From Bdellovibrionales bacterium (GTDB taxonomy: Bacteria > Bdellovibrionota > Bdellovibrionia > Bdellovibrionales > UBA1609): a DNA stretch of 64,000 bases. Positions 1 through 64,000 of the stretch are shown here, one piece after another. The position numbers and the translations under genes are program-made. The first letter of the stretch is position 1. Every line of letters begins with the position of its first letter. The notes below the pieces were generated by a model. The model made no database searches and was not told the origin of the DNA. It saw nothing but the letters and a program-made list of their open reading frames with translations. The stretch spans positions 18,720 to 82,719 of the forward strand of contig JBFWQY010000022.1 of NCBI GenBank assembly GCA_050249195.1, written 5' to 3'.

Positions 1-640
1 CGAACCTGCGCAGATTGTGGAGAATGCCATTCGTATTGACTCGGTCACGCTCTCTCGCGTGAGTCGAACCTCGGCCAACCGGGTGATCGCTCGGGTGACG
101 GTCAGAGCGTCCAAGGTGGGTAGCCCTCTCGGATCAAACGAAATGAGTCAAAGTTTTCCCATTTACGCGCTTACGGACGACAGTGGCGAAATCGTCTCCT
201 GTTACGGAACCTTCAGCAATGGCGGAAACACAACGGCCCAACAGCTCACATGCGAGTTGATCAGTGGCGGACAAAGCTTTTGGGATCCTGTGACCAATCG
301 GTGCGTGGCGCGGTACTACACGAAATGTTTTCCGGGTAGCGACTCCTCCGTCGCGAGCTGCGATCCGAGGACCACATTGGGATTGGTCAGCTGTCGTCCG
401 ACAAGAGTAAGGGACACCTTTTCGGGATCGTTGCACAGAACTTACGAAAACGGGAGGACGATCTCTTCAATTCCACCCGGGGCTGCATTTTGCCAACAGG
501 TCTCCACCTTCAGTGGACAGTGCGTCTACGCGACGGATGCCATCCTGGAGCCGGGAAACGTCTGCGAGCCCTGCTGCAAGATGGACAAGCTCGCGGACGA
601 GTCGACGACTCCTCCGCCAGATACAAACATGGAACGCTAG
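1..640 (+). CDS. Pilin-like exported protein with Cys-rich C-terminus, 5'-truncated by the window edge
   Basis: The frame is open back to the window start. IDSVTL...ARVTVRASK...SQSFPIYALTDDSGEIVSC resembles the globular part of the prepilin-like proteins at 51-52.7 kb, and many Cys follow. Confidence 0.6.
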   Translation, partial: EPAQIVENAIRIDSVTLSRVSRTSANRVIARVTVRASKVGSPLGSNEMSQSFPIYALTDDSGEIVSCYGTFSNGGNTTAQQLTCELISGGQSFWDPVTNRCVARYYTKCFPGSDSSVASCDPRTTLGLVSCRPTRVRDTFSGSLHRTYENGRTISSIPPGAAFCQQVSTFSGQCVYATDAILEPGNVCEPCCKMDKLADESTTPPPDTNMER

Positions 641-654
641 AAGCGACTTCTCGT

Positions 655-1158
655 TTAAACGCCGATTATAATCAGACCCGGATAATGCGGTTTCAGAAAT
701 GAAAAGTAGAGTTGTGGGTGCACGTCCAATGTGAGCCTCTGACCCGTACTTTCACTCGACAACAGCGCCGGCAAACGAACCTCCTGGGGGGTAAACTGCT
801 TTCCATTCTCAAACAGCACTTCCTCCTCGTTCTGGTCCTGGCTGATACAAGGAACGTAAAAGGATTCGATAATCCAAGTCGGTGACAAGAAGCCTTTGAA
901 CGATCCCGCCAATCGAACGAGAGGCGGGCGCATGTAGCGTACGGATGTGGGCCGGTTTTCCGCAGGTGCACACCATTGCATCCACTTGCTCGCACCGAGA
1001 GAGTTTACCCAGTGGAGTTGATTGAGATCGAGCACCAACGCCTTTCCTTCGCTCAACGCCAGCGGTACCAACACGCTGTTTTCGTCGAGGTAGCCACTCA
1101 GGAAATAAATCGTTTGGGTCGAATTCTCGACCCTCTCCAAATTGAATCCTCTATCCAT
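655..1158 (-). CDS. STAS-like (anti-anti-sigma-like) protein
   Basis: LSGYLDENS...LVLDLNQLHWVNSLGASKW matches the STAS 'DLxxvxxINSxG' pattern; IESFYVPC extension; overlaps the upstream gene. Confidence 0.6.
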   Translation of the reverse strand: MDRGFNLERVENSTQTIYFLSGYLDENSVLVPLALSEGKALVLDLNQLHWVNSLGASKWMQWCAPAENRPTSVRYMRPPLVRLAGSFKGFLSPTWIIESFYVPCISQDQNEEEVLFENGKQFTPQEVRLPALLSSESTGQRLTLDVHPQLYFSFLKPHYPGLIIIGV

Positions 1159-1762
1159 TGGTATCCACCACTAACCGTTTGGCCTGGGCATCACTTTCTG
1201 AATTGCTAAGCAAAAGGTCGATTCGCGCCGCTAGCCGTGTCCCCCCATTCGGCAAAGAACGAATCATAAAGTCAGTGGTAAGATCCACCACCAGCTGAAA
1301 ACCGGCCGTCATGCAGATATCCTCACGTTTAAAGACGCTCGATGGATCATTCAGATGGACCCATACCTCGGTCTCGTTCCATTCCATAGCGCAGATAATC
1401 TGATGTCCCGGAAACCGCGGTGGTAGGGACCACACATTGGTCATCAGTTCATCACATGCCGTATAAATGCGAAACCGCTTCGCATCTAGCAGATGAAACG
1501 TGCGGACGACCTGCACCACCTTTTCCAGAATTTCAGCCTTGCAGCCAATATTGTCTAAAGTCCAATGCTCAAACCGAGTCTCGTGGCTCAGTCTTAGACT
1601 TTCCAGAGCGGAGCTTGATTTCAGGAAGACTTCAAGGGGAAGTGATTGTCTGTGATTCGATATAGGGCCCGGTTGGACAAATTGTACGTCCCATCCAAAG
1701 GCGGCGTCCGCCAACTTCCCTGACCAAATCCGAGTCGCCTTTAAGGCCGGATATTCTCCCAT
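1151..1762 (-). CDS. Degenerate HATPase_c / anti-sigma-factor-like ATP-binding protein
   Basis: N-box-like TACDELMTN, VHLNDPSS in the DxG position, AGFQLV in the G2 position, C-terminal GGTRL. Confidence 0.45.
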   Translation of the reverse strand: MGEYPALKATRIWSGKLADAAFGWDVQFVQPGPISNHRQSLPLEVFLKSSSALESLRLSHETRFEHWTLDNIGCKAEILEKVVQVVRTFHLLDAKRFRIYTACDELMTNVWSLPPRFPGHQIICAMEWNETEVWVHLNDPSSVFKREDICMTAGFQLVVDLTTDFMIRSLPNGGTRLAARIDLLLSNSESDAQAKRLVVDTNG

Positions 1763-2119
1763 CCGAAAATATTAACACGCATGCGCTCACTCTAAAAATC
1801 CCACGCCAGATCCTGGCATTTAGTCGCCCGCCGAGGTCATCAATGTGCCGTGTTATTAGGACGATTCTCGGAATTATCCACACGTAATGTGGACTTCCTC
1901 TGGCTCGGGGCCATGGACCTGTGTGCAGACAAGGCTTTCAGCGATTTGCTCAGAATTTAGGCATGATTATATATATGAATTTACAGTGGTTATTACTAAA
2001 ATCAGGAGTTACTTTCAGATGAAAACTGAATTCTTAAATCCGTGCTTCGGACAACGCACAGGAGCATGAGCATCTGCTATGAACTTCGCCGGTCCGTCCA
2101 CTTGCAGAGAGCCTTTAAG

Positions 2120-2932
2120 ATGATGTGGTTGATCGACCTTCTATCCCACCAGGGCCCCAACATTTGCCGCTCCTGGTTATTTGCGAGTCCCTACCGCGAG
2201 CACTACGAGGCCTTCGTGTGTGGAATTTCACTTCCACCATCGGCAAGTAAACAATGGCTTACGGACACCGGATTGATTCACTTGATGGTGGTTTCGGGCG
2301 CTCACCTCCATTTCGTGGAGCGAGGTCTCGGCTGGTTTCCGGTTCCCCTCCGCCTCTCCGCACTGGTGTGGTACAGCTGGCTGACCGGATGGGGAGCTCC
2401 TGTCGTACGTGCCCTGTGCCGGCGCCTATGTGTGGAGGCTATCCGTCCTTGGGGCTGGACCCCACTACAGGTGGAATTCCTCGCAACCTTAGCTCTGCTC
2501 GTTGTGCATCCGCAATGGCTTTGGTCGCGTTCATTTCTTATGAGTTGGATGTGCGCACTGGCACTTCAACTTCCACGTCCGCGCGGACGCTGGTACGGGC
2601 TGCGTTGGCTGGACGTGAGCCTAAAGTGCTATGTCCTACTCTTTGTGTTTGTCCCCAGTTCCCCGTTCACTATGGCATGGAACGCACTCGTGGGGCCACT
2701 CATCGGCGCGCTTCTTTTTCCTGTGACCGTGATGGTTGTCATATGGCCCGCGTTCCAAGTCATAGGAGATGGTCTGTGGTGGATCTTTTTCACATTGCTT
2801 GAACATGGCCCCAAACCGGAGCCCGTCGTAGGGTCGTTGCCTACGACCTCTATTTTTTGGGTTCCTCTCTTTCTGCATTTGGCACTTCTTTATCTCGAGG
2901 TGAAATGGCGGCGCGCCTGGGCGTTTTCCTAA
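2120..2932 (+). CDS. comEC: ComEC/Rec2 competence membrane domain protein
   Basis: TGLIHLMVVSGAHL signature, PVVRA, SFLMSW, several TM segments. Start placed at ATG 2120. Confidence 0.85.
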   Translation: MMWLIDLLSHQGPNICRSWLFASPYREHYEAFVCGISLPPSASKQWLTDTGLIHLMVVSGAHLHFVERGLGWFPVPLRLSALVWYSWLTGWGAPVVRALCRRLCVEAIRPWGWTPLQVEFLATLALLVVHPQWLWSRSFLMSWMCALALQLPRPRGRWYGLRWLDVSLKCYVLLFVFVPSSPFTMAWNALVGPLIGALLFPVTVMVVIWPAFQVIGDGLWWIFFTLLEHGPKPEPVVGSLPTTSIFWVPLFLHLALLYLEVKWRRAWAFS

Positions 2933-3624
2933 TCGTGTGGCTTTGGTTGCTCCCCCTGGGAGAAGTTCCACGTCCCCTAATGGTCGTGTGGAACGTAGGT
3001 CAAGGCCAATGGGTTACAGTACGTGACGAGCGCGGGTGCTGGCATTTTGATGCGGGCGGCGAGTCGGCGCCCTGGCGGCAGGTGATGCGCCTTTGCCGCC
3101 ACTTGCCCAATTATCTCTCTCTCAGTCATTGGGACTGGGACCATATCGGATTTGTAGCTCAGATGGCCTATCATCTTCCCAACACTTGTCTTTTGCACGA
3201 GCCGCCGGGATCCGCCACAGCTCGCAAGGCCCGGATTGTGGAGCGAATCGGCCGCTGCTCGATCCCACCTACCTACCCGTTCTGGGAGAATCCCGCGGTA
3301 ACGGACAGCTCCAACGCCCTCAGCCGCGTTTTGCACTGGCGAGGTATTCTTATTCCGGGCGATTCCACTCGTCATGAAGAGGCAGTTTGGCGACAAACCC
3401 TTGATCTCCGCTCCGTCCGAATTCTTATTCTTGGTCATCATGGAAGCCAAACTTCCACTTCGCGGGAACTTCTCCACACACTGTCTTCCCTGCGAATGGC
3501 CATTGCAAGTAGCCGATACGAGCGGTATGGCCACCCCCATCGGCGCGTGCGGGAAGAGCTCCAGCACGCACACGTTCCTCTGATCACCACGGAGGACTGG
3601 GGGCATATTATAATTTGGCTCTAA
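2905..3624 (+). CDS. ComEC-type metallo-beta-lactamase-fold nuclease domain encoded as a separate ORF
   Basis: NVGQG, DAGG, SHWDWDHIG, GDS, GHHGS, YGHPH motifs; GAGGTG RBS before ATG 2905. Confidence 0.85.
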   Translation: MAARLGVFLIVWLWLLPLGEVPRPLMVVWNVGQGQWVTVRDERGCWHFDAGGESAPWRQVMRLCRHLPNYLSLSHWDWDHIGFVAQMAYHLPNTCLLHEPPGSATARKARIVERIGRCSIPPTYPFWENPAVTDSSNALSRVLHWRGILIPGDSTRHEEAVWRQTLDLRSVRILILGHHGSQTSTSRELLHTLSSLRMAIASSRYERYGHPHRRVREELQHAHVPLITTEDWGHIIIWL

Positions 3625-3642
3625 GGAGATCAGCCCCCCTAT

Positions 3643-4752
3643 TTAGGCTGGACGGTAAGGCCGATACTCCATTCCCAAATCTTTGGCTACAGGCTCATAG
3701 GTGATGTACCCGTTGTAAACATTCAGTCCCTTGAAGAGACAGGGATCTTTAGCGATCGCGTCCTCAACGCCCATCTCGGCCAACATGGACGCATACCGGA
3801 TGGTCGCGCTCGTCAGCGCGTACGTGGAGGTTCGCGCCACCACACCCGGCATATTGGGCACGCAGTAATGAATCACGCCATCCACCTCGTACGTGGGATG
3901 GGTGTGACTCGTGGGTCGACAGGTCTCGATGCATCCACCTTGGTCCACAGCCACATCCACGACCACACTGCCAGCGGCCATTGACTTAACCATGGCTTTG
4001 GTGACGAGGGTCGGGGCCTTATGGCCGGTGATCAAAACCGCGCCTACAAGCAGATCACACTCCGCCACCGTGCGCTCGATATTCTGCATATTGGAATAGA
4101 GTGTGGAGATTCGACCTTGGAAAATATGGTCCAGATATTCAAGGCGCGCGCGGTTAACATCCAGGATGGTGACCTGGGCGCCAAGGCCCACAGCCATTTT
4201 AGCCGCGTTCACGCCAACCACACCACCGCCGACAATCGCGACCTTTCCTCTTTCCACGCCCGTCACGCCGCCCAGAAGGATACCTTTTCCGCCATGATCT
4301 TTTTGCAGGTAATAAGCGCCAATTTGAGTGGCCATGCGCCCGGCCACCTCGCTCATCGGAGTCAGAAGGGGGAGCGAGCCGTCTGGTAGTTGAATGGTTT
4401 CATAAGCCACGGCCTTCACCTTGCGTTCCGCAAGAACGCGCGTGAGCTTTGGCTCGGCCGCCAAATGAAGATAGGTATAGAGAATCTGACCTTCACGCAT
4501 AAGAGCATATTCATCCGGAAGAGGCTCTTTGACCTTTACAATCATTTCCGCTTTCGCATACACGTCGCTTTTCGTGGGAAGGATCTTGGCGCCCGCGCGC
4601 TCATAGTCTTCGTTGGTGATCCCGCTGCCCGTCCCGGCATCCGTTTCAACGTAAACGGTGTGTCCTTCACTCACCAACTGTTTGACGCCGGCCTCAGTCA
4701 GGCCGACCCGGTTCTCGCTAATCTTTATTTCCTTGGGAACCCCAATGATCAT
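3643..4752 (-). CDS. ald: Alanine dehydrogenase
   Basis: [44 protein letters not shown]. Confidence 0.97.
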
Positions 4753-4842
4753 AAATTGCTCCTTAAAAATGGCGAAATGGCGTGAGCTTAAAGTTCTAGC
4801 CTTCGGCGGAATGACCGTCAACGGGATGAGAGGATTAAGACC

Positions 4843-5751
4843 TCACTTCCACATCCATCGGGTGTGAGATTCAACGTATGTTTCCGGCAGATCGGCACCG
4901 AGTTCAATATGTCGGTAACGATCTGGGGAACCGAGGATCTTTCGAACAAGCCGGTTCATCAAATCATGCCCAGCTTTATGAAGCACCACATGCCCCATCA
5001 GGGGCATCCCGAGGGTCACCAGGTCCCCCAGCGCATCCAGAACCTTGTGCCGCACGAATTCATTCTCCCAACGGAGTCCGCCCGGATTTAGGACCTCGGC
5101 ATGGTCCAATACGATGGCATTATCGAGGCTCCCTCCCCGAGCTAATCCTCTGGCGCGCATGGCCTCCACATCCTTCAAAAAACCAAAGGTACGGGCGCGC
5201 GCGATCTCGCGCGCAAACGAGGCTTCGGTGACCTCAATATCAAAGGTCTGCAGGCCAATGCGGGGATGGGAAAACTCAATGGTGCAGGTGACGCGAAGGC
5301 CATTGTAGGGGACCACATAAGCATGTTTTTCCTGATCGCCCTGAAAGATGGGTTGGGTAATATAAGCATAACGTCGCGGTTCGCTTTGTTCCGCCAGTCC
5401 GGCGCTGAGAATCGCATCGAGAAAGGCGGCCGCGCTGCCATCCCCGATCGGGATTTCGGGCCCATCCAATTCAATAAAGAGGTTATCGATGCGAAGGGCC
5501 GCTAGCGCGGACAGACAATGTTCAACGGTTGAAACCGAAAAGGCCTCCCCTCCCAAGGTGGTGGCCATGGTGGTTGCCGTCACACGTTCGGCTTGGGTCG
5601 AAATCGCCGGACTGCCAGGAAGATCGCGCCTGACAAAATAAATTCCCGTACCCTCGGGAGCAGGACAAAAGGTGAGTTTAGCTGGAGCTCCGGTATGCAA
5701 CCCGATGCCCTCGACCGTGGTCCGCTGGCGAATGGTTCGTTGTAAGAACAT
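4843..5751 (-). CDS. lpxC: UDP-3-O-acyl-N-acetylglucosamine deacetylase
   Basis: QRTI..GIGLHTG, TVEHCLSAL, DGSA, ARTFGF, RHKVLDALGDL, KAGH. Confidence 0.97.
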   Translation of the reverse strand: MFLQRTIRQRTTVEGIGLHTGAPAKLTFCPAPEGTGIYFVRRDLPGSPAISTQAERVTATTMATTLGGEAFSVSTVEHCLSALAALRIDNLFIELDGPEIPIGDGSAAAFLDAILSAGLAEQSEPRRYAYITQPIFQGDQEKHAYVVPYNGLRVTCTIEFSHPRIGLQTFDIEVTEASFAREIARARTFGFLKDVEAMRARGLARGGSLDNAIVLDHAEVLNPGGLRWENEFVRHKVLDALGDLVTLGMPLMGHVVLHKAGHDLMNRLVRKILGSPDRYRHIELGADLPETYVESHTRWMWK

Positions 5752-5778
5752 GAGTCGTCCCTTTACACAGGCTAGATA

Positions 5779-5794
5779 TACAAGCTCCGTGCCG
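5779..5794 (-). promoter_or_regulatory. Possible sigma-54 promoter upstream of lpxC
   Basis: Minus strand CGGCACGGAGCTTGTA versus consensus TGGCACG-N4-TTGCW; the -12 GC is GT here. Confidence 0.35.
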
Positions 5795-5925
5795 TAACAG
5801 TTGAGTGCGATTTTACTGATTCAATAGAAATAAAGTATGGGAACAACGGAGACCAGACAATTGTCCAGCATCAAGTCGATAGGTTTTTTTGGCACAAGCG
5901 TGGCGAAAATCACGCACCTCGAACT

Positions 5926-6261
5926 TTGACGTATCGCGTTAACAAGGCGACCAACGATTCTCTCGCACCCTGTGCTACACTAGGCAAAGTGTTACGTTTA
6001 TTTACGCCAATACTCCTTATCACGATCCCTTTGTTCGTCACGGCCTGTGGGACTCAAAGTCCTTATATGCTCCCGGAATCGGATACCGCCAGCACGGCTC
6101 CCGGCGAAGCCTTTACGGCTACGGGAATGCACTTTCGTAAGCCGATGCCCGACCGGCGTGAATGGAAGCCCTGGGAATTCTACTACAAACATTGCGCGAG
6201 CAGTGGCGAAGGTTCCTACTATTCCAAAACCTCTTACACTTGTAGTGGGCCTTATTACTAG
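5926..6261 (+). CDS. Small putative lipoprotein
   Basis: Hydrophobic stretch ending in lipobox-like FVTAC; WEFYYKHC...YTCSGPYY. True start may be ~5989. Confidence 0.6.
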   Translation: MTYRVNKATNDSLAPCATLGKVLRLFTPILLITIPLFVTACGTQSPYMLPESDTASTAPGEAFTATGMHFRKPMPDRREWKPWEFYYKHCASSGEGSYYSKTSYTCSGPYY

Positions 6262-6426
6262 CCCATCCCCTTATCAGCCCTCACCGCCCAGACGATTGAA
6301 ACCGCGAGGGGTCTCGTGCCCTCGCCCCCAATGGAAGCGATTGGGCCCGAAGGTCTCCACCAGAAGGTCTATAGTTGCCACACCGCGCTCCACATGCTAA
6401 TGCCGCGAATCAGTGGAGGTGAGAAG

Positions 6427-6828
6427 ATGAAAAAAGGGGTTCTGTTGATTCTGGTCGCTTTCGGGGCATGCACAGCCGGGGCCGAATTCAAAAATTTCGC
6501 CTGCCTGGGCGACCGCCTGAGTTTCTGGTTGGACGTTAAGGATGGAAGGTTGATGTTGGTCAGCGGACCCAACGCTGTAAGTTTCAGCGACATCGAGAGC
6601 GATCCTGCCCCCACTCCCATGGGACGTCAGGAGACCTGGAGCTATAAATCTCCTGCTGGGACTGAAGTGATTATTTCATCTGAAATTTGCAGCGATAATG
6701 TTACGGATAATGATTACCCATACAGCCTGACCTATGTGGTATCTGGACGTAAATGGTATGGCTGCTGCTCCCCCTGGGCTCCGCACGTGTTCTCTGATTT
6801 TCACGAGCTCGATCCCGCCGCACCCTAA
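6427..6828 (+). CDS. Exported hypothetical protein with CSD..D..YPY...GCC motif (COG3650-like)
   Basis: Signal peptide MKKGVLLILVAFGACTAGA; GGAGG RBS; ICSDNVTDNDYPYSLT..WYGCC. Confidence 0.65.
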   Translation: MKKGVLLILVAFGACTAGAEFKNFACLGDRLSFWLDVKDGRLMLVSGPNAVSFSDIESDPAPTPMGRQETWSYKSPAGTEVIISSEICSDNVTDNDYPYSLTYVVSGRKWYGCCSPWAPHVFSDFHELDPAAP

Positions 6829-6842
6829 ATTCGGGCAATTCG

Positions 6843-6869
6843 GGACCCCGCAAACCTACGCGGGGTCTC
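6843..6869. terminator. GC-rich hairpin between convergent genes
   Basis: GACCCCGC-aaacctac-GCGGGGTC inverted repeat. Confidence 0.55.
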
Positions 6870-6891
6870 CTCCTGCTGTTTTATCTCTGAT

Positions 6892-8778
6892 TTAGGGTTG
6901 CATACTCGCCTCGGCAATCGGTGATTTCTCCCACCAGCTAATAACAGCGCTTGTTCCCGGTCGCTCTTGCGACTCCATATAACCAAAGCGGTTCCAGTAC
7001 GCAAAATAGGATCTATCGAAGGTCCATTGGGGCCCATAAAACTGGCCCCACATCATAACCCGGTCCAACGCGCGCGAGACGGTCACCACTTCGGAACGTG
7101 TTTGCGCCTCGATGATCTTACGGACCAGACCATCAATAGCGGGATGAGCCACGCCCGGCGTGTTCCAGGATCCTGGTTCACTGGCGCCGGCCGAGCCCAA
7201 CAAATTCAATTGCTCATTGCCCGGTGACTCGTAGCCAAACGCACCACCAAGATACGCATCGAAATCTCGGTATTCAATCCGCTTCGTAAACTGTGAGGAA
7301 TCAACGGTTCGGACAGAAGCCTCTATTCCAGCTCGATTCAGCATATTGGCATAGAACAAGAATAGGCGCTCTTCCGAGCGCCGCCGGCTCAAAAACTCCA
7401 GCCGGACAGGTCGGCGTGTATCGGGATCTATCACCTTCATTCGATAGGGGCTTTCCGGAGAGGTCTCCACAAAATAGCCGGCCTCTTTAAAAAGATCGAG
7501 GGCTCTTCTAATGCGATCACGGGTATTTCCTTTCGGGACCTGATACTCGGCGGTAAAGACTTCGGGGGGAAGGAGATGGCGATAAGGTTCAAGCAGGCGA
7601 AGTTCATCGGGCGATGGGAGCCCGGTCGCTTGCTGTTCAAATGAGCCAGCAAAATAGCTTCTCGCGGGGGTCGCCTGACCCACAAGGTAATCGCGGTTAT
7701 ACCGTTCAAAATCGAACAGGATCGTGAAAGCCCGTCGGACCTCATACCGCTTGAAAAGGGGCTGGCGTAAATTGAACACTATCCCCTCAGTGCCTTGCGC
7801 CCGTGCCGGCTTGGCCACTTCTAACTTTCTCACTCGATCCTCTCGGGCAGCAGGAAAATCATATTCTTGCAACCAACGTATGGCGCGATCCTCCCAAAAC
7901 ATATCTATTATTCCGCGCTTAAACGCTTCAAATACAACAGCTTGGTCGAAATAATAGTCGATGATAATTCGGTCAAAGTTATAGAGGCCTTTCTGCACGG
8001 GCAGATTCTCCGACCAATGATTCTTGACCCGCTCCAGAACAATTCGGCGGCCAGGATCCACTTCCACGATTCTGTAAGGTCCGCTGGACAAGGGTGGAAC
8101 CAAGTTGGCATTCTTAAATGGCACTTTGTCGTCGCCGTAGTAATGCTTGGGGAGTATGTGCATGCTCCCTAAGACTATTGGCAGCTCCCGATTTTTGTTG
8201 GATCGGAACCGAAAGAGGATTCGGTGCGGGGAGAGAACTCGAACTTCGGAAACATCCGCAGTTTGCTCCGCGAACGCAGGACCAGCAGCCTTTGAACGGA
8301 GCACATCAAAAGAGAACTGGACGTCTTCGGCGGTTATGGGAGCGCCATCATTCCAACGCGCTTCCGGCCGCAAATTGATGATCATCCAGCTGCGGTCGTC
8401 CGCAATTTCATAATCCTTCGCCACCAGGGGGTAATACGTCCAGCCGTCGTCGTCAGGTGCCGAGTAGGATAACCGCTGGTGAATCCAATCCCATCCTAAA
8501 CCCTTAGGGGTATTTCCCTTTATGACAAAGAAATTTAGGCTATCAAACGCGCCCTCAGCGCCAAGACGCAAGGTCCCCCCTTTAGGAGCATCCGGATTGG
8601 CTAAGGCAAAATGCTTAAAATCAGGAGGATACCGAATCTTGTTTAAGTAACTGAGTGCATAGACCTTCTGACTCAGACCGAGATCGATCGCGGCCTCGTC
8701 AGCCCAAAGTTTCAGGGGCGTCCAAGAGATCAACAGCGCAACAAGGGCTATAAGGCCATTAAGTTGAGTATTCGTCAT
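6892..8778 (-). CDS. ABC transporter peptide-binding protein, family 5 (YejA-like)
   Basis: KYPPDFKHF-like start, NPDAPKGGTL, FDSLNFF, ARWNDGAPITAEDV, SGPYRI, GLYNFDRI, RALDRVMMWG. Confidence 0.9.
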   Translation of the reverse strand: MTNTQLNGLIALVALLISWTPLKLWADEAAIDLGLSQKVYALSYLNKIRYPPDFKHFALANPDAPKGGTLRLGAEGAFDSLNFFVIKGNTPKGLGWDWIHQRLSYSAPDDDGWTYYPLVAKDYEIADDRSWMIINLRPEARWNDGAPITAEDVQFSFDVLRSKAAGPAFAEQTADVSEVRVLSPHRILFRFRSNKNRELPIVLGSMHILPKHYYGDDKVPFKNANLVPPLSSGPYRIVEVDPGRRIVLERVKNHWSENLPVQKGLYNFDRIIIDYYFDQAVVFEAFKRGIIDMFWEDRAIRWLQEYDFPAAREDRVRKLEVAKPARAQGTEGIVFNLRQPLFKRYEVRRAFTILFDFERYNRDYLVGQATPARSYFAGSFEQQATGLPSPDELRLLEPYRHLLPPEVFTAEYQVPKGNTRDRIRRALDLFKEAGYFVETSPESPYRMKVIDPDTRRPVRLEFLSRRRSEERLFLFYANMLNRAGIEASVRTVDSSQFTKRIEYRDFDAYLGGAFGYESPGNEQLNLLGSAGASEPGSWNTPGVAHPAIDGLVRKIIEAQTRSEVVTVSRALDRVMMWGQFYGPQWTFDRSYFAYWNRFGYMESQERPGTSAVISWWEKSPIAEASMQP

Positions 8779-8895
8779 GGGTGTCACGAGTAAGCAAACT
8801 CTGGGCCCCAATTGACCCGTAAGCCAATCGATACGAACACACGAGAGCGAGAGTCGGCGGTCGAATGCCTGCACCTGCTGCCATGAACGCGGGAC

Positions 8896-9930
8896 TTAGC
8901 CCTCGAGATCACGGATACCGGAAGCCGGTGCCTCGGCTCCCCGCAAGTGAATCCGACACGTCTCCGTGATCACGCGCCCGCGCGGCGTCTTCTGGAGCAA
9001 TCCCTCTTGCAGCAAAAAGGGTTCGTAAACCTCCTCTAATGTATCCGACTCCTCACTTAAGGCCGCGGAAAGCGTATCGATTCCCACTGGGCCGCCGCCA
9101 AAGCGGTCGAGGATCAGCGAGAGAATGCGGCGATCCATTGGATCGAGGCCGAGTTGATCCACTTCCAGCTCATTTAACGCATACTCGGCCAGCTCGGCAC
9201 TCACTTGGCCGTTGCCGTGCACATCCGCATAGTCGCGCACGCGCCGGAGCAGGCGATTCGCCACACGCGGAGTGCCGCGCGAACGCCGGGCGATCTGTAA
9301 AGCGCCCTCGCTGGTCAGATTCATATTTAGCAGAGCGGCTGAACGCTGAAGGATATGAACCAGCGAATCACGGTCGTAAAATGTGAGTCGCTCCACGATG
9401 CCGAAGCGATCGCGGAAGGGGGCCTTGAGCAAACCCGCCCGTGTTGTGGCGCCCACCAAAGTGAAAGGATTGAGTTGGAAGCGCATGCTGCGCGCCCCGA
9501 GCCCCTCCCCGGTTACAATATCAATGTAATAGTCCTCCATGGCACTGTAGAGGTACTCCTCCACATCGCGGTTGAGGCGATGGATCTCATCGATAAAGAA
9601 GACCGACCCTGGACGCAACGATGTGAGAATTGCCGCTAAATCTCCTTTGCGATGAAGGGCGGGACCCGAGGTCGAGGTGAAATCCGCTTCCATCGTATTG
9701 GCCAGAATATGAGCCAAAGTGGTCTTACCCAGCCCCGGGGGACCACAAAGGAGAACATGGTCCATGGGCTCGCCGCGCATTTTCGCGGCCTGAGTAAAGA
9801 CCTGCAACTTTTGCTTGACCTTGTCTTGGCCCGGAAATTCTGCAAACGCCTTGGGACGCAGGCTCACCTCAAGCCCGTGGTCCTCAGGCTTCTTTTCCGC
9901 GTCGATAAAACGGTCGAATTCCACGTCCAC
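8896..9930 (-). CDS. ruvB: Holliday junction branch-migration helicase RuvB
   Basis: LRPK..EFPGQ, GPPGLGKTT, FIDEIHR, GATTRAG, SRGTPRVANRLL, TPRGR. Confidence 0.98.
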   Translation of the reverse strand: MDVEFDRFIDAEKKPEDHGLEVSLRPKAFAEFPGQDKVKQKLQVFTQAAKMRGEPMDHVLLCGPPGLGKTTLAHILANTMEADFTSTSGPALHRKGDLAAILTSLRPGSVFFIDEIHRLNRDVEEYLYSAMEDYYIDIVTGEGLGARSMRFQLNPFTLVGATTRAGLLKAPFRDRFGIVERLTFYDRDSLVHILQRSAALLNMNLTSEGALQIARRSRGTPRVANRLLRRVRDYADVHGNGQVSAELAEYALNELEVDQLGLDPMDRRILSLILDRFGGGPVGIDTLSAALSEESDTLEEVYEPFLLQEGLLQKTPRGRVITETCRIHLRGAEAPASGIRDLEG

Positions 9931-9962
9931 TCAGGTCTCCCTTCTCAATCTCGTCCTATCTT

Positions 9963-10529
9963 CTAACTCGTGAGGGCGGAAAGCCCCTGGCGCAATCCGG
10001 ACTCCAGATCGGTGTTCGGAGACATGCGATCCACGACCTGCTCCACATCGCCCAGTCGGAATCCCAGGTTCACCAGCGCCGAAACAATCTGCGGTCGGGC
10101 CACAAAGCGCGTCCCACCAGGGCTCTCGACGCGCACAAGTTTCCCTTGCAGGGTTAACACGATCTGCTCCGCGGATTTCTTCCCGATCTTGGGAAGCTTC
10201 GAAAGGGCTCCGGCGTTGGCATCCTCAATCCATTGTACGATCTGGGATGTTGGCGCGCCGGAGAGAATCTGAGTCGCCGACTTGGGACCGATTCCATTCA
10301 CCTTGAGAAGATTCAAAAACAAGGCGCGCTCAAGCTCCGTTGAAAAACCAAAAAGTTGAAGCGCATCCTCACGCACGTGAGTATGGACCCATGTCTCGAC
10401 AAAAGATTTCCCTTCGAAATCCTGCAGGGTTTGCGTTGAGCAGAGCAGCTCATAGCCCACACCTTGCACAAGCAAAATCATATGGTCGGCCCCAAAACGC
10501 ATGGGGCGCCCTTGCAGATACGCGATCAT
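9963..10529 (-). CDS. ruvA: Holliday junction DNA-binding protein RuvA
   Basis: MIAYLQG, GVGYE, HVRED..LFGF, VNGIGPK, PKIGKKSA, ALVNLGF. Confidence 0.97.
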   Translation of the reverse strand: MIAYLQGRPMRFGADHMILLVQGVGYELLCSTQTLQDFEGKSFVETWVHTHVREDALQLFGFSTELERALFLNLLKVNGIGPKSATQILSGAPTSQIVQWIEDANAGALSKLPKIGKKSAEQIVLTLQGKLVRVESPGGTRFVARPQIVSALVNLGFRLGDVEQVVDRMSPNTDLESGLRQGLSALTS

Positions 10530-11077
10530 AATGAACCTTCCAGAGCCATCTTCATTCGACGACGCACGTCTTTCATTCGCGCGTGGGTTAAGGCCAACGA
10601 CAGAGCATCGGAAGCGTCAAGCGCGATCTCCCGCGGACGAATTCCAAGGAGATTGAATATTACCATTTGGACATGATCTTTGGAGGCGGATCCTGATCCC
10701 GTCATGCATTTTTTTACATAGCGGGCCGCGTACTCCTCCACCGCAACACCGTTCTGGGCGGCCACAAGAAGGCACACCCCGCGCGCGTGTCCCAACTTGA
10801 ATGCGCTATCCGCATTCTTGCCGAAGAAAACCTTTTCCACCGCCGCGGTGGTGACAGGGAAGCGCGTGAAGACCGTTTGAAGTTCCGTCTGCAAGTACTG
10901 CAGTCGTTCTGGAAGAGACCAGCCCTCCTTCATGCGAATCACCCCATGTTGGACATGTTCGGTCGCCTCACCATTTATGGCGATGACTCCGAAGCCGGCA
11001 CAACGGGTTCCGGGGTCTACCCCAATGATGTATTCTTTCAATGCGGACTTCGCCTCCCTGCGCCCCTTGCTCCCCAT
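10526..11077 (-). CDS. ruvC: Holliday junction resolvase RuvC
   Basis: IGVDPG...GFGVI, AVEKVFF.KN..SAFKLGHARG, DASDAL. Confidence 0.97.
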   Translation of the reverse strand: MGSKGRREAKSALKEYIIGVDPGTRCAGFGVIAINGEATEHVQHGVIRMKEGWSLPERLQYLQTELQTVFTRFPVTTAAVEKVFFGKNADSAFKLGHARGVCLLVAAQNGVAVEEYAARYVKKCMTGSGSASKDHVQMVIFNLLGIRPREIALDASDALSLALTHARMKDVRRRMKMALEGSL

Positions 11078-11102
11078 CGATTATGGTGGGAAGATAAAGG
11101 TG

Positions 11103-11897
11103 ATGCAAGATATCCAGCCGGAACTTATCGAGAAATATCAGATCCTGTTGCAAAAGGATCCCAAAAGCCAGGTCTTTGCACCGTTAGCGGAAGCCTACCG
11201 CAAAATGGGATTGATTGAGGAGGCCTTCCGCATCGCAGTTCGCGGCGTTCAGTTCAACCCGAACTTCGGCGGCGGACGCATAGCATTAGCAAAGGTTTTT
11301 TTGGATCGCGACAACGTTCGCGCCGCTCAGGATGAATTGGAAAAGGCGGTGGAGCTCGCGCCCGAAAATATTTTGGCGCACTCCCTTCTGGGAGATTGTT
11401 ATCTCAAAACGAAACGCCCAAAGGAGGCGCTACGTGCCTTTAAAATGGTCCTTTTTCTGGCTCCCAATAACGAGAAGGCCATCAAAGCTGTTGCCAAATT
11501 AGAGGCGCTTACGGCCGATGAATACGAAGAAGATCTCTTTGAGATGAAGCCCCTTCCGCAAGTGGATCAGCTGCAGACGGAAACCGTGACTCCGATTCAG
11601 CCGCTTCAGAGTCAAGGCGTCAGCTCGGATTTGGAGCGCGTCCTGTCGTTGGTCGACGCGTTTATCGTGCGCAATGATATCGAAAAGGCGGAGCGTTTGC
11701 TCAAAGAGAGTGAAGTGGCTTATGGCAAGCATCCGGAAGTGATCAAACGCATGAAGTTCGTACATCAACGCAGTGTGGACCGCGCCGAACCCATCAGCGC
11801 GCCTCCCCCAACCCGACACGATCTGGATGCCAAAATCCAGCTCCTTGAGGAACTCCTAGAGCGGGTGCGCGGGAATTCCCGGTTTACTTCGCGCTGA
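11103..11897 (+). CDS. Tetratricopeptide repeat protein
   Basis: DPKSQVFAPLAEAYRKMG and successive TPR-like helices; start at ATG 11103. Confidence 0.85.
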   Translation: MQDIQPELIEKYQILLQKDPKSQVFAPLAEAYRKMGLIEEAFRIAVRGVQFNPNFGGGRIALAKVFLDRDNVRAAQDELEKAVELAPENILAHSLLGDCYLKTKRPKEALRAFKMVLFLAPNNEKAIKAVAKLEALTADEYEEDLFEMKPLPQVDQLQTETVTPIQPLQSQGVSSDLERVLSLVDAFIVRNDIEKAERLLKESEVAYGKHPEVIKRMKFVHQRSVDRAEPISAPPPTRHDLDAKIQLLEELLERVRGNSRFTSR

Positions 11898-11939
11898 AGT
11901 TCCATTATTCCTTTTTGTTCTTCAACTGATGAGGTCCGA

Positions 11940-12506
11940 ATGTACGATCTGAGTGATTTTAAAAAGGGATTGAAAATTTTAATCGAGGGTGAACCTTACT
12001 CCGTTGTTGATTTTCAACATGTCAAGCCGGGCAAAGGCAACCAGTTTACGCGCACAAAACTCAAACATCTGATCAATGGCTCCAATCTCGAACGGACCTT
12101 CAAGTCCGGCGAAAGATTCGGTGTTCCCGACGTGGTTTTCCGCGATATGGACTATCTCTACAAAGATGAATCCGGATACACGTTCATGGACCAAAGCAAT
12201 TATGAACAGGTTTCCCTGGACGGCGATCTTTTAGGTGATGCCGCCGGTTTTTTGACGGAAAATCTTCAGGTGAAGGTTTGCTTTTTCAACGATCGCGCGG
12301 TTGGGGTGGAACTTCCTAAGTCTGTAAACCTGAAGGTGACACAGACGGATCCTGGCTTCAAAGGCAATACGGTAACCAACACCTACAAGCCCGCCACTAT
12401 GGAAACCGGAATGGTCGTGCAGGTGCCTCTCCACATCAAAGAAGGTGATGTGCTCAAGGTAAATACGGTTGACGGGACCTTCGTCGAACGCGTTAACCTC
12501 AAGTAG
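11940..12506 (+). CDS. efp: Elongation factor P
   Basis: HVKPGKG, PGFKGNT, KPATMETG..VQVPL.I.EG. Confidence 0.97.
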   Translation: MYDLSDFKKGLKILIEGEPYSVVDFQHVKPGKGNQFTRTKLKHLINGSNLERTFKSGERFGVPDVVFRDMDYLYKDESGYTFMDQSNYEQVSLDGDLLGDAAGFLTENLQVKVCFFNDRAVGVELPKSVNLKVTQTDPGFKGNTVTNTYKPATMETGMVVQVPLHIKEGDVLKVNTVDGTFVERVNLK

Positions 12507-12539
12507 AGTCCTTAGTAGAGTCCTTCTTTGCGCACCAGG

Positions 12540-12561
12540 TCAGGCCTCGCGACGGGCCTGA
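12540..12561 (+). terminator. Hairpin downstream of efp
   Basis: TCAGGCC-tcgcgacg-GGCCTGA inverted repeat. Confidence 0.45.
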
Positions 12562-12605
12562 TTCCCTATGAAAATCAATACTGGGACGCGTCTTAGGGGA
12601 TCCAT

Positions 12606-13661
12606 TTGGACAGCATCAATGAGATGGAGCTGCGCAAGCTGCTCAAAAAGAAAACGGCTTCGCACGAGCTCATGGCGCGCGTGGTGCGACGGATTCTGGA
12701 TCCGCGCATGTCATGGGATGAGCAGCGGTCGCTGTGGTTTTTTCTTTATCATACAGGGCACCTGCAGACCTTGGCTCACGCTTTGATTCAAGCGCTGCAA
12801 GGCAAACTTCGTGTCCCGCTGGACCTGTATTTGGAAATCTGCACGGAGGTTCACCTGAAACCTTCACGGCTGCACACGGCGGCCCTGATGAAGGGTATGA
12901 GAAAGCAGGCGGCCTCGGACGAGATCTTGGTTTCGCGCGGATGGGACCGCTTTGATCCTCGTCTCAAGCAAATGCGTGAAGAGCTGTTGGGTCGCAAGAT
13001 TGAGGAGCAGCGCCGGTTTAAGGACGATATGATGGAGAAATTTGAGTTCCTGCAGGCTCAGCGTATGAATGAACAGGCCGGACGCCTGCTGCGCCGGATG
13101 ATTGAGATCTTTCCGGAAGATGAGAAGCTGCAACAACTCAAAGGCGATCTCGAGGAGCAGTGGGCTCGAGAGGTCCTCGCCAACCATGCGGCCCGAATGT
13201 CCAGCGAACGCCTTGAGCGGACACGCACCGCGCCCAGTTCCGCTGATGAAGTGATGTTGAAGTGCTTTCTTACGCAAGGAGAAGCCATTTGTCTGGAGCA
13301 CCGCCAATTCGCCTCCGATCTGGCTGTGGCTTTCTTGTTCATGGAGGATTACAATCGAGCCCTTGAGATTCTGGCCTGGGCTCCCCTGAATGCGGCAACC
13401 GATTGGATGCGCGTGGAGTTGCTTTTTGCAGCCAGACGATTTGTTGAGGCTTTGGACGTGCTGAATCATCTCGAAATCAAATACATTTCCGATCCGGAGA
13501 GCACCTTTGCGGTCTCCTATCTCCGAGCTCAGTGCCTTCATGCCTTGGGACAAGACGCTTCCGCCCTGGAGATTATGCAAAGTATTGTGCGCGCTCGTCC
13601 CACCTACCGCTCCGCGCACGCCCTTATTCTGGAGTGGACGCAGGGAGTGTCGTGGGACTGA
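12606..13661 (+). CDS. TPR-containing hypothetical protein
   Basis: Helical repeats in the C-terminal half (DLAVAFLFMEDYNRALE; SYLRAQCLHALG..ALE...PTYRSA). Confidence 0.75.
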   Translation: MDSINEMELRKLLKKKTASHELMARVVRRILDPRMSWDEQRSLWFFLYHTGHLQTLAHALIQALQGKLRVPLDLYLEICTEVHLKPSRLHTAALMKGMRKQAASDEILVSRGWDRFDPRLKQMREELLGRKIEEQRRFKDDMMEKFEFLQAQRMNEQAGRLLRRMIEIFPEDEKLQQLKGDLEEQWAREVLANHAARMSSERLERTRTAPSSADEVMLKCFLTQGEAICLEHRQFASDLAVAFLFMEDYNRALEILAWAPLNAATDWMRVELLFAARRFVEALDVLNHLEIKYISDPESTFAVSYLRAQCLHALGQDASALEIMQSIVRARPTYRSAHALILEWTQGVSWD

Positions 13662-16600
13662 ATCGACGCACGCTGATTCAATTCAGCCTTTTTGCGGCAT
13701 TCAGCTGCTTACTCGGGTTCAGTTACTCCTACCACTTGCCACGTCTGGAAACATTCCTGCTTGTGGAGTTGGAAAAGATCAGCCAAACGCATTTACCCGT
13801 CCGCATCTGGGCCCGGAAGCTGAATTTCCATCTGTTCCCGCTGGGAATCGTTCTCGAGGATGTGCGTCTTCTCCCTAAGAAACCACTGGACCGTTACTTG
13901 GCGCCGACGCGTCTCAAGGAGATCGGCGCCCGGGTCGCCGTTTGGCCCTTGCTGAGAGGTGATGTGCGCCTGAGCCAAATCTTTGTGCGTGATTCCCAGG
14001 TCAACGTGTTCCTGCGTCCTGAGCTGTTTGAAAAGAGCGACGAGTCTGCTTTGAAAGTCGATTTTGATCAGATCTACAATTTGCCAATCAACGAGCTGTT
14101 GTTTGAAAATGTGGTTATTCAGGGACGAGTGGAACCACAAAATGTATTCTTCCGCGCGTCCGATGTGAACCTCCTAGTGGAAAATCGTTATCGATCCCTG
14201 TTTATCGATCTCGAGGCCCCAAAGACCATCGTCAAGCCAAGCGGCCCCATTGATCCTCTGAATGTCCAGATCGAATTGCGCACACTCCTCGAAGCCGAAG
14301 AGATGCAGATTTCGGCACTCAAGATCCGCGCGGACGAAAGCTTTCTTGTCGCCAGTGGACGGTGCAATGGGGACCTGAGCGTGGGGCGGGTGGACAACGG
14401 GGCCTTCGATGCACGCGCGAAAATCCAGCTTCCCGACCTCAATCTTTGGGAGAGCATCTTTGCGTCCAGCCCACGCCTCCCCCCTCTTCAGGGTCAAACC
14501 GAATTCGATATCGGACTTGAGATCCGCAACGGGCAAGCCGTCCGGGTGGAAACAGATCTCAACGCCCAGGATCTCCACGTGGATCGTTTTACGATTGGGG
14601 CGGTTCAAGGGCGGTTCAACTCGGATCTCAAGAGCCTCCACACGGATAAGGTGCGCTGGCGCAACCAGGCCGGAGAGATTCAGTTCCGTGACCTCAAAGT
14701 CGAGTTTTCTCCTCATCCCAGCTTTACAACAGGCGTGAACATGAATGAGGTGGACCTGCACTCGTTTTTAGCCAACCTCAATGTGAATCGCGTTCCAGTG
14801 GAACTGCCCGTTTCAGGAGACGCCACATGCAAAGGGGCATGGGGAGAGAACCCAGAGGCGCATTGCCAGGCGACGATTCAAGCTCCTCGATTACGCGTCC
14901 ATACCGATCCCGAGAACAAAACAATTGTGGCGACGGAGCGCCTCAAGGCCCGCGGTGACGTGCGCGTGACGGCAACGAGTGTGGATTACCGAGCTGAACT
15001 CGAGATCGGAGCTCGTTCTCGGGGCCGCTCTCAAGGCGTGATCTCCTATCAGAAAGGATTCCAGATCCAGTATGAGGGCGATGAGGTCCATTTCACAGAT
15101 GTGAAAGACCTTGCTGGATTGAAGTTCGAGGGTGGCCTTCAAGTCAAAGGGCGCACGGACGGAACTTCAAAATGGGCAACCCTTGAGATGAACGTGGCCG
15201 CCAAAAACCTGTGGCTTGAGGATTATCCCCTTGGACAACTCACGAGCAAAGTGCGCTACAAGAGCGGACATTTGTTTTTTGACAGCGCCCAGGGACAATA
15301 CGAGGTGACCCGTTACAACGGGAATTTGGACGTCGACCTTCGTGAAGATCGTATGAAACTCGCGTTGCAAATCCCCTTTGTGGATCTGCGGGACATTCAA
15401 TCGCTGTTCCAACGCAAGATCACTCTGCCTTTCCAGATCGCTGGAACCGGCACGGGCCAGATCGAGGCCGAAGGTCCCTTCAACTTCCGCCGTTTGAGCT
15501 ATGTTGTGCGCTCCAAGTTCTTCCGTGGTCAAATTGCCGAGGAGAGTTTTGACGAACTCACCTTTAACGTGAAGTCCACGGATGGGATGGTGCAAAGCGA
15601 ACGCATTTTCCTGACCAAAGCCAGCGGTGTGATGGAGGCGAAAGGCCAGGTGAATCCGGCGGGTGACGTGGATGCCGTGGTTGTGGCACGGGGCTTGCGA
15701 TTGGAACAGTCGGAAAATGTGCTGGCGCTGGGATTTGATTTGCAGGGCCAAGCTGATTTTACGTTGCTCATCCGCGGTGCGCTTCCGCGCCCACGTGTGG
15801 AACTCAATGGCCGCCTTTCACGTGTCGTGCTTGGAGATCAACCCGCAGATGATTCCGTCTTCAAACTGAACTTTCTATCCGACCGTATGGAAGGCTCGGG
15901 CCAGTTTCTTGGGACAACTCTAGTCAGTGAATTTACTTTCCCCTACACAGGGGAAGCTCCTTTTCTATTCAAACTCAAGACGCATCAGTGGGATTTCACG
16001 AATATCTTTTCGCTTGTTTCACAATCGGCCCGCCAGCTGGATTTTACAACTTCGGTCAGCATGGACGTGAATATCCAATCCCCCACGGGAGGATTTTGGA
16101 ATTCGAGCGGGCAGGTTCAGGTCAATCAGTTCGTGATACGAAAGGGCGCGCGCAGTATGAGCGCCAGCAAGCCCATGTATCTCTCATTTCGCGAAGGAGT
16201 GATAAATTCGAATGGATTCGCAATCGGTTCAGGCGACAGCTATCTCAAACTGGACGTGGTCAACCTCCGCCGCGATGCTCTTAACGCCTCGCTGAACGGT
16301 AAATTGGATTTAAGCCTCCTGGGGTTGTTTACTCCCTTTATCTCCGATCTCCGTGGGGCGATGTCGATCTCGATGGATCTTGGCGGTCGCTTTCCAAATC
16401 CCAACCTGAGTGGCTCGGCTTACGTGGACAAAGGCTACGCCAAATTCGTGGATTTTCAGCATCCTTTCTCCAATGTACGAGCGGATCTCCTGTTTAATGA
16501 TAATCAGATCTTGCTAAACGCCGTGCGCGGGGACCTGGGCGGAGGAAAATTTTCCGGCCAGGGACGAATTACATTCGCGGGCCAGAACACTCATCCCGTG

Positions 16601-17638
16601 GACGTGCGAGGCACCGTCACGGATGTGAAGCTGAACATTCCCGAGGGGTTTCGCACGCGCGGTTCGGGCTCGGTTGCCATCTCAGGGGAACGTTTCCCTT
16701 ACACCATGAACATCCAATATGACGTCTCGGGCGGCGAGGTCGTGTATGAATTCGGCGGAAGCGACTCCGACAGCTCCAACGTGAAGGCCAGCATCTACCT
16801 ACCGCAGTTTCTCTACCGGGATGCGTTCCACCCCTTCACGTTTGACGTGAAGGTGAATCTCCTCAATCCGGTTCTGATCAACAACGCGCTCGTGCATTCG
16901 CCCGTTTCCGGCAAGCTCAGCGCCACGGGCACTCCCGATCGGCTCTTGCTCGATGGCACACTGACTCCGCAGCCGGGCGGGAAAGTGTTTTTTCATGACG
17001 TGCCGTTTGAAATCGCCACCGCGTTTGTCGACTATAATCGTTCCCCACCCAACGCGCCAAAGATTTACCTAACCGCCAATACGCGTGTGTCCGAGAGTGT
17101 GCAGGACGACCAGGGGCGCGTGACCGAACACCACTATGACGTGAATCTCTTGGTTCAAGGGCGCGGACCCAATCCCCAAATCATTCTTTCTTCACAGCCC
17201 CCTTTGAGCCAGCGCGAGTTGGTCTCACTCCTCGCGCTCGGAGTGACTCCTAGCGGCCTGGATGAAGGACGTTCTTCGGAATTCCAGGCGGCCAATACAT
17301 CCACGGCCCTCGGCGCAGCCCTCCTCCAAAAGGCGGGAAGTCGGCGTCTGAAAGACTCCATCGGTTTGGACGTGAAGGTGACGTCCTCGCAACCGACGCC
17401 TGAGACCGCCTCCACTCCCAAGGTGACCCTCTCCAAGCAATGGACGCCGAAATTCGGGGCCTCCGCTTCGAGCACCCTCCAGGCGAACCCGTCGAACAAC
17501 GTCAAAGTGGAATACAAGATGAATAAAAATATCTCCGTAATCGGGTCCTGGGACGGCCGTGAATACACGCCGGAGACAAAAGATACGAATCAGAACGTCT
17601 TCGGCCTGGATCTGGAGTACAAGGTCCAGTTTAAATAG
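13652..17638 (+). CDS. TamB/AsmA-family translocation and assembly module protein
   Basis: N-terminal TM anchor, long beta-rich repeats, C-terminal LSSQPPLSQRELVSLLALG and GLDLEYKVQF (DUF490-like). Start taken at GTG 13652 after AGGGAG. Confidence 0.88.
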   Translation: MGLNRRTLIQFSLFAAFSCLLGFSYSYHLPRLETFLLVELEKISQTHLPVRIWARKLNFHLFPLGIVLEDVRLLPKKPLDRYLAPTRLKEIGARVAVWPLLRGDVRLSQIFVRDSQVNVFLRPELFEKSDESALKVDFDQIYNLPINELLFENVVIQGRVEPQNVFFRASDVNLLVENRYRSLFIDLEAPKTIVKPSGPIDPLNVQIELRTLLEAEEMQISALKIRADESFLVASGRCNGDLSVGRVDNGAFDARAKIQLPDLNLWESIFASSPRLPPLQGQTEFDIGLEIRNGQAVRVETDLNAQDLHVDRFTIGAVQGRFNSDLKSLHTDKVRWRNQAGEIQFRDLKVEFSPHPSFTTGVNMNEVDLHSFLANLNVNRVPVELPVSGDATCKGAWGENPEAHCQATIQAPRLRVHTDPENKTIVATERLKARGDVRVTATSVDYRAELEIGARSRGRSQGVISYQKGFQIQYEGDEVHFTDVKDLAGLKFEGGLQVKGRTDGTSKWATLEMNVAAKNLWLEDYPLGQLTSKVRYKSGHLFFDSAQGQYEVTRYNGNLDVDLREDRMKLALQIPFVDLRDIQSLFQRKITLPFQIAGTGTGQIEAEGPFNFRRLSYVVRSKFFRGQIAEESFDELTFNVKSTDGMVQSERIFLTKASGVMEAKGQVNPAGDVDAVVVARGLRLEQSENVLALGFDLQGQADFTLLIRGALPRPRVELNGRLSRVVLGDQPADDSVFKLNFLSDRMEGSGQFLGTTLVSEFTFPYTGEAPFLFKLKTHQWDFTNIFSLVSQSARQLDFTTSVSMDVNIQSPTGGFWNSSGQVQVNQFVIRKGARSMSASKPMYLSFREGVINSNGFAIGSGDSYLKLDVVNLRRDALNASLNGKLDLSLLGLFTPFISDLRGAMSISMDLGGRFPNPNLSGSAYVDKGYAKFVDFQHPFSNVRADLLFNDNQILLNAVRGDLGGGKFSGQGRITFAGQNTHPVDVRGTVTDVKLNIPEGFRTRGSGSVAISGERFPYTMNIQYDVSGGEVVYEFGGSDSDSSNVKASIYLPQFLYRDAFHPFTFDVKVNLLNPVLINNALVHSPVSGKLSATGTPDRLLLDGTLTPQPGGKVFFHDVPFEIATAFVDYNRSPPNAPKIYLTANTRVSESVQDDQGRVTEHHYDVNLLVQGRGPNPQIILSSQPPLSQRELVSLLALGVTPSGLDEGRSSEFQAANTSTALGAALLQKAGSRRLKDSIGLDVKVTSSQPTPETASTPKVTLSKQWTPKFGASASSTLQANPSNNVKVEYKMNKNISVIGSWDGREYTPETKDTNQNVFGLDLEYKVQFK

Positions 17639-17645
17639 AGGTTTG

Positions 17646-20498
17646 ATGAGAGTGCGTTTAAAACCATTACTGGCATTCCTGCTTCTGTTCGCAGCGGCGG
17701 AGCAAGCTTTTGCCGCTGGCGTTTCCTTGCGCGAGCTCAACGCCAAAGATGAGGACCTGCTGCGCAAGCGGTTGCCAGGGTTGTCCAGCGGCAATCCCGA
17801 TTTGAGCACTCTCGATGAAGCCATCCGATTGCTTATGGACCAGGGGCGCTATGAGAACGTCTATGTGGATCGCAAGCAGAACGGTTCTTATGAAGTCATC
17901 GGTCGCCCATTGAGAGTCGTGGAAACGATCCAATTCGTCGGCGCCGATGAAGTCGAGGAAAGTCAGCTGCGCGACCTGCTGGAGTTCAAGATCGGCGAGC
18001 GCTTCGACCGCAAGAAGGCGGTCGCCGCCGGCGAACGAATGAAGAACTTTTACGGCGAAAGCGGCTATTTCAACACCATTATCGAGGTCAGCTTCCATAA
18101 AACAGAATCTAATAACATCAAGCTTCTATACGAAATCCAGGAGAAAGTGCCTTGCACGATTGTCTCGCTCACCTTTGCAACGGGAAACACCGACCTCAAG
18201 GCTAAACTTGATCGCCGGTTCAGCCATTTAGTGAACAAACCCCTGACCACCGAACGCGTGCGCCAGCTGATGAACGATCTCAATGAATTTTTGATCAGCA
18301 ACCGATATCTCGCGGCCGAAGTCATAGGTCCTGAGGCGAGCTACAATGAGGACAAGACGAAGTCCTTTCTGAAATTCGAGATTGAGAACCCGTACCGTTA
18401 TGAGTTTTATTTTTCCGGTTACAAGTTTGAGACTCTGACCGGCATTTACCGCGCCATGGATCTTAAGGACAAGGAACGGAAGAACGTCGAACCTCCCGGT
18501 GAAGGGGCTGAGCGCCTGCGGCGCCATTATCTGGCCGAGGGCTTCCCGCACGTGGAGGTGGAGACGAAAGTGGTCAACCCCAAGGGTACCTATCTGAACC
18601 GTGTTTACTATACGATTCACGAAGGTCCCCGTGTTAAAATTCAGAAGATTGAAGTTCAGGGACGGATCTCGCGGCGGTCTGAATACTACGAGGAATTTAT
18701 TCTTGAGAACAGCTCGAGTTTGGTGGAACGCCGGTCCTACAATCGCCAAGACCTTGAAAACGGGTTCAAGAATTTGACGACCGAGCTGCGCAATCAAGGA
18801 TTTTTGCGCGCGCGTGTGCTGTCATCACGTGTGGAATACAACGACGCCCGCGACAAAGTGACGGTCATTGTTTTGCTCGAGGAGGGACCACAAACCCAAA
18901 TCCGCGCTCTTGATTTCGAGGGCAACCGCTTCTTCTCAAGCTTTGATCTGGCACGAGTAACAGGGTTACAGACCAATACAGCGCTCCGGCTCTCCGCATT
19001 CGAGGCCAGCATCGAGAAACTCAAGCAATTTTACCGGAGTCAGGGCTTTCTTGAAATGAGGTTGCTGAACGAGGGTGAAGATCTGATTCAATACAACGAT
19101 AAGGGCACCCAAGCCCGAATCGCGTTCCGGATCTTTGAAGGTCCGCGCATCCGGGTGAATTCCATTGTCGTCGAGGGGAATAACTTTACCAAGTCTCGAG
19201 TGATTCTCAAGGAAGCCGATTTCGAGGTGGGGGAAGTGCTCACGCCTAAAAAAATCGAAGACGCGACCGCGCGCCTGAATAAACTGGGTCTGTTTTCGCG
19301 CGTGGATATCCGCACTCTCGAGGAGGGCACCAACGTTTCTGCGCGGACCCTCGTGATCTCGGTGAGCGAACGCGATCCCGGAATCTTCCGCTTCGGCGTG
19401 GGCGTCAACAACGAACGCAACCTGACGGTTCGCGGGTTCACCGGGCTCAGCCATAGCAATATTGCGGGCACCGCGCGTGCCGTAAGCGGTCGCGTCGAGG
19501 TGAAGTCCAATGTGGCCGAAATTAATTATCTCGAGCATGAAATCGCGGCCGGCTATCTTGAGCCCTTCTTATTCAATACGCGCACCCGCGGGCGCGTCAA
19601 CATCACACGCTCTGAACATGTCTTCGACTATGAAACGAAGGATGAGTACACCGCGATCACGGCGAGTAACCGGATTGACTTCTTGGCGGAGCGGGATCTC
19701 ACAACTCATACCAAGTTGACATGGAAAATATGGGGCCTCGAATCTCGGCGCGAGTTTGAACGCTACGGACGCTGTCTTCCGCCGGATCCCGAGCCGGGGC
19801 AGCCCGCCGCGGACTTCGACCCGAATCAATATTGTCCGCCCACAACGCAACAGATCGCCACCATCGGTCCAACGCTCCTTCTGGACTACAGTGACAATCC
19901 CTTTCTACCCACCCGCGGCTCCATCACCCGGCTCACCGTCGACTACTCTCACCCGGATTTTGGCAGTTCAAGTCTGATCGAATTCGTGCGGACCGAGGGG
20001 AGTTATTCCTACTACCATCGCCTGGGATCGCCCCGGCTTGTGTGGGCCAACTCAGTGCGAGGAGGCTACGTCTCCAATCTGAGCGGGCGTGAGAACAGCG
20101 GCGTTCCGACCAGTTATGCCTTCCTCTTAGGAGGCATCTATACAGTTCGAGGATTCGACCTTGCGAGTGAAAATGAACGCATTCCGAAGGAAGGCGATGA
20201 CGACTTCGTGGTCAATCGGGGCAACCAGCTTCTGATTCCCAAAGATTCTCATTATTACCTTTTCAAATCCGAACTCCGCTTTCCGATTTCAGGAGATCAC
20301 GGCGGTGTGCTCTTCTACGATGGCGGCGGCGTTCGGGTTACCGGCTTCCATTTTAAACACTCCTACCGGGACGCGGCCGGCGTCGGGTATCGCTACAATA
20401 CGCCGGTGGGACCGCTCGCGCTGGATCTCGCCTTCAAGCTTCATCCACTCCCGAACGAAAAGGAGTTCCGGCTGCACTTGTCCATTGGAACGTTTTAG
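17646..20498 (+). CDS. BamA/TamA (Omp85) family outer-membrane assembly protein with multiple POTRA domains
   Basis: Signal peptide, repeated I.F.GN / EGP..I POTRA motifs, GG..TVRGF, GVGYRYNTPVGPL, terminal Phe. Confidence 0.92.
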   Translation: MRVRLKPLLAFLLLFAAAEQAFAAGVSLRELNAKDEDLLRKRLPGLSSGNPDLSTLDEAIRLLMDQGRYENVYVDRKQNGSYEVIGRPLRVVETIQFVGADEVEESQLRDLLEFKIGERFDRKKAVAAGERMKNFYGESGYFNTIIEVSFHKTESNNIKLLYEIQEKVPCTIVSLTFATGNTDLKAKLDRRFSHLVNKPLTTERVRQLMNDLNEFLISNRYLAAEVIGPEASYNEDKTKSFLKFEIENPYRYEFYFSGYKFETLTGIYRAMDLKDKERKNVEPPGEGAERLRRHYLAEGFPHVEVETKVVNPKGTYLNRVYYTIHEGPRVKIQKIEVQGRISRRSEYYEEFILENSSSLVERRSYNRQDLENGFKNLTTELRNQGFLRARVLSSRVEYNDARDKVTVIVLLEEGPQTQIRALDFEGNRFFSSFDLARVTGLQTNTALRLSAFEASIEKLKQFYRSQGFLEMRLLNEGEDLIQYNDKGTQARIAFRIFEGPRIRVNSIVVEGNNFTKSRVILKEADFEVGEVLTPKKIEDATARLNKLGLFSRVDIRTLEEGTNVSARTLVISVSERDPGIFRFGVGVNNERNLTVRGFTGLSHSNIAGTARAVSGRVEVKSNVAEINYLEHEIAAGYLEPFLFNTRTRGRVNITRSEHVFDYETKDEYTAITASNRIDFLAERDLTTHTKLTWKIWGLESRREFERYGRCLPPDPEPGQPAADFDPNQYCPPTTQQIATIGPTLLLDYSDNPFLPTRGSITRLTVDYSHPDFGSSSLIEFVRTEGSYSYYHRLGSPRLVWANSVRGGYVSNLSGRENSGVPTSYAFLLGGIYTVRGFDLASENERIPKEGDDDFVVNRGNQLLIPKDSHYYLFKSELRFPISGDHGGVLFYDGGGVRVTGFHFKHSYRDAAGVGYRYNTPVGPLALDLAFKLHPLPNEKEFRLHLSIGTF

Positions 20499-20716
20499 CG
20501 GGACATGAGCATTTGAACCATCTCTCAAGATCTACGATGCGGGTGTAGTACGAACGCCCCGAACGGATGCCGACGATCAGCCGCTGACTGGCTCTCTAAC
20601 CTTTGGCCGAATTTCCACTACGCTTAGACATTTCGCGAGGAAAGAGCGGCATCCCTTATTACTATGGAGAGACAGGTGCCAGGATGGCACTCGACTCACA
20701 TCTAGGAGGGATCCTC

Positions 20717-21610
20717 ATGTCTCGGTCGTGCAATACGGCTCTTCTTTTCTTATCCATTTTCATTCTGGCTCCAACGCTGAGTGCGACAAGCGCTGCCGCT
20801 CCGTCTCGTTCCGCCTCACCGTCCGTGATCTACGGTGATGACAACCGCTTGGATTACTATCAGGTCGGCGATTCTCTTTGGCGTGCGCACGCGGATTCGA
20901 CTGTCGCACTGATTTCCTCGTCCAAGGTGAATGTCAGAGGCGAGTGGGCGGAAATTCAAACTTCAGGTTATGGGTCCAGCATGGGCCTGTGCTCGAATGA
21001 GCCCTTTTTCGAACAGGAAACCGCCGCCTTCTGTTCGGGCTTCCTGGTGGCGCCGGATGTTGTCGTCACGGCCGGGCACTGCGTGCGTGAGGGAACGGGC
21101 TGCGCCGCCACCCGCTTTGTGTTCGGCTTTCGGCTTGAGGACGCGGGCGATAAACCGCGGCGGGTCTCAACTGATGCGATTTACTCCTGCGCCCATCTGA
21201 TCCACTCGGTGGCCGATTCCGATGGTGAAGACTTCGCGGTCGTACGGCTGGATAGGGCCGTGACCCAAGTGGCACCGCTGCCCCTGCGCCGGCAGGGCAA
21301 ACCGGGTGTTGGCGATGCGCTGACCGTGATTGGACATCCATCGGGTCTGCCGTTGAAAATCGCGCCGGGCGCCGAAGTTCGCCAGGTCAAGAGCGAGTTC
21401 CTGATTGCCAATCTCGACACCTACGGCGGCAATTCCGGTTCCGCCGTCTTCAATTCTCACACGGGAGAGGTTGAGGGAGTTCTTGTCCGGGGAGAAATGG
21501 ATTTCGTATACGAGAACGGCTGCCGACGCTCCAAGCGCTGCGCCGAGCAGGCCTGTCGCGGTGAAGACGTGACCCTTATTGAACGTGTGTGGCCTTATCT
21601 TTTGCGCTGA
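20717..21610 (+). CDS. Secreted trypsin-like serine protease
   Basis: Signal peptide, VIYGDDNR, CSGFL, TAGHC, DFAVV, DTYGGNSGS. Confidence 0.93.
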   Translation: MSRSCNTALLFLSIFILAPTLSATSAAAPSRSASPSVIYGDDNRLDYYQVGDSLWRAHADSTVALISSSKVNVRGEWAEIQTSGYGSSMGLCSNEPFFEQETAAFCSGFLVAPDVVVTAGHCVREGTGCAATRFVFGFRLEDAGDKPRRVSTDAIYSCAHLIHSVADSDGEDFAVVRLDRAVTQVAPLPLRRQGKPGVGDALTVIGHPSGLPLKIAPGAEVRQVKSEFLIANLDTYGGNSGSAVFNSHTGEVEGVLVRGEMDFVYENGCRRSKRCAEQACRGEDVTLIERVWPYLLR

Positions 21611-21670
21611 CTTCCACGTTGATCCTGCTCTTCCGGAAGCTCAAAAGCTCAGAACTTCCGGGGCAGCGAC

Positions 21671-23452
21671 TCAGGGACAATTCAAGAATTTGCCAGCTTC
21701 GCACCGCTTGCGAATGACCTCGGTTCCCAACGCGAAGACGCTGGGACCAAAACGCCCCTGAACATCTGCCGCAGGGCCAGTGCTGGCGGGACCGTATTCA
21801 CCGCCACCGCCCGTCCCGGACACGGACGCCGTGCCTCTCTCGCCATTCACACTGGCATAAGACAAGCTTACGCTCGAGGACGAGCCGGATGAACTCGCGC
21901 CACGTGAGGCGCCGGCGTTCAGGCCTTCGCGAGCGGCCCCTTCCGACGCTCCCGTCGCACGCGCCGCCAGACGCTTCGAGCCCGGGGATCCGGCCCCGGA
22001 AGCCGAGGTCGATGCGGACACCGAGGTAGACCCTGTACCATGACCTTCCGATTGGCTTTGCGGCAAAATCACGGCCGGGAGGGACCCGCCTTGGTTGGCC
22101 TCTTTTGGAACTTGCGCGCCACCGCCAGCCGCATAGGTGGGGTCAGAAAACGCGGGATCACCCGGGCAAGTTTCTTCGGCTTTCTCAATCTGGGCGGGCG
22201 AGTTCTGCGCCAAGCAGGCACTTGGATCATCCTCACAAACCAAGGATTTGTTTTTCTTTAGGCGTAAGCAGCTCGGGCACATTTCGTAGGTTTTCTTCAT
22301 TTTTGCGCTCGAGTCGTAGCAATAGCCCCAGCCAAATGCCAGCTGACAATAGTCCGTGCCAAGGCCCTCTCCAACGGCTCCCTCCGTCCCCGCCGTACTC
22401 GCCGTGGAGAGCCCGTCTCCTAAGTCGTCCTTAGTCGTATCCGTAGTGGTTGTGGATCCGGTTGAACCACAATAACGCGCTGTAAAGTTCGTGCATTTGG
22501 TGTCAGCACCATAGGTTTTGTCGTTAATCTTCTTTATGCAGGCGTCAACAAGGTGCTCGTTACAACCTTCGAGTTTGTATGCCTTGTTTTCCGAGTCCGT
22601 GCTGCAGTCGTACGATGCCCCACCACCAGTCGTCGATCCATCTGTGGACGTGGTGGTGTCCTTGTTCTCATCCTTATCATCGTCGTCTCCACCCATAAGT
22701 TTGCTGGCAAGAAGGGCCATACCCGCCCCGAGAGCGGCGCCGATCAGGCCCGCGGCCAGAGGACTCATTCCCTCTCCTTGACCCTGCCCCTGTCCCTGCG
22801 CTTTGTTTGCGACCTCGCCGGTTTTGTTCGCGACACTGGAATAATAGTCCTGCTGTCCCTTTAATTTGCTGTCAATGACCCAAGCCAAAAACGCGAGACA
22901 GTATTCCGTCTCTTTTTTTCGTTTCTCCTCAGGCTGGACATTCTTGCATTCTTCCTCGCACCGATCTTTTCTCTTTTTACATTCCGCCCGAGCGGCCTGA
23001 AGCTGGGCGACCGTCGTACCTAAGGCCTGCTCTTGCCCCGCCGCCCGCGATTGCAATCCGCCTTGATTGGCGGCCGCTAATCCGCCGCCTAATCCCTGAA
23101 GGGCTCCACGTTCATAGTGCTCGCACTCTTTGACCAGCTTCGAATAGCATCGGTCCTCCCCTTCCTGTCCCTGGGGCTGTCCGCCACCAGCAGGAGGAGG
23201 GAAACCTGGGGTGCCTGGCGGGACGCCGCCTGCCCCACCTGGTGCTCCGGGAGCGCCTCCAAGAGGCAGTGGAGCGCCACCAGCTCCAGCAGGCGGTGTT
23301 AAAGATGGACCGCCGCCTGGTCCGCCACCGCCAGCTTCAGGTGCTCCAGGATCGCCCGTTTGACCGCCAGCAAATGCCGGAAATCCCAAATGAGGTGAAA
23401 TTAGCACGGCCACAGCGATTCTCATGATGCGTTTTGATGGAATCAGACGCAT
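21671..23452 (-). CDS. Secreted Gly/Pro/Ser- and Cys-rich protein (paralog A)
   Basis: AAGGA RBS before ATG 23452; signal peptide; low-complexity linkers; Cys-rich domains; C-terminus VIRKRCEAGKFLNCP. Confidence 0.8.
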   Translation of the reverse strand: MRLIPSKRIMRIAVAVLISPHLGFPAFAGGQTGDPGAPEAGGGGPGGGPSLTPPAGAGGAPLPLGGAPGAPGGAGGVPPGTPGFPPPAGGGQPQGQEGEDRCYSKLVKECEHYERGALQGLGGGLAAANQGGLQSRAAGQEQALGTTVAQLQAARAECKKRKDRCEEECKNVQPEEKRKKETEYCLAFLAWVIDSKLKGQQDYYSSVANKTGEVANKAQGQGQGQGEGMSPLAAGLIGAALGAGMALLASKLMGGDDDDKDENKDTTTSTDGSTTGGGASYDCSTDSENKAYKLEGCNEHLVDACIKKINDKTYGADTKCTNFTARYCGSTGSTTTTDTTKDDLGDGLSTASTAGTEGAVGEGLGTDYCQLAFGWGYCYDSSAKMKKTYEMCPSCLRLKKNKSLVCEDDPSACLAQNSPAQIEKAEETCPGDPAFSDPTYAAGGGAQVPKEANQGGSLPAVILPQSQSEGHGTGSTSVSASTSASGAGSPGSKRLAARATGASEGAAREGLNAGASRGASSSGSSSSVSLSYASVNGERGTASVSGTGGGGEYGPASTGPAADVQGRFGPSVFALGTEVIRKRCEAGKFLNCP

Positions 23453-23650
23453 AAATATGTCCTTGCTCATAAAAAAGTATCGGCCCTGCGGACGCATGAC
23501 TTTAGTTGAGACATGTAATCTCGTGATCGCTGTAGGGTCCATTTGGCCTTTCTTTCTATTTCTTCTATTCTTTCTGCTTCGTTCCGTTTCGTTCTGTACT
23601 ATTCGCTCGTCCTTCCGCTGCCGCATCACATTTTGTTCAGTCGGTCTTGC

Positions 23651-23669
23651 CTGTCTCATTGTGAGACAG
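23651..23669. promoter_or_regulatory. Palindrome CTGTCTCA-TTG-TGAGACAG upstream of paralog A
   Basis: Perfect 8-bp arms, intergenic; the same core occurs at 25269 and, imperfectly, at 47673. Confidence 0.55.
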
Positions 23670-23671
23670 CT

Positions 23672-25159
23672 TCACTTACGCGGCCCACAATGCAGAAACT
23701 TACCTTGGGAACAACGAGCTTGAATGACAGCGCTGGAAATCGAAAACACATTGGGTCCAAACTGAGTTTCCACATCCGAAGGCGCGGCTTCCCCTGTACT
23801 GGAAATCGACCGTGTGTCTACCCCACTCATGCTTCCAGGGTGAAGGCCTGTTAGAGAACCATAGGACGAGGAGCTTCCGTTAGAGTAGGAGCCTTCGCTT
23901 CCGCTGCTTCCGCCACCGCCACCATCTACAGCAGCCGTGAGTCCCTCACGCAAATTTTTAAATTGAGATGTGGCCTCCTTCATTGCCTCTTTGTCGAGAG
24001 TGACCTCTCCGGATGCCGCCGTGCTTTGGCTCGTAGTTCCTCCACCCGCGCTCGCGCCAACGGAGGTGGGGGCGAAGCCAGCGTGGGCGCCCTTGGGCCA
24101 AGGGTCTTTCTTGGTACAGGCCTGAGCAATCGTGGGATCGGCAAACATCGGATCGTAGTCCGAGCACTCATTACACAACGCCTGCAATTCGCTGGCCTCA
24201 AGGTTTGAATTCTTGGTGTACAGGTGCGCACAACGACCACAGTTCTTCCGGCTTGGATTCTTGACGCAGAAATCACCCGCAAGATGCTGTCGGCAAAAGG
24301 CACTTCCCAATCCCGCGCCCGCTTTCACTGTGCTTGAGGCACCGCTCGCATCCGTGCTTAGGCTCGACGTGCCCGCCGCGGAACCCGCGGGACCGCAGTA
24401 GGTCTCGATATCACTGATACATTCTTGGCGACTTGAGGCCTGCGCGTTGGTGCAATTGAGTTCTTCCGCGAATCCCGCTTGCGGTTCGGCCGCCGGTTCT
24501 TTGGATTCTTTTGTTGGCTGCGCTTGAGTCGGGAGTGATGGAAACGGAGATTGTGAGGGCGGTGCAGGACTGGGCGGAGGTGACGAACGCGAATCTTCTG
24601 ATCCGCTTCCGCCTCCACCTTGCGGAGCCTGCCCGGGCGGCATACCTCCCGATTCCGACTGCTTTCCCGTGTTGTCGGACTTATTCTCAGCAGTTTGTGC
24701 GTCCAGGCCGCCCTTTTGAAGTTCTAAGATTGTTTTTCCGATCTCCTCGTTACAGCCTTTCTTTTCTTGTTCGAGCTCCTTGGCCTTGTTCTGATCTTTC
24801 GAAGGATCACAGGATTGATCGCACTGGTCGGATTTCCGCTCGCGGCAATAGGTAACGGCCTTTTCGTAAGCGGCCTTGCTCTTTTGTGAAACGTCGGCAA
24901 GTTCAAATGCGGGAACGCTGATCTTGTCACTAGCCGTATGTCTCACACCCACAGCCTGGGCCGCTGTATCAGACCCCACCTTCACCATCTCGGCGGCCTC
25001 CCGGCAACGGGTTTCGGCCATACAGCGCCGCTGTTTGCAAATCCCCAGTGCTCCGCCATCGCCGCCGCCGACGGCCTTACATTGAGGAGATTCCGCAGGC
25101 GCGGAGACGGCAAAACTGATAGCAAAGTGAACAAGTACCAGCGTGAACACCTGGACCAC
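23672..25159 (-). CDS. Secreted Cys/Gly/Ser-rich protein (paralog B)
   Basis: Signal peptide; shares YCG..GS, GxGLGxxxC, DPxFxDP, REGL and the C-terminal VIQARCSQGKFLHC with paralog A. Confidence 0.82.
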   Translation of the reverse strand: MVQVFTLVLVHFAISFAVSAPAESPQCKAVGGGDGGALGICKQRRCMAETRCREAAEMVKVGSDTAAQAVGVRHTASDKISVPAFELADVSQKSKAAYEKAVTYCRERKSDQCDQSCDPSKDQNKAKELEQEKKGCNEEIGKTILELQKGGLDAQTAENKSDNTGKQSESGGMPPGQAPQGGGGSGSEDSRSSPPPSPAPPSQSPFPSLPTQAQPTKESKEPAAEPQAGFAEELNCTNAQASSRQECISDIETYCGPAGSAAGTSSLSTDASGASSTVKAGAGLGSAFCRQHLAGDFCVKNPSRKNCGRCAHLYTKNSNLEASELQALCNECSDYDPMFADPTIAQACTKKDPWPKGAHAGFAPTSVGASAGGGTTSQSTAASGEVTLDKEAMKEATSQFKNLREGLTAAVDGGGGGSSGSEGSYSNGSSSSYGSLTGLHPGSMSGVDTRSISSTGEAAPSDVETQFGPNVFSISSAVIQARCSQGKFLHCGPRK

Positions 25160-25268
25160 GGCTTCCTCTCTAGAGTTAGAACACTCCTTACATTATGCAC
25201 GAAGGAGAGGAACGGCTACATCTCCTTTATATACATAGGCTCCCATTTAAAAATGAGTCACTCCCGGC

Positions 25269-25283
25269 GTCTCATGATGAGAC
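25269..25283. promoter_or_regulatory. Palindrome GTCTCA-TGA-TGAGAC upstream of paralog B
   Basis: Perfect 6-bp arms about 110 bp before the start codon. Confidence 0.55.
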
Positions 25284-25300
25284 ACGACCAAGGTGCCTCG

Positions 25301-26197
25301 TTAGGAACGCCAGCGGTTCGCCCATTCCGTTCCGAGCTAAACATCCGCCATGAGTCGATTGTGCACATCACAAAGACATCTTAGGTTGGAGAGCTCATGG
25401 CCTCCGCCGAGGGCGCGGGGCAGGACATGATCCACCTCGAGCTGGTGCGAACTCTGACATCTATGGCCGGTATAGGATCGTCTTTCTCCTTGACCTGAAC
25501 TTCTCGTTCCTTCACCCGGCCGGCCTCGCGTTCTTTCATCCGGGCCTCCCGTTCGGACGCCTTCTGCATCTGCCGCTCATGCTCCTCAAGAAAGCGCTTC
25601 ATAAGGCAATCGGCCACGTCGATGAACTTAGCATTGGGAAGGGTGTGTGAGAGGAGATCCCGTACCTTCTCGAAGCGCTCCCGCACTTCGTTGGAAAGCG
25701 TAGTGTTGAGGCGTGAGGTGTCTGCGCTGAGGGTGCGGATTCGCTCTTGACCCACATGAGAGGCGGCGGCGGGAAACAGAGCCAGCAGAGTTTGTTCAGC
25801 TCGAGTGGTGGATTGGGATTCGATCCTGAAGAGGGCCTCGGCTTTCTGCTCGGCTGTAAGTTTTTGGTCAGAAGCTTTCTCTTGCGCTGTGAATATGCGT
25901 TGAGCCTGGTTGAGGGTGCTTAAGTTCAGCTCTCCGGACTCGAGTTTTTCTTGGGCTTGCGGGACTTGGGTCAGGAGTCGTGCGGCTTGGATGCGGCGAT
26001 TGGCAGCACCTTCGGAGTATTTGTGGTGTTTGGTGAGATATTCGAACATGGAGCTGAATCCGCGCTTGGCAAAGATTTTTCGGTCCTCTGCCATTCGGAT
26101 GAGGAGCAGGATGTCTTTGGCGATGCGTACGCTCTTCGCGTACGGCTTGCTCAAGATGGGATTCCACTTCGTGATCGGTCATATGGGGTTGGAACAT
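25301..26197 (-). pseudogene. Decayed HNH endonuclease (EERR...SSMFEY...SEGAANRRIQAARLL family)
   Basis: GGAGG RBS then MFQPHMTDHEVESHLEQAVREER. One-base frameshift ~26128 into RIAKDILL...; second frameshift ~25471 into TGHRCQSSHQLEVDHVLPRALGGGHELSNLRCLCDVHN; in-frame TAG at 25337-25339. Confidence 0.85.
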
Positions 26198-26479
26198 GCT
26201 TTCTCTACCTCCGCTTGCTTTGCTTGCGTGTACATTAGCACGGGTTTTGGGAGGCGGATTGGACGTCGTATACGCCTCATTGAAGGGGTGTTTGGGTTCT
26301 GTGCACGAAGGATGGTGGAGTTGAAGGAAACGGTTCATTGTGGAGACATGAGGAGTGGCAAGAGCTCTGCTGTGGGATGTTTTGGAAGTCGTGCAAGATC
26401 GGGTGTTTTTGTGCTTTTACCATGTCAAATAAAAAATAGATATGTCGTCTTGCTTCAGGAGGAGAGACAAGTGGTGTGT

Positions 26480-26580
26480 GGGAGAGTGGAGTGGAGTGGA
26501 GTGGAGCGGATTTGGAAATGGAAGTGAAGCAGAGAAGAGTAGAGAAAAGAAAGCAAGGGAAGAAGAGAAGAGAAAAATGG
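26480..26580 (+). repeat. Purine-rich low-complexity tract beginning with (GAGTG)4
   Basis: gagtggagtggagtggagtggagcgg followed by an almost pure A/G run. Confidence 0.8.
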
Positions 26581-26974
26581 ATGCGCGTAGCTTTTCTCCG
26601 GAGCAGCCGATCGTGGTGGTGCGGGAATGTGGCCGTCCTTGCGCGGGCTGACTTCGGCGCGTCCGGCGCCGAAGTCCTTTGTGAGTGGGGCCGATTTTGA
26701 TTTGAAGGGGACGGGTTAGGAGGAGGTGGCAAGTGCGACCGGACGGGCCAGCAACTGATGTACCTTCGAAACTGAGGGACGTCGGAACACAAGTTGAGTA
26801 ACCTTCGTACCGGCTAAGCGGCGCGGCAGGACCGTAGGGAACCGTGACCGACAATGAACGGCACTCCTTGAAATTATTCCGTTCCTAGAAAAGAGGAAGA
26901 GCGTATGAGGGTTCGCTATCTCGTCTCCCATGCGGGATTGGTGTGGCCGGCGCTTTGCACTTGCATAAAAGGCC

Positions 26975-27379
26975 ATGCTTGTCCGTCTTCGAAGAAGATT
27001 CAGACATTTGGTCGTCAGTTTCGGCGTTGCCTCGGTTCTTTTTCCGCCGCCGTCGGCGGACGCTCGATTTTGGCACTCTTGTATTGAAGGGCTAACCGCC
27101 TCGATGGCAGGAGAGAAGTCGTCTGAGCATTCAAGCCTCAGCTCCTACGATGAGATTCATCCCCTAGTGCGAGCCTGGCTGGATTCTCGCCAGAGGGAGT
27201 TGCGCAAACTCTTGCCGCGGAAAGTGGGTGAGGAGATGCGCGTGGCCGGAAGTCTTTACCGGATTGTGGCGCTGCTTGGCGTGGGAGCGGAAAGCTACGT
27301 TTATCTCGTCAACGATGGGCGTGGGTTTAAGGTAGCCAAGGAGTTTAAGATCCTGGTTAAACTTGTTCCCATGATTTAG
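26975..27379 (+). pseudogene. Truncated exported protein-kinase-like remnant
   Basis: Signal-like N-terminus, then YRIVALLGVGAESYVYLV..KVAKEF (Gly-loop plus catalytic-Lys region), then a stop with no catalytic loop. Confidence 0.5.
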
Positions 27380-27418
27380 TCTTTGACTGGCGTTCCACAC
27401 CAGTTAATCTTTCGGCCC

Positions 27419-28723
27419 ATGCTTTACCGGCTCACCTCTCTTCTCGGTATCTTCGTTCTCATCGGGCTTGCCTGGTTGCTCTCGGAAAACCGGCGCCGCT
27501 TTCCCGCGCGGCTGGTGGCCTGGGGTGTGGCGCTTCAGATTCTGTTCTGCGTTCTCGTTCTGGGGATCCCGGCGTTGGGATTCTCCGGTCCCCTCTTTTT
27601 TCTTTTTGAGGCCGCGAACAACGCAATCAATGCGACCATTGCGTTCACTCTCGAGGGCAGCCGCTTTGTCTTCGGCAATCTCTTGGATAAAGACAGCTTC
27701 GGTTTTATTTTCGCGGTGCAGGTGCTCCCCACGATCATCTTTATCAGTTCCCTCATGTCCGTTCTTTACCATCTTGGAATTATGCAAAAAATCACTCATG
27801 CCTTCGCGCTCGTCATGCAACGGACGATGAAAACTTCAGGCGCGGAAACTCTGGCCGCAGCGGCCAACATTTTTGTTGGCCAAACGGAGGCGCCTTTGGT
27901 GATCAAGCCGTTTTTGGCGGCCATGACCCGTTCCGAACTGCTTTGCGTGATGGTGGGCGGGATGGCCAATACAGCGGGCGGCGTCTTGGCCGCGTATGTG
28001 ATTTTATTGCGCGACCGTATACCCGAGATCGGAGGACATCTATTGACAGCCAGTATTCTCAGCGCACCTGCGGCTTTACTCTTCTCCAAAATCCTTGTGC
28101 CTGAAACCGCTCGCCCTCAAACTTACGGCACCATCCCCCAGGAGTCCAAACACAGCCCTCATGCCAATCTCATTGATGCTGCGGCTCAGGGTGCCGGTGA
28201 GGGCCTAACTCTGGCATTGAATGTCGCGGCTATGCTGCTGGCCTTCATTGCGCTCATCGCGGCCGCCAATTCCGTTTTTGCACTGATTGGTGACGCGATT
28301 GGGTTTGCCAGCTGGGGTCAAGCTCTGATCCCGGAAGACCTGCGCACCGGAGGCCCCGTCAAGCTCTCCTTTCAGCTGATTTTAGGTTGGCTGTTCGCTC
28401 CGGTGGCTTGGATCATCGGCGTCCCTTACGATGAAATCGCGCTCGCCGGCGGATTGCTTGGGGAAAAGACGATATTAAACGAATTCGTGGCCTACAGCCA
28501 TTTGTCCGATCTCTCGGCACGGGTGAGCGACCGCACTTTTATTTTGATGAGCTATGCGCTAAGTGGATTTGCGAACTTTGCCTCTATTGCCATACAAATT
28601 GGCGGCATTTCCCCACTGGCGCCCACGCGTCGCGCTGATCTCGCGCGCTTGGGTTTAAGGGCGTTGATCGGCGGGACGCTCGCCTCGATGCTGACCGGCG
28701 CCGTTGTTGGACTTTTTATCTAG
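27419..28723 (+). CDS. NupC/CNT-family nucleoside transporter
   Basis: FVFG, VLPTIIF, NIFVGQTEAP, GEKTILNEFVAY, GFANFASIAIQIGG. Confidence 0.95.
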   Translation: MLYRLTSLLGIFVLIGLAWLLSENRRRFPARLVAWGVALQILFCVLVLGIPALGFSGPLFFLFEAANNAINATIAFTLEGSRFVFGNLLDKDSFGFIFAVQVLPTIIFISSLMSVLYHLGIMQKITHAFALVMQRTMKTSGAETLAAAANIFVGQTEAPLVIKPFLAAMTRSELLCVMVGGMANTAGGVLAAYVILLRDRIPEIGGHLLTASILSAPAALLFSKILVPETARPQTYGTIPQESKHSPHANLIDAAAQGAGEGLTLALNVAAMLLAFIALIAAANSVFALIGDAIGFASWGQALIPEDLRTGGPVKLSFQLILGWLFAPVAWIIGVPYDEIALAGGLLGEKTILNEFVAYSHLSDLSARVSDRTFILMSYALSGFANFASIAIQIGGISPLAPTRRADLARLGLRALIGGTLASMLTGAVVGLFI

Positions 28724-28792
28724 TCATTTATCTGAGACATAAGTCATTTTTATATACCTTGACTCTGAGCGCGCCCGCTTCAAATTGCTCCT

Positions 28793-31180
28793 ATGAATAC
28801 CAAAAGCATTCTCCCAATTGGTCCCTTTCCCGTAATTCCGATGCGGAACATGGTACTTTACCCGGGGCAAACCATGCCCGTCGTGGTGGGCCGTCCGCGT
28901 AGCCGCATGGCGCTGGAAGCCGCTTTAAAATCGGGCTCGGAATGGGTTGTACTCGTCACGCAAAAACATGATGTCACGGATCATGAACCGACGGCTGAAG
29001 AACTCTTCCGCATTGGCGTTGTCACTCGGATTGATCGCCACGAAGGCGCCGCGGAGCGCGGGTATCAGCTCGTCATGACGGGAATCAATCGATTTTCCAT
29101 CAGCCGGTTTGAGGACGTGAATGGTTACTATCAAGCCCACGGTGAAAACCTGGAAGACGTCCGTGACGTCGACGGAGAGACATTACGTGCCCTTGTGGAG
29201 AATCTCAAACGCCTTGGCAAAGAAATTTTTGAACTGCTGCCTGGACAGAATGACCGCTTAGCAGGCCTGCTCGCAGCCATTGAAGATCCCGTGTTCCTGA
29301 CCCACCTCGTGGCGCAGCACATGGAGATGAAGCTGGCGCGTAAGCAAGAGCTGTTGGAAATGACCTCCCTTAAGAACCGTCTCCTGGCACTCTTGGAGCA
29401 AATGGTTCAGTTCCGCGAGGAATTGAAACTGCAAAAAGAAGTGAACGAGAAACTCTCCACTCGCTTGGGCAAACAGCACCGCGACGCGATCTTGCGCGAG
29501 CAAATCCGAACTCTTCAAGAAGAGCTTGGCGACAAAGAGCGAAGTGGCGGAGACGACTACCAGACCAAGATCCGCGATGCGAAAATGCCCGAGGACGTGG
29601 AGAAGATCGCGCTGGAGCAGTTGCAGCGTCTCGAGACGATGGGTCAGCAGTCTCCGGAATATCACGTGATCCGCAATTATCTTGATTTGCTCGTGGCCCT
29701 CCCCTGGAGCCAGTCCGCGGATGTTGTGGTCGATCTTGAGGAGGCCCGCAGGGTCCTTGAAGAGGATCACTATGGCTTGGAGAAGATTAAAAAGCGCATC
29801 TTGCAACATCTGGCCGTTCTGAAACTTAAGGAGAAGAAAGGCAGTATTTTGCTCTTTGTGGGGCCGCCGGGAGTGGGAAAGACGAGCTTGGGCCGCAGCA
29901 TCGCGCGCGCGATGAGCCGCAAGTTTGTCCGCGTGAGCTTGGGAGGAGTGCGTGATGATGCCGAAATTCGGGGCCATCGGCGCACTTACGTGGGAGCGCT
30001 CCCCGGTCGCATTATCGATGGGATCAAGCGGGCGGGTGAGAACAATCCCGTGTTTATGCTCGATGAAATCGACAAAATGACCCGAGGTTGGGGGGGTGAT
30101 CCGACCGCGACAATGTTGGAGGTGCTTGATCCGGAACAGAATAACGCGTTTGTGGATCACTACCTGGACGTGCCCTTTGATCTCTCAAAAGTTTTCTTTA
30201 TCGCGACAGCCAATAGCACCGACACCATACCAGCGCCCCTGTTGGACCGGATGGAGGTGATCACGCTTTCCGGCTATACGACAGCTGAAAAGCTCCATAT
30301 TTCCCGCACGCATCTGGTACCGAAGCAACTCGAGGAGCACGGGGTAAAGCCCGGACAGCTTGAGATCTCCGAGGCCGCCCAGCTCAGGATGATCTCCAAT
30401 TACACACGCGAATCCGGCGTGCGTGAACTTCAACGCCTGATTGGGGGCGTGGTGCGCGCCAGCACGGAAGAAATTCTGAAAAATCAGGGGATGGTGCATG
30501 TGGATCTCCCCGATCTTGAAGACCTCATTGGTCCGGATCGCTTCCTGGATGAAATTGTTGGCAGGAGCAATCCTCCGGGTGTGGTCACGGGCTTGGCATG
30601 GACCCCGATGGGGGGCGAAATCCTGTTCCTGGAATCCAGCCATATGCCGGGTACGGGGAAACTCATCCTAACGGGAAAACTGGGTGAGGTGATGAAGGAG
30701 AGCGCTCAGATTGCGCTGACCTTAGTCCGCTCACGTTTAGCCGGAGCCGCACAGTCGTTTGCCCATGATCGCGAGGACATCCACCTGCACGTACCGGCGG
30801 GAGCGATTCCAAAGGATGGTCCCTCCGCCGGCGTGGCCATGCTTTCCGCGCTCGCGAGTCTGCTTCTTAACCGACCTGTGAGCTCAAAGCTGGCGATGAC
30901 GGGTGAGATCACGCTTCGTGGGGCCGTCACGCCGGTGGGAGGGATCAAAGAAAAGGTTATCGCCGCTCATCGGGCTGGCATCGAAAAGGTGCTGTTACCT
31001 AAACGTAACGAGCGCGACCTTAAAGAGGTTCCGGAAGAGGTCCGCAAAGCTCTCGCCTTCGTCTTTGCCGAAACTGTGGAAGAGGCTTTGCACCATGTGC
31101 TGGATATCGAGCCAAAGTTCTGGTCTGCGAGTAGTCCGACTCCGAATTCCGCCGGGACGGCTTCCACGTCAATGGCGTGA
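28793..31180 (+). CDS. lon: ATP-dependent Lon protease
   Basis: Lon N-domain, [23 protein letters not shown] (catalytic Ser), GGIKEK. Confidence 0.97.
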
Positions 31181-31276
31181 CAGGGTCGTGACAGGGACGA
31201 CATGACAGGCCCTGGACACGCCGGGATATGCTGCAAAGCCATTCAAAATGGACAAGACGCGGGTCCGCGTAGGTCC

Positions 31277-32029
31277 TCACGCGCGCGCTTGGCCCTGCCG
31301 AGCCACGGCCTCTTGCGCTTTTGCGATCGCTTCGGGGTCGCCAAGATAGCTCTTGGTCTTGACGTTCAGATCTTTGTCCAACTCGTAGACCAAGGGAATA
31401 CCGGTTGGAACATTGAGTTCCATGATCTGTTCCGGTGTCATCTTCTCAAGATGTTGAATCAATGCGCGCAGGGAATTTCCATGTGCCACAACCAGAAGGC
31501 GCTCCCCAGCTTTCAATCGTGGGATCATCTCACCGGTCCATAACGGAAGCAGCCGGTCCAGGGTCGTCTTCAAAGTCTCACCGCGAGGAAATTCATCGGG
31601 AGGCACCGTGCGAAAACGGGGTTCACGGCGCTGCTTCTCCCATTCCGCATCGGTCAACAGGGGTGGCGGGGTATCATAACTCCGCCGCCAAATTTTGACC
31701 TGCTCGTCTCCATACTTCGCCGCCGTTTCACTCTTGTTGAGACCTTGCAGGCCACCATAATGCCTTTCATTCAGGCGCCAGGAGGTTTTCACAGGGAGGT
31801 ACATCGCCTCCATCTCGTCCATGGCCAGCCATAGCGTGCGGACGGCGCGCTTCAGTACGGAAGTGTAAGCCAAGTCGAATTCAAAATTTCCCTGCTGGAG
31901 AAGGCGCCCCGCTTGCCGGGCCTCTTCGCGTCCTTTTTCGCTGAGATCCACATCCACCCATCCCGTGAACCGGTTCTCCTTATTCCACTGACTTTCTCCA
32001 TGACGAATCAGGACCAATTTAAAGCTCAT
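31277..32029 (-). CDS. gpmA: 2,3-bisphosphoglycerate-dependent phosphoglycerate mutase
   Basis: LIRHGES.WN.ENRFTGW, LNERHYG, AHGNSLR. Confidence 0.97.
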
Positions 32030-32691
32030 TGCTGCCCTTTCTGTTCCGAATCCACATCCGAACTGGATTTGGAGAGCCGGATCGAGTCCGCTCCCAAAAT
32101 CCGTTGACTGGTGAGATGAAAATGCAATTCCAGATCCGGTTGGGCCTTGGCCCACACGCCACCCATGACCGAGGGCGGTTTGATTCCGAAATCGGAAAAA
32201 CGCACGCTTGTGACACCATCCACTTCCGCCACACCCTCGCGCTCCACGTACTGGGTCTTGAACTTCACGGGATAGGGCGAGGTCCCGATCTGGAGCTCAC
32301 CGTCGAGTTCGAACTCGCCCTTGGCGAAAAGATCACGCCAGGCCTGCGCGGACCGGGGCTTCGAACGAAAGGTCAACTCTGGCCTCTCCTTGGCGCGCAA
32401 GAGCTCCATTACATCTTCGTCCAACTCCTCTTCGCCGCTGTCAAATCCACGCACAGGAATATTGACCTCAATATGGTAGAGTCCACCCACTTCGGGAAGG
32501 ACCTGGGCTGAAATATCACAGTTGCGGCCCACGATCGAAGACCCACTAAAGAAAAAGAAAACGGTTTTCTTGGCGTGATACGCGACACAATGGCTTCCTT
32601 CAGCAAGGAGTGAAGGAAGGGCTTGGATCGCTCCCGGAACGGGTATCAAAAGGATCGCCGCCAGAATCCCATAGGGCCTACTCAGCCGCAC
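32026..32691 (-). CDS. YceI-like exported protein
   Basis: Signal peptide; IPVRGFDSG...[19 protein letters not shown]. Confidence 0.75.
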
Positions 32692-33262
32692 TCGTCAGGT
32701 TCTCCTTCTTCGCTTTGAGGTCCGCGTCGCAAATCTCCAGTTTTTCTTCGTACTCGTCCTGCCTCTTGTTCAAAACCTGCTTGTACTTCTTAAAGCGAGC
32801 CAACCGATCCTGCAAGAACTCCTCGGAAACACCGACAATTCGATCCTTCTCGTCCACGCCAATATTGAAATCGTCTTCTTTATCCGTCACCCGATCGATG
32901 GGCTCGGTCCACATTAGCTTGCCATCGCCTCCGAGTTTCTTGGAGACCAGCTCCTCGCGGCAGGCCTTAAGCGCGCCATAAAGGCCTTTTGAACCATACT
33001 GTCGATTTCCATAAACCCGATCCTCCAAATCGTAGACCTCATACTGGAGCCGGCGCAGCTCCTCGTTCATGGCCACTTTCTTTTGAACAATCATATTGCC
33101 ACCTTTAACCCCCACCTTTTCATTCCCGGTGACGCTCTCCTCCTTATCCAGGCGGGTTTCGATGTCCCGGGCTTTGTGGGGATTGGACTTGCAACCCACA
33201 GTCATCGTCATCCCCAAAAAAGACAAGGCGGCCATCAGCAATCTCAAGCTTGGCTTTCGCAT
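32678..33262 (-). CDS. Coiled-coil lipoprotein, hypothetical
   Basis: Lipobox TVGC; helical charged body; overlaps the next gene. Confidence 0.8.
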   Translation of the reverse strand: MRKPSLRLLMAALSFLGMTMTVGCKSNPHKARDIETRLDKEESVTGNEKVGVKGGNMIVQKKVAMNEELRRLQYEVYDLEDRVYGNRQYGSKGLYGALKACREELVSKKLGGDGKLMWTEPIDRVTDKEDDFNIGVDEKDRIVGVSEEFLQDRLARFKKYKQVLNKRQDEYEEKLEICDADLKAKKENLTSAAE

Positions 33263-33318
33263 ATAATTCTCCTGGCATACATGCCTGAATGGATAAGATA
33301 TTATACGGCGGTGTCGGT

Positions 33319-34026
33319 TTAAGATGAAGGACTCACGGCAAGAAACCTTTGACGACCCAAGTCAATTTGCAGATCAATCAAGGTGGGCAACTCGATGTGG
33401 AGAGCGGCAAAGAGCGCGGCACTCCACTGCTTCTCATCGTGACTAACGGGATCTGAGAAGCGTGAGAAGACCTTGCGCACCGCTCGGATAGCTTCCGATC
33501 GCGGCAATCCGAGCCCCGATTCCGGATCGATTTCCACTCGACATTTCAGATGCAGATTGAGGACCCGGAATTCCAAATCCACCTTCTCGTCTCCAGGACT
33601 GGCCTGACATCCCAACCGATCACTTTCCCATGCTTTGAGATAAACCCAAACACCCCCTGATGGCTCGATTGGGAAAATTTCGCGCGCCAGAAACATTGTG
33701 ACCGCTTCGAGTGTGGCCGGCCGATCGTGAAACGCTTCATGATCCACATGAAAGGTCCTATGATCACAGAGTCGTTTCACGTGCGCAAGAGCCGGTCCCA
33801 GATCACATTCGTGGCCCGTTGCCGACCGGACACTCAAATCCACCCTGAGGTTACTGCCAACTCCCACTGGGAAACTTAGATCTCTGTAGACCGCCTGGTT
33901 GCGGACCTCGTCCCAACGCGGATTCCAGTACCTGAGAGCCGTGCTGACGTAAACGCTTTGACTTTGTACGAGCATTGGCGAAGTTATGCCGAAATAGGGC
34001 TTGGAAAGTCCACAAGTTTCTGTCAA
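33319..34026 (-). CDS. Degenerate QueD/6-pyruvoyl-tetrahydropterin-synthase-like protein
   Basis: YWNPRW...N, LCDHRTF, ATLEAV...WESD, second IDPESG repeat; the His ligands are absent. Confidence 0.55.
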   Translation of the reverse strand: MTETCGLSKPYFGITSPMLVQSQSVYVSTALRYWNPRWDEVRNQAVYRDLSFPVGVGSNLRVDLSVRSATGHECDLGPALAHVKRLCDHRTFHVDHEAFHDRPATLEAVTMFLAREIFPIEPSGGVWVYLKAWESDRLGCQASPGDEKVDLEFRVLNLHLKCRVEIDPESGLGLPRSEAIRAVRKVFSRFSDPVSHDEKQWSAALFAALHIELPTLIDLQIDLGRQRFLAVSPSS

Positions 34027-34073
34027 GACTCAAAGAGTAGCATGGCATTGAAATCCGAAGTGGGAGGGGAATT

Positions 34074-35747
34074 ATGGAAAGACCCTGGCTAAAAAGCTAT
34101 CCTCGAGGCGTGGCTCACGAAATCGATGTAAACCGATATTCTTCAGTCAACGAACTCTTTGATGAGAGCGTTCATAAGTACCGGGATCGGCCCGCGTTCG
34201 TGAACATGGGCACCGAAATCACCTTTGAAGATCTCAACTACCTCTCGGCCGACTTTGCCTCATTCCTGCAGAACGTCGCGGGGTTGAAGAAGGGAGATCG
34301 GGTCGCCATTCAGATGCCCAACCTCCTTCAATACCCGATCGTGCTTTTCGGAGCCCTTCGCGCTGGCCTGGTGGTGGTGAATACCAATCCCCTCTATACC
34401 GCCCGCGAAATGAAGCATCAGTTCAAGGATTCCGGCGCCAAAGCGATTGTGATTTTGGCCAATTCCGCCCACCTCCTTCAGGAAATCCTTCCGGAAACTG
34501 ACATCCGCACCGTGGTGGTGACCGGGGTTGGAGACCTCCTCGGATTTCCGAAGAGCCTCCTTGTAAACAGCATTGTGAAACACGTGAAGAAGATGGTTCC
34601 CCCGTATCACCTGCCGGGAGCCTATGGGTTTTATCAGGCCCTCGATCTCGGCGCCGAAGCCAGCTTCCAACCCGTGCGATGCGCTCCCGAAGACCTGGCC
34701 TTCCTTCAGTATACGGGAGGGACAACCGGCGTCAGCAAGGGGGCCATGCTCACTCACCGGAACATCCTCGCCAACATGCTGCAGATCGCGGAGTGGATGA
34801 AGCCGAGCCTGGAAATGGGACAAGAGGTGGCGATACTCGCTCTTCCCCTCTACCATATCTTTTCTCTCACCGTGAACGCGCTGGCCATGATGTATTATGG
34901 CGCCACCAATCTGATGATCACCAATCCACGTGACATCCCGGCCTTTATTAAAACTCTGCGCCGCAATCGCTTCACGCTCTTTCCGGCTTTAAATACTCTT
35001 TATACGGCGCTGATGAATCACCCGGATTTCGACAAAATCGATTTTTCTCACCTTAAGGTGAGTGTGGCTGGAGGCATGGCTCTGCAGCGCCCGGTGGCCG
35101 AAGCCTGGAAAAAACGGACTCAGACCCTGATTGTTGAAGGTTATGGCTTGACCGAAACCTCGCCCGTGGCCAGCTGTAATCCCATTGACGGGACGGACAA
35201 GATTGGCACGATCGGGATTCCGTTGCCCTCGACGGATATCAAACTGGTAAAGGAAGACGGGCACGAGGCGTCGCTGGGTGACGCCGGAGAGATCTGCATC
35301 AAAGGACCACAGGTCATGAAGGGCTATTGGCAACGCCCCGAGGAAACCGCGAAAATCCTGAGTTCCGATGGATGGCTGGCCACAGGCGATGTCGGGGTGA
35401 TGGACGCCGATGGATTTATCAAGATCGTTGACCGAAAGAAAGATATGATCCTTGTTTCCGGGTTCAATGTCTATCCCAACGAAATCGAAGAGGTGGTTGT
35501 CGCTCATCCCAAGGTGCTCGAAGCCGCCGCGATCGGTGTTCCGGATCCCCACTCCACGGAGGCCGTTAAGGTGTTCGTGGTGCCTAAGGATACTTCGCTG
35601 ACAAAGGATGAGATTCTGGCCCACTGCAAACAAAATCTGACAGGGTACAAAGTTCCTCGCTTTGTCGAGTTTCGCCAAGAGTTGCCGAAGACCAACGTGG
35701 GAAAAGTACTGCGTCGCGAACTTCGTGACCAGGAACTGAAAGCCTAA
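34074..35747 (+). CDS. fadD: Long-chain fatty-acid--CoA ligase
   Basis: QYTGGTTGVSKG, EGYGLTETSP, TGD, DRKKDMILVSGFNVYPNEIE, PKTNVGK. Confidence 0.93.
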   Translation: MERPWLKSYPRGVAHEIDVNRYSSVNELFDESVHKYRDRPAFVNMGTEITFEDLNYLSADFASFLQNVAGLKKGDRVAIQMPNLLQYPIVLFGALRAGLVVVNTNPLYTAREMKHQFKDSGAKAIVILANSAHLLQEILPETDIRTVVVTGVGDLLGFPKSLLVNSIVKHVKKMVPPYHLPGAYGFYQALDLGAEASFQPVRCAPEDLAFLQYTGGTTGVSKGAMLTHRNILANMLQIAEWMKPSLEMGQEVAILALPLYHIFSLTVNALAMMYYGATNLMITNPRDIPAFIKTLRRNRFTLFPALNTLYTALMNHPDFDKIDFSHLKVSVAGGMALQRPVAEAWKKRTQTLIVEGYGLTETSPVASCNPIDGTDKIGTIGIPLPSTDIKLVKEDGHEASLGDAGEICIKGPQVMKGYWQRPEETAKILSSDGWLATGDVGVMDADGFIKIVDRKKDMILVSGFNVYPNEIEEVVVAHPKVLEAAAIGVPDPHSTEAVKVFVVPKDTSLTKDEILAHCKQNLTGYKVPRFVEFRQELPKTNVGKVLRRELRDQELKA

Positions 35748-35842
35748 ATCGTCGTCACCTCCCCCAACGGGTTGTCTTCCGTAGCCGATGTGTGTAGTAC
35801 GGGGGCCCCCTGGCGCGCGATCGTGAAGGGATTCGCGCGTTC

Positions 35843-36184
35843 ATGGCACTGGTGCCCTCGATTGTGGTCTCCGAGTTCTTTACAACTCTTTCAGGTGTGC
35901 GCAGCCGTGAGCATTCCGTCTCCGCGCGCACGGTCCCGCGCGGCAGCGAACGCGTGGGCGTTGCGGCGACCGTGAATAACAAATCCCTTATGGTGGTGGT
36001 GAACACTCGAAACTTCAAGGTTGTTGATGTGGAATGGCAGCGAATCAGCCTAGTGAATATGAAGAAGTTCGCTTACCAGCGTGACCTGCGCCAGTATTGG
36101 GGCCAGGATCCAGCTAACTCCCGGCCAGTCACCCAGCTCACCGAGCAGTTGATTCAATCGGGCAAACTGATTCGTTGCGACTGA
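35843..36184 (+). CDS. Hypothetical protein (possibly a 5'-truncated remnant)
   Basis: 113-aa ORF filling the gap; in-frame TAG at 35795 just upstream. Confidence 0.35.
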   Translation: MALVPSIVVSEFFTTLSGVRSREHSVSARTVPRGSERVGVAATVNNKSLMVVVNTRNFKVVDVEWQRISLVNMKKFAYQRDLRQYWGQDPANSRPVTQLTEQLIQSGKLIRCD

Positions 36185-36238
36185 CCGCAAAAAAAAGAAC
36201 CTGGTCGGGCTGGAATCAGGCTGATAATGTGAACCTCT

Positions 36239-37642
36239 ATGGATCAGCGTGACTACAGCCCGACCAAGAAAGCCTTGCAAATCAATCTCGACGATTCCAT
36301 CTATGGCACGTTCGCGGAAATTGGAGCGGGTCAGGAAGTGGCTCGCCTCTTCTTCCAAGCAGGGCGAGCTTCGCACACGATTGCGAAGTCCATTTCCGCC
36401 TACGACATGACTTTCAGCGACGAAATCTACGGCAAGGAAACGCGCTATGTTTGCGAGGCGCGCCTGTTGCGAATGCTCGAACACGAATTCAGCCTTCTGC
36501 AAGAACGTTTGCAGGGGCAGCGGGGACATCACACCCGTTTTTTCGCATTTGCCGATACCGTAGCCACGGCCAGCAGTCAGGATGGGCAAGCCAAGTCCCA
36601 CGGCTGGATGGGAATTCGTTTTCAAACGCGTCCGGGAGGGCCGTCCAATGACATTATCTTACATGTGAAACTTTGGGATCGCTACCGCCTCCAACAGCAA
36701 GAGGCTCTGGGCGTGCTTGGAGTCAACTTGATCCACATGGCCTTCTTGCCACCGGATCGGGCGGAAGAACGAATCTCGTTTTTGATCGAGAGCCTCAGCA
36801 CCCGACGTATTGAAGTCAACATGATCCGGTTCCATGGCCCGGATCTCGCGCATTTGGACAATCGCCTTCTCAGCCTAGAATTGGTGAAGCAGCGTTTGAC
36901 CGAGGCGGTTCTCTTTGGTCCGCGGTGTGAAACCGAACACGCCGCCGACGCCCTGTTTCGGCAAGCCGTTTTGGTTCAACGTGGAAGCTTTCGTCCCATC
37001 ACCAATTCAAATTTGGAGATTTTGAACAAAGTGCTGGACCAGTTCCGCCGTCACCCCATGGTTGAGGGAGCTGAACCCCGGGTGCTCTTTGATATTCCCA
37101 TGAACAGTCTGGCGGTCGAAGACGGAAGTGTGAATGATGAGGACTTCCTCCACCGAGTGGACACCTTGGCGGCCTTGGGACAAGAGGTGCTGATCTCGAG
37201 TTTTCGCTACTTTTACCAGTTGAAAAGTTTTTTGAGACAAAACACGGCCGGTCCTGTGGGCATTGTTGTGGGCGCGTCGCTTTTACCGAAAATGTTTGAC
37301 GAGGGCTTCTACGAGGAGCTCCCCGGTGGAATTCTCGAAGGCATGAGCCGCCTCTTCGACGAAAAAACGCGGGTCTTTGTTTATCCCTACAAGGACGACA
37401 AGATCTGCGCGACGGCGAAAACGTTCCACCCTTCACCGAAGCTCCAATATCTCTACAAGCACCTGGTTCATAACGAATGGATCACGGATGTCTTGGAGTG
37501 CGATGATTTGGATACCTCAATTCACTCATCCGATGTACGCGAGCTACTCGCGCGTGGCGACGCCCGATGGAAAACACTTGTTCCGGAAAAAGTCCGGCGG
37601 TTGATTGAGGAGCGCCAGCTCTTCGGCTATCGGCCGCGGTAG
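36239..37642 (+). CDS. Nicotinate-nucleotide adenylyltransferase-like protein
   Basis: KALQINLD..IYGTFAEIGAGQEV, SAYDM.FSD.IYG, RGSFRP, SSDVRELL..GD..W..LVP. Confidence 0.8.
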   Translation: MDQRDYSPTKKALQINLDDSIYGTFAEIGAGQEVARLFFQAGRASHTIAKSISAYDMTFSDEIYGKETRYVCEARLLRMLEHEFSLLQERLQGQRGHHTRFFAFADTVATASSQDGQAKSHGWMGIRFQTRPGGPSNDIILHVKLWDRYRLQQQEALGVLGVNLIHMAFLPPDRAEERISFLIESLSTRRIEVNMIRFHGPDLAHLDNRLLSLELVKQRLTEAVLFGPRCETEHAADALFRQAVLVQRGSFRPITNSNLEILNKVLDQFRRHPMVEGAEPRVLFDIPMNSLAVEDGSVNDEDFLHRVDTLAALGQEVLISSFRYFYQLKSFLRQNTAGPVGIVVGASLLPKMFDEGFYEELPGGILEGMSRLFDEKTRVFVYPYKDDKICATAKTFHPSPKLQYLYKHLVHNEWITDVLECDDLDTSIHSSDVRELLARGDARWKTLVPEKVRRLIEERQLFGYRPR

Positions 37643-37751
37643 ATCCGTACGAAGCTCCCAAAAAGGAACCAAGTAAGGACTTGGACAGTAAACTTTGCAA
37701 GTACAATCTCTGTGACTTTTATGGATGTTGATTTTTTGCGCGCTCTGATGA

Positions 37752-38414
37752 ATGTTGCCACCGGTGAAATCCACATTGGTTAGGACGTTACAATTGCCTA
37801 GCGCTCGGAAGAGCCGCTCATCGACGCTTGTATTTGGCCTGCGTTTGATCTTCGCCGTTTTTCTTGTCGGGCCGTTATGCGTTCAAGGAGAAGTCGTAAC
37901 GGTTACTTTCAAGTATTTCGCTATGGGCTTTGTTGCCGACTTTGATCCCAGCGGGCGGACTCCGCATGGAGAAGTGCGGGAAGTCATTGGCCATTTGATG
38001 GGTCCTCCGTTGCAAATCGATAAACTGACCCTGGTACCGCTCAGAAATGGCAACCGCAGGTTCACGCTCGAGTTTCAGGATCAGAATGTGAGCGGCGTGA
38101 CGTTCACCTTGAATATTGAATTTGATGCGAATGGGCCCGTCTCAGCTGACTTATTAAAATATTATGGGATTTTGCCGGGCACCGTTGAAAACTTAAATGT
38201 GGCGGCGGGCTGGCCGCGCCAATGGTCACGACCTCCGCAGGCTCTGTTTCCAAACTCAAGTGCGGCCGGTTCTGCAGCTGGCAGCAGCTCCGGTGCAGCC
38301 GCCGGCACGGCTGATCCAGATTCCGCGGCCCCCTGTGAAGAACTCTTGAGTGACAGTGACAGACTGACGAAAAAATATGAAGGTACCGATTGGTCTAGAT
38401 CTTGGGGAATTTAG
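37752..38414 (+). CDS. Hypothetical exported protein
   Basis: Hydrophobic signal-like segment, Ala/Ser/Gly linker, PCEELLS near the C-terminus. Confidence 0.55.
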   Translation: MLPPVKSTLVRTLQLPSARKSRSSTLVFGLRLIFAVFLVGPLCVQGEVVTVTFKYFAMGFVADFDPSGRTPHGEVREVIGHLMGPPLQIDKLTLVPLRNGNRRFTLEFQDQNVSGVTFTLNIEFDANGPVSADLLKYYGILPGTVENLNVAAGWPRQWSRPPQALFPNSSAAGSAAGSSSGAAAGTADPDSAAPCEELLSDSDRLTKKYEGTDWSRSWGI

Positions 38415-38432
38415 GGAATCGAGGATGAGACC

Positions 38433-39962
38433 TCAGGCCTCCTTATTTCCATTTCCCTCTTTCAGCCTCCCCGACTCAGACTGCAGCCACTCGATGACAC
38501 CGAGTACGGCCTGACCGCTTCCTCCCGGCTCCAACCAGGCGCCGTCAGGAGAATCCTTCCACGCATAGATATCGAAATGGGCCCACGGGGTCGCGCCCAC
38601 AAATTTTTCCAGGAACAAGGCCGCCGTCACAGCGCCTCCAAAGCCATCCGCGGCGTTGACCATCTCTGCAAATCCGGAATCCAGCTGGCCGCGATATTTT
38701 TGATAAAGTGGCATGATCCATGCCGGATCACCCGCTTTTTGTCCACTCTCCGCGAGGGCCGAGGCGAATTGGGAATCATTGGAAAAGAGGCCCGCCAACT
38801 GACTGCCAAGCCCGACCTTGATGGCACCTGTTAGCGTCGCAATATCGATCACGGCTCCTGGTTTGTCTTTCTGGGTGATGGCGACGTCAAGCGCATCAGC
38901 AAGAACCAACCGTCCTTCCGCATCCGTGTTATGTATCTCCACGGTCGATCCATTCCGTGCCGTCAGGATGTCGCCTGGGCGGTAACTCCGCTCACTCACC
39001 GCATTTTCCGCAAGTGCGAGATAGAAATCGAGAGGACAGTTGGGTTGCGTTAGAGCCGCATACAGCGCCACGCCGACAACCGCCGCCGATCCTCCCATAT
39101 CCTTCTTCATCAGCCGCATTCCCGACGAGGTCTTGATATCGAGTCCTCCGGAATCAAACGTAATTCCTTTACCAACAAAAACGACCGGAGCGCGTCTAGC
39201 CGATCCCGTGCGATAGCTGAGATGAACGAGGCGGGGAGGCGTTTTGGCGCCAGAACCCACTCCGAGCAGAAGCCCGGCGCCTTCCTTTTGCAGACGCGCT
39301 TCATCCCAGACCTCTGTTTTAAAGTTCTTAAAACCGCGGAAGAGAATTTTCATCGCATCCGCATAGCTGACCGGGTTCAGCCAATTGGGCGGAAGATTCA
39401 CAAGGTGGCGAGCCAGGTTGACGGCCTGCCCGCGCGAGGTGAGAGTCCGCAGCTGCGAACCCTTGAGTTCCTTATCTTTGTGCAGCAGCCTCAGGAGCAA
39501 TTTGGGATCCTCATTCTTGAGGACACGTTTAAATCGATACAGCGCCATTTCCATCCCGGTGATCGCCGCTTCCAACTCCGCCGCAGGAATATCCAGCAGC
39601 CACTCGGCCCATTGGATCTCTAAGCGCTCCAAAGCGCCAATGGCCGCGCCCACGGCATCCCGGATCCGGGCGCCCACGGGGGCCTTCAGGCGCGGATCCT
39701 TCTCCAGATCCTCCGCCGCCATAGGCGACACCAGCACCTTTACGCCGGCCGCGGAATCCGTGACCCGCACCGTGGCGCGCAGTTGGGACTCTGTTTCGGC
39801 CGGAAAGTGGGTGCGCCAATCCTTAGGCGGAATTGCCTTCTCACCCATGTGCACGCGCACCTCCGCGCGCCTCTGCACAGATTTGGGTGCCGACGCGAGA
39901 TGAAGTTCCAAACGTGAGTCGGTTCTGAGGCCCCAAGGATAATTTGTGGATTTTGCCGGCAT
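38433..39962 (-). CDS. M17 leucyl aminopeptidase
   Basis: VGKGITFDSGG, MKKDMGG, NTDAEGRLVLAD, DIATLTGA; start ATG 39962 after GAGGGAAGGGGAG. Confidence 0.95.
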   Translation of the reverse strand: MPAKSTNYPWGLRTDSRLELHLASAPKSVQRRAEVRVHMGEKAIPPKDWRTHFPAETESQLRATVRVTDSAAGVKVLVSPMAAEDLEKDPRLKAPVGARIRDAVGAAIGALERLEIQWAEWLLDIPAAELEAAITGMEMALYRFKRVLKNEDPKLLLRLLHKDKELKGSQLRTLTSRGQAVNLARHLVNLPPNWLNPVSYADAMKILFRGFKNFKTEVWDEARLQKEGAGLLLGVGSGAKTPPRLVHLSYRTGSARRAPVVFVGKGITFDSGGLDIKTSSGMRLMKKDMGGSAAVVGVALYAALTQPNCPLDFYLALAENAVSERSYRPGDILTARNGSTVEIHNTDAEGRLVLADALDVAITQKDKPGAVIDIATLTGAIKVGLGSQLAGLFSNDSQFASALAESGQKAGDPAWIMPLYQKYRGQLDSGFAEMVNAADGFGGAVTAALFLEKFVGATPWAHFDIYAWKDSPDGAWLEPGGSGQAVLGVIEWLQSESGRLKEGNGNKEA

Positions 39963-40001
39963 CGTCTCCCCTTCCCTCGCAAATGGCGGTATCATAATCA
40001 C

Positions 40002-41036
40002 ATGAGCGAGGACAGTCCAAACACTTTCAAAGTCGTACAACTGAATGCCGAAAACCTTTTTCTCTTTCTTGACGAGCCCGTCCGTCGTGATTGGAGACGC
40101 CTCTCGGAAAAGGAATGGCAAAAGCTGTCTGCGGCGACCACGCCAAACAAACCTCTCGGGAAAGTCCTTTGGCTTGCCGACTCCCTGCTGGAACTCGACG
40201 CCGATATTGTCTGCTTGAATGAAGTGGGTGGCTTGGAGTCCATTCAGAACTTTGCAAAGTTCTTCTTGGAGGAGCGTTACGTCCCTTATTTGATCGAAGG
40301 AAATTCGGATAGGGGGATTGATATCGGATATCTGGTGCGGCGAGCCTTCCCGGGCCAGGTCGAATTGCGCACCCATAAAGATCGGCCACTCAATTTCCTC
40401 TACCCGCACGAAGCGCAAGGCAATTTGTACTTTGAGGGCCTCGCCCCGGAAAAAATGTTGCGCACCCACTATTTTTCGCGGGACTGCGCCGAACTACGGC
40501 TTTATACGCGCGGCGTGGATCGCCCGAGCCTGATCCTCCTGTTGGTTCACCTCAAATCCAAGTTGGACCCAGATGGCATCGATCCCGAAGGACGCGCGCG
40601 CCGACAGGCCGAGCTCAAAACGCTTGTGAACATCTATAACGAGGTCAGAGGAGAGTTTTCGCCCCCGGTTCCCATGATCGTAACTGGGGATTTCAATGGC
40701 TGCGCCCGGTTGGATCAGCCCGACCCGGAGTTCAAGGAACTCTCGGCCACTGATCTCACGAGCGTGGCGGATGTCGCGGGACTTAATGGAGACAGTGCCG
40801 CCACGCAAGTCGTCTTTAGCCGTACGGGACAGATCCACCCGATGCAAATCGATTATATGTTCGTATCACCCGAACTGCGTGCGGAACTCATTCCCTCGAG
40901 TATTGGCGTGTTCCGCTACCGCAGTGACTTACGTGTACCGTTGCCACTTCCCAAAACTCTAGAGCAGCGGACCTTTCTTCCTTCTGATCATTACCCTGTG
41001 GTCGCCACCTTTAACGATTTCTTGCGGCCCCGGTAG
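40002..41036 (+). CDS. Endonuclease/exonuclease/phosphatase family protein
   Basis: NAENL, LNEV, SDRGID, HLKSK, GDFN, IDY, SDHYPV. Confidence 0.92.
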   Translation: MSEDSPNTFKVVQLNAENLFLFLDEPVRRDWRRLSEKEWQKLSAATTPNKPLGKVLWLADSLLELDADIVCLNEVGGLESIQNFAKFFLEERYVPYLIEGNSDRGIDIGYLVRRAFPGQVELRTHKDRPLNFLYPHEAQGNLYFEGLAPEKMLRTHYFSRDCAELRLYTRGVDRPSLILLLVHLKSKLDPDGIDPEGRARRQAELKTLVNIYNEVRGEFSPPVPMIVTGDFNGCARLDQPDPEFKELSATDLTSVADVAGLNGDSAATQVVFSRTGQIHPMQIDYMFVSPELRAELIPSSIGVFRYRSDLRVPLPLPKTLEQRTFLPSDHYPVVATFNDFLRPR

Positions 41037-41062
41037 TTAGCGTTTCCTCATTTGGAAACGCC

Positions 41063-41896
41063 CTAGCGGGTGCTCTTTGCCTTTGATGATCCTTTTTTGC
41101 CTGGATCTTTAGCGCCGGTCTTGGTTTCAGGAGGCGGGGGCGCCGCTGAAGTCGTTGGCGTTGGAGTCTCCGTAACGGAGGCTACGGTTTTGCTTCCTTT
41201 GGGCGATTTCACATCCAGAAGCTCAACTTCAAAAATAAGTGCCGAACTGCCGGGTATGTTTTGGCGAGGACGGTCTCCGTACGCCAGCTCGGGCGGAACG
41301 TAAAACACAGCCTTGCCTCCCTTTTTCATCATCCGTAGACCTTCGGTCCAGCCCGGAATGACCCCTTTCAAGGGAAACTCTGCTGGAGCGTTGCGCCTAT
41401 AGCTGGAATCGAATTCGGTTCCATCCACCAGTGTCCCTTTATACTTCACCACGACCCAATCGTCGCCTTTAGGTGAGGGGCCTGAGCCGGATTGGATGAT
41501 CTTATACTGAAGCCCGCTCGCCGTGACCTTAACGTTGGGCTGACTGCGATTTTTTGTCAAAAACGCGTCCGACTTTTCCTTATTGCGAGCGGATTCGGCA
41601 CGAATGGCCTGTTGCTGCTCCTCACCGAGCCGTCGCATGGACGCGTCCATCTCCGCTTCCGTCATTTTGAGCGGGCCGCCGTTATATCCGTCGATGATTC
41701 CCGCCGCCAGCGCAGCCGTATCCAAATCCAGATTCTGCGCCTTCAGGCTTTTTCCGAATTGGGCGCCGATTGTGTAGCTGGCTTGTTGTTTGGGCGATTT
41801 CATTTTTTTGTTGGATGTCAACATCACGATCAGGAGTACGACAATCACAACGGCAGCGGCACTCAGGCCCGTGACCAGGATGCGGTGGCGATTCAT
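41063..41896 (-). CDS. FKBP-type peptidyl-prolyl isomerase (Mip/FkpA-like)
   Basis: SYTIG, TASGLQY, YKGTL.DGTEFDSSY, VIPGWTEGL, PELAYG, LIFEVELL. Confidence 0.95.
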   Translation of the reverse strand: MNRHRILVTGLSAAAVVIVVLLIVMLTSNKKMKSPKQQASYTIGAQFGKSLKAQNLDLDTAALAAGIIDGYNGGPLKMTEAEMDASMRRLGEEQQQAIRAESARNKEKSDAFLTKNRSQPNVKVTASGLQYKIIQSGSGPSPKGDDWVVVKYKGTLVDGTEFDSSYRRNAPAEFPLKGVIPGWTEGLRMMKKGGKAVFYVPPELAYGDRPRQNIPGSSALIFEVELLDVKSPKGSKTVASVTETPTPTTSAAPPPPETKTGAKDPGKKGSSKAKSTR

Positions 41897-41976
41897 ATGA
41901 TTTCCCCTATTCTACTCTCGATGCTAACGAGTCCCGACTCTTGACACAAGCTCTTTGCACGCGCATCTTTGCGCGC

Positions 41977-42360
41977 ATGTTTACAGCGGTCACTCATCAC
42001 ATTCATGTTGAAGTCCAGCCCTCGTATGTTCCCGAACAATCTGATCCGCGGCAAAATCATTATTTTTTCGCCTACCGCGTGCGGATTCGGAATAGTGGAG
42101 AGCGCCAGGTCCAGTTGCTGAGCCGGCATTGGATTATCAAAGATGCCTTCGGCAAGACCGAAGAAGTCATGGGCCCGGGAGTCGTTGGATTGCAACCTAC
42201 ACTAAAGCCCGGGGAGATTTTTGAATACTCCAGTTTCTGTCCGCTCAGCACACCTACCGGATCCATGCACGGAACGTACTTGATGCGGGACTCAGCCGGC
42301 ACTCAGATCGAAGTCGAGATCCCGCTCTTTATCCTTTCGGAACCTAGCCATTATCATTGA
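41977..42360 (+). CDS. apaG: ApaG family protein
   Basis: YFFAYRVRIRN, QLLSRHWII, GPGVVG.QP, YSSFCPL.TPTGSMHG.Y. Confidence 0.95.
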   Translation: MFTAVTHHIHVEVQPSYVPEQSDPRQNHYFFAYRVRIRNSGERQVQLLSRHWIIKDAFGKTEEVMGPGVVGLQPTLKPGEIFEYSSFCPLSTPTGSMHGTYLMRDSAGTQIEVEIPLFILSEPSHYH

Positions 42361-42947
42361 GCGGAATTGAAGTCTCGGGCACCGCCCTGAAGATCCTTTC
42401 TGTATCGGGGCATGTACTTGAGAATGTTGCCCTGAAGCACCGACTCGAACAAAAGAATCTCTCCCACATCGTAATCGCCGAAATATTTGCGGCCCCCGAG
42501 TTCGAGGAGTTTTCCCACAGCGATAGAATTGCGGAAGCGGGCCAACGTCAAATGGGGCCGGTAGTCGCGGCTCTCGGGCGGAAACCCTTCCGCCGCCAAA
42601 ATCTTTCCCAGATCTCGCTGCAAACGCAGGAATTCTTGATTCTCCTGAACACCCAACCACAACACACGGGCATGGGCGGGATCAGGAAACGCCCCGAGAC
42701 CTTGCAGCCGGAGGCGCAGCCCCTCCACTCCCGGGTTCCACGCCTCAAGAAGTCCCTGCACGCGTCGGCCCTGTTCCGAAGTGAGGGTGCCGAGAAAATG
42801 GACGGTGATGTGCCATAGGTTTGGAGGCGTCCAGCGAACCTCTTGCCTGCGGCCAGACATTGTGCGCTTCAGCTTGGTCATAAGCTGGTTGAGCTCCATA
42901 TTCTCTTGAAGGCCGTATGGCGCGACCGCGATAAACTGATGTCCCAT
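42354..42947 (-). CDS. thpR: RNA 2',3'-cyclic phosphodiesterase (2H family)
   Basis: HITVHFLG and PHLTLAR 2H motifs; GAFP...RVLW. Confidence 0.92.
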   Translation of the reverse strand: MGHQFIAVAPYGLQENMELNQLMTKLKRTMSGRRQEVRWTPPNLWHITVHFLGTLTSEQGRRVQGLLEAWNPGVEGLRLRLQGLGAFPDPAHARVLWLGVQENQEFLRLQRDLGKILAAEGFPPESRDYRPHLTLARFRNSIAVGKLLELGGRKYFGDYDVGEILLFESVLQGNILKYMPRYRKDLQGGARDFNSAQ

Positions 42948-43094
42948 GATTCACCTCCTGCGCCCAAGTGCCGGTGAAGTCAATGCCAAGTCGCGGGACA
43001 AATTTCTTGTGAAGCCACTCGTTCTGTAAGAAATTGTACGTCTTCAAGAAGAAATTGAATCCGGCATCGAGCGCGCAAGAAAAGGGAGGATCTG

Positions 43095-45767
43095 GTGATA
43101 CATCAAATCAAGCACGGGTTTCTTATTGGAATGTCCACTATCGCACTGGTCTCTTCTCTATCCGGCTGTAAATCTCTAGGCCTCAAGAGCGGCACCTCCA
43201 CCTCGGAGAATTCGTCGGATCTCACGCGCGCCGAGGCGGAGGAGCGCAAGGCGCGCATCGGCGGCGTGCATTATGATCTTCACGTGAATCTCAATTCAGA
43301 GGATACGACGTTTAGCGGCCGCAACGAGATCCGATTTGAGTTAAGGGAAGCTTCGAAACCGTTACGTCTCGACCATTACGAAGGCCGTGTGACAGCGCTG
43401 ATAGTTAACGGGACGCCCCTCCCCTTGGAGGCAAAAAAACCCTACTGGATTGAGCTCCCCGCGAGCGCTCTGAAAGAGGGGCCCAACACGGTAGTGGTGG
43501 AATACATCCAGCCCTACTCACGCCAAGGCGAAGGTTTGCATCGCTTTGTGGACCCACAGACAAAGGACGTGTTTCTTCATTCCCAATTCGAAACTTTTGA
43601 CGCCAATCGTTTTATGCCGGCCTTTGATCAACCGGACTTGAAGGCCACATTGAGTCTGCAGGTCGAGGCGCCGGCGAAGTGGGAGGTGATCTCAACCACG
43701 CCTGGTCACGCGGGAGGCGTGCAGAGTGGTCGCCGGCTGTGGACCTTTGAAAAAACGCCGGCTTTGGCCACCTATCTGTTTTCCCTTCATGCCGGACCCT
43801 ATCGCGTGTGGAAGGATCAGTACAAGGACATCCCCTTGCGCCTGTTCGCACGCCCCAGCATGGCCCGGTATGTTCGGGTTAAAGAATGGTTCCGGATCAC
43901 AAAGCAAGGCCTTGAGTATTTTAACACCTACTTTGACTATCCCTACCCGTTCAAAAAATACGATCAACTCTTTGTGCCGGAATTCAATGCGGGCGCCATG
44001 GAAAACGTCGGTGCGGTCACCTTTAACGAGAATTTCCTTGTACGCGGCGAAGTCACCCGCGATCAGCGTCGTCATGCGGCCGATGTGATCTTGCATGAAA
44101 TGGCGCATATGTGGTTCGGCGATATCGTGACCATGAAGTGGTGGAACGACCTTTGGCTCAATGAGAGTTTCGCCACGTTTATGGCCTCCAAGGCACTGGC
44201 CGAGGCCACGGAGTTCAAGGAGTCCTGGCAGGCGTTCTTCTCAGGCACCAAGAATTGGGCCTATTGGGAGGACGGGTTGGTCACCACGCACCCGATTGAA
44301 GCGGAAGTTCCGAGTGTTAAGGTGGCCTTTGCCAACTTCGACGGCATCACCTATGGCAAGGGGGCTTCCGTGCTGAAGCAGTTGAATGCCTATGTGGGTG
44401 CGACCGCCTTCCAAAAGGGAATTCAGGTCTATTTTAAGCGGCATGCGTTCGAGAACGCGGAACTCAAAGATTTTATCGCGGCCATTCAGACCGCCACCGA
44501 CCGCGATCTAAACGTATGGGCCGATCGTTGGCTCAAACAAAGCGGAACCGATAAGATCGCCGCCAAGTGGACCTGTGACGGCGGCAAGCTCGATAAAATT
44601 GAACTGATTACGACTCCGAGTGCAGGAGCTCAGTTCCGCCCCCAGAGTGTGAAGCTGGCTTTATTTGCCGCAAACAAGGGGCGACTCCAAAATCCAGATG
44701 TGATTCGCGTTCTCCTCACCAAAGAACAGGAAACCGTGAGCGGCAACTGGAACTGCCCGCAGTTCGTATACCCGAACTACGGTGATGAGGGTTATGTGTC
44801 GGTGAGCCTCGATCCCCAGAGCTTACTCTTTGCGCGAGCTTCGCTCCGCCAGATGCAAGATCCTCTCTTACGTTCTATGGTTTGGGATGATCTTTGGGAG
44901 ATGGTGCGCTCCACGGAGCTGCCACTTAAGGATTATGTTACCGTTGCCGAGAAACATTTCCCGGCTGAGACGGATGTGATTCTGCTCAACCAGATCGTGG
45001 AAACGATTTCGGGCCGCCGCAACGAGACGGGGACCGTGCTGCATTTCTGGCCGGAGACGGAAAGGTCACGTTCCGAACGTGCCCAGTTCGTCGCGAATAT
45101 TGAGCAGCAATACTTAAAACGATTTAAGTCCGCCCGGGCGGGCTCGGATGCCCAGAAGTTCTGGTTCGACACCTTTGTCAGCGTGGCGCGCACGCCCGAA
45201 GCCTTGAATCAAATTGCCGCCTGGTCACGTTCACCGCGCGTGGCTCCTGGCTTCCAACTGGATCTGGATCGTCAATGGAAATTGGCTCACCGCCTAGCAC
45301 GCTATGAACATAAAGATGCGGGGCGCGCGCTCGCGCAGGTGAAGCTGAAAGACACGACGGACCGAGGGCAGCGCTACGCTCTGGCCGTGGAAGCCGTGCA
45401 GCCGGAGCTTGAGATCAAGGAGAAATGGATTAACATTCTCAAACAACCCAAGCCCCCTCTCTCCTTCACGGAAGCCCGTTCGGTCTTGGACTCGCTCTTT
45501 CCTTTGGAGCAAACCCATTTGGCCCAGCATTTTGAGAAGGAGTACTACGCCTATTTGAGGGAGAATGGAAATTCGGAGAATGCGACAATGGTCCGAAGCA
45601 TAGCCTCACATTTGGCTCCGCTCAATTGCGCGCCGAAGTCATCGGATCATCTCAAGGCCTTTCTTAAAACCCACCGCGATTTTTCGCCGTCGGTGTTAAA
45701 GACGCTGAAGGTGAATCTTGAAGAGGATGAGCGCTGCCAGCGTGTGCGCGCCATGAGCGCACTTTAA
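43095..45767 (+). CDS. pepN: M1 aminopeptidase N, predicted lipoprotein
   Basis: Lipobox LSGC; FDQPDLKA, GAMEN, HEMAHMWFG, LWLNES, ITYGKGA. Confidence 0.93.
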   Translation: MIHQIKHGFLIGMSTIALVSSLSGCKSLGLKSGTSTSENSSDLTRAEAEERKARIGGVHYDLHVNLNSEDTTFSGRNEIRFELREASKPLRLDHYEGRVTALIVNGTPLPLEAKKPYWIELPASALKEGPNTVVVEYIQPYSRQGEGLHRFVDPQTKDVFLHSQFETFDANRFMPAFDQPDLKATLSLQVEAPAKWEVISTTPGHAGGVQSGRRLWTFEKTPALATYLFSLHAGPYRVWKDQYKDIPLRLFARPSMARYVRVKEWFRITKQGLEYFNTYFDYPYPFKKYDQLFVPEFNAGAMENVGAVTFNENFLVRGEVTRDQRRHAADVILHEMAHMWFGDIVTMKWWNDLWLNESFATFMASKALAEATEFKESWQAFFSGTKNWAYWEDGLVTTHPIEAEVPSVKVAFANFDGITYGKGASVLKQLNAYVGATAFQKGIQVYFKRHAFENAELKDFIAAIQTATDRDLNVWADRWLKQSGTDKIAAKWTCDGGKLDKIELITTPSAGAQFRPQSVKLALFAANKGRLQNPDVIRVLLTKEQETVSGNWNCPQFVYPNYGDEGYVSVSLDPQSLLFARASLRQMQDPLLRSMVWDDLWEMVRSTELPLKDYVTVAEKHFPAETDVILLNQIVETISGRRNETGTVLHFWPETERSRSERAQFVANIEQQYLKRFKSARAGSDAQKFWFDTFVSVARTPEALNQIAAWSRSPRVAPGFQLDLDRQWKLAHRLARYEHKDAGRALAQVKLKDTTDRGQRYALAVEAVQPELEIKEKWINILKQPKPPLSFTEARSVLDSLFPLEQTHLAQHFEKEYYAYLRENGNSENATMVRSIASHLAPLNCAPKSSDHLKAFLKTHRDFSPSVLKTLKVNLEEDERCQRVRAMSAL

Positions 45768-45773
45768 TGAGTT

Positions 45774-45900
45774 CTAGAACTCATTTCGAAACTCAAGATG
45801 CGAGGCGCGACCGAGGGCGGTGCGGAGGCGTACCCCGCGTACGCCGCACAAACCGCCCGACCAAGCAACGACGCAGATTGGGTTTTGAAATGAGTTCTAG
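45774..45900. mobile_element. 127-bp MITE-like element with ~23-bp terminal inverted repeats
   Basis: Left end CTAGAACTCATTTCGAAACTCAA; reverse complement of right end CTAGAACTCATTTCAAAACCCAA (2 mismatches); internal GGGCGGT..GGCGTAC..GTACGCC..ACCGCCC hairpin; between convergent stop codons. Confidence 0.75.
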
Positions 45901-47634
45901 CTAGGGAATGCAATCGCGGAGGAGCCCCTGATTGCATCGGCTGCGGTAACGCTGGCTGATGCGAGCCCAGATATTCACATCTGCGGACTGGATCTGGATA
46001 TTGCGGGGGTTTATCCCCGCCAAACTTCGCGCTGGATCCCTCCGCCCTCCCGGAAGGAAATCGGGTAGCGAAAACCCGCTATCATAGTCGGAGCCCCCAC
46101 CGCCTCCGTAGCCACTAAATCCGCTTGGTCCGCCAGGAGCCATGGTCATCCCGGCCGCCATTTGAGAGTAGCCGCCCGAGCGCTCGCCTTCAAACTCCAC
46201 TTTCTTTGCAGTCCCTGGAGGGGCGCTTCCTCCGCCGCCACCCCCACCGCCTAACGAAGCCGGTGCCGCCGCACCCGCACCGGGTATGGCACCACCACCG
46301 TTAGGCACAGTTCCCACCATCGCCGGCTGACTTTGAAACTGGGCCGTGGGTCCGGGTATTTCCTGCTGAAGGGCATCGGCGGTGTCGGCGACATTGAAAC
46401 TGCCTTCCGCCGACTGCGTGTCCAGCTGATCCGCGCCCGCCGAGGATTTATTGTACGACTCGACTTTGGTGGTGGCCGCCGGGGCACAGAATTCGAGATT
46501 GGGATTGGTCTGACACGTCTCCACCAATTCCGCAGGCAGAGGATAGGTTGGTTCCTCAGGTTCCGCCTGGCCCGTCAAAGCTTGGATCAGGCTGGGCGCC
46601 AGCATCGCCGCCACGCCGAGAAGCTGAGTCGCATCGAATCCGGATTGGGGCTGCGGGGGCGTCGTCCCACCTGGGGGCCGCGCTCCCGTTTCGGCGCCCG
46701 TGGCGCCCGTACCTGAACCGCCCGCCGCGGTCCGGGGGTCTCCCGGCTTACCCGCACCCGCGTTTTGCGGCTGGGTGCTACCAGCAGCGCCACTGGCCCC
46801 CGAGCAGCTCATGGCCTGACGAATGGCCTCCAACTCCGCGGCGACTCCGCGCGCGGAGGGGACCGGATGAAGATTCGCGCACCGGCTGACGATTTCCTTA
46901 AGTGGCTTGAGTTTTTCTTCGGCAACAGACCTGTCACAACTCGAGTTTCCGTTCGAGGCGCACAGATCCAGAATCTTCTGTGCGTACTGGCCGCATTGGA
47001 CGCGACAAATCTCCGCCCTCGCGACACACGCTCCGCCCTGCCCCGCCTGCACCTGCGCTCCGAGGTTATGCACCAGCTCCGACTGTTTACAGGCACCGTA
47101 GGTGGTTGCCTGTACCGGCTTCCCGGCGCCTGCGTTGGGACTCGCGTTGGTGTTGGCTGTCGCATTCAGTTCCCGACGCGTGGAGACCGCTTTCGTCGCA
47201 CCCTGAGAGAGAGCGCAGCCCGCCTCCCAACCATTTTCCTGCGTGCAACAAAGATTCGCTTTATCATGATGGTTCTGTTTGCAAAAGTTCAATGCCGACG
47301 TAATGACCGCGTCCAAGTTCTGCGTTGTTACAGGTCCACTGGGCAATGAAAAAGTCTGCGGGTTTCCGGTCGAAAGCCCATCGCACCCGGCTCGCACGCC
47401 CGACTCGCTACAAAAGACAGTTTTGGCCTCATTGCAAAGCAGGCCCCGAGCGCCCTCCGCAAGGCCCACCACACGCTCCTGACAAAAATCAATGATTTGT
47501 TGCGCGTTTTGATAGCGGTCAGGGGCGGCCGCGATGGCGCCTTGAGAGGTGAAAGCGGAGGTGAGAACTGTGGCAAGAGCACAGATTGTAAACAGGAGAC
47601 CGGTAACGAAAACCTGCATTTTTTTATTGTACAC
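45901..47634 (-). CDS. Secreted Cys/Gly-rich protein (paralog C)
   Basis: Signal peptide, Cys-rich N-terminal half, hydrophobic LLGVAAMLAPSLIQAL, C-terminus NIWARISQRYRSRCNQGLLRDC. Confidence 0.82.
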   Translation of the reverse strand: MYNKKMQVFVTGLLFTICALATVLTSAFTSQGAIAAAPDRYQNAQQIIDFCQERVVGLAEGARGLLCNEAKTVFCSESGVRAGCDGLSTGNPQTFSLPSGPVTTQNLDAVITSALNFCKQNHHDKANLCCTQENGWEAGCALSQGATKAVSTRRELNATANTNASPNAGAGKPVQATTYGACKQSELVHNLGAQVQAGQGGACVARAEICRVQCGQYAQKILDLCASNGNSSCDRSVAEEKLKPLKEIVSRCANLHPVPSARGVAAELEAIRQAMSCSGASGAAGSTQPQNAGAGKPGDPRTAAGGSGTGATGAETGARPPGGTTPPQPQSGFDATQLLGVAAMLAPSLIQALTGQAEPEEPTYPLPAELVETCQTNPNLEFCAPAATTKVESYNKSSAGADQLDTQSAEGSFNVADTADALQQEIPGPTAQFQSQPAMVGTVPNGGGAIPGAGAAAPASLGGGGGGGGSAPPGTAKKVEFEGERSGGYSQMAAGMTMAPGGPSGFSGYGGGGGSDYDSGFSLPDFLPGGRRDPARSLAGINPRNIQIQSADVNIWARISQRYRSRCNQGLLRDCIP

Positions 47635-47672
47635 GGAACCGAGATCCAGTCTGAAGCAGCCGCTTCACGCCT

Positions 47673-47687
47673 GTATCATTCCGAGAC
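47673..47687. promoter_or_regulatory. Imperfect GTATCA-TTC-CGAGAC palindrome upstream of paralog C
   Basis: 10 of 12 arm positions match GTCTCA-N3-TGAGAC; ~40 bp before the start; overlaps the upstream stop codon. Confidence 0.35.
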
Positions 47688-49100
47688 GTTCGGCCACGGC
47701 GGACAGTAGCCACGGGGTAAAGTGCTGAAGCGGGGGTAGTTTTCCCAGTACCGCGCCTCGAACTCTTCAATCAGGTCTGGTCGGGCAGCCGCTAGGTTCC
47801 GTCGTTCCTCCGGGTCCTTTTCCAAATCAAAAAGGAATCGCTCCCCATCCGCCACGCGCACGAAATACTTGTATTTGTTTTGATACCGGAGACCCCGGAC
47901 CGTGTTCGCGCAATCACGAGCGATGACATAATCGTCATGCAGTTCCTTCAGATCCTTTTTCAGGTCATCCAAATGTGCCGTTCGACGCAAGATCCGCCCA
48001 AGAAGCCGAGCCACAACGCCGTGGTGGATGGATTCGTTCACCACGATGCGCTCCCCGACCCGACCCGGAATTCGAATTGCCATCGGAACGCGAAGCTCCT
48101 GATCATAAACGGACTGTCCATGGGTCAACAGGCCGTGATCCATATGAGCCTCGCCATGATCTCCAACAAAAACCACGATTGTGTTGCGCTGCAAGTTCTT
48201 GTTGCCATAGAGGTTCAACATCGGCCCGAGAAGACGATCCAAATAGCGGGCGTTTCCACGATAGACCTTTTTGAAGAGCTCAAGATCTTGCTTGAACGAG
48301 GGACTGGATTCCCAGTCTTTTAGCAGCTCGGCGTTGGTCACCAGACCGGAGACCTTCACGCGATCGGCGGGCGAAGGACGAGGAATCCACTTCTTGACCT
48401 TGGGATGGGTCAATGCAATGTTCGGATTCAGGGTCAGCATCATCAAAAGAGGCAGCTTTTCGGGATAGCGTTCGGGATGAGTTGTGTATTCCCGCACCAG
48501 TTCCCTTTCATCCGCGTTCAAATAAAAGTCCCATTCGGAATCCGGATTAAACACATCAATCAATGGAAAATGCATGTACTTCAGATGGGCGGCTATAAAG
48601 AACGGGCGCGGGTCAGGATAGGTGATCATCTCCCTGGTGAGGTCATAATAATACCTGTACTGTTTTTCGAAGAGGGAATTGATAAAAAACTTTTCCTCGG
48701 GCTTGATCACGCTGCGGCGGAGTGGGATCCGAGTTGTGAAAAAATCCGCTGGCCAAATATTCAGCGGGCGGTAGCCGAGCTCCACCAATTCCTTGCCACG
48801 AATCGCAGCTGGAATAAAATCTTGAAGATTCGTCCACGGCGTGGGATTGAACGCATTCTGAAACACGTATGTGCTGTCTTTGAAAAACCGCTCAAGGTTG
48901 GGCAGGACGATCTCGCCCTCAAGTCCATACTGCTTGAGAAGACGCGTTTGAAGGCTGCACGTGGACACCACAAGCACGGCCGGCACCTTTGGAATCTCGC
49001 CGGCGCGATGGCGCAGAAACCACTTCACAAGGTAATAGTACACGGCCAGATTGAATCCAATGAGAAGGACGATAAGGAGGAGTCTGCGCCTGGAATTCAT
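47676..49100 (-). CDS. Membrane-anchored sulfatase-like (alkaline phosphatase superfamily) protein
   Basis: N-terminal TM, PFFIAAHLKYMHFP, YLDRLLG, GDHGE, HG..VY..ELRVPM, LFDLEKDPEE..NL. Confidence 0.88.
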   Translation of the reverse strand: MNSRRRLLLIVLLIGFNLAVYYYLVKWFLRHRAGEIPKVPAVLVVSTCSLQTRLLKQYGLEGEIVLPNLERFFKDSTYVFQNAFNPTPWTNLQDFIPAAIRGKELVELGYRPLNIWPADFFTTRIPLRRSVIKPEEKFFINSLFEKQYRYYYDLTREMITYPDPRPFFIAAHLKYMHFPLIDVFNPDSEWDFYLNADERELVREYTTHPERYPEKLPLLMMLTLNPNIALTHPKVKKWIPRPSPADRVKVSGLVTNAELLKDWESSPSFKQDLELFKKVYRGNARYLDRLLGPMLNLYGNKNLQRNTIVVFVGDHGEAHMDHGLLTHGQSVYDQELRVPMAIRIPGRVGERIVVNESIHHGVVARLLGRILRRTAHLDDLKKDLKELHDDYVIARDCANTVRGLRYQNKYKYFVRVADGERFLFDLEKDPEERRNLAAARPDLIEEFEARYWENYPRFSTLPRGYCPPWPNVSE

Positions 49101-49744
49101 TTCAGCGGAGACGGATCCACGATAAACAAGTCCTGAGCCAAATCACTTAACTCCTGAGCCACTTTCTGGAACTCCGAAGGCGTGCGGGCGGATGCTTTCT
49201 TAAAGACACGCGCTTCAATCACCATCGATGAAGGTGGATGGTAAAAATTCATGTAACTTGCCCAATACGCCACCTGATCCTTTGAGCAGGCACCGAATAA
49301 GCGGCGCGAGTTCGCACCCGCGACAAATCCCTCGACGTCAACGCCACCCTCTTTCACCTGAAAAGCCCGCGGCAGCAGCTGCTCGGAGCACTGAACCAAG
49401 CTCGTCACCTGACCTTCGTACGGATTCGTACGCGGTTTATACAAGGCGGCAACGTTCGTGCGTTCGATTGCCGCCATCTGCAAGGCCGTACGGCGCTCCG
49501 AAAAGCGAGTGCCTTTGATTGTGGCGCTGTACGTGTCGTTAGAAATATTCCAGGTGAAGCCACGGGACGTTTGGTGTTGAGGCGAGGTCGTGTCGGCTTT
49601 GAATCCCGTTTCCGGATTCAGCCTTAATCCCGGAATTGTGAATTCGGTGGCATGGGCCACGGAGAGTGAGATGAGGAGCATTCCGACGCCAAACAAACGA
49701 CTCAATGTCTGCATCTTTAAACGATAGCGAAAGATCTGGACCAC
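49097..49744 (-). CDS. Exported hypothetical protein
   Basis: Signal peptide ending AHA; NPYEGQVT...C and FGAC; 4-nt overlap with the sulfatase-like gene. Confidence 0.75.
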   Translation of the reverse strand: MVQIFRYRLKMQTLSRLFGVGMLLISLSVAHATEFTIPGLRLNPETGFKADTTSPQHQTSRGFTWNISNDTYSATIKGTRFSERRTALQMAAIERTNVAALYKPRTNPYEGQVTSLVQCSEQLLPRAFQVKEGGVDVEGFVAGANSRRLFGACSKDQVAYWASYMNFYHPPSSMVIEARVFKKASARTPSEFQKVAQELSDLAQDLFIVDPSPLK

Positions 49745-49764
49745 GTCTACATTTGAGGCCTTAT

Positions 49765-50466
49765 CTAGCGCGCGCGATCTCGCCCGCGCCCGCGCCGGCG
49801 CTCGCCACTACCACCGCCACTACCACCGCCACCGCTGCCATTGCCGATCTCGTTGCCGCTGCCTCCGCTCTCACTGCTTCCACCACCACCACCGCGGCGG
49901 CCGCCGCCGCCGAAGTTCTCGTGGATTCGATTCTCTCCGCCGCCTTTTTTGGATCTGCGGCGGCTGCGTCCCGAGCCCGATTCCGACGAAGAATCTGAGT
50001 CGGTCTCCATGATTCGGCCGTCAATCAAAAGAGGGAGTCCGGCGGCCGCACGTTCGGCAAGGCGACTCTGCAATTTAGGGCTGCTTCGGATCTTACAACA
50101 AAGATGAATCGCGGACTTCACGGATGAGGCTCTCCAGTCGGGATCCTCGTAAGGATTTTTCTTAAATCGACCGCCCTCAAGAGCCTGCATCTGCCGGTCC
50201 AGATCGAGACTGCGGCGCTCAAACTCGGCCAACACTCTTTTGACCCGGACCGTAAACGGAAAGAGCTTCCCTTCGAGCGCTTCCACTCGGCTCGGTAACC
50301 CTTCCTTAAGCGCTTTTGAATATTCGGATACGGGCTCCGACGAGCCCATGCGGTCCCGGATATACTGAGTTAATGCGGCTTGTTCTCCGTTCTGAGCAGC
50401 CCAGAGCGGCAGGCAGGAAATCAGCGGCACAATACATAAGATCTTAGCGGGACTTCTCACCGCCAC
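49765..50466 (-). CDS. Exported hypothetical protein with Gly/Ser/Arg-rich tail
   Basis: Signal peptide, helical core, then ~75 aa of G/S/R low complexity. Confidence 0.65.
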   Translation of the reverse strand: MAVRSPAKILCIVPLISCLPLWAAQNGEQAALTQYIRDRMGSSEPVSEYSKALKEGLPSRVEALEGKLFPFTVRVKRVLAEFERRSLDLDRQMQALEGGRFKKNPYEDPDWRASSVKSAIHLCCKIRSSPKLQSRLAERAAAGLPLLIDGRIMETDSDSSSESGSGRSRRRSKKGGGENRIHENFGGGGRRGGGGGSSESGGSGNEIGNGSGGGGSGGGSGERRRGRGRDRAR

Positions 50467-50941
50467 CTTTCGCGCCCTTCGAACCCTGTTCGCGTTTTAC
50501 TGAATCCCCCTGAGATTGCGGAGAACGCGGGGATTGAATGGTCACACCCGAACAGATGGCGGCCATATCACTGCGCAGGCGATTGACTTCCACCTGGCGT
50601 GTCGTTTCTAAAATTCGGAGTTGCTCCTGATACTGGCTGCCGGTGGCAGCTTCCACGCGCTGCCGTTTGGCCTCAATTTCGTCAGTCAACTGGCGGAATC
50701 GCTTGGTATCATTCAGCTGACCCTCCAGAGCCGCCACGCGACTGACAAGCTTGGGCATTTCACCGCACATGGCTTTCGCTTCCGCGGTGGTCTGTTGATC
50801 CACGTAGGTCTTAACTTCCGGAGATAAAGGGAGCGGGTTACACATGCTCGAACTCACACCTGGAATAAACCGCATGGACAGGTAAACCGAAACCGCGGTC
50901 AGGAGAACAACAAGTGAAACTTCAAGAGCGCCAATTCGCAA
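50444..50941 (-). CDS. Membrane-anchored coiled-coil hypothetical protein
   Basis: N-terminal TM, coiled coil bounded by Cys residues; GAGG RBS; overlaps the next gene. Confidence 0.7.
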   Translation of the reverse strand: MRIGALEVSLVVLLTAVSVYLSMRFIPGVSSSMCNPLPLSPEVKTYVDQQTTAEAKAMCGEMPKLVSRVAALEGQLNDTKRFRQLTDEIEAKRQRVEAATGSQYQEQLRILETTRQVEVNRLRSDMAAICSGVTIQSPRSPQSQGDSVKREQGSKGAKGGGEKSR

Positions 50942-51018
50942 GATCGATACCCTCGCGAGGTGAAGGATTCTTTTTCTATGCTGTCAAACGCGCGCCGCGA
51001 GCGCAACTCGACCTGGTC

Positions 51019-51852
51019 TTAGTTTCCAGGGTCCGTGCCGGGGCCGGGGCCACCCGGTCCGGGGCCAGGACCTGGACCGGGGCCTGGACCGGGGCCTGGT
51101 CCTGGTCCGGGGCCAGGACCTGTAAATCGGGGACAAACTTGGCCACAGACGCAAATCGGAACCCCGTTATTAGTGAAGCCTTGGACGAAGTACCGATGAC
51201 TGCAGCTGGCATGCAGCAACGTCGGACAGGGAGCACCAGACGAATTGCAATTCATACCCTTGATGGAGAGATGGACGGGTGGACAATCGTTGACCACGCC
51301 CCCTCCTACCGGTTTACCCACCGTCACCGGAATCACTCGCGGAGCAATATCACCTCCGAACACAAAATCGCCGGAGGGATTCGTGAAACTGATCACCAAC
51401 TCAGAGGCGACCGCATGATAATCGGCCCCACCAAACTTATAATTCGTGATGGCTCCACCGGCCGCGGGCCTGAGCCGCATCGAGGAAATTTGCAAGCTCG
51501 GATTGATTAAGGCACCCACCTCAATTGCGATGACCCCACCAGGTTTGACGATTTGAAAGACATCGACACCAGCCGCGGCGGGGGACATGGGATTCCCATC
51601 CCATGGCCAGACCACATGGGACCCACCGGCAAAAAACGCGGAACTGCAGATGAACCGGTCCGAAAGCAGGCTTGCCGCAAGCTCACGAATACGGTCAGCG
51701 TCTGCAGCCACGGATCCATGTCGAAGCATGCCGGTAATCGTAGTGGATAAAGTGGCGACCATAGCAATTACAACGCCCAATATGGCAACCGCAACGAGAA
51801 CACCAACCAGCGAGACTCCGTGCACTGAATTGAGTAGCCGCGAAGTTTTCAT
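51019..51852 (-). CDS. Prepilin-type protein B with Cys-rich domain and (GP)11 tail
   Basis: MKTSRLLNSVHG|VSLVGVLVAVAILGVV class III-like leader; start overlaps the upstream TGA. Confidence 0.85.
   Translation of the reverse strand: MKTSRLLNSVHGVSLVGVLVAVAILGVVIAMVATLSTTITGMLRHGSVAADADRIRELAASLLSDRFICSSAFFAGGSHVVWPWDGNPMSPAAAGVDVFQIVKPGGVIAIEVGALINPSLQISSMRLRPAAGGAITNYKFGGADYHAVASELVISFTNPSGDFVFGGDIAPRVIPVTVGKPVGGGVVNDCPPVHLSIKGMNCNSSGAPCPTLLHASCSHRYFVQGFTNNGVPICVCGQVCPRFTGPGPGPGPGPGPGPGPGPGPGPGGPGPGTDPGN
51022..51120 (-). repeat. GGN-CCN hexamer repeat encoding (GP)11-GGPGPGTDPGN
   Basis: Read directly from the sequence. Confidence 0.95.
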
Positions 51853-52721
51853 CAGTTCCCCGGATCTGTTCCTGGTCCAGGTCCTCCTGGTCCTGGGCCC
51901 GGCCCTGGTCCAGGCCCCGGTCCTGGTCCCGGGCCTGGCCCTGGTCCCGGACCTGCTACCGGGGCACACACTCTCACGCAATCACATTGCGGAACCCCAT
52001 TCGCATCAAACCCCGGCATAAAATACATCGCCTCACAGTCCACCGGCATACCCAAGCAGGGATCTGGACTTGGCTGATTGTAAGTTGAGGCATCACAAAT
52101 AAAACTTCTCATCGTCGTGTTGACCGTGTGGCACATGACAATCTGGCTACCCGCATTGGGATTGGTAATGATCGTCACAGGCACAATGCGGTCTTTAAAT
52201 GCTTCACCGCCCGCGGCGTGCAATTGAGAGGGCGATGCGCCTCCCGGAGTATCGGTCGGCCCAAACAAAAGGCGAACCTGAGCCGTCCATACGTCTCGGT
52301 TACCAGGATCTCCGGGAACAGGACCCACATTCAGGGGAGTCGGAGTATTGAGGTCCGCGCCCGACGTCGCCCTTGCTGGCTCTAAGACAATTCTTTGCAA
52401 CCAGGAGGTGGGCCCTAGCTGCGTCGGAGCACTCACCGCGACTATCCCATTCACTCTCAAATTCGCAATCGCCGTCGGAGTGCCCGTGTATGTCGCTCCC
52501 CCCCAGGCATTTCGACAGATCTCCTGATTGCCCATGATTCCCTGAACGAGACGATGAATTGTATCCACATCCGTGGTCATCGTGGAGCGCTTTACCACGC
52601 TCGTCATATTGTCGAAAATTGTAGCAAGGATGGCCGCGACCACACCCATAATGGCGATCGCCACAAGCATGCTGATCAGACTGATGCCTCGTGTGGAGCG
52701 GAGCGGCCTTGTGACTGACAT
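51852..52721 (-). CDS. Prepilin-type protein A with Cys-rich domain and (GP)11 tail
   Basis: MSVTRPLRSTRG|ISLISMLVAIAIMGVV; GAGGTG RBS before ATG 52721. Confidence 0.85.
   Translation of the reverse strand: MSVTRPLRSTRGISLISMLVAIAIMGVVAAILATIFDNMTSVVKRSTMTTDVDTIHRLVQGIMGNQEICRNAWGGATYTGTPTAIANLRVNGIVAVSAPTQLGPTSWLQRIVLEPARATSGADLNTPTPLNVGPVPGDPGNRDVWTAQVRLLFGPTDTPGGASPSQLHAAGGEAFKDRIVPVTIITNPNAGSQIVMCHTVNTTMRSFICDASTYNQPSPDPCLGMPVDCEAMYFMPGFDANGVPQCDCVRVCAPVAGPGPGPGPGPGPGPGPGPGPGPGGPGPGTDPGN
51855..51953 (-). repeat. GGN-CCN hexamer repeat encoding (GP)11-GGPGPGTDPGN
   Basis: Read directly from the sequence. Confidence 0.95.
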
Positions 52722-52804
52722 GCGCGGACTCACCTCTATGATCATCAGTATTATGATCACTATGATGTAGATAGATTTAAGTGTAGGAGGTTTCCATTTT
52801 CGAG

Positions 52805-54901
52805 TCAGTACTTTTGTTCAGGTGAACCACTTTCGAACACTTCTGCTAGAGCCTCGGCATCGGGTTTGTACGGCGGGGAAACTCCCAAAATCTTCATAAC
52901 CGTAGGATATTGCTCAAGGTGAGAGATCGGTCGAGACAAGCGATGTCCCTTTTTGATTCCTGGACCCATCACCATAAATGGTGTCCATAGACCTTGTTCC
53001 CGATCGGTGAGAATCGCCTGTTTGTATCCGGACTTGAGGGACTCGGCAAACACCTCCAAGTCCTCAGTCACATCCTCGATCCAGCCATAACCGACCTCGT
53101 TGGCGATTACAAGATCGCCTACGCGCTCCCTCGGCAATCCCCATTGCGATGATTCCTCGCGAGTGTGAAGGGCCGCCAGAGGGGAAAGGCCTTGTGCGTC
53201 GCGCAGCTCGCGGAGAGTTGAAATCACCTCCTCACGCAGGCGCTCATAGGCCGGACCGGAAGCCGGTTGATAATCTCCGGCAAGCCCATTCGGGTGGAGA
53301 TAGACGTGATTCATTTTCAAAAAAATCACCTTGGTATGAGCCCAATCGATCCTCGGAATGCCCGTTTCCGGATCCTTCTTGAATCGCAGCCACCCCTTGC
53401 GCGCAAAAAGATTGTTTAGGCGCACTTCATAATTCAGTGGCACGGCGCCATGGTCCGAACTCAAGACCACGTAGGCATTGTCTGCCCGCGCCTGCAAAGC
53501 CGAGCCGATAAGATCATCGATATGTCGGTAGATGGAGAACACCTCCGCTAAGAGCGCCTCGCGCTCGCTGTCCTCAGTGCGCGCGTACTGACGCCCGCGC
53601 GGATCGATCGCGCCCAGCCACCATCGACTGGTCAGCATTTGATTGGGCGAATAGACCGAGTGGATAAAGACATCCTGCGAAGCTTCATTGATAAAGTAGG
53701 CCTGGGCACGCTTGTGCCAATCAAATGACATCTCAAATTCATCCAGAAAGGCCTCTTTGTCTTCCGGAAAATAAATCAGCTGAGGTGGGTAATTGTCGAC
53801 AAAGTCCACCATCGGACCCGCCGCCTGATGCAGCTGATCACTGATCTCGTGCGGCACAGCCACGGTCTCATTCAAACCATCATAGAGCACGCGCAATCGG
53901 AACGAGCCGGGTTCTCCGAGCTGGATCACTTTCACTCGCGCCTGGGTGGGAAACTTCAAGACGGAAAGATCCTGCTCAAGCTTCAAGCGCTGGGGCAAGG
54001 CCTCCTGGTAATGGCGCTGAACACGATAAGACAAGGTGATGGGAAACCAGTCACTCCATTCTCCAACCCTCAGTTGAGCCAGAGTTTTATCCTTATCCAG
54101 CGAGACGGTGGCGGTGTCGTATTGAGCCAGCCCGTCATCCATGCTATCGCTGAGAAGAACCCATAGGTCGGCGTCCCAGTTGCGCAAATTGATCTCGTAA
54201 AGGGGACCATAAGACGTCGGAGGTCGGGCGCGCCAGCCGGAGGCAGGTTCAGCCTTGATGAATTCAGTCAGCTTCTTCTCAATCTGAAAGACGCGGTCAT
54301 TCCACCCCAGAACATGGCGGAACTCGACATCTTCATGAGCATGAAAAATCATATTTGGAAATTCAACGCCCCATCCTCCCCACCGCCCCTTGACCACATT
54401 GCCGCGCGTGATCTCTGGAGGGGTAGAGCCCGGCACGGAGAGTAAGCTCACCACCCAGCCCGCCTGTTCCAAAGTATACCAAAACGGATCCAACGATTTT
54501 GCAATGGAGCTAAATCCTGAGCGGGGGACAATGGAAAGTGGATATCCGGGAATTCGGATTGGACCATCCGCAACACCATGACGCTGAGGGAGTGTGCCCG
54601 TGAACAGCGTTGCGAAGTTCACGGGCGTGTGACTGGGAAACACGGGAATGGAATAGCCATAGCTTCCCTCATCCATCATCCGCTTAATATTGGGGAGCTT
54701 GCCTTCCTCCGCCCATCTATACATGTTGAAGAGTCCGGGATCCGCGCGAAGACCGTCAGGAACCAACCAGTATAAGCGCCACGGACGCCGCGACGCCGCG
54801 GATTGCCAACTCCGCCGTTTTGCGAGCACAATAAGACCAAGACAAAAAACCAAGAGCCCTGTAACAAGAACTGCCACGCGCTTGAACTGAAGGGATTTCA
54901 T
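52805..54901 (-). CDS. Membrane-anchored nucleotide pyrophosphatase/phosphodiesterase-like (alkaline phosphatase superfamily) protein
   Basis: N-terminal TM, PDGLR, FPSHTPVNFATLFTG...HGV, SSDHGA, FMVMGPGIK, PTV. Confidence 0.9.
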   Translation of the reverse strand: MKSLQFKRVAVLVTGLLVFCLGLIVLAKRRSWQSAASRRPWRLYWLVPDGLRADPGLFNMYRWAEEGKLPNIKRMMDEGSYGYSIPVFPSHTPVNFATLFTGTLPQRHGVADGPIRIPGYPLSIVPRSGFSSIAKSLDPFWYTLEQAGWVVSLLSVPGSTPPEITRGNVVKGRWGGWGVEFPNMIFHAHEDVEFRHVLGWNDRVFQIEKKLTEFIKAEPASGWRARPPTSYGPLYEINLRNWDADLWVLLSDSMDDGLAQYDTATVSLDKDKTLAQLRVGEWSDWFPITLSYRVQRHYQEALPQRLKLEQDLSVLKFPTQARVKVIQLGEPGSFRLRVLYDGLNETVAVPHEISDQLHQAAGPMVDFVDNYPPQLIYFPEDKEAFLDEFEMSFDWHKRAQAYFINEASQDVFIHSVYSPNQMLTSRWWLGAIDPRGRQYARTEDSEREALLAEVFSIYRHIDDLIGSALQARADNAYVVLSSDHGAVPLNYEVRLNNLFARKGWLRFKKDPETGIPRIDWAHTKVIFLKMNHVYLHPNGLAGDYQPASGPAYERLREEVISTLRELRDAQGLSPLAALHTREESSQWGLPRERVGDLVIANEVGYGWIEDVTEDLEVFAESLKSGYKQAILTDREQGLWTPFMVMGPGIKKGHRLSRPISHLEQYPTVMKILGVSPPYKPDAEALAEVFESGSPEQKY

Positions 54902-55836
54902 TGCTTAAACTCTTCTCCGCTCCCATAGTTGTCGGAATCGCACTGGGACTGCTTTTCCCCTATCAATCGCTCTCTCTTATTTGGGTGAGTTCCATTCTGC
55001 TCTTTCTACTTTTGTTTCTCAACACGCTTTCCGTGGACTCACGAAAAATATTTGCGGTTTCGCGGAACCAAGCCTGGCAATCGCTGACCGCGCAAGTTCT
55101 CATATTTTTCATCTTTCCGGTCATTCAAACCGGAGCCGCCGCAGCCATCCTGCATGATCCTGATTTCGTGTTCGGAGTGGCCGTAAGCAGCCTGGCGCCT
55201 GCCGCGCTCGTAAATCCCTTTTTCGCTCACGTGCGCGGTGGCGACCGGGCGCTGGCTCTGCTGAACGTGATCCTGTCGACCGTGTTAAGTCCGCTGCTCA
55301 CCGTTCCCCTGCTGTTCGCTCTCGGCTTGGGCGCGGTTTTTATCAACTCCCGTTTCTTGTTCGTCTACCTTATAGGCCTGACGGCTCTGCCCGTGCTGTT
55401 GAGCTTTGGAGTCACGACGCTCTGGCCTGGCGCCGGCGCCCGAATCCAGCGGATTCTTCCCGCCGCAAATTCGCTGATTCTCGCGGCGCTGATGTTCATT
55501 CTGGTCGGATCCTCTCTCAACCGCGTACCCGTGCGCCTCTTACTCAAAGGAGATTTTCCGAATTTGCTTCTTCTTTTTGTTGGTATCGATTTCGGAATCT
55601 TTATCGCCGTTCGTGCGGCTGCAAAGCTCTTTCTGCCCATTCCGGGCGCGGAAACTTTGGCGCTAAGCGTGGCCACGCGGAACTTCGCCGTGAGCGCCAG
55701 CTTGATGCTGCTCTTCCATCCTAAGGCGGCGCTTCCCTCAGCTGCAGGGCTGATCATTCACTGTTTGTTTTTTCAATGGCTTGTATGGCGGGGCGCCCGA
55801 TCTCGATCCGCTTCCGCCGAGGAGTGTGCAATGTGA
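54901..55836 (+). CDS. Bile acid:sodium symporter (BASS)-family transporter
   Basis: About 9-10 TM segments, APAA...GGD.ALAL...STVLSPLLTVP, TRNFA; GAAGGGA RBS before TTG. Confidence 0.85.
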   Translation: MLKLFSAPIVVGIALGLLFPYQSLSLIWVSSILLFLLLFLNTLSVDSRKIFAVSRNQAWQSLTAQVLIFFIFPVIQTGAAAAILHDPDFVFGVAVSSLAPAALVNPFFAHVRGGDRALALLNVILSTVLSPLLTVPLLFALGLGAVFINSRFLFVYLIGLTALPVLLSFGVTTLWPGAGARIQRILPAANSLILAALMFILVGSSLNRVPVRLLLKGDFPNLLLLFVGIDFGIFIAVRAAAKLFLPIPGAETLALSVATRNFAVSASLMLLFHPKAALPSAAGLIIHCLFFQWLVWRGARSRSASAEECAM

Positions 55837-57242
55837 CCAAGCCGGCATTACGCCATCCCGTTCGCGTGCTGATCGTTCTTCTGGTGACGACTCTTTCAAT
55901 TGGGCTCGTGGGCTTGGCCATTCGCTTTCAGCCTGAGATCCGTTGGACCTGGAGATATTTGCGCTCAGCTCCGCTCCCCCATTCGCCGCTGCCTTCGCCG
56001 CCGCCCGCGTGCGACGGCTGCAGTTTGATCTTGATTGCCCTCGACACTCTGCGCGCTGACACCCTGATTCACATGCCCCGCCTGCGGGCGATCGCCGCTG
56101 AGTCCATGCTCTTCACCCATGCGTACACACCCGCGTTCTACACGACACCGAGTCATATGAGCGTCTTCACATCGCTTTACCCCGACCAGCATCGTGTGAT
56201 GGGCGCCGGCATCAAAATCCCGCGGAACCCGCGCACTCCTTATAAAGCGTATCGTTTAAGTGCCAAGATCAAGACCCTTGCGGAGATCTTACGGGACCGG
56301 GGCTATCGCACGGCATGGTATGGCCCCATGCGCCTCAAACATCTGGATTTTGAGCTGGGATTCGCCCGCGGGTTTGAGCACATAAGGCCGAGTCCCTTTA
56401 CGAGGCCTCTTTGGAATGGTGAAATCGCGCCCCGATTTCAAGCTGACCACATTCCTCCTCCGCAAGCGCGGGAATTCCTGTTCATTCATTCCTATATCAC
56501 GCATTTGCCATATGTGCTCCCCGATGCCAAAGAGGGCCCATTCGCGCGCGACGAGTTGTGGGCCCGCCTTCAAGAGCGGCGGAGACAAGCCCACGAGCGC
56601 GACGCGGACTCCGATTCCATCCTCCATGCACTTGGACAAGATCAACTTCGCCAGTTTTCCAAAATGCCCGGACATTCGGCGCAAGAGCCCTTACGTCGAG
56701 CTTACGTCCATTCTGTTTCCGTTCTGGATTCCCAGATTGGGGAGCTGTGGGCAAAGTTAAAGGACCAGGGGCGGCTGCAAAACACGGTCGTGGCCTTCTT
56801 TGCGGATCATGGCGAAGAGCTTTTGGAGCATGGCCAGGGCAGCCACTCCAGTTTCTATGAGCACACGTCCCACGTCCCGCTCATCATTTATCATCCGCGC
56901 CTCCGCCGAGGGCTCACGTACGACAATCTCATCAGCCTGATCGACCTTATGCCAACCCTGCTGGCGTTGCTGGGAGTTCCCGTCCCGCCGCAAGCGCGCG
57001 GTCTCAACGTGTTCACGCGAAGCCGTGCTTATGTCTTCGGCTCCACGTTAGGAAATGAATTCATCTCGGATGGCGCCTGGAAATTGCTCCGGACTCACGC
57101 GGGGCGCGAACGCCTCTTTTATCTTCCCCTTGATCCGTTGGAGAAGCACAACCTCAGGCCCTACCAGACATTATGGACAAGGGACGCCTTGGCGCGGTTG
57201 CGCCGGGAACAGAGACGGTGGGAACTCGAACAAGCGCTCTGA
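55833..57242 (+). CDS. Membrane-anchored sulfatase-like protein
   Basis: IALDTLRAD, AYTPAFYTTPSHMSVFTSLYP, ADHGE, HVPLII, IDLMPTLL, DPLEKHNL; GTG start after GAGGAG. Confidence 0.9.
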   Translation: MTKPALRHPVRVLIVLLVTTLSIGLVGLAIRFQPEIRWTWRYLRSAPLPHSPLPSPPPACDGCSLILIALDTLRADTLIHMPRLRAIAAESMLFTHAYTPAFYTTPSHMSVFTSLYPDQHRVMGAGIKIPRNPRTPYKAYRLSAKIKTLAEILRDRGYRTAWYGPMRLKHLDFELGFARGFEHIRPSPFTRPLWNGEIAPRFQADHIPPPQAREFLFIHSYITHLPYVLPDAKEGPFARDELWARLQERRRQAHERDADSDSILHALGQDQLRQFSKMPGHSAQEPLRRAYVHSVSVLDSQIGELWAKLKDQGRLQNTVVAFFADHGEELLEHGQGSHSSFYEHTSHVPLIIYHPRLRRGLTYDNLISLIDLMPTLLALLGVPVPPQARGLNVFTRSRAYVFGSTLGNEFISDGAWKLLRTHAGRERLFYLPLDPLEKHNLRPYQTLWTRDALARLRREQRRWELEQAL

Positions 57243-57304
57243 AGGTGCGACTCGGCGCCTCGGGGTATTGCGGATTTGAATCCGCTTGAGGATAATACGC
57301 CCAC

Positions 57305-59707
57305 ATGAAATCCCTGCAGATGGGCATCACCGAGTTCGCCCTGCCTTGTCCAAGACAAGGGAGCATCGAAACCTACTCCGGCTATGGAGGCCTTCCCAAC
57401 ACGGGAAGTCTCCTTCATGGCGAGCTTCAGTCGCAACGACGCCTTCAGTATCCGGGTTATATCGCGGAAAAGTGGATCAGCCACACCGTGGACGCCGGAG
57501 ACCTGCGCCTTCAACTCAGCGGCCGCATGGATGGATTTGCGCCCGGCCCTCCAGCCCTGATCGAAGAGTTCAAGTCGGCTTACCACGCGGACGAACTGAT
57601 GCATGTGCTGCACGAGCGCCCGCACCATCCCTATCGCCTTCAGCTCTTGACCTATGGTTACTTGCACTGGCTGCAGCTGGGAGAGCGGCCGGACCTGAGC
57701 CTCACTGTGGTCTGCGCGCGAACACGCCAAATCCAATCTTTAAAATTGGATTTGGAGATTTCATCTTTCGAAGAGTGGATGCAACGGCGAATCCGAGAAC
57801 TTGCTGAGGAGCATAGGAAATTTGAGGCCTTAAAGAGCAAACGTAAAAAAGTCAGCGCGAACTTTGTGTTCCCATTTGCGGAACCTCGGCCCGGGCAGAA
57901 GGAACTCATGATCCTCGTGGAAGACCGCGCTCGAACGGGTCACGCCCGCCTGATGCTTCAGGCCCCCACAGGTTTGGGAAAGACCGCGGGAGTGCTGTTT
58001 CCCACCTTGCGCGAGTCCCTCCAGCGCGGGCAGAAAACTGTGTACGTAACCGCGAAAAACAGTCAGCATGACGTGGCGGAAGACGCCGTCCGCCGCCTTC
58101 AGGAGCAGGGACTGAAAATCCGCTCCGTTACCGTTCACGCCAAAAGCAAAATGTGCCTGAAAGATGAAGTGTTTTGCAATCCCCAGTACTGCGAGTTCGC
58201 GCGCGACTACTATACGAAACTGGATCAGCATCAACTGGTGGAGAAACTGGCGAAGAGAAAAAGGCTCTCGGCTCACAGCTTCACCAAAATGGCCAAAACA
58301 TATGGAGTGTGTCCGTTTGAACTTCAGCTCGAAGCGATCCCACGCGCTGATGTGGTCATTGCCGATTACAACTACGTGTTTTCTCCGCGCCATATCTTGG
58401 GCCGCCTCACTCACAACGGGTTTGGGCGCAACACTCCCCCCAACTTGGTGATCGACGAAGCTCACAATCTTCCCATGCGCGCCAATGATTACTTTTCCGC
58501 CTCCCTTTCCAGTGAAGATCTGCTGCGCTGGCGCGAGCGGGCCACACATCTCACGCCTGCGCTCCTGCAGAAACTCGAAGCCCTGCTTGCGTCCGTACAG
58601 CAGCGATTGCACCTGGTGCAAGCCGCGGCCACAAGTGATGGCGGGCGGCCCGGCGCCGCCCGGCGCGTGGAGCTGCGCCCAGAAGACTTCATGACGTTGG
58701 ACCTTCAGGCTCAGGAGCTAATGGCCCAATATCTGGGATCTGACTGCACGCTTCAGCGCCAAGATCCGGTGTTGCAGATTTGCAATCAGATCAGCGCCTT
58801 TGTAGCGGCGCTTGCCAACCAGGGAGAGGAATTTTTTTGCAGCTTCACTCCCGGAGCGAGGGGCGGGACTTTAAAGATCGTTTGCTGTGACGCCGCCAAT
58901 TGGCTAAAGGCCGGTTACGCCCAGTTTAGGAATGTGGTGGCGTTCTCCGCCACGCTCAAACCCTTCATCTACTACAAATGTTTACTTGGAATGGAAGAGG
59001 GGAACACCCACGCGGAGGAGTTCCCGTCCCCGTTTCCGCGGCGGAATCGCAAGATCATGGTTATCCCTCAGATCTCCACGCGCCTGCGCGACCGTCCAGC
59101 CAATTACGGAAAGATCCGTGCGACCATTGAACGCGTGCTCGCGGTTCGGCCTGGAAACTATTTCGTATTCTTCCCTAGCTTTGACTTTCTCGAACAGGTC
59201 GCGGAGCAAGTGAGCCTACCGGGCTTTCGGATGTTACGCCAGGGCCGCGACATGGGCCGTAAGGACGTTCAATCGTTTCTTGATCTCCTTCGAACTGCCG
59301 ATCAGCCAACAGCTGTGTTTGCCGTCCAAGGTGGAGTTTTCGCCGAAGGCGTGGACTATCCGGGCGAGATGCTCATTGGCGCCCTGATCGTCGGCCCCGC
59401 GCTTCCGAGCTTTGACTTTGAACGGGAACAGCTGCGCGAATATTACGACAAGAAGCACGGCCAGGGTTTTAATTATGCATACACCTTTCCGGCCATGGCT
59501 CGTGTCGTGCAGAGCGCCGGACGGGTCATCCGTTCGCCCAAAGATCGTGGAGTTATTATTTTGATGGACCGCCGGTTCCTCGATGACACTTTTGTCCGCG
59601 CGCTGCCGTCCGACTGGGTAGAGGATCATGTGCGCAGCCTCGTCTCGACTCAAATTCTCGCTGATATACAATCCTTCTGGGAACTCAAGGAGGGCGATCC
59701 CCAATGA
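57305..59707 (+). CDS. XPD/DinG-family Fe-S DNA helicase with N-terminal PD-(D/E)XK nuclease-like domain
   Basis: GRMDG..IEEFKS..QLLTY; RPGQ; APTGLGKT; four Cys (KMC..FC..YC..VCPFE); DEAH; SATL; QSAGRVIR. Confidence 0.92.
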   Translation: MKSLQMGITEFALPCPRQGSIETYSGYGGLPNTGSLLHGELQSQRRLQYPGYIAEKWISHTVDAGDLRLQLSGRMDGFAPGPPALIEEFKSAYHADELMHVLHERPHHPYRLQLLTYGYLHWLQLGERPDLSLTVVCARTRQIQSLKLDLEISSFEEWMQRRIRELAEEHRKFEALKSKRKKVSANFVFPFAEPRPGQKELMILVEDRARTGHARLMLQAPTGLGKTAGVLFPTLRESLQRGQKTVYVTAKNSQHDVAEDAVRRLQEQGLKIRSVTVHAKSKMCLKDEVFCNPQYCEFARDYYTKLDQHQLVEKLAKRKRLSAHSFTKMAKTYGVCPFELQLEAIPRADVVIADYNYVFSPRHILGRLTHNGFGRNTPPNLVIDEAHNLPMRANDYFSASLSSEDLLRWRERATHLTPALLQKLEALLASVQQRLHLVQAAATSDGGRPGAARRVELRPEDFMTLDLQAQELMAQYLGSDCTLQRQDPVLQICNQISAFVAALANQGEEFFCSFTPGARGGTLKIVCCDAANWLKAGYAQFRNVVAFSATLKPFIYYKCLLGMEEGNTHAEEFPSPFPRRNRKIMVIPQISTRLRDRPANYGKIRATIERVLAVRPGNYFVFFPSFDFLEQVAEQVSLPGFRMLRQGRDMGRKDVQSFLDLLRTADQPTAVFAVQGGVFAEGVDYPGEMLIGALIVGPALPSFDFEREQLREYYDKKHGQGFNYAYTFPAMARVVQSAGRVIRSPKDRGVIILMDRRFLDDTFVRALPSDWVEDHVRSLVSTQILADIQSFWELKEGDPQ

Positions 59708-61302
59708 GCCCGGAGAGCTTACGCAAATGCAAGGTGCTTTTCCTCGATTGTCAGACCACAGGCATGCGTCCTCCCTCAGGGCAGGTGCTCGAGCTCGCCT
59801 GGCAGGTGAACGGAGCGCCCGTGGAATCCCATCTCCTGCGGCTGCCCGAAGGCGCCTCTATTCCCTCGCGAGTGCGGGAGATGACCGGCTTGAGTGAACA
59901 CAACCTGAAGGACGCTCGCGAAGCGAGAGATGTGATCGCGCACCTGAGTGAGCAGATCCGGGCGCTCGAGCCGGCCGTGGCCGTGATCCACTATGCCCAG
60001 TTTGAACGTCCCTTCCTGAAGGACCTCTTTCGGCGTCACCTGGATCTGGATGATCTGCCGCTTTCCATACTCTGCACCCACCAATTGAGCAAACGTCTCT
60101 TTCCCAGACTTCCGAGCCGGAACATTCGGGCCGTAGCCGGATACTTTGGAACTCCGGTGATCGGCCCCCATCGTGCCGGAACGTTCGTGGAGGCCACTCG
60201 TCAGATATGGGAGGGTTTGTGTCCGGACCTGGATCGGTTGGGATTAACGGATATCTCAACAATTCAGGAGTGGCTCCAGTCCAAACCTCCTCCAAAATCC
60301 AGCCGCTACGTCTACCGCATGGAACGCGTTAAACGTTTGAACCTGCCTGAATCTCCCGGAGTTTACCGGATGCTCGCCAAGAACGGCCAGGTCCTTTATG
60401 TCGGTAAGGCCACCTCGCTGCGCGCGCGGGTCAACAGCTACTTCCGAGGCAAGAAAGGGCGTGACGCAAAGACTCTGGAGATGCTGGCGCAGGTTTGGGA
60501 TTTCGAGATCACTCCCTGCGGATCGCCGCTCGAAGCCGCACTTCTCGAGTCGGATGAAATCAAGCGCCTCAACCCACCCTATAACATTGTCCTGAAGACG
60601 GGTCGACGCCACCTTGTCTATTACGCACGAGACTTTGCCTCATGCACGACAACTCAGTCGGTCACGCATCCGATTGGTCCTTTCCGCAATCAAAATTGGA
60701 TCGAGCATTTGCGCCTGCTTGAACTCTCAATCCGGAGCGGGCGCTTTCAACAGATTTTTTTTAATCCATTGCCGGAGGAAAACCTCCGTGCCGGCTTTGA
60801 ATTGTTTTGTCAGCAGCAAAACGATCCCGATCTGCAGACCGTGCGCGACTTTCTGGCATTTGGCCTGCGCCTGTACCGGGTGCATAAAGAACAGAAAGAA
60901 CAGACGGAGTCGGGAGAACCAGGCGAGTTGCCAGAACCTCATTCGTCCAAGGAAACGAAAGAATCGGCGGAGGATTCAGCCCCACGCGAAGTCACGGTTG
61001 AGGAGATTGCGGCAAAGTTCGAGCGACTCCTGCGCCGCGCGGGAGCGGAGTACGCACGCAGCAAAAAACTCACCCGGCTGCTCAACTCAAGAATCCTTTT
61101 GGACTCGTCGCGCCGGCTGGAATTTCGCCATGGTCATTATGATCACTTTCATCAGTATGATCACCCGGGATCATCCGCGCGGCCGCCTTCCTCCAGCACA
61201 CTTCCATGGGCCCACCTAGGTATCGAGACATTCGATCGGATGTCGATACTACAGGCTGAGCTGGACCGATCCCAAGGCGCCCAGGTTGAGCGCCTCAGAT
61301 AA
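59704..61302 (+). CDS. Degenerate DEDDh exonuclease fused to a GIY-YIG (UvrC-N/Cho-like) nuclease
   Basis: FLDCQTTG, HYAQFE, HRA; PGVYRM...VLYVGKATSLRARVNSYF...ALLESDEIK..NPPYN. Confidence 0.88.
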   Translation: MSPESLRKCKVLFLDCQTTGMRPPSGQVLELAWQVNGAPVESHLLRLPEGASIPSRVREMTGLSEHNLKDAREARDVIAHLSEQIRALEPAVAVIHYAQFERPFLKDLFRRHLDLDDLPLSILCTHQLSKRLFPRLPSRNIRAVAGYFGTPVIGPHRAGTFVEATRQIWEGLCPDLDRLGLTDISTIQEWLQSKPPPKSSRYVYRMERVKRLNLPESPGVYRMLAKNGQVLYVGKATSLRARVNSYFRGKKGRDAKTLEMLAQVWDFEITPCGSPLEAALLESDEIKRLNPPYNIVLKTGRRHLVYYARDFASCTTTQSVTHPIGPFRNQNWIEHLRLLELSIRSGRFQQIFFNPLPEENLRAGFELFCQQQNDPDLQTVRDFLAFGLRLYRVHKEQKEQTESGEPGELPEPHSSKETKESAEDSAPREVTVEEIAAKFERLLRRAGAEYARSKKLTRLLNSRILLDSSRRLEFRHGHYDHFHQYDHPGSSARPPSSSTLPWAHLGIETFDRMSILQAELDRSQGAQVERLR

Positions 61303-61391
61303 AGGCCTCTTCTCCAACGGGACAGATTTCCTCATCAATTCCAAAATGCCTCAGGCTTCCTCATTGTGCCTCCTTTTGAGCTTCGCCCCAC

Positions 61392-61408
61392 TTGGAACTG
61401 AAAGTGCA
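61392..61408 (+). promoter_or_regulatory. Possible sigma-54 promoter
   Basis: TTGGAACTGAAAGTGCA has GG-N10-GC spacing, ~30 bp before the ATG. Confidence 0.4.
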
Positions 61409-61439
61409 CCAGCAGCTGGCACAATCGAGGAGGCTGGTT

Positions 61440-63017
61440 ATGGGTTCAGCGTATTTTGACGCGCATTCGCTCTGGCAGATTTCAGATAAGCCGCTGTACA
61501 CATCGGTCGCCCAAAACCTGAGGGTGGATACATGCATCGTCGGCGCCGGGATTGCCGGACTGAGTGTCGCCTATATGTTGGCCAAAGCCGGACAAAAGGT
61601 AGTGGTGCTGGATCGCGAGCGTTTGGGATTGGGTGAGACCGGCTTGACGTCGGCCCATCTGTCCAATGCGCTTGATGATCGATTCTCGGAGCTTCAACGT
61701 CTGCATGGCCGGGAAGGCGCACGTCTGGCGGCGGAGAGTCACACCCAAGCCATTGATTGGATCGAAAAAATCCAGGAGGAAGAACACATTGATTGTGGCT
61801 TTGAGCGTGTCAGCGGGTACCTTTTCCTTTCCCCCGATGACAAACTGGATTTGCTGACACGGGAGCTGGGAGCCGCACACGAAGCCGGACTTCGCCAGGT
61901 TCGCCTTCTTCCGAAAGCGCCCGTAAGCTTTTTCGACTCGGGCCCGTGTCTGGAGTTTCCTCACCAGGCCAAGTTTCATCCGGTTCGCTACATTGACGGG
62001 CTCGCACATGCGATACAGAGACTCGGAGGTCAGATTTCCACTCACTCCGAAGCGATTGAAATCCGCGGGGGAAGATCCGCATGCGTCACCACGAGTTCAG
62101 GCTTCAAGGTTGAGTGTGAGAACATCGTGGTGGCGACGAATGCGCCGGTCAACAATCTGGTTTCGATTCCCGCTAAAAACGCGGCTTACCGAACCTATAT
62201 TATCGGAATCCCCTTTGGCGAACTTGCGCCTTCGGATGATGTGCTCCTATGGGACACGACCGATCCCTATCATTATGTTCGCTTCGTTAAACATCCCGAC
62301 ACGGGAGAGGACATTCTGCTCGTTGGAGGCGAGGACCACCGCACCGGTCAGGAGGTGGATCCGGAGAAGCATTTCACAAATCTGGCGAGATGGGTTCGCC
62401 AATATCTGGATATCGATCAAAGGGTCATCACGCGTTGGTCGGGACAGATTATGGAACCAGTGGATGGTCTGGCTTATATTGGTCGAAATCCTGGTGATAA
62501 GGACAACGTGTATATCGTCACGGGAGATTCAGGCCATGGCCTGACCCATGGAACGATTGCGGGCCTTCTGCTACGAGACCTCATCCTCGGTCACGATAAT
62601 CCGTGGGCTAAGCTCTATGATCCCTCACGATTGCATTTGCGCTCGCTAACCCGATTCATGAAAGAGGCGGCGCAATCCACGCTTCCCTATAGCGACTGGC
62701 TTTCTGACGGTGACGTTGATTCCCCTCAGGATATTGAACCCGGCGAAGGGGCTGTCATACGAGATGGATTAACCAAAGTGGCGGTCTATAAAGACGAAAT
62801 GGGACGCCTCCACTCATGCTCCGCCGTCTGTACCCATCTGGGCGGCATCGTCCGCTGGAATTCCGCAGAAAAAACCTGGGATTGTCCTTGCCATGGTTCC
62901 CGGTTCGATCGCTTTGGTCAGGTGGTTAACGGCCCGGCGATCAGCGAGCTCTCACCTGTGCCGGACCCACGCGTCGCGGTCGAAAGCGGGATCGGCCAAA
63001 TTTCGCCGATCCCGTAA
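61440..63017 (+). CDS. FAD-dependent oxidoreductase with C-terminal Rieske [2Fe-2S] domain (YhfW-like)
   Basis: VGAGIAG, DGLAYIG, CTHLG...WDCPCHGSRF; GAGGAGG RBS. Confidence 0.93.
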   Translation: MGSAYFDAHSLWQISDKPLYTSVAQNLRVDTCIVGAGIAGLSVAYMLAKAGQKVVVLDRERLGLGETGLTSAHLSNALDDRFSELQRLHGREGARLAAESHTQAIDWIEKIQEEEHIDCGFERVSGYLFLSPDDKLDLLTRELGAAHEAGLRQVRLLPKAPVSFFDSGPCLEFPHQAKFHPVRYIDGLAHAIQRLGGQISTHSEAIEIRGGRSACVTTSSGFKVECENIVVATNAPVNNLVSIPAKNAAYRTYIIGIPFGELAPSDDVLLWDTTDPYHYVRFVKHPDTGEDILLVGGEDHRTGQEVDPEKHFTNLARWVRQYLDIDQRVITRWSGQIMEPVDGLAYIGRNPGDKDNVYIVTGDSGHGLTHGTIAGLLLRDLILGHDNPWAKLYDPSRLHLRSLTRFMKEAAQSTLPYSDWLSDGDVDSPQDIEPGEGAVIRDGLTKVAVYKDEMGRLHSCSAVCTHLGGIVRWNSAEKTWDCPCHGSRFDRFGQVVNGPAISELSPVPDPRVAVESGIGQISPIP

Positions 63018-63069
63018 GCAAAGTGGTGAGTCAAACGTCTGGCCGCTGCGGATTCGACGCAAGAACCAA

Positions 63070-63486
63070 TCAGAGTCGACCGGTGGGCGCCGGCCTTCCA
63101 GTTGTCACACGAATTCCATGGACGCGTTTGTCAGCTTCGCTTTTCTCTCGGCTCAACACAACCAGTGCAAAGGCGCCCACTCCCATAATATAGTGTAGGT
63201 ACTCCTGAGCCGGGGTCAGGAAAGCGCGGTAATCAAACACCCAGGGCGCGACAATCACCAAAGCTCCCAAAAGGACATCTAAGGTCATATGGACACCGAG
63301 GGGAATTACCCGGAGAGCGGCATAGTGATAGTTTGTGAACAAACTGTAGAGAATCAAAAAGAATCCACTGAGCATAAAGACATTTCGGGCCACGTCGATG
63401 TCGGCGAAGCCAAACAGAAACGGAGCCACAATTAAAACCCCACCGACCACATAGTCCAAAATATTGTGTGTTCGTAAGCTGATCAT
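63070..63486 (-). CDS. SPW-repeat membrane protein
   Basis: H..LDY, APFLFG, YSLFTNY, H..LD, APWVF. Confidence 0.85.
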   Translation of the reverse strand: MISLRTHNILDYVVGGVLIVAPFLFGFADIDVARNVFMLSGFFLILYSLFTNYHYAALRVIPLGVHMTLDVLLGALVIVAPWVFDYRAFLTPAQEYLHYIMGVGAFALVVLSREKSEADKRVHGIRVTTGRPAPTGRL

Positions 63487-63506
63487 AGTCCCTCCTCTTA
63501 TTAGGC

Positions 63507-63935
63507 TTAATGCATAGGATGAGTGGGTTCAGAGATTTTCTCCAAAGCCTCACCCGCGAGTTGCTCATTCACACGTGTCGCCAGATCACCCAGCGCCACG
63601 ACCCCCACCAACTTTTTCTCTCGGTCCACAACGACTAAGCGCCGGATCTGTCGAGTTTCCATTAATCGGGCGGCCTCATCAATATCGCAGTCCTCGAAGC
63701 ACCACACCACAGGCGTGGTCATAATGTCCGCCGCGCGCACGTCGTCCGGATTTTCTCCGCGGGCCACGACTTGGATCGCGATATCACGGTCCGTAATCAT
63801 GCCCAGGATACGCTGGCCATCGCAAACGGGTACCGCGCCTATGTCGTGCTGATCCATTTGACGTGCGGCCTCGCGAGCCGTGGTATCAGGCGCAATGACG
63901 AGTACATCTGTCGTCATAATGTCTTTTAGTTTCAT
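63507..63935 (-). CDS. CBS-domain protein
   Basis: DIMT, IGAVPV, GMITDRDI, QIRRLVV, GVVALGD; AAGGAGG RBS. Confidence 0.93.
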   Translation of the reverse strand: MKLKDIMTTDVLVIAPDTTAREAARQMDQHDIGAVPVCDGQRILGMITDRDIAIQVVARGENPDDVRAADIMTTPVVWCFEDCDIDEAARLMETRQIRRLVVVDREKKLVGVVALGDLATRVNEQLAGEALEKISEPTHPMH

Positions 63936-64000
63936 GAAGGAGTCCTCCTTAAAGAGTCCGTAAAGAAACTCTAATCGAGCAAGAATCATTCCTTCGTTGA

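Follow-up and report, generated by a model that had tools for sequence, protein, structure and literature searches.

In Pseudomonas and Acinetobacter, the membrane enzymes TfpO/PilO and TfpW are encoded beside pilA and modify the pilin in the periplasm, TfpO at a C-terminal pilin residue; their folds are those of glycosyltransferases or oligosaccharyltransferases and not of the alkaline phosphatase superfamily. The minor (pseudo)pilins GspK and PilX are large, have a class III leader without Glu at +5 and are thought to be located at the fibre tip. Members of the Ept/Ppt family carry a multi-helix membrane domain, and BcsG has a multi-span membrane anchor. Neisseria PptA, a class XI phosphoethanolamine transferase that serves as pilin phospho-form transferase, adds phosphoethanolamine or phosphocholine to type IV pilin, according to the parts of two articles that deal with it (PMC4010543, PMC10525099). 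In BcsG, the cellulose phosphoethanolamine transferase, Zn is held by a Cys and an acidic-His pair and the Ser nucleophile lies ~35 residues past the Cys, as described in section 4.3 of one of them (PMC10525099).

Here we analyse a locus in the window (the whole 64,000-nt stretch of a Bdellovibrionales bacterium contig that was studied) in which two type IV pilin-like genes lie next to genes for alkaline phosphatase-superfamily enzymes. The linkage, which recurs in these uncultured Bdellovibrio-like bacteria, points to a putative, undescribed route of pilus-protein processing or decoration.

Gene content and layout of the locus

An ORF check found all nine genes, from sulfA to sulfB, that an earlier note on this DNA had listed, at the positions given for them. 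They are given here together with unk577 and the DNA encoding the pilin tails.

45901-47634, minus strand: unk577, secreted protein rich in Cys, with extended Gly/Pro/Ala-rich stretches; closes the conserved NPP module
47676-49100, minus strand: sulfA, sulfatase-fold (alkaline phosphatase-superfamily) protein, single-pass membrane-anchored
49097-49744 (also listed as 49097-49714), minus strand: unk215, small secreted two-Cys protein, putative partner of sulfatase-fold enzymes
49765-50466, minus strand: unk233, exported protein with coiled coils and a tail rich in Gly/Ser/Arg; NPP-module member
50444-50941, minus strand: unk165, coiled-coil protein with an N-terminal anchor; NPP-module member
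51019-51852, minus strand: pilin B, type IV pilin-like; the ORF extends to 51981, likely start ATG 51852
51019-51120, minus strand: tail DNA of pilin B
51852-52721 (ORF call also 52760), minus strand: pilin A, type IV pilin-like protein
51852-51953, minus strand: tail DNA of pilin A
52805-54901, minus strand: NPP698, anchored NPP-type phosphodiesterase/pyrophosphatase-fold enzyme; opens the minus-strand run
54901-55836, plus strand: BASS-family transporter, divergent from NPP
55776-57242, plus strand: sulfB, sulfatase-fold enzyme with Thr replacing the sulfatase Cys/Ser

The spacings along the minus strand are 83 nt (NPP to pilin A), -1 nt (pilin A to pilin B), 77 nt (pilin B to unk165), -23 nt (unk165 to unk233), 20 nt (unk233 to unk215) and -4 nt (unk215 to sulfA). 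The three overlapping pairs (by 1, 23 and 4 nt) bear out the earlier claim that several of these genes are translationally coupled, and the pilA/pilB and unk215/sulfA overlaps indicate coupling at the operon level. The divergent start codons of NPP and BASS overlap by 1 nt. As had also been noted, all three enzymes carry a single hydrophobic anchor at the N terminus (residues 7-25 in sulfA and 9-27 in NPP698; Kyte-Doolittle scan with a 19-residue window, used for all hydrophobic segments), and sulfB has a further hydrophobic segment at 385-403; from these topology signals all three are predicted to face the periplasm. The locus can be described as two nested units, a conserved extracytoplasmic module and the twin, paralogous pilin genes placed between NPP and unk165.

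The conserved envelope module

The module, ordered BASS-sulfB and, divergently, NPP-unk165-unk233-unk215-sulfA-unk577, comprises a transporter, three membrane-anchored alkaline phosphatase-superfamily enzymes and four low-complexity proteins that are secreted or anchored. Nine genomes of the genus have it at one common chromosomal position, and five of these carry it there without pilins; this distribution does not support the earlier note's suggestion that NPP, BASS and sulfB are dedicated to the pilins, and its proposal of a donor-supplying transporter found no support either.

NPP698, a 698-aa protein with a large insertion at its centre, matches PF01663 with 89.2 bits (cut-off 23), and its Thr92 aligns in profile A4 to the Thr that is the nucleophile in Xanthomonas NPP (PDB 2gsn); D49 and T92 are invariant in all 18 sequences of that profile, which aligns well with solved NPPs only over profile positions 66-160. 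A single-sequence search with NPP698 found no relatives in PDB; those with 41-48% identity come from DPANN archaeal and other MAGs. In every case, the NPP gene has a member of the unk215 family as its partner. SulfB matches PF00884 with 119.7 bits, has Thr for Cys/Ser in its TTPSH motif ('yttpsh' aligned to 'vagpsr' of PDB 4upi) and an intact first-ligand motif, LDTLRAD. Its orthologues (43-46% identity) come after BASS in loci L063, L064 and L067, and in genome G005 an NMT1-like binding protein occupies the sulfB position. Both sulfA and sulfB lack the CxPxR/SxPxR sulfatase signature and, judging from their motifs, 'sulfatase-like' is a fold label only. The transporter matches PF01758 with 28.6 bits (cut-off 24.3) and has nine hydrophobic segments; the divergent NPP-BASS pair is kept across the genus and recurs with 25-27% identity elsewhere in the Bdellovibrionota, at the three loci L041, L046 and L047.

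Unk165 has a hydrophobic segment at 3-21 and only sub-threshold Pfam matches, and neither unk233 nor unk577, which has one N-terminal hydrophobic segment, could be assigned to a family in Pfam or NCBIfam. Homologues of unk165 adjoin NPP, and those of unk233 lie between NPP and unk215, in L016 and also in L063, L064, L067 and L069, four loci that have no pilins; unk577 homologues are found directly 3' of sulfA in L016, L023, L062, L064 and L067. We therefore rejected unk165, unk233 and unk577 as parts of a pilin system, since their homologues travel with the NPP module, also without pilins; of the three exported or anchored genes that the earlier note had assigned to such a system, unk165 and unk233 thus belong to the NPP module.

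The twin pilin-like proteins

In Pfam searches of the proteins, N_methyl was matched by pilin A with 21.4 bits (cut-off 21.2) and by pilin B with 19.2 bits, under the cut-off; in a six-frame genome search both scored above it (24.9 and 22.8 bits). The two proteins are 29% identical (E 1e-17) and have the same architecture, including a Cys-rich C-terminal domain. The leader of pilin A, MSVTRPLRSTRG, is followed by ISLIS, with Ser at +5, and that of pilin B, MKTSRLLNSVHG, by VSLVG, with Gly and not Glu at +5. In family alignment A3, which includes pilin B, Gly-1 and seven Cys residues are invariant and the motif C..YF..GFD..G.P.C.C...C stands ahead of the tail. The Atlas clusters nearest to pilin A are Bdellovibrionota N_methyl hypothetical proteins, and in Pfam neither pilin matches T2SSK or any other family of minor pilins.

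Both pilins end in an identical 33-residue tail of GP repeats that closes with TDPGN. The DNA of the two tails differs in 27 of the 33 sense codons, every difference being synonymous; in other genomes the twin tails are unlike each other. The terminal residue of tail-bearing pilins is Asn in 10/10 cases from group-I clusters and Tyr in 7/7 from clade-III clusters, which amounts to two lineage-level observations and not 17 independent ones. A terminal Asn has no hydroxyl acceptor; this and the unequal tails elsewhere are points against the function proposed below. There are no pilus assembly genes within the window, and homologues of prepilin peptidase and PilC/GspF are on other contigs, so that the locus cannot be said to build a pilus, as had been suggested.

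Linkage of pilins with unk215 and sulfA

The 18 genomes of the genus contain 28 pilin-family matches at E<=1.4e-20, of which 21 lie <=5 kb from a full-length sulfA-family gene, counts that are inflated by shared ancestry, since all pilin linkage comes from a single subclade within the genus, apart from locus L029 (one pilin-like ORF adjoining NPP, on a contig whose taxonomy is doubtful). Three others adjoin NPP on contigs that end before a possible sulfA (G011:C221 twice, G007:C158). The remaining four are strong family members in a different locus type, beside HTTM-domain genes, an observation that runs against the proposed function. Strong pilin and full-length sulfA matches occur in the same nine of the 18 genomes and are both absent from the other nine. 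The pilin-enzyme linkage supposed earlier is thus found in relatives for sulfA and unk215.

The linkage is seen at an M1-peptidase/helicase site (the genome studied here, G005 and, split across two contigs, G011), at a succinate-dehydrogenase site (G002, G008 and G014; the G006 contig ends at sulfA) and at G016:C12. There is also a paralogous cluster of one to three pilins with sulfA (G008:C11, G002:C776, G006:C110, G005:C25); unk215 lies 1-3 kb from it in the first three loci, and the contig of the fourth, on which no unk215 was seen, ends ~0.3 kb past the pilin. Pilin-linked sulfA genes fall into at least three separate tree groups with unlinked clades between them: a 100/100 clade (4/4 linked), a 100/99 clade (3/4, with the remaining gene at a contig end) and the group that holds the window and G005 genes. 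Two unk215-sulfA pairs, one with NPP and another with pilins, are present in G016, G002, G008 and G014 and, as far as the contigs show, in G006. Thus, the pilins' constant neighbour across the genus is the unk215-sulfA pair, not NPP or BASS. Pilin-free unk215 genes with a sulfatase-fold or NPP gene are found in other Bdellovibrionota families, DPANN archaea and a Rokubacteria MAG, the first two also having modules of NPP, unk215 and sulfatase-fold genes, which excludes pilins as a general substrate of the pair.

Sequence features of sulfA and unk215

SulfA matches PF00884 with 44.6 bits (cut-off 25) over HMM positions 117-279 only, the C-terminal half of the model; its N-terminal half is too diverged for Pfam or PDB sequence matches. 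All its NCBIfam matches are far under their cut-offs, and none of the Ept/MCR models comes close. The paralogues share only ~30-45% identity, and C48, S49, W89, H177, D314, H315 and H327 are invariant in all 26 family members. Cys48-Ser49 stand at the first metal-ligand position, Cys48 being aligned to the Asp in the segment 'isaDQwr' of PDB 4uph; a sulfatase function was rejected because this Asp is replaced by an invariant Cys. A Thr nucleophile, which the earlier note had named for transferases of this superfamily, is supported for NPP and sulfB, where the Thr aligns to known nucleophile positions; in sulfA, Trp89-Thr90 is a candidate nucleophile, position 90 being T/S in 21/26 members and hydrophobic in 5/26, with Trp-Thr kept in all pilin-linked ones. 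The altered ligand, the five hydrophobic residues and the lack of the lipid-facing multi-helix domain of known phospho-form transferases all weigh against the main reading.

Unk215 adjoins sulfA in 17/26 sulfA loci and had no match in Pfam, NCBIfam or PDB. Y99, C109, G141 and C143 are invariant in alignment A1, and at E<=1e-3 the profile of unk215 matches 1105 cluster representatives, against 790 at E<=1e-10; on sequence grounds it is here the first member of a domain family that has no annotation and counts ~800-1100 cluster representatives. Five of the 10 long family proteins scanned (P0074, P0090, P0091, P0109, P0063) carry the domain in fusion with PF00884.

Possible function

We tentatively propose, as a possibility somewhat short of an even chance, that unk215-sulfA is a two-part periplasmic enzyme acting on pilin-like proteins. 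SulfA would be the catalytic sulfatase-fold subunit and unk215 an accessory domain, as it is fused to such enzymes elsewhere. Prepilins and enzyme would be neighbours in the inner membrane, their globular parts reaching into the periplasm, where the unk215-sulfA pair would modify or mature the pilins; the probable reaction is phosphoester transfer or cleavage in or close to the Pro/Gly-rich tail. Machinery encoded elsewhere would then process the prepilins and place them into a fibre or tip. In favour of this reading are the recurrent linkage and shared phyletic pattern, the pairing and fusion of unk215 with sulfatase-fold enzymes, the invariant active-site residues, for which the Cys ligand and Ser nucleophile of BcsG offer a precedent, and the synonymous codon differences and lineage-specific ends of the tails.

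The enzymes and pilins might instead serve one process without direct chemistry between them, which we consider rather unlikely: the enzymes would remodel the cell's own envelope or scavenge periplasmic phosphodiesters, BASS and a binding protein would move the small-molecule product, and the pilins would be adhesins or tip subunits of the same life-cycle step (e.g. prey contact), co-regulated and untouched by the enzymes. Five genus genomes and three further Bdellovibrionota loci indeed keep the NPP-BASS pair without pilins, the clusters in L016, L018, L021, L022 and L059 have as a recurrent neighbour a solute-binding protein of the NMT1/phosphonate-binding type, and NPP698 retains a canonical hydrolase-type site; the DPANN modules fit as well, and L026, within a glycosyltransferase/ABC-2 exporter cluster, suggests surface-glycopolymer work. 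However, co-regulation poorly explains why every pilin cluster type has its own unk215-sulfA pair after duplication or relocation, and prey surfaces would be out of reach of enzymes anchored in the producer's inner membrane.

It is improbable that unk215-sulfA is a non-catalytic binding pseudo-enzyme, a chaperone, docking site or anchor that, for example, retains the pilins in the membrane or tethers their tails. The Cys for Asp in 26/26 members, the diverged N-terminal half and the hydrophobic residues at position 90 would suit such a role, and the lineage-specific Asn or Tyr ends could serve as recognition handles; but the invariance of C48, S49, H177, D314, H315 and H327 at such low identity is what a functional metal site typically shows, BcsG as the section cited above describes it is catalytic with a Cys ligand, and the pilin-linked members all retain Trp-Thr. 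Inherited synteny devoid of functional meaning, with pilins landing once beside the enzymes in the subclade ancestor, appears very unlikely. All strongly linked cases do come from nine related genomes of one genus, and only 1/20 other Bdellovibrionota NPP/unk215 loci has a pilin neighbour, again in the same genus. Yet the linkage persists where the chromosomal site, the order of the genes and their orientation have changed, and it spans sulfA clades separated by long branches, whereas linkage to NPP/BASS was lost or never gained in five of nine genomes; the operon-level overlaps also argue against chance retention.

Comparison with known systems

The proposed pilin-acting enzyme resembles PptA in being an alkaline phosphatase-superfamily protein with a sulfatase-fold domain facing the periplasm, as far as the relevant parts of the sources describe it (PMC4010543, PMC10525099). 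It differs in that sulfA, sulfB and NPP698 each have one N-terminal helix and do not match the Ept/MCR models, the first ligand of sulfA is Cys, and pilin modification is here a prediction from genes. Pilin adjacency is the main evidence for the window locus; to our knowledge, pptA has not been reported to adjoin pilin genes. The TfpO/TfpW systems have, as far as we know, neither an unk215-like partner nor a Pro/Gly-rich tail.

With BcsG, as outlined in the section cited above, sulfA shares a residue pattern only (invariant C48 and D314-H315, plus T/S90 in 21/26), a likeness that implies no kinship closer than the superfamily; Pfam and PDB sequence searches gave no BcsG match to sulfA, which is without a multi-span anchor, and the BcsG substrate is a polysaccharide. 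NPP698 is like Xanthomonas NPP and the ENPPs in matching PF01663, aligning at the Thr nucleophile and keeping the DGxRxD first-ligand motif, but is set apart by its central insertion, membrane anchor and constant pairing with the unk215 family. Unlike GspK and PilX, pilins A and B have another C-terminal Cys motif followed by a tail, do not match T2SSK, and have paralogues, in the clade-III clusters, that do carry Glu5.

Organization of the locus

The locus lies in a genome of 4.9 Mb (68 contigs, completeness 97%), whose close relatives in public records are MAGs labelled Bdellovibrionales or Pseudobdellovibrionaceae; the window corresponds to C22:18720–82719. The stretch is present in three DNA runs of one landfill-metagenome study, and no RNA runs containing it are listed. 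The ORF listing and the family scans bore out the gene list of the earlier note, from which unk577 was absent.

Genes of the locus (window coordinates)
45901–47634: unk577, directly downstream of sulfA
47676–49100, minus strand: sulfA, sulfatase-fold protein (PF00884, 44.6 bits, only the C-terminal half of the model matched)
minus strand: unk215, unk233 and unk165 (ORF listing)
51019–51852, minus strand: pilin B (ORF listing and N_methyl)
51852–52721, minus strand: pilin A (ORF listing and N_methyl)
52805–54901, minus strand: NPP698, NPP-type enzyme (PF01663, 89.2 bits, family cut-off 23)
54901–55836, plus strand: BASS transporter (PF01758, 28.6 bits, cut-off 24.3, 155 of 191 model positions; nine hydrophobic segments)
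55776–57242, plus strand: sulfB, sulfatase-fold protein (PF00884, 119.7 bits)

Coupling within the minus-strand run was likewise found, with overlaps of 1 nt (pilin A/pilin B), 23 nt (unk165/unk233) and 4 nt (unk215/sulfA), and one N-terminal hydrophobic segment precedes the catalytic domain in NPP698, sulfA and sulfB, as had been claimed. The divergent NPP698 and BASS genes have one base common to both start codons (54899–54903) and therefore no intergenic promoter region; the same 1-nt overlap is found in a second genome of the genus (G005, locus L016), and in both proteins conservation begins at residue 1. A promoter and terminator scan was uninformative (9 promoter-like sites, 5.7 expected), and scans for Rfam families and tRNAs returned no matches.

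The proposal that this is a dedicated pilus-building locus was not supported. The window encodes no pilus-assembly genes, its remainder being housekeeping (LpxC, RuvABC, EF-P, TamB, BamA-like, Lon and others), and the prepilin peptidase (Peptidase_A24, two matches) and PilC/GspF homologues (T2SSF family) are encoded on other contigs of the same genome, in which a genome search found 17 ORFs with the N_methyl motif. An ORF of 395 aa that carries this motif (29 bits) begins shortly upstream of the window and extends into it (window 2–640, plus strand; G000:C22:18406–18807, G000 being this genome), ∼ 1.4 kb upstream of an ORF with a ComEC-like 'Competence' domain (2042–2932).

The pilin-like proteins

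Class III signal peptides consist of a short basic leader ending in Gly and about 20 hydrophobic residues (N_methyl, PF07963). Both pilins carry such a peptide: their basic leaders end in STRG (pilin A, followed by ISLISMLVAIAIMGVV) and SVHG (pilin B, followed by VSLVGVLVAVAILGVV), and a hydrophobic helix comes next. The PF07963 scores are 21.4 bits for pilin A and 19.2 bits for pilin B (cut-off 21.2), and 24.9 and 22.8 bits, respectively, when the whole genome was searched. With 29% identity (E = 1e-17), pilins A and B are paralogues. In the Atlas, pilin A falls among hypothetical proteins of Bdellovibrionota, some of them with N_methyl; a related-locus search of the genome contigs with pilin A gave 223 pattern matches, none of which was confirmed.

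Alignment of 18 members of the family from eight genomes showed an invariant Gly at position −1 (18/18), seven invariant Cys and, near the C-terminus, the motif C..YF..GFD..G.P.C.C...C, after which most members have a tail rich in Pro and Gly; of the 17 sequences that are complete, 10 have Asn as their last residue. A Glu at mature position +5 is absent from pilin A (Ser) and pilin B (Gly), and is found in only two of the 18 members, although it is mostly present in the paralogues linked to clade-III sulfA genes (see below). The tails of pilins A and B (DNA 51852–51953 and 51019–51120) are identical over 33 residues even as 27 of the 33 sense codons differ, all synonymously, with third positions matching in only 7 of 34 codons. 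This pattern argues for selection at the peptide level and not for recent gene conversion. The tails of orthologous pilin pairs in other genomes are not identical.

In two genomes, two members of this Cys-rich family flank an HTTM-domain membrane protein (PF05090, vitamin-K-dependent carboxylase-like domain) together with an uncharacterized protein of ∼ 470–500 aa in the same arrangement (G007:C41, L017, 7703–12203; G014:C59, L058, 6155–11092), a second and distinct pairing of the pilin family with a membrane enzyme.

Active sites of the three enzymes

Thr92 of NPP698 aligns with the segment of the nucleophile Thr in the Xanthomonas NPP (2gsn/7n1s), and both D49 and T92 are invariant in 18/18 members of the NPP profile. 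NPP698 thus has a predicted canonical NPP-type site within an unusual 698-aa frame; a PDB sequence search with NPP698 alone found no matches. In sulfB the first-ligand Asp is kept (LDTLRAD) and TTPSH is aligned to the (C)xPSR segment of 4upi; the C/S-x-P-x-R sulfatase signature is absent.

The site of sulfA departs further from that of type I sulfatases, lacking the Asp(-Asp) that these have as first metal ligand where strand 1 ends. The profile aligned its Cys48 to the metal-ligand Asp of PDB 4uph (Cys48-Ser49 versus Asp-Gln), and the presumed nucleophile region reads NxxxW-T, again without the C/S-x-P-x-R signature. C48, S49, W89, H177, D314, H315 and H327 are invariant in all 26 family members. 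Position 90, assigned as the nucleophile from spacing and alignment only, is Thr or Ser in 21 of 26; the exceptions are the four NPP-linked group-II members and a paralogue on contig C25 of the window genome, and in all but one of these five position 91 is Ser. No PDB relatives of the N-terminal half were found by sequence search. Matches to the NCBIfam models for MCR, EptA and LtaS scored 14–24 bits against cut-offs of 660–1250, and none of the three enzymes reached any NCBIfam cut-off. By signature, none of sulfA, sulfB and NPP698 is a sulfatase.

The residue pattern of sulfA has a catalytic precedent among phospho-form transferases, because BcsG, according to a review of phosphoethanolamine transferases (PMC10525099), holds its Zn by a Cys and a Glu-His pair and has Ser as its nucleophile. 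BcsG gave no sequence-level match to sulfA in the Pfam and PDB searches. The presumed Thr/Ser nucleophile and the BcsG-like ligand pattern make transfer or cleavage of phosphoesters a likelier chemistry for sulfA than hydrolysis of sulfate esters.

Linkage of pilins and enzymes across the genus

A search of 18 genomes of the genus yielded 28 pilin-family matches at E ≤ 1.4e-20. The linkage between pilin and enzyme genes expected in relatives held for sulfA, with 21 of the 28 pilins within 5 kb of a full-length gene, and was not retained for NPP and BASS. Three other pilins adjoin NPP on contigs that end too soon, and four belong to the locus type with the HTTM-domain protein. Conversely, about 12 of 31 full-length sulfA-family matches have a pilin within 5 kb, those without one belonging to clades tied to NPP or to neither. 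Strong pilin matches and full-length sulfA occur in the same nine of the 18 genomes, and the other nine have neither. These counts come from related genomes and are therefore not independent events. When 26 sulfA proteins were placed in a maximum-likelihood tree, the pilin-linked members fell into a clade with 100/100 support (4/4), a clade with 100/99 support (3/4, the fourth being at a contig end) and the group of the window and G005; an NPP-only clade (99/98, 0/4 with pilins) and others sit between these groups.

ORF boundaries in the retrieved loci are approximate, since a mechanical procedure (first start codon, greedy selection) set them. At the site between the M1 aminopeptidase and helicase genes, nine genomes carry BASS(-sulfB) divergent from NPP-unk165-unk233-unk215-sulfA-unk577, or a shortened form. 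Pilin genes directly follow NPP in four of them (the window genome, G005, G007 and G011), and no pilins are found at this site in the other five (G002, G006, G008, G014 and G016). NPP, BASS, sulfB, unk165, unk233 and unk577 therefore form a module that exists without pilins. Each of these five genomes has a second unk215-sulfA pair elsewhere, and in four of the five it is accompanied by tailed pilins, next to the succinate dehydrogenase genes (G002, G008, G014) or on contig C12 (G016); in G006, contig C158 ends at sulfA, and any pilins past that point are outside view.

In a third, paralogous type of cluster (G005:C25, G008:C11, G002:C776, G006:C110), one to three pilins precede a clade-III sulfA. 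This type has an unk215-family gene 1–3 kb away in the last three, while the G005 contig ends ∼ 0.3 kb past the pilin. The pilins of these clusters have mostly Glu5 and short Pro-rich tails that end in Tyr.

Several neighbours of the pilin and sulfA clusters are worth recording. A gene for an NMT1/THI5-like (phosphonate-binding-type) solute-binding protein adjoins them in five loci, where neither an ABC permease nor an ATPase lies alongside (L016, 14321–15397; L018, 4670–5728; L021, 11657–12748; L022, 2046–3194; L059, 5146–6135); in G005 it occupies the position held by sulfB in the window. In one genome only (G016:C12, L018), two PMT_2 genes (GT-C, ArnT/protein-mannosyltransferase-like; 5704–7131 and 16541–18007) flank a three-pilin/unk215/sulfA cluster. 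On contig C25 of the window genome (L059, 1081–7134), a sulfA-family paralogue, whose match in the genome search contains one in-frame TAG, and an NMT1/phosphonate-binding-type protein lie between three flagellin genes. A flagellin link as a general theme was rejected, as it recurred in only one of seven related loci (G011:C409).

The search outside the genus yielded a single pilin-like ORF (L029), which overlaps an NPP gene start. This contig, labelled WWE3/CPR, was rejected as an independent lineage: the genome measures 5.1 Mb and its database relatives 1.7–4.3 Mb, and because of this size the 'candidate division WWE3' label or the bin (G339) is doubtful.

The unk215 domain family

The predicted partner of the sulfatase-fold proteins, unk215, has no match in Pfam, NCBIfam or PDB, and in the Atlas it falls among unnamed clusters only. 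Its family is defined by an exported domain of about 190 aa with the motifs NPYxG...C and GANxRxxFGxC. Because word-indexed searches proved too insensitive (two matches with the single sequence, six with the profile), an exhaustive profile search was used, which recovered 1105 cluster representatives with E ≤ 1e-3, 790 of them also passing E ≤ 1e-10. Five of the ten longer-than-usual proteins scanned have the domain fused, in either order, to a PF00884 sulfatase domain, which is classic gene-fusion evidence and suggests that unk215 works with a sulfatase-fold protein.

Within the phylum, 16 of 301 genomes matched the profile. An NPP698-family gene was found in 10 of 20 loci around these matches, a set ascertained through unk215, and a sulfatase-fold gene in several. 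The NPP query fetched 11 loci, one of them a weak partial match only; of the other ten, nine contain an unk215-family ORF no more than 3.3 kb away, the tenth being a contig of 2.2 kb. Among these loci are long contigs of MAGs labelled as DPANN archaea (1.1–1.4-Mb genomes) and of a Rokubacteria-labelled MAG.

NPP698-family, unk215-family and one or two sulfatase-fold genes occur together on a 203-kb contig of a Nanoarchaeota-labelled MAG (L026, 9929–16507) and in L028, L030 and L032. In the DPANN module the sulfatase-fold genes encode an N-terminal CPxCN motif, and the NPP is 41–48% identical to the bacterial one. The NPP-unk215-sulfatase-sulfatase run of L026 is embedded in a GT2/GT8/GT4/ABC-2 exporter cluster.

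Possible function

The signal-anchor topology is predicted to place the catalytic domains and the globular domains of the pilins at the inner membrane, on its periplasmic side. Here unk215 and sulfA would form an active two-part enzyme that acts on the pilin-like proteins, most plausibly at or near the selected C-terminal tail, before machinery encoded elsewhere builds these into a fibre. The observations behind this scheme are the co-orientation and overlaps of the genes, the invariant metal-site-like residues of sulfA, the fusion and adjacency of unk215, and the pilin-sulfA-unk215 linkage. We consider direct action of unk215-sulfA on pilins the likeliest reading, though somewhat short of an even chance. 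Alternatively, pilins and enzymes may share a process without direct chemistry between them, either remodelling of the envelope or scavenging in the periplasm with the help of BASS and a binding protein. We regard such a process as somewhat less probable.

Given the residues invariant throughout the sulfA family, we think a purely binding, non-catalytic role of unk215-sulfA improbable. Least probable of all is synteny without meaning. The genomes compared are related, and yet the pilin-sulfA linkage has outlasted relocation, inversion and divergence of paralogues, whereas that with NPP and BASS has not. The boldest form of direct action on pilins is unlikely: unk215-sulfA would be a new two-component, single-pass transferase of phospho-form (or related ester) groups, by which the Pro/Gly-rich C-terminal tails of a dedicated family of pilins would be decorated or trimmed. 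Tail and terminal residue (Asn versus Tyr, by enzyme clade) would serve as a recognition code, giving these relatives of predators interchangeable, chemically tuned pilus tips. In DPANN archaea and further lineages, other polymers of the cell surface would be decorated by the same pair.

Comparison with known systems

Post-translational modification of pilins is known from a few pathogens and involves glycosyltransferases or multi-span phospho-form transferases, and in predatory bacteria pili mediate prey contact. In the literature searched, we found no description of pilins linked to sulfatase or NPP genes in Bdellovibrionota. In these relatives of predatory bacteria, the enzyme architecture tied genetically to a distinctive family of pilins is a different one: a single-pass sulfatase-fold protein, with Cys as predicted metal ligand, and an unannotated partner domain. 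Should the link prove to be biochemical, it would provide a new route of pilin maturation, a function for a domain family of roughly a thousand 50%-identity clusters, and a handle on the module of NPP, unk215 and sulfatase-fold proteins in Bdellovibrionota and genome-reduced DPANN archaea. Even without a pilin substrate, the fusion-supported pairing of unk215 with sulfatase-fold proteins makes a testable two-subunit enzyme hypothesis. The unannotated accessory family is a solid by-product of the analysis, and the newness of the pilin and sulfatase-fold arrangement is conditional on its function.

Among known systems, those closest in kind combine a pilin gene with a modifying enzyme that is dedicated to it and faces the periplasm, such as PptA; TfpO and TfpW are likewise dedicated pilin-modifying enzymes. 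Proteins of the Ept, PptA and LtaS families have an N-terminal multi-helix membrane domain before the sulfatase-fold domain, whereas sulfA, sulfB and NPP698 have a single hydrophobic segment and no match to EptA_B_N or a comparable Pfam family. These families also use a Zn-bound Thr (or Ser) nucleophile together with an Asp/Glu-His pair; in sulfA the D314-H315 pair is invariant, and the candidate nucleophile position varies as described above. Lacking both the multi-helix domain and a family-level score, sulfA is, as judged from its architecture, not a member of the Ept, PptA and LtaS families, though it may work like them.

Follow-up and report, generated by a model that had tools for sequence, protein, structure and literature searches.

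An identical 33-residue Gly-Pro tail encoded by divergent codons in two tandem pilin-like genes of a Bdellovibrionales bacterium

Two adjacent genes of a Bdellovibrionales bacterium, here termed A and B, code for pilin-like proteins which end in the same 33-residue peptide, (GP)11-GGPGPGTDPGN. Since the DNA of the two tails is saturated in difference while the peptide is identical, it appears to be the peptide itself that is preserved. Judged from the two coding sequences, the codon comparison shows that purifying selection on the tail is required, at a minimum for the final 11 residues and for keeping the repeat pure. The reading which we prefer, with about even confidence, is purifying selection on a spacer and end tag common to two co-produced pilin-like subunits. 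Both genes are located in the window, i.e. the whole stretch of 64,000 nucleotides that was analysed, as follows.

51855-52721 (stop codon 51852-51854), minus strand: gene A, a pilin-like protein of 289 aa with 8 Cys, in which a 12-residue leader with Gly as its last residue precedes a hydrophobic helix, and a C-terminal CxCxxxC motif precedes the tail
51022-51852 (stop codon 51019-51021), minus strand: gene B, a pilin-like paralogue of A of 277 aa
51855-51953, minus strand: tail A, the C-terminal end of gene A, (GP)11-GGPGPGTDPGN, the bases of which double as the stretch directly upstream of the gene B start
51022-51120, minus strand: tail B, the C-terminal end of gene B, (GP)11-GGPGPGTDPGN

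The interval to which the original prediction drew attention, 51019..51953, is correct: it opens with the stop codon of gene B (51019-51021) and closes, at 51953, with the first codon of tail A. That the tails are identical in repeat count, in the single GG break and in the TDPGN end was likewise confirmed on translation, with 33 of 33 residues matching. Within the bacterium's own genome (4.94 Mb, 68 contigs), runs of at least four GP units occur only in tails A and B and in their opposite-strand mirror images. DNA coding for GP reads GP on both strands, giving rise to mirror open frames opposite both tails. As a protein end, the exact 33-residue tail was not found beyond genes A and B, either in the own genome or in the public collections. 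A degenerate DNA pattern for the last ten tail residues matched 8 loci in genome_contigs and 5 in metagenome_contigs, in scans from which the records of the window's own genome were possibly omitted; none of these 13 loci is the C-terminal tail of a pilin-like gene. The window stretch is present, in the form of contigs only, in three DNA runs of one landfill-metagenome study, one of which is possibly the window's own source. Where they cover the window, these contigs have no differing letters and no indels, run X3 covering parts only; RNA runs carrying the stretch were not listed. The contigs of the landfill runs break inside tail B, at a 30-base word which is common to another contig.

All differences between the tails are located at third positions, and the predicted number of 27 differing codons out of 33 is exact, leaving 72 of 99 bases identical. 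Based on the codon usage of the genome, the chance of two Gly or two Pro codons being the same is about 0.27, and the codon difference of the tails is the floor expected for unrelated codons. Ten of the last 11 tail codons, the end of which lies outside the repeat, differ between A and B, as do four of the five non-repeat codons (T, D, P, G, N). The Nei-Gojobori method yielded a pN of 0 of 67.3 sites and a pS of 0.85 (27 of 31.7) for the tail, and a pN of 0.49 and pS of 0.79 for the bodies; where the residues are identical, the codons differ in 54 of 74 cases in the bodies and in 27 of 33 in the tails. The dN/dS check suggested for the tail thus revealed no non-synonymous change, with synonymous sites saturated in the tail as in the bodies. 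The upstream globular domains are indeed only distantly similar, sharing 75 of 230 aligned residues (33%), and BLASTP of A against B, tails included, aligned 303 residues with 107 identities (E 8e-18). Zero amino-acid change, combined with saturated synonymous sites and a body identity of 33%, means that recent duplication, forward gene conversion and slippage fail to explain the identity of the tails. The original prediction had argued against all three, and its argument is borne out, as regards gene conversion for the forward orientation; no forward offset beats the floor of 72/99. Its claim that selection acts on the tail peptide is supported by a tail pN of 0 at saturated pS in proteins whose bodies are down to 33% identity.

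Codon choice in each repeat is constrained: tail A is purine-ended, tail B is pyrimidine-ended, and both choices lower self-pairing. Purines occupy the third position in 26 of 33 codons of tail A as compared to 10 of 33 in tail B (Fisher P 1.6e-4). The self-fold energies of the two tails are -54.1 and -55.1 kcal/mol, versus -73.5 ± 6.2 kcal/mol for 1000 synonymous recodings (P 0.002 each). As a result of this codon choice, at most 11 consecutive bases are identical between the direct repeats, the longest identical run of the tails in forward orientation being 11 nt. The “saturated synonymous divergence” of the original prediction was therefore measured correctly, but was overstated as a clock, because third positions are skewed, self-folding is weak, and a reverse-complement relation is marginally detectable. 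Synonymous sites of the tails, being under selection, are a poor clock, and the age rests mainly on the few non-repeat codons. In general terms, synonymous sites inside such repeats are not neutral, since skewed third bases weaken self-pairing, which matters for their use as a clock. Tandem Repeats Finder (TRF) detected an internal period of 18 nt (85% matches) in tail A; in tail B it detected two, one of 12 nt (100%, 2.4 copies) and one of 30 nt. The GP repeats of both tails appear to be old, as exact internal repeats reach no more than 11 nt in tail A and 19 nt in tail B, versus at least 30 nt in a same-genus orthologue whose (GPGPAP)n tail has expanded recently and carries an exact 18-nt expansion.

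Inverted copying, by which one GP repeat would have been copied from the other as its reverse complement through template switching or in-place inversion, would have reset both repeats to 11 units, leaving the protein unchanged and complementing the third bases in one step. In that case, the equal length of the repeats would in part reflect their history, and aligning the wrong strands would account for part of their “saturation”. The reverse complement of the (GP)11 of tail B indeed matches the (GP)11 of tail A in 55 of 65 bases and 11 of 21 third positions, with a longest run of 17 nt as compared to 11 nt in forward orientation. At the full-overlap offset, the chance of such a match is 0.006 with a null model of genome codon usage and 0.011 with a composition-keeping shuffle, but it amounts to up to 0.08–0.15 over all in-register offsets. 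The opposite purine/pyrimidine skews are the outcome expected of a flip; however, hairpin avoidance alone also explains them. Formation of poly-GP from both strands of the GGGGCC repeat is documented for C9orf72 in passages of PMC11670477. We consider inverted copying unlikely, because a flip of the 11 post-repeat codons would alter the peptide, and yet 10 of these codons differ, making them more diverged than the flipped repeat alignment; at a true match rate of 52%, the probability of one match or none in 11 is about 0.004 (hand calculation). Since these codons are unflippable but diverged, selection on the peptide would still be needed if inverted copying had occurred.

As far as their sequences tell, A and B are cysteine-rich, Glu5-less type IV pilin-like proteins. 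Like the family consensus, both show a short basic leader ending in Gly, followed by about 20 hydrophobic residues, and the family profile matches the first helix of solved pilins (E 5.7e-7). The label “pilin” has to be narrowed to pilin-like: the Pfam PF07963 (N_methyl) scores of 21.1 bits (A) and 19.6 bits (B) are under the cut-off of 21.2, and mature position +5 is occupied by Ser in A and by Gly in B instead of Glu, which is present in some members of the family. Some pseudopilin subunits (GspK) also lack Glu5. In the AlphaFold2 model of B (mean pLDDT 85.6), a helix comprising residues 15-64 is followed by a beta sheet, and the tail (residues 241-277) is modelled as coil with pLDDT 49-69. 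A Foldseek search of the model against the PDB returned no match at E <= 0.001. Minor pilins and pseudopilins top the weak structural matches obtained with VIA-align, at Z 3.7-4.6, which is below the trust level of that tool. Cys columns are invariant in the family alignment, and A and B are presumably exported and disulfide-bonded. Two matches to PF01478 (prepilin peptidase) above cut-off are present in the own genome; genes for pilus or secretion machinery were not detected among the Pfam-scanned ORFs of the window. Collagen-like (G-X-Y)n is absent from the tail, as its period is two residues. Sorting signals of the PEP-CTERM or GlyGly-CTERM type have a motif with a hydrophobic helix behind it and basic residues clustered at the C-terminus; no such signal was found in the tails, the TDPGN end being without a hydrophobic stretch.

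The TGA of gene A and the ATG of gene B overlap by one base (TGATG), and the sequence GAGGTGA is located 8 bases ahead of the gene A ATG. From the one-base overlap, the paralogous genes A and B appear to be co-transcribed and translationally coupled. They may also bind each other, as suggested by a weak pass in complex prediction, where the A-B pair scored 0.56 and the best of three controls 0.00. Of 157 solved complexes, 116 attained the pass mark, as did 2 of 215 mismatched pairs, passing scores of <=0.60 comprising only 18 of the 157 solved complexes plus both passing mismatches. Contacts in the A-B runs agreed to at least 41%, with partner pLDDT of at least 72; an interface was not reported by the complex tool.

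By sequence, genes A and B seem to belong to a small, fast-evolving family. Full-length matches are almost only from the window's genus, a genus-level group placed in Bdellovibrionota (ESM Atlas). The closest relatives in the collections searched show best identities of 30–40%, and no close orthologue of either gene was found there. A word-indexed protein search with whole A scored 8000 candidates, none at E <= 0.001, and repeat words are suspected of having swamped the candidates; when residues 1-252 of A were used, none of 677 candidates was found at E <= 1e-5. The window's own proteins are absent from the results of the latter search and from those of the full-length family search. A tree of 54 family sequences (leaving out the spurious hits P0052 and P0054, the fragments P0030, P0039, P0040, P0047 and P0048, four duplicates, and the cut L005 fragment) is poorly resolved, with A and B as long branches which are not sisters in the free tree. 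Holding A and B together raised the log-likelihood by 3.15 (AU P 0.67), and due to the poor resolution the tree gives no call on a lineage-specific duplication. A published description of this family or its tail was not found in the literature on pilin Gly-Pro tails and Bdellovibrio pilins, where the Bdellovibrio match deals with gliding motility. Among the matches listed, no paper containing the string GPGPGPGP is on pilins by title, and none was pertinent to identical residues with synonymous divergence in low-complexity paralogues.

Tails within the family comprise 1-110 residues and are Gly-, Pro- or Gly-Pro-rich, or are absent altogether. None of the tails of relatives of A and B, including the same-genus positional orthologues, has the TDPGN end. 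The general claim of the original prediction that exact length and sequence are kept as in a molecular ruler is contradicted by the comparison of repeat numbers among orthologues, in which tail length and make-up vary freely and TDPGN is not conserved, as had been set beforehand as the refuting outcome. Tandem paralogues in the other genomes examined do not have tails that are alike, and in two same-genus genomes one partner of the pair has a Cys-rich extension instead of such a tail. With a spacer that is unconserved family-wide and tandem paralogues elsewhere that are unlike, any matching requirement would be peculiar to this lineage.

Such a requirement would exist if the tails ran alongside each other as polyproline-II strands within an A-B heterodimer, or if they gauged a fixed distance. 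In-register pairing or a ruler would demand tails that agree in length, in the GG break and in their end, as those of A and B do, and both repeats are pure over 11 units, versus 5 units in the next-longest pure run among 63 family sequences. Translational coupling of the genes and the weak pass of the A-B complex prediction also fit. Nevertheless, we regard pairing or gauging as quite improbable in view of the unlike or missing tails of positional orthologues and other tandem pairs, the Cys-rich extensions mentioned above, the lack of structure of the tail in the model, and the absence of a reported interface.

Pairing of tails A and B in the mRNA, with gene B looped out and its translation or decay thereby controlled, would make the identity of the peptides a by-product, but is very unlikely. 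Pairing of the two tails is present in both the minimum-free-energy and the centroid fold of the 971-nt stretch (z-score -3.47 versus 20 shuffles); however, the A:B duplex (-135.9 kcal/mol) is no better than those of synonymous recodings (-138.4 ± 6.1, -148.2 ± 9.9, and -136.2 ± 7.8 kcal/mol; P 0.52–0.89), any two GP repeats are expected to pair equally well in mRNA, and the identical non-repeat end of the tails is left unexplained. The A:B RNA duplex was rejected as a selected feature, since synonymous recodings pair as well. Convergence of two low-complexity tails by chance or by mutational slippage, with the peptide unselected, is very unlikely: Gly/Pro-rich tails do arise and expand readily in the family, as in the same-genus orthologue with the exact 18-nt expansion, and the TRF periods differ between A and B, but the two tails agree in their single GG break and in TDPGN as their end, there are no non-synonymous changes in 67.3 sites at saturated pS, and the 10-residue end is at no protein C-terminus among the 13 pattern matches in two public collections.

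The proposed C-terminal recognition or modification tag is upheld in part, as regards the last residue, which recurs in the family, whereas nothing else of the end does. Among 63 distinct family sequences, 42 low-complexity tails end in Asn (21), Tyr (9), Phe (3) or other residues, these sequences being kin and the counts thus not independent; Asn is the last residue in 3.8% of 2996 long open frames of the genome. Asn ends were found in 16 of 26 low-complexity tails of Glu5-less members passing the N-terminal filter, as compared to 0 of 12 tails of Glu5-bearing members passing that filter, 7 of which end in Tyr.

The genes next to A and B on the minus strand are listed below.

52808..54901, minus strand: upstream neighbour, a membrane-anchored alkaline-phosphatase-superfamily enzyme of 698 aa (Pfam Phosphodiest, E 5.2e-25)
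50447..50941, minus strand: downstream neighbour of 165 aa with one N-terminal hydrophobic stretch, the remainder read as coiled coil from the translation; no Pfam match above cut-off
49768..50466, minus strand: protein of 233 aa with a Gly/Ser/Arg-rich low-complexity C-terminal half (translation)
49100..49744, minus strand: protein of 215 aa, the N-terminus of which is read as a signal peptide; no Pfam or NCBIfam match
47679..49100, minus strand: sulfatase-type enzyme of 474 aa, membrane-anchored at its N-terminus and belonging to the alkaline-phosphatase superfamily (Pfam Sulfatase, E 1.5e-11; NCBIfam matches sub-threshold only)

A homologue of the 698-aa Phosphodiest protein adjoins the pilin genes in the same-genus L002 and L004, and a counterpart of the 165-aa protein comes after the pilin genes in L003, L004 and L007. 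The 233-aa protein has a counterpart in L004, and both the 215-aa protein and the 474-aa enzyme have counterparts in L005. A Pfam search of the neighbouring open frames revealed no oligosaccharyltransferase family, but alkaline-phosphatase-superfamily enzymes and unassigned proteins instead.

According to our preferred reading, selection on a common spacer and end tag, the folded domain of both proteins, which closes with the conserved CxCxxxC motif, is followed by a Gly-Pro spacer that is unstructured or extended and would have a length of about 10 nm if it adopts the polyproline-II form (our estimate). Each spacer would end in a short tag, ...G-N. Subunits A and B probably work together, and if both offer a terminal Asn tag to one partner over an equal distance, their tails would be held alike. 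Across species, the spacer would be free to change, with the end residue alone being kept. Only tentatively, we suggest protein-level concerted evolution without DNA homology: co-assembling subunits would be held to the same spacer and tag, while their codons would be driven apart (purine- versus pyrimidine-ended), possibly by a silent strand flip, for which a GP-coding repeat alone leaves room, thereby avoiding hairpins and direct-repeat recombination; a partner, perhaps one of the adjacent alkaline-phosphatase-type enzymes, would recognise the tag, which is Asn here and Tyr in the sister group with Glu5. Low-complexity tails are usually taken as fast-drifting filler, and the 33-residue Gly-Pro tail is a clear example from nature of a repeat peptide under selection. 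The finding also draws attention to a pilin-like family of predatory-type bacteria that has gone unstudied, in which the last residue, as the one constant feature of the tail, suggests a C-terminal recognition or modification step.

Minor pilins and pseudopilins (XcpV/W, GspI/J/K, PilX, PilE, and PilB of Streptococcus sanguinis) resemble A and B in the short leader ending in Gly, the hydrophobic N-terminal helix, the helix-plus-sheet head as modelled, and the tandem genes. A and B differ from them in a larger head (about 180 residues, 8 Cys) and in the low-complexity C-terminal tail, and the structural likeness of the family to these proteins is weak (Z <=4.6; nothing at E <= 0.001 in Foldseek). 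Another protein with a Pro-containing dipeptide repeat is TonB, whose repeat is charged (Glu-Pro, Lys-Pro). Alternating X-Pro repeats of TonB are expected, in passages of PMC12204202, to form an extended polyproline-II rod spanning a set distance. The comparison is an analogy only; the TonB repeat is located between domains, whereas that of A and B is Gly-Pro, terminal, and a low-confidence coil in the model. The GGGGCC repeat of C9orf72 encodes poly-GP on both strands (passages of PMC11670477) and thus has the same strand symmetry which gives the mirror open frames at A and B; it is, however, eukaryotic, non-coding and subject to non-ATG translation, in contrast to the ordinary coding tails of A and B with their scrambled third positions. 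In TfpO (PilO)/TfpM pilins and pilin-like proteins, the acceptor is Ser or Thr, as opposed to Asn in A and B (Tyr/Phe in the sister group), whose neighbouring genes include no oligosaccharyltransferase family. Nevertheless, the very last residue of these proteins is recognised and modified (glycosylated) by an enzyme, as described in passages of PMC9829042, and they show that the last residue of a pilin can have a function, as suggested for the end tag of A and B.

Genes A and B, two neighbouring pilin-like paralogues, are arranged head to tail on the same strand, and the TGA of A overlaps the ATG of B by one base (TGATG), which implies coupled translation.

51855-52721, minus strand: gene A, open frame of 289 aa from an ATG with GAGGTGA ahead
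51022-51852, minus strand: gene B, open frame of 277 aa

Both proteins have the C-terminus (GP)11-GGPGPGTDPGN. A script reproduced the hand count of the original prediction: all 33 tail residues are the same and 27 of 33 codons differ, always at the third base, leaving 72 of 99 bases identical. The interval first reported, 51019-51953, extends from the stop codon of gene B through the first codon of tail A. GP runs occur in the whole genome only in A and B. Opposite-strand open frames at 51035-51199 (+) and 51587-52021 (+) read PGPGPG... over both tails; they were rejected as genes, being mirror images of strand-symmetric GP-coding DNA. Contigs of public sequencing runs end within tail B, where a 30-base word (51069-51098) is also present in an unrelated 7210-base contig. 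Depth in run X1 is equal on either side of this break (23.7 and 24.1) and gene order is kept in relatives, supporting the join at tail B.

Each protein starts with a 12-residue leader ending in Gly, followed by a hydrophobic stretch, and carries eight Cys at aligned positions. Scores against Pfam N_methyl (A, 21.1 bits; B, 19.6 bits) fall slightly short of the cut-off of 21.2. When a profile from 51 family sequences was compared with solved type IV pilins, it aligned with their first helix (best E 5.7e-7), and this match is limited to the first 57-64 positions. The AlphaFold2 model of B on the 51-sequence family alignment (mean pLDDT 85.6) consists of a helix (residues 15-64), then sheet, with residues 241-277 as low-confidence coil. 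Foldseek gave no match in the PDB at E <= 0.001; the best VIA-align Z of 4.6 is under the tool's own trust level, and minor pilins and pseudopilins top its list (5bw0_B, 7b7p_A, 5g25_A, 2ret_A, 3ci0_I, 4noa_A, 2opd_A). Position +5 is Ser in A and Gly in B, not Glu. A and B are described as type IV pilin-like, Glu5-less subunits, likely members of the superfamily with one defining feature missing. Two prepilin-peptidase matches in the genome exceed the cut-off; no pilus machinery turned up in those window frames that were scanned with Pfam.

The bodies upstream of the tails are distantly similar, as originally proposed (75 of 230 aligned residues identical), with pN 0.49 and pS 0.79 by Nei-Gojobori counts (NG86 dN 0.80, dS undefined). 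For the tail, pN is 0 of 67.3 sites and pS is 27 of 31.7 (0.85). A pair of Gly codons or of Pro codons drawn at random under this genome's codon usage matches with a probability of about 0.27, so agreement between the tails sits at the floor expected of unrelated codons. Among identical body residues other than Met and Trp, 54 of 74 use different codons. Thus, the silent sites of the tail have diverged like those of the body, while its replacement sites are unchanged, and the proposal that selection acts on the tail peptide is supported. No forward offset aligned the two tails better than the in-register 72/99. Four of the final five codons (T, D, P, G, N), which lie outside the repeat, also differ; as at least four differing codons of five reach P = 0.05 only at a per-codon difference rate of at least about 0.34 (hand calculation), divergence there is likewise substantial. 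TRF detected internal periods of 18 nt in tail A and of 12 and 30 nt in tail B.

A positional orthologue in a same-genus relative (L002, contig G011:C221, 1492-2403, plus strand) has a (GPGPAP)n tail of an exact 18-nt unit, and this tail is therefore a recent slippage expansion; the contig stops inside it. The longest exact internal repeat is 11 nt in A and 19 nt in B, versus at least 30 nt in that expansion. As judged from these sequences, the repeats of A and B appear old and degenerate as DNA, and pure as protein. The family tree is poorly resolved; constraining A and B to be sisters improves the fit slightly (log-likelihood +3.15 relative to the free tree, AU P 0.67).

The silent sites of the tails are not neutral. 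Purines occupy 26 of 33 third positions in tail A and 10 of 33 in tail B (Fisher P 1.6e-4), and both tails self-fold much more weakly than synonymous recodings, with energies of -54.1 and -55.1 kcal/mol compared with -73.5 +/- 6.2 (1000 draws; P 0.002 for each tail). A uniform-codon null gave the same result (0 of 200 draws for A, B and the GPGPAP repeat of L002, which is itself purine-skewed and weakly self-folding). Apart from its N, GGNCC is self-complementary, and skewing N to one side is therefore how hairpins can be weakened. The skew also limits the direct repeats of A and B to shared runs of 11 identical bases or fewer; we infer that this protects gene B from recombinational deletion. 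A predicted mRNA duplex between the tails was rejected as a selected feature, as it is not stronger than with recoded tails.

Since either strand of (GP)n-coding DNA reads as (GP)n, as PMC11670477 describes for poly-GP from the C9orf72 repeat, the repeat of A was also compared with the reverse complement of that of B, to which a strand flip would relate it. Of 65 bases compared, 55 are the same, as are 11 of the 21 third positions, and one exact run spans 17 nt; P is 0.006-0.011 at the full-overlap offset but 0.08-0.15 over all offsets. The match is only suggestive of a strand flip, which would not account for the last 11 codons; these are not silently flippable, and 10 of them differ.

An exhaustive HMMER search of 1.84 billion proteins with B retrieved 56 representatives at E <= 0.001 (P0001-P0056), twelve of them reaching E <= 1e-10 but none 1e-30, mostly with 27-40% identity; P0052 and P0054 were rejected on reading their sequences as unrelated low-complexity matches. 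At E <= 1e-8, 57 of 109 whole genomes of the same family matched. Full-model matches are almost exclusive to the window's genus, in which 14 of 17 genomes match. The nearest ESM Atlas clusters are unnamed, some with N_methyl, and most often from Bdellovibrionota. No close orthologue of A or B was found in the protein and genome collections searched. Gene order is kept within the genus: an alkaline-phosphatase-type enzyme, one to three pilin-like genes, a coiled-coil-like protein, a Gly-rich protein, a protein without family match and a sulfatase-type enzyme. Three membrane-anchored alkaline-phosphatase superfamily enzymes (Pfam Sulfatase and Phosphodiest domains) surround the pair:

47679-49100, minus strand: alkaline-phosphatase superfamily enzyme
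52808-54901, minus strand: alkaline-phosphatase superfamily enzyme
55776-57239, plus strand: alkaline-phosphatase superfamily enzyme

Two of them adjoin pilin genes in same-genus genomes too, and these enzymes are candidate modifiers of the pilin-like proteins. The frame at 49768-50466 (-) encodes a 233-aa protein in which Gly, Ser and Arg make up nearly all of the C-terminal third; long mirror frames lie opposite, and in the same-genus genome G005 the pilin genes are followed by a counterpart. A TamB-like gene (1368 aa) directly ahead of an Omp85/POTRA gene (979 aa) at 13532-20495 (+) forms an ordinary outer-membrane assembly pair.

A conserved CxCxxxC motif ends the folded domain, and the sequence beyond it is highly variable. 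Tails of 63 distinct family sequences range from 1 to 110 residues: 15 are no longer than five residues, 6 consist of Cys-rich extensions and the other 42 have low complexity (Gly-rich, Pro-rich, Gly-Pro, Pro-Val or Ala/Gly-rich). The longest unbroken GP run in this set beyond the window is 5 units, against the 11 that A and B each have. In the other genomes looked at, tandem paralogues lack common tails. In two same-genus genomes the second gene has a Gly- or GPGPAP-rich tail, and a 50-residue Cys-rich extension replaces the low-complexity tail of the first:

2466-3497, minus strand: first pilin-like gene of locus L004 (contig G005:C2)
478-1449, plus strand: first pilin-like gene of locus L002

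Similar Cys-rich extensions occur in P0021, P0045 and P0050. A degenerate DNA pattern of the last ten residues hit 13 places in two public collections, none a pilin tail. With repeats freely variable and TDPGN absent from every other family tail looked at, the molecular ruler of the original prediction is, on these sequences, refuted family-wide. The tail identity within this genome remains a feature that drift fails to explain, and a need for matched tails, if present, may be lineage-specific.

The proposed C-terminal tag fared differently in its parts, as the last residue recurs but the TDPGN end does not. The last residue of the 42 low-complexity tails is Asn (21), Tyr (9) or Phe (3) among others, counts that are non-independent because the sequences are related; among 2996 long open frames of the genome, Asn is the last residue in 3.8% and Tyr in 1.9%. 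Glu at +5 splits the family (P0001-P0056; L022, L023, L026, L029-L031) into a sub-group with short Pro-rich tails and a Tyr end, and one without Glu that has Gly/Pro-rich tails and an Asn end. Among the 52 sequences passing an N-terminal filter, Asn is the last residue of 16 of the 26 low-complexity tails of Glu5-less members and of 0 of the 12 of Glu5-bearing members, 7 of the latter 12 ending in Tyr. The end type is common to tandem genes of one locus. Non-independent as these counts are, the last residue outlasts all other tail features.

The observation of the shared tail stands, and the only reading that fits all data is that the tail peptide is under purifying selection in each of the two paralogues; codon choice is also shaped by avoidance of hairpins and, we infer, of recombination. 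Complex prediction for A and B (residue 38 to the end of each) weakly supports a putative A-B complex: the median score was 0.56 (best of three controls, 0.00), against a mark that 116 of 157 solved complexes pass, as do 2 of 215 mismatches. With scores of 0.60 or under, only 18 of the 157 pass it, together with both of these mismatches. At least 41% of contacts agree between runs and the partner has a pLDDT of 72 or more; the tool reports no interface. The favoured function, argued with two analogies, is that the tail would act as a flexible or extended spacer whose last residue, Asn, may serve as a tag for a partner common to the two co-produced subunits. Such a spacer would resemble the X-Pro spacer of TonB (PMC12204202), and the tag would resemble the ends of pilins modified on their last residue (PMC9829042).
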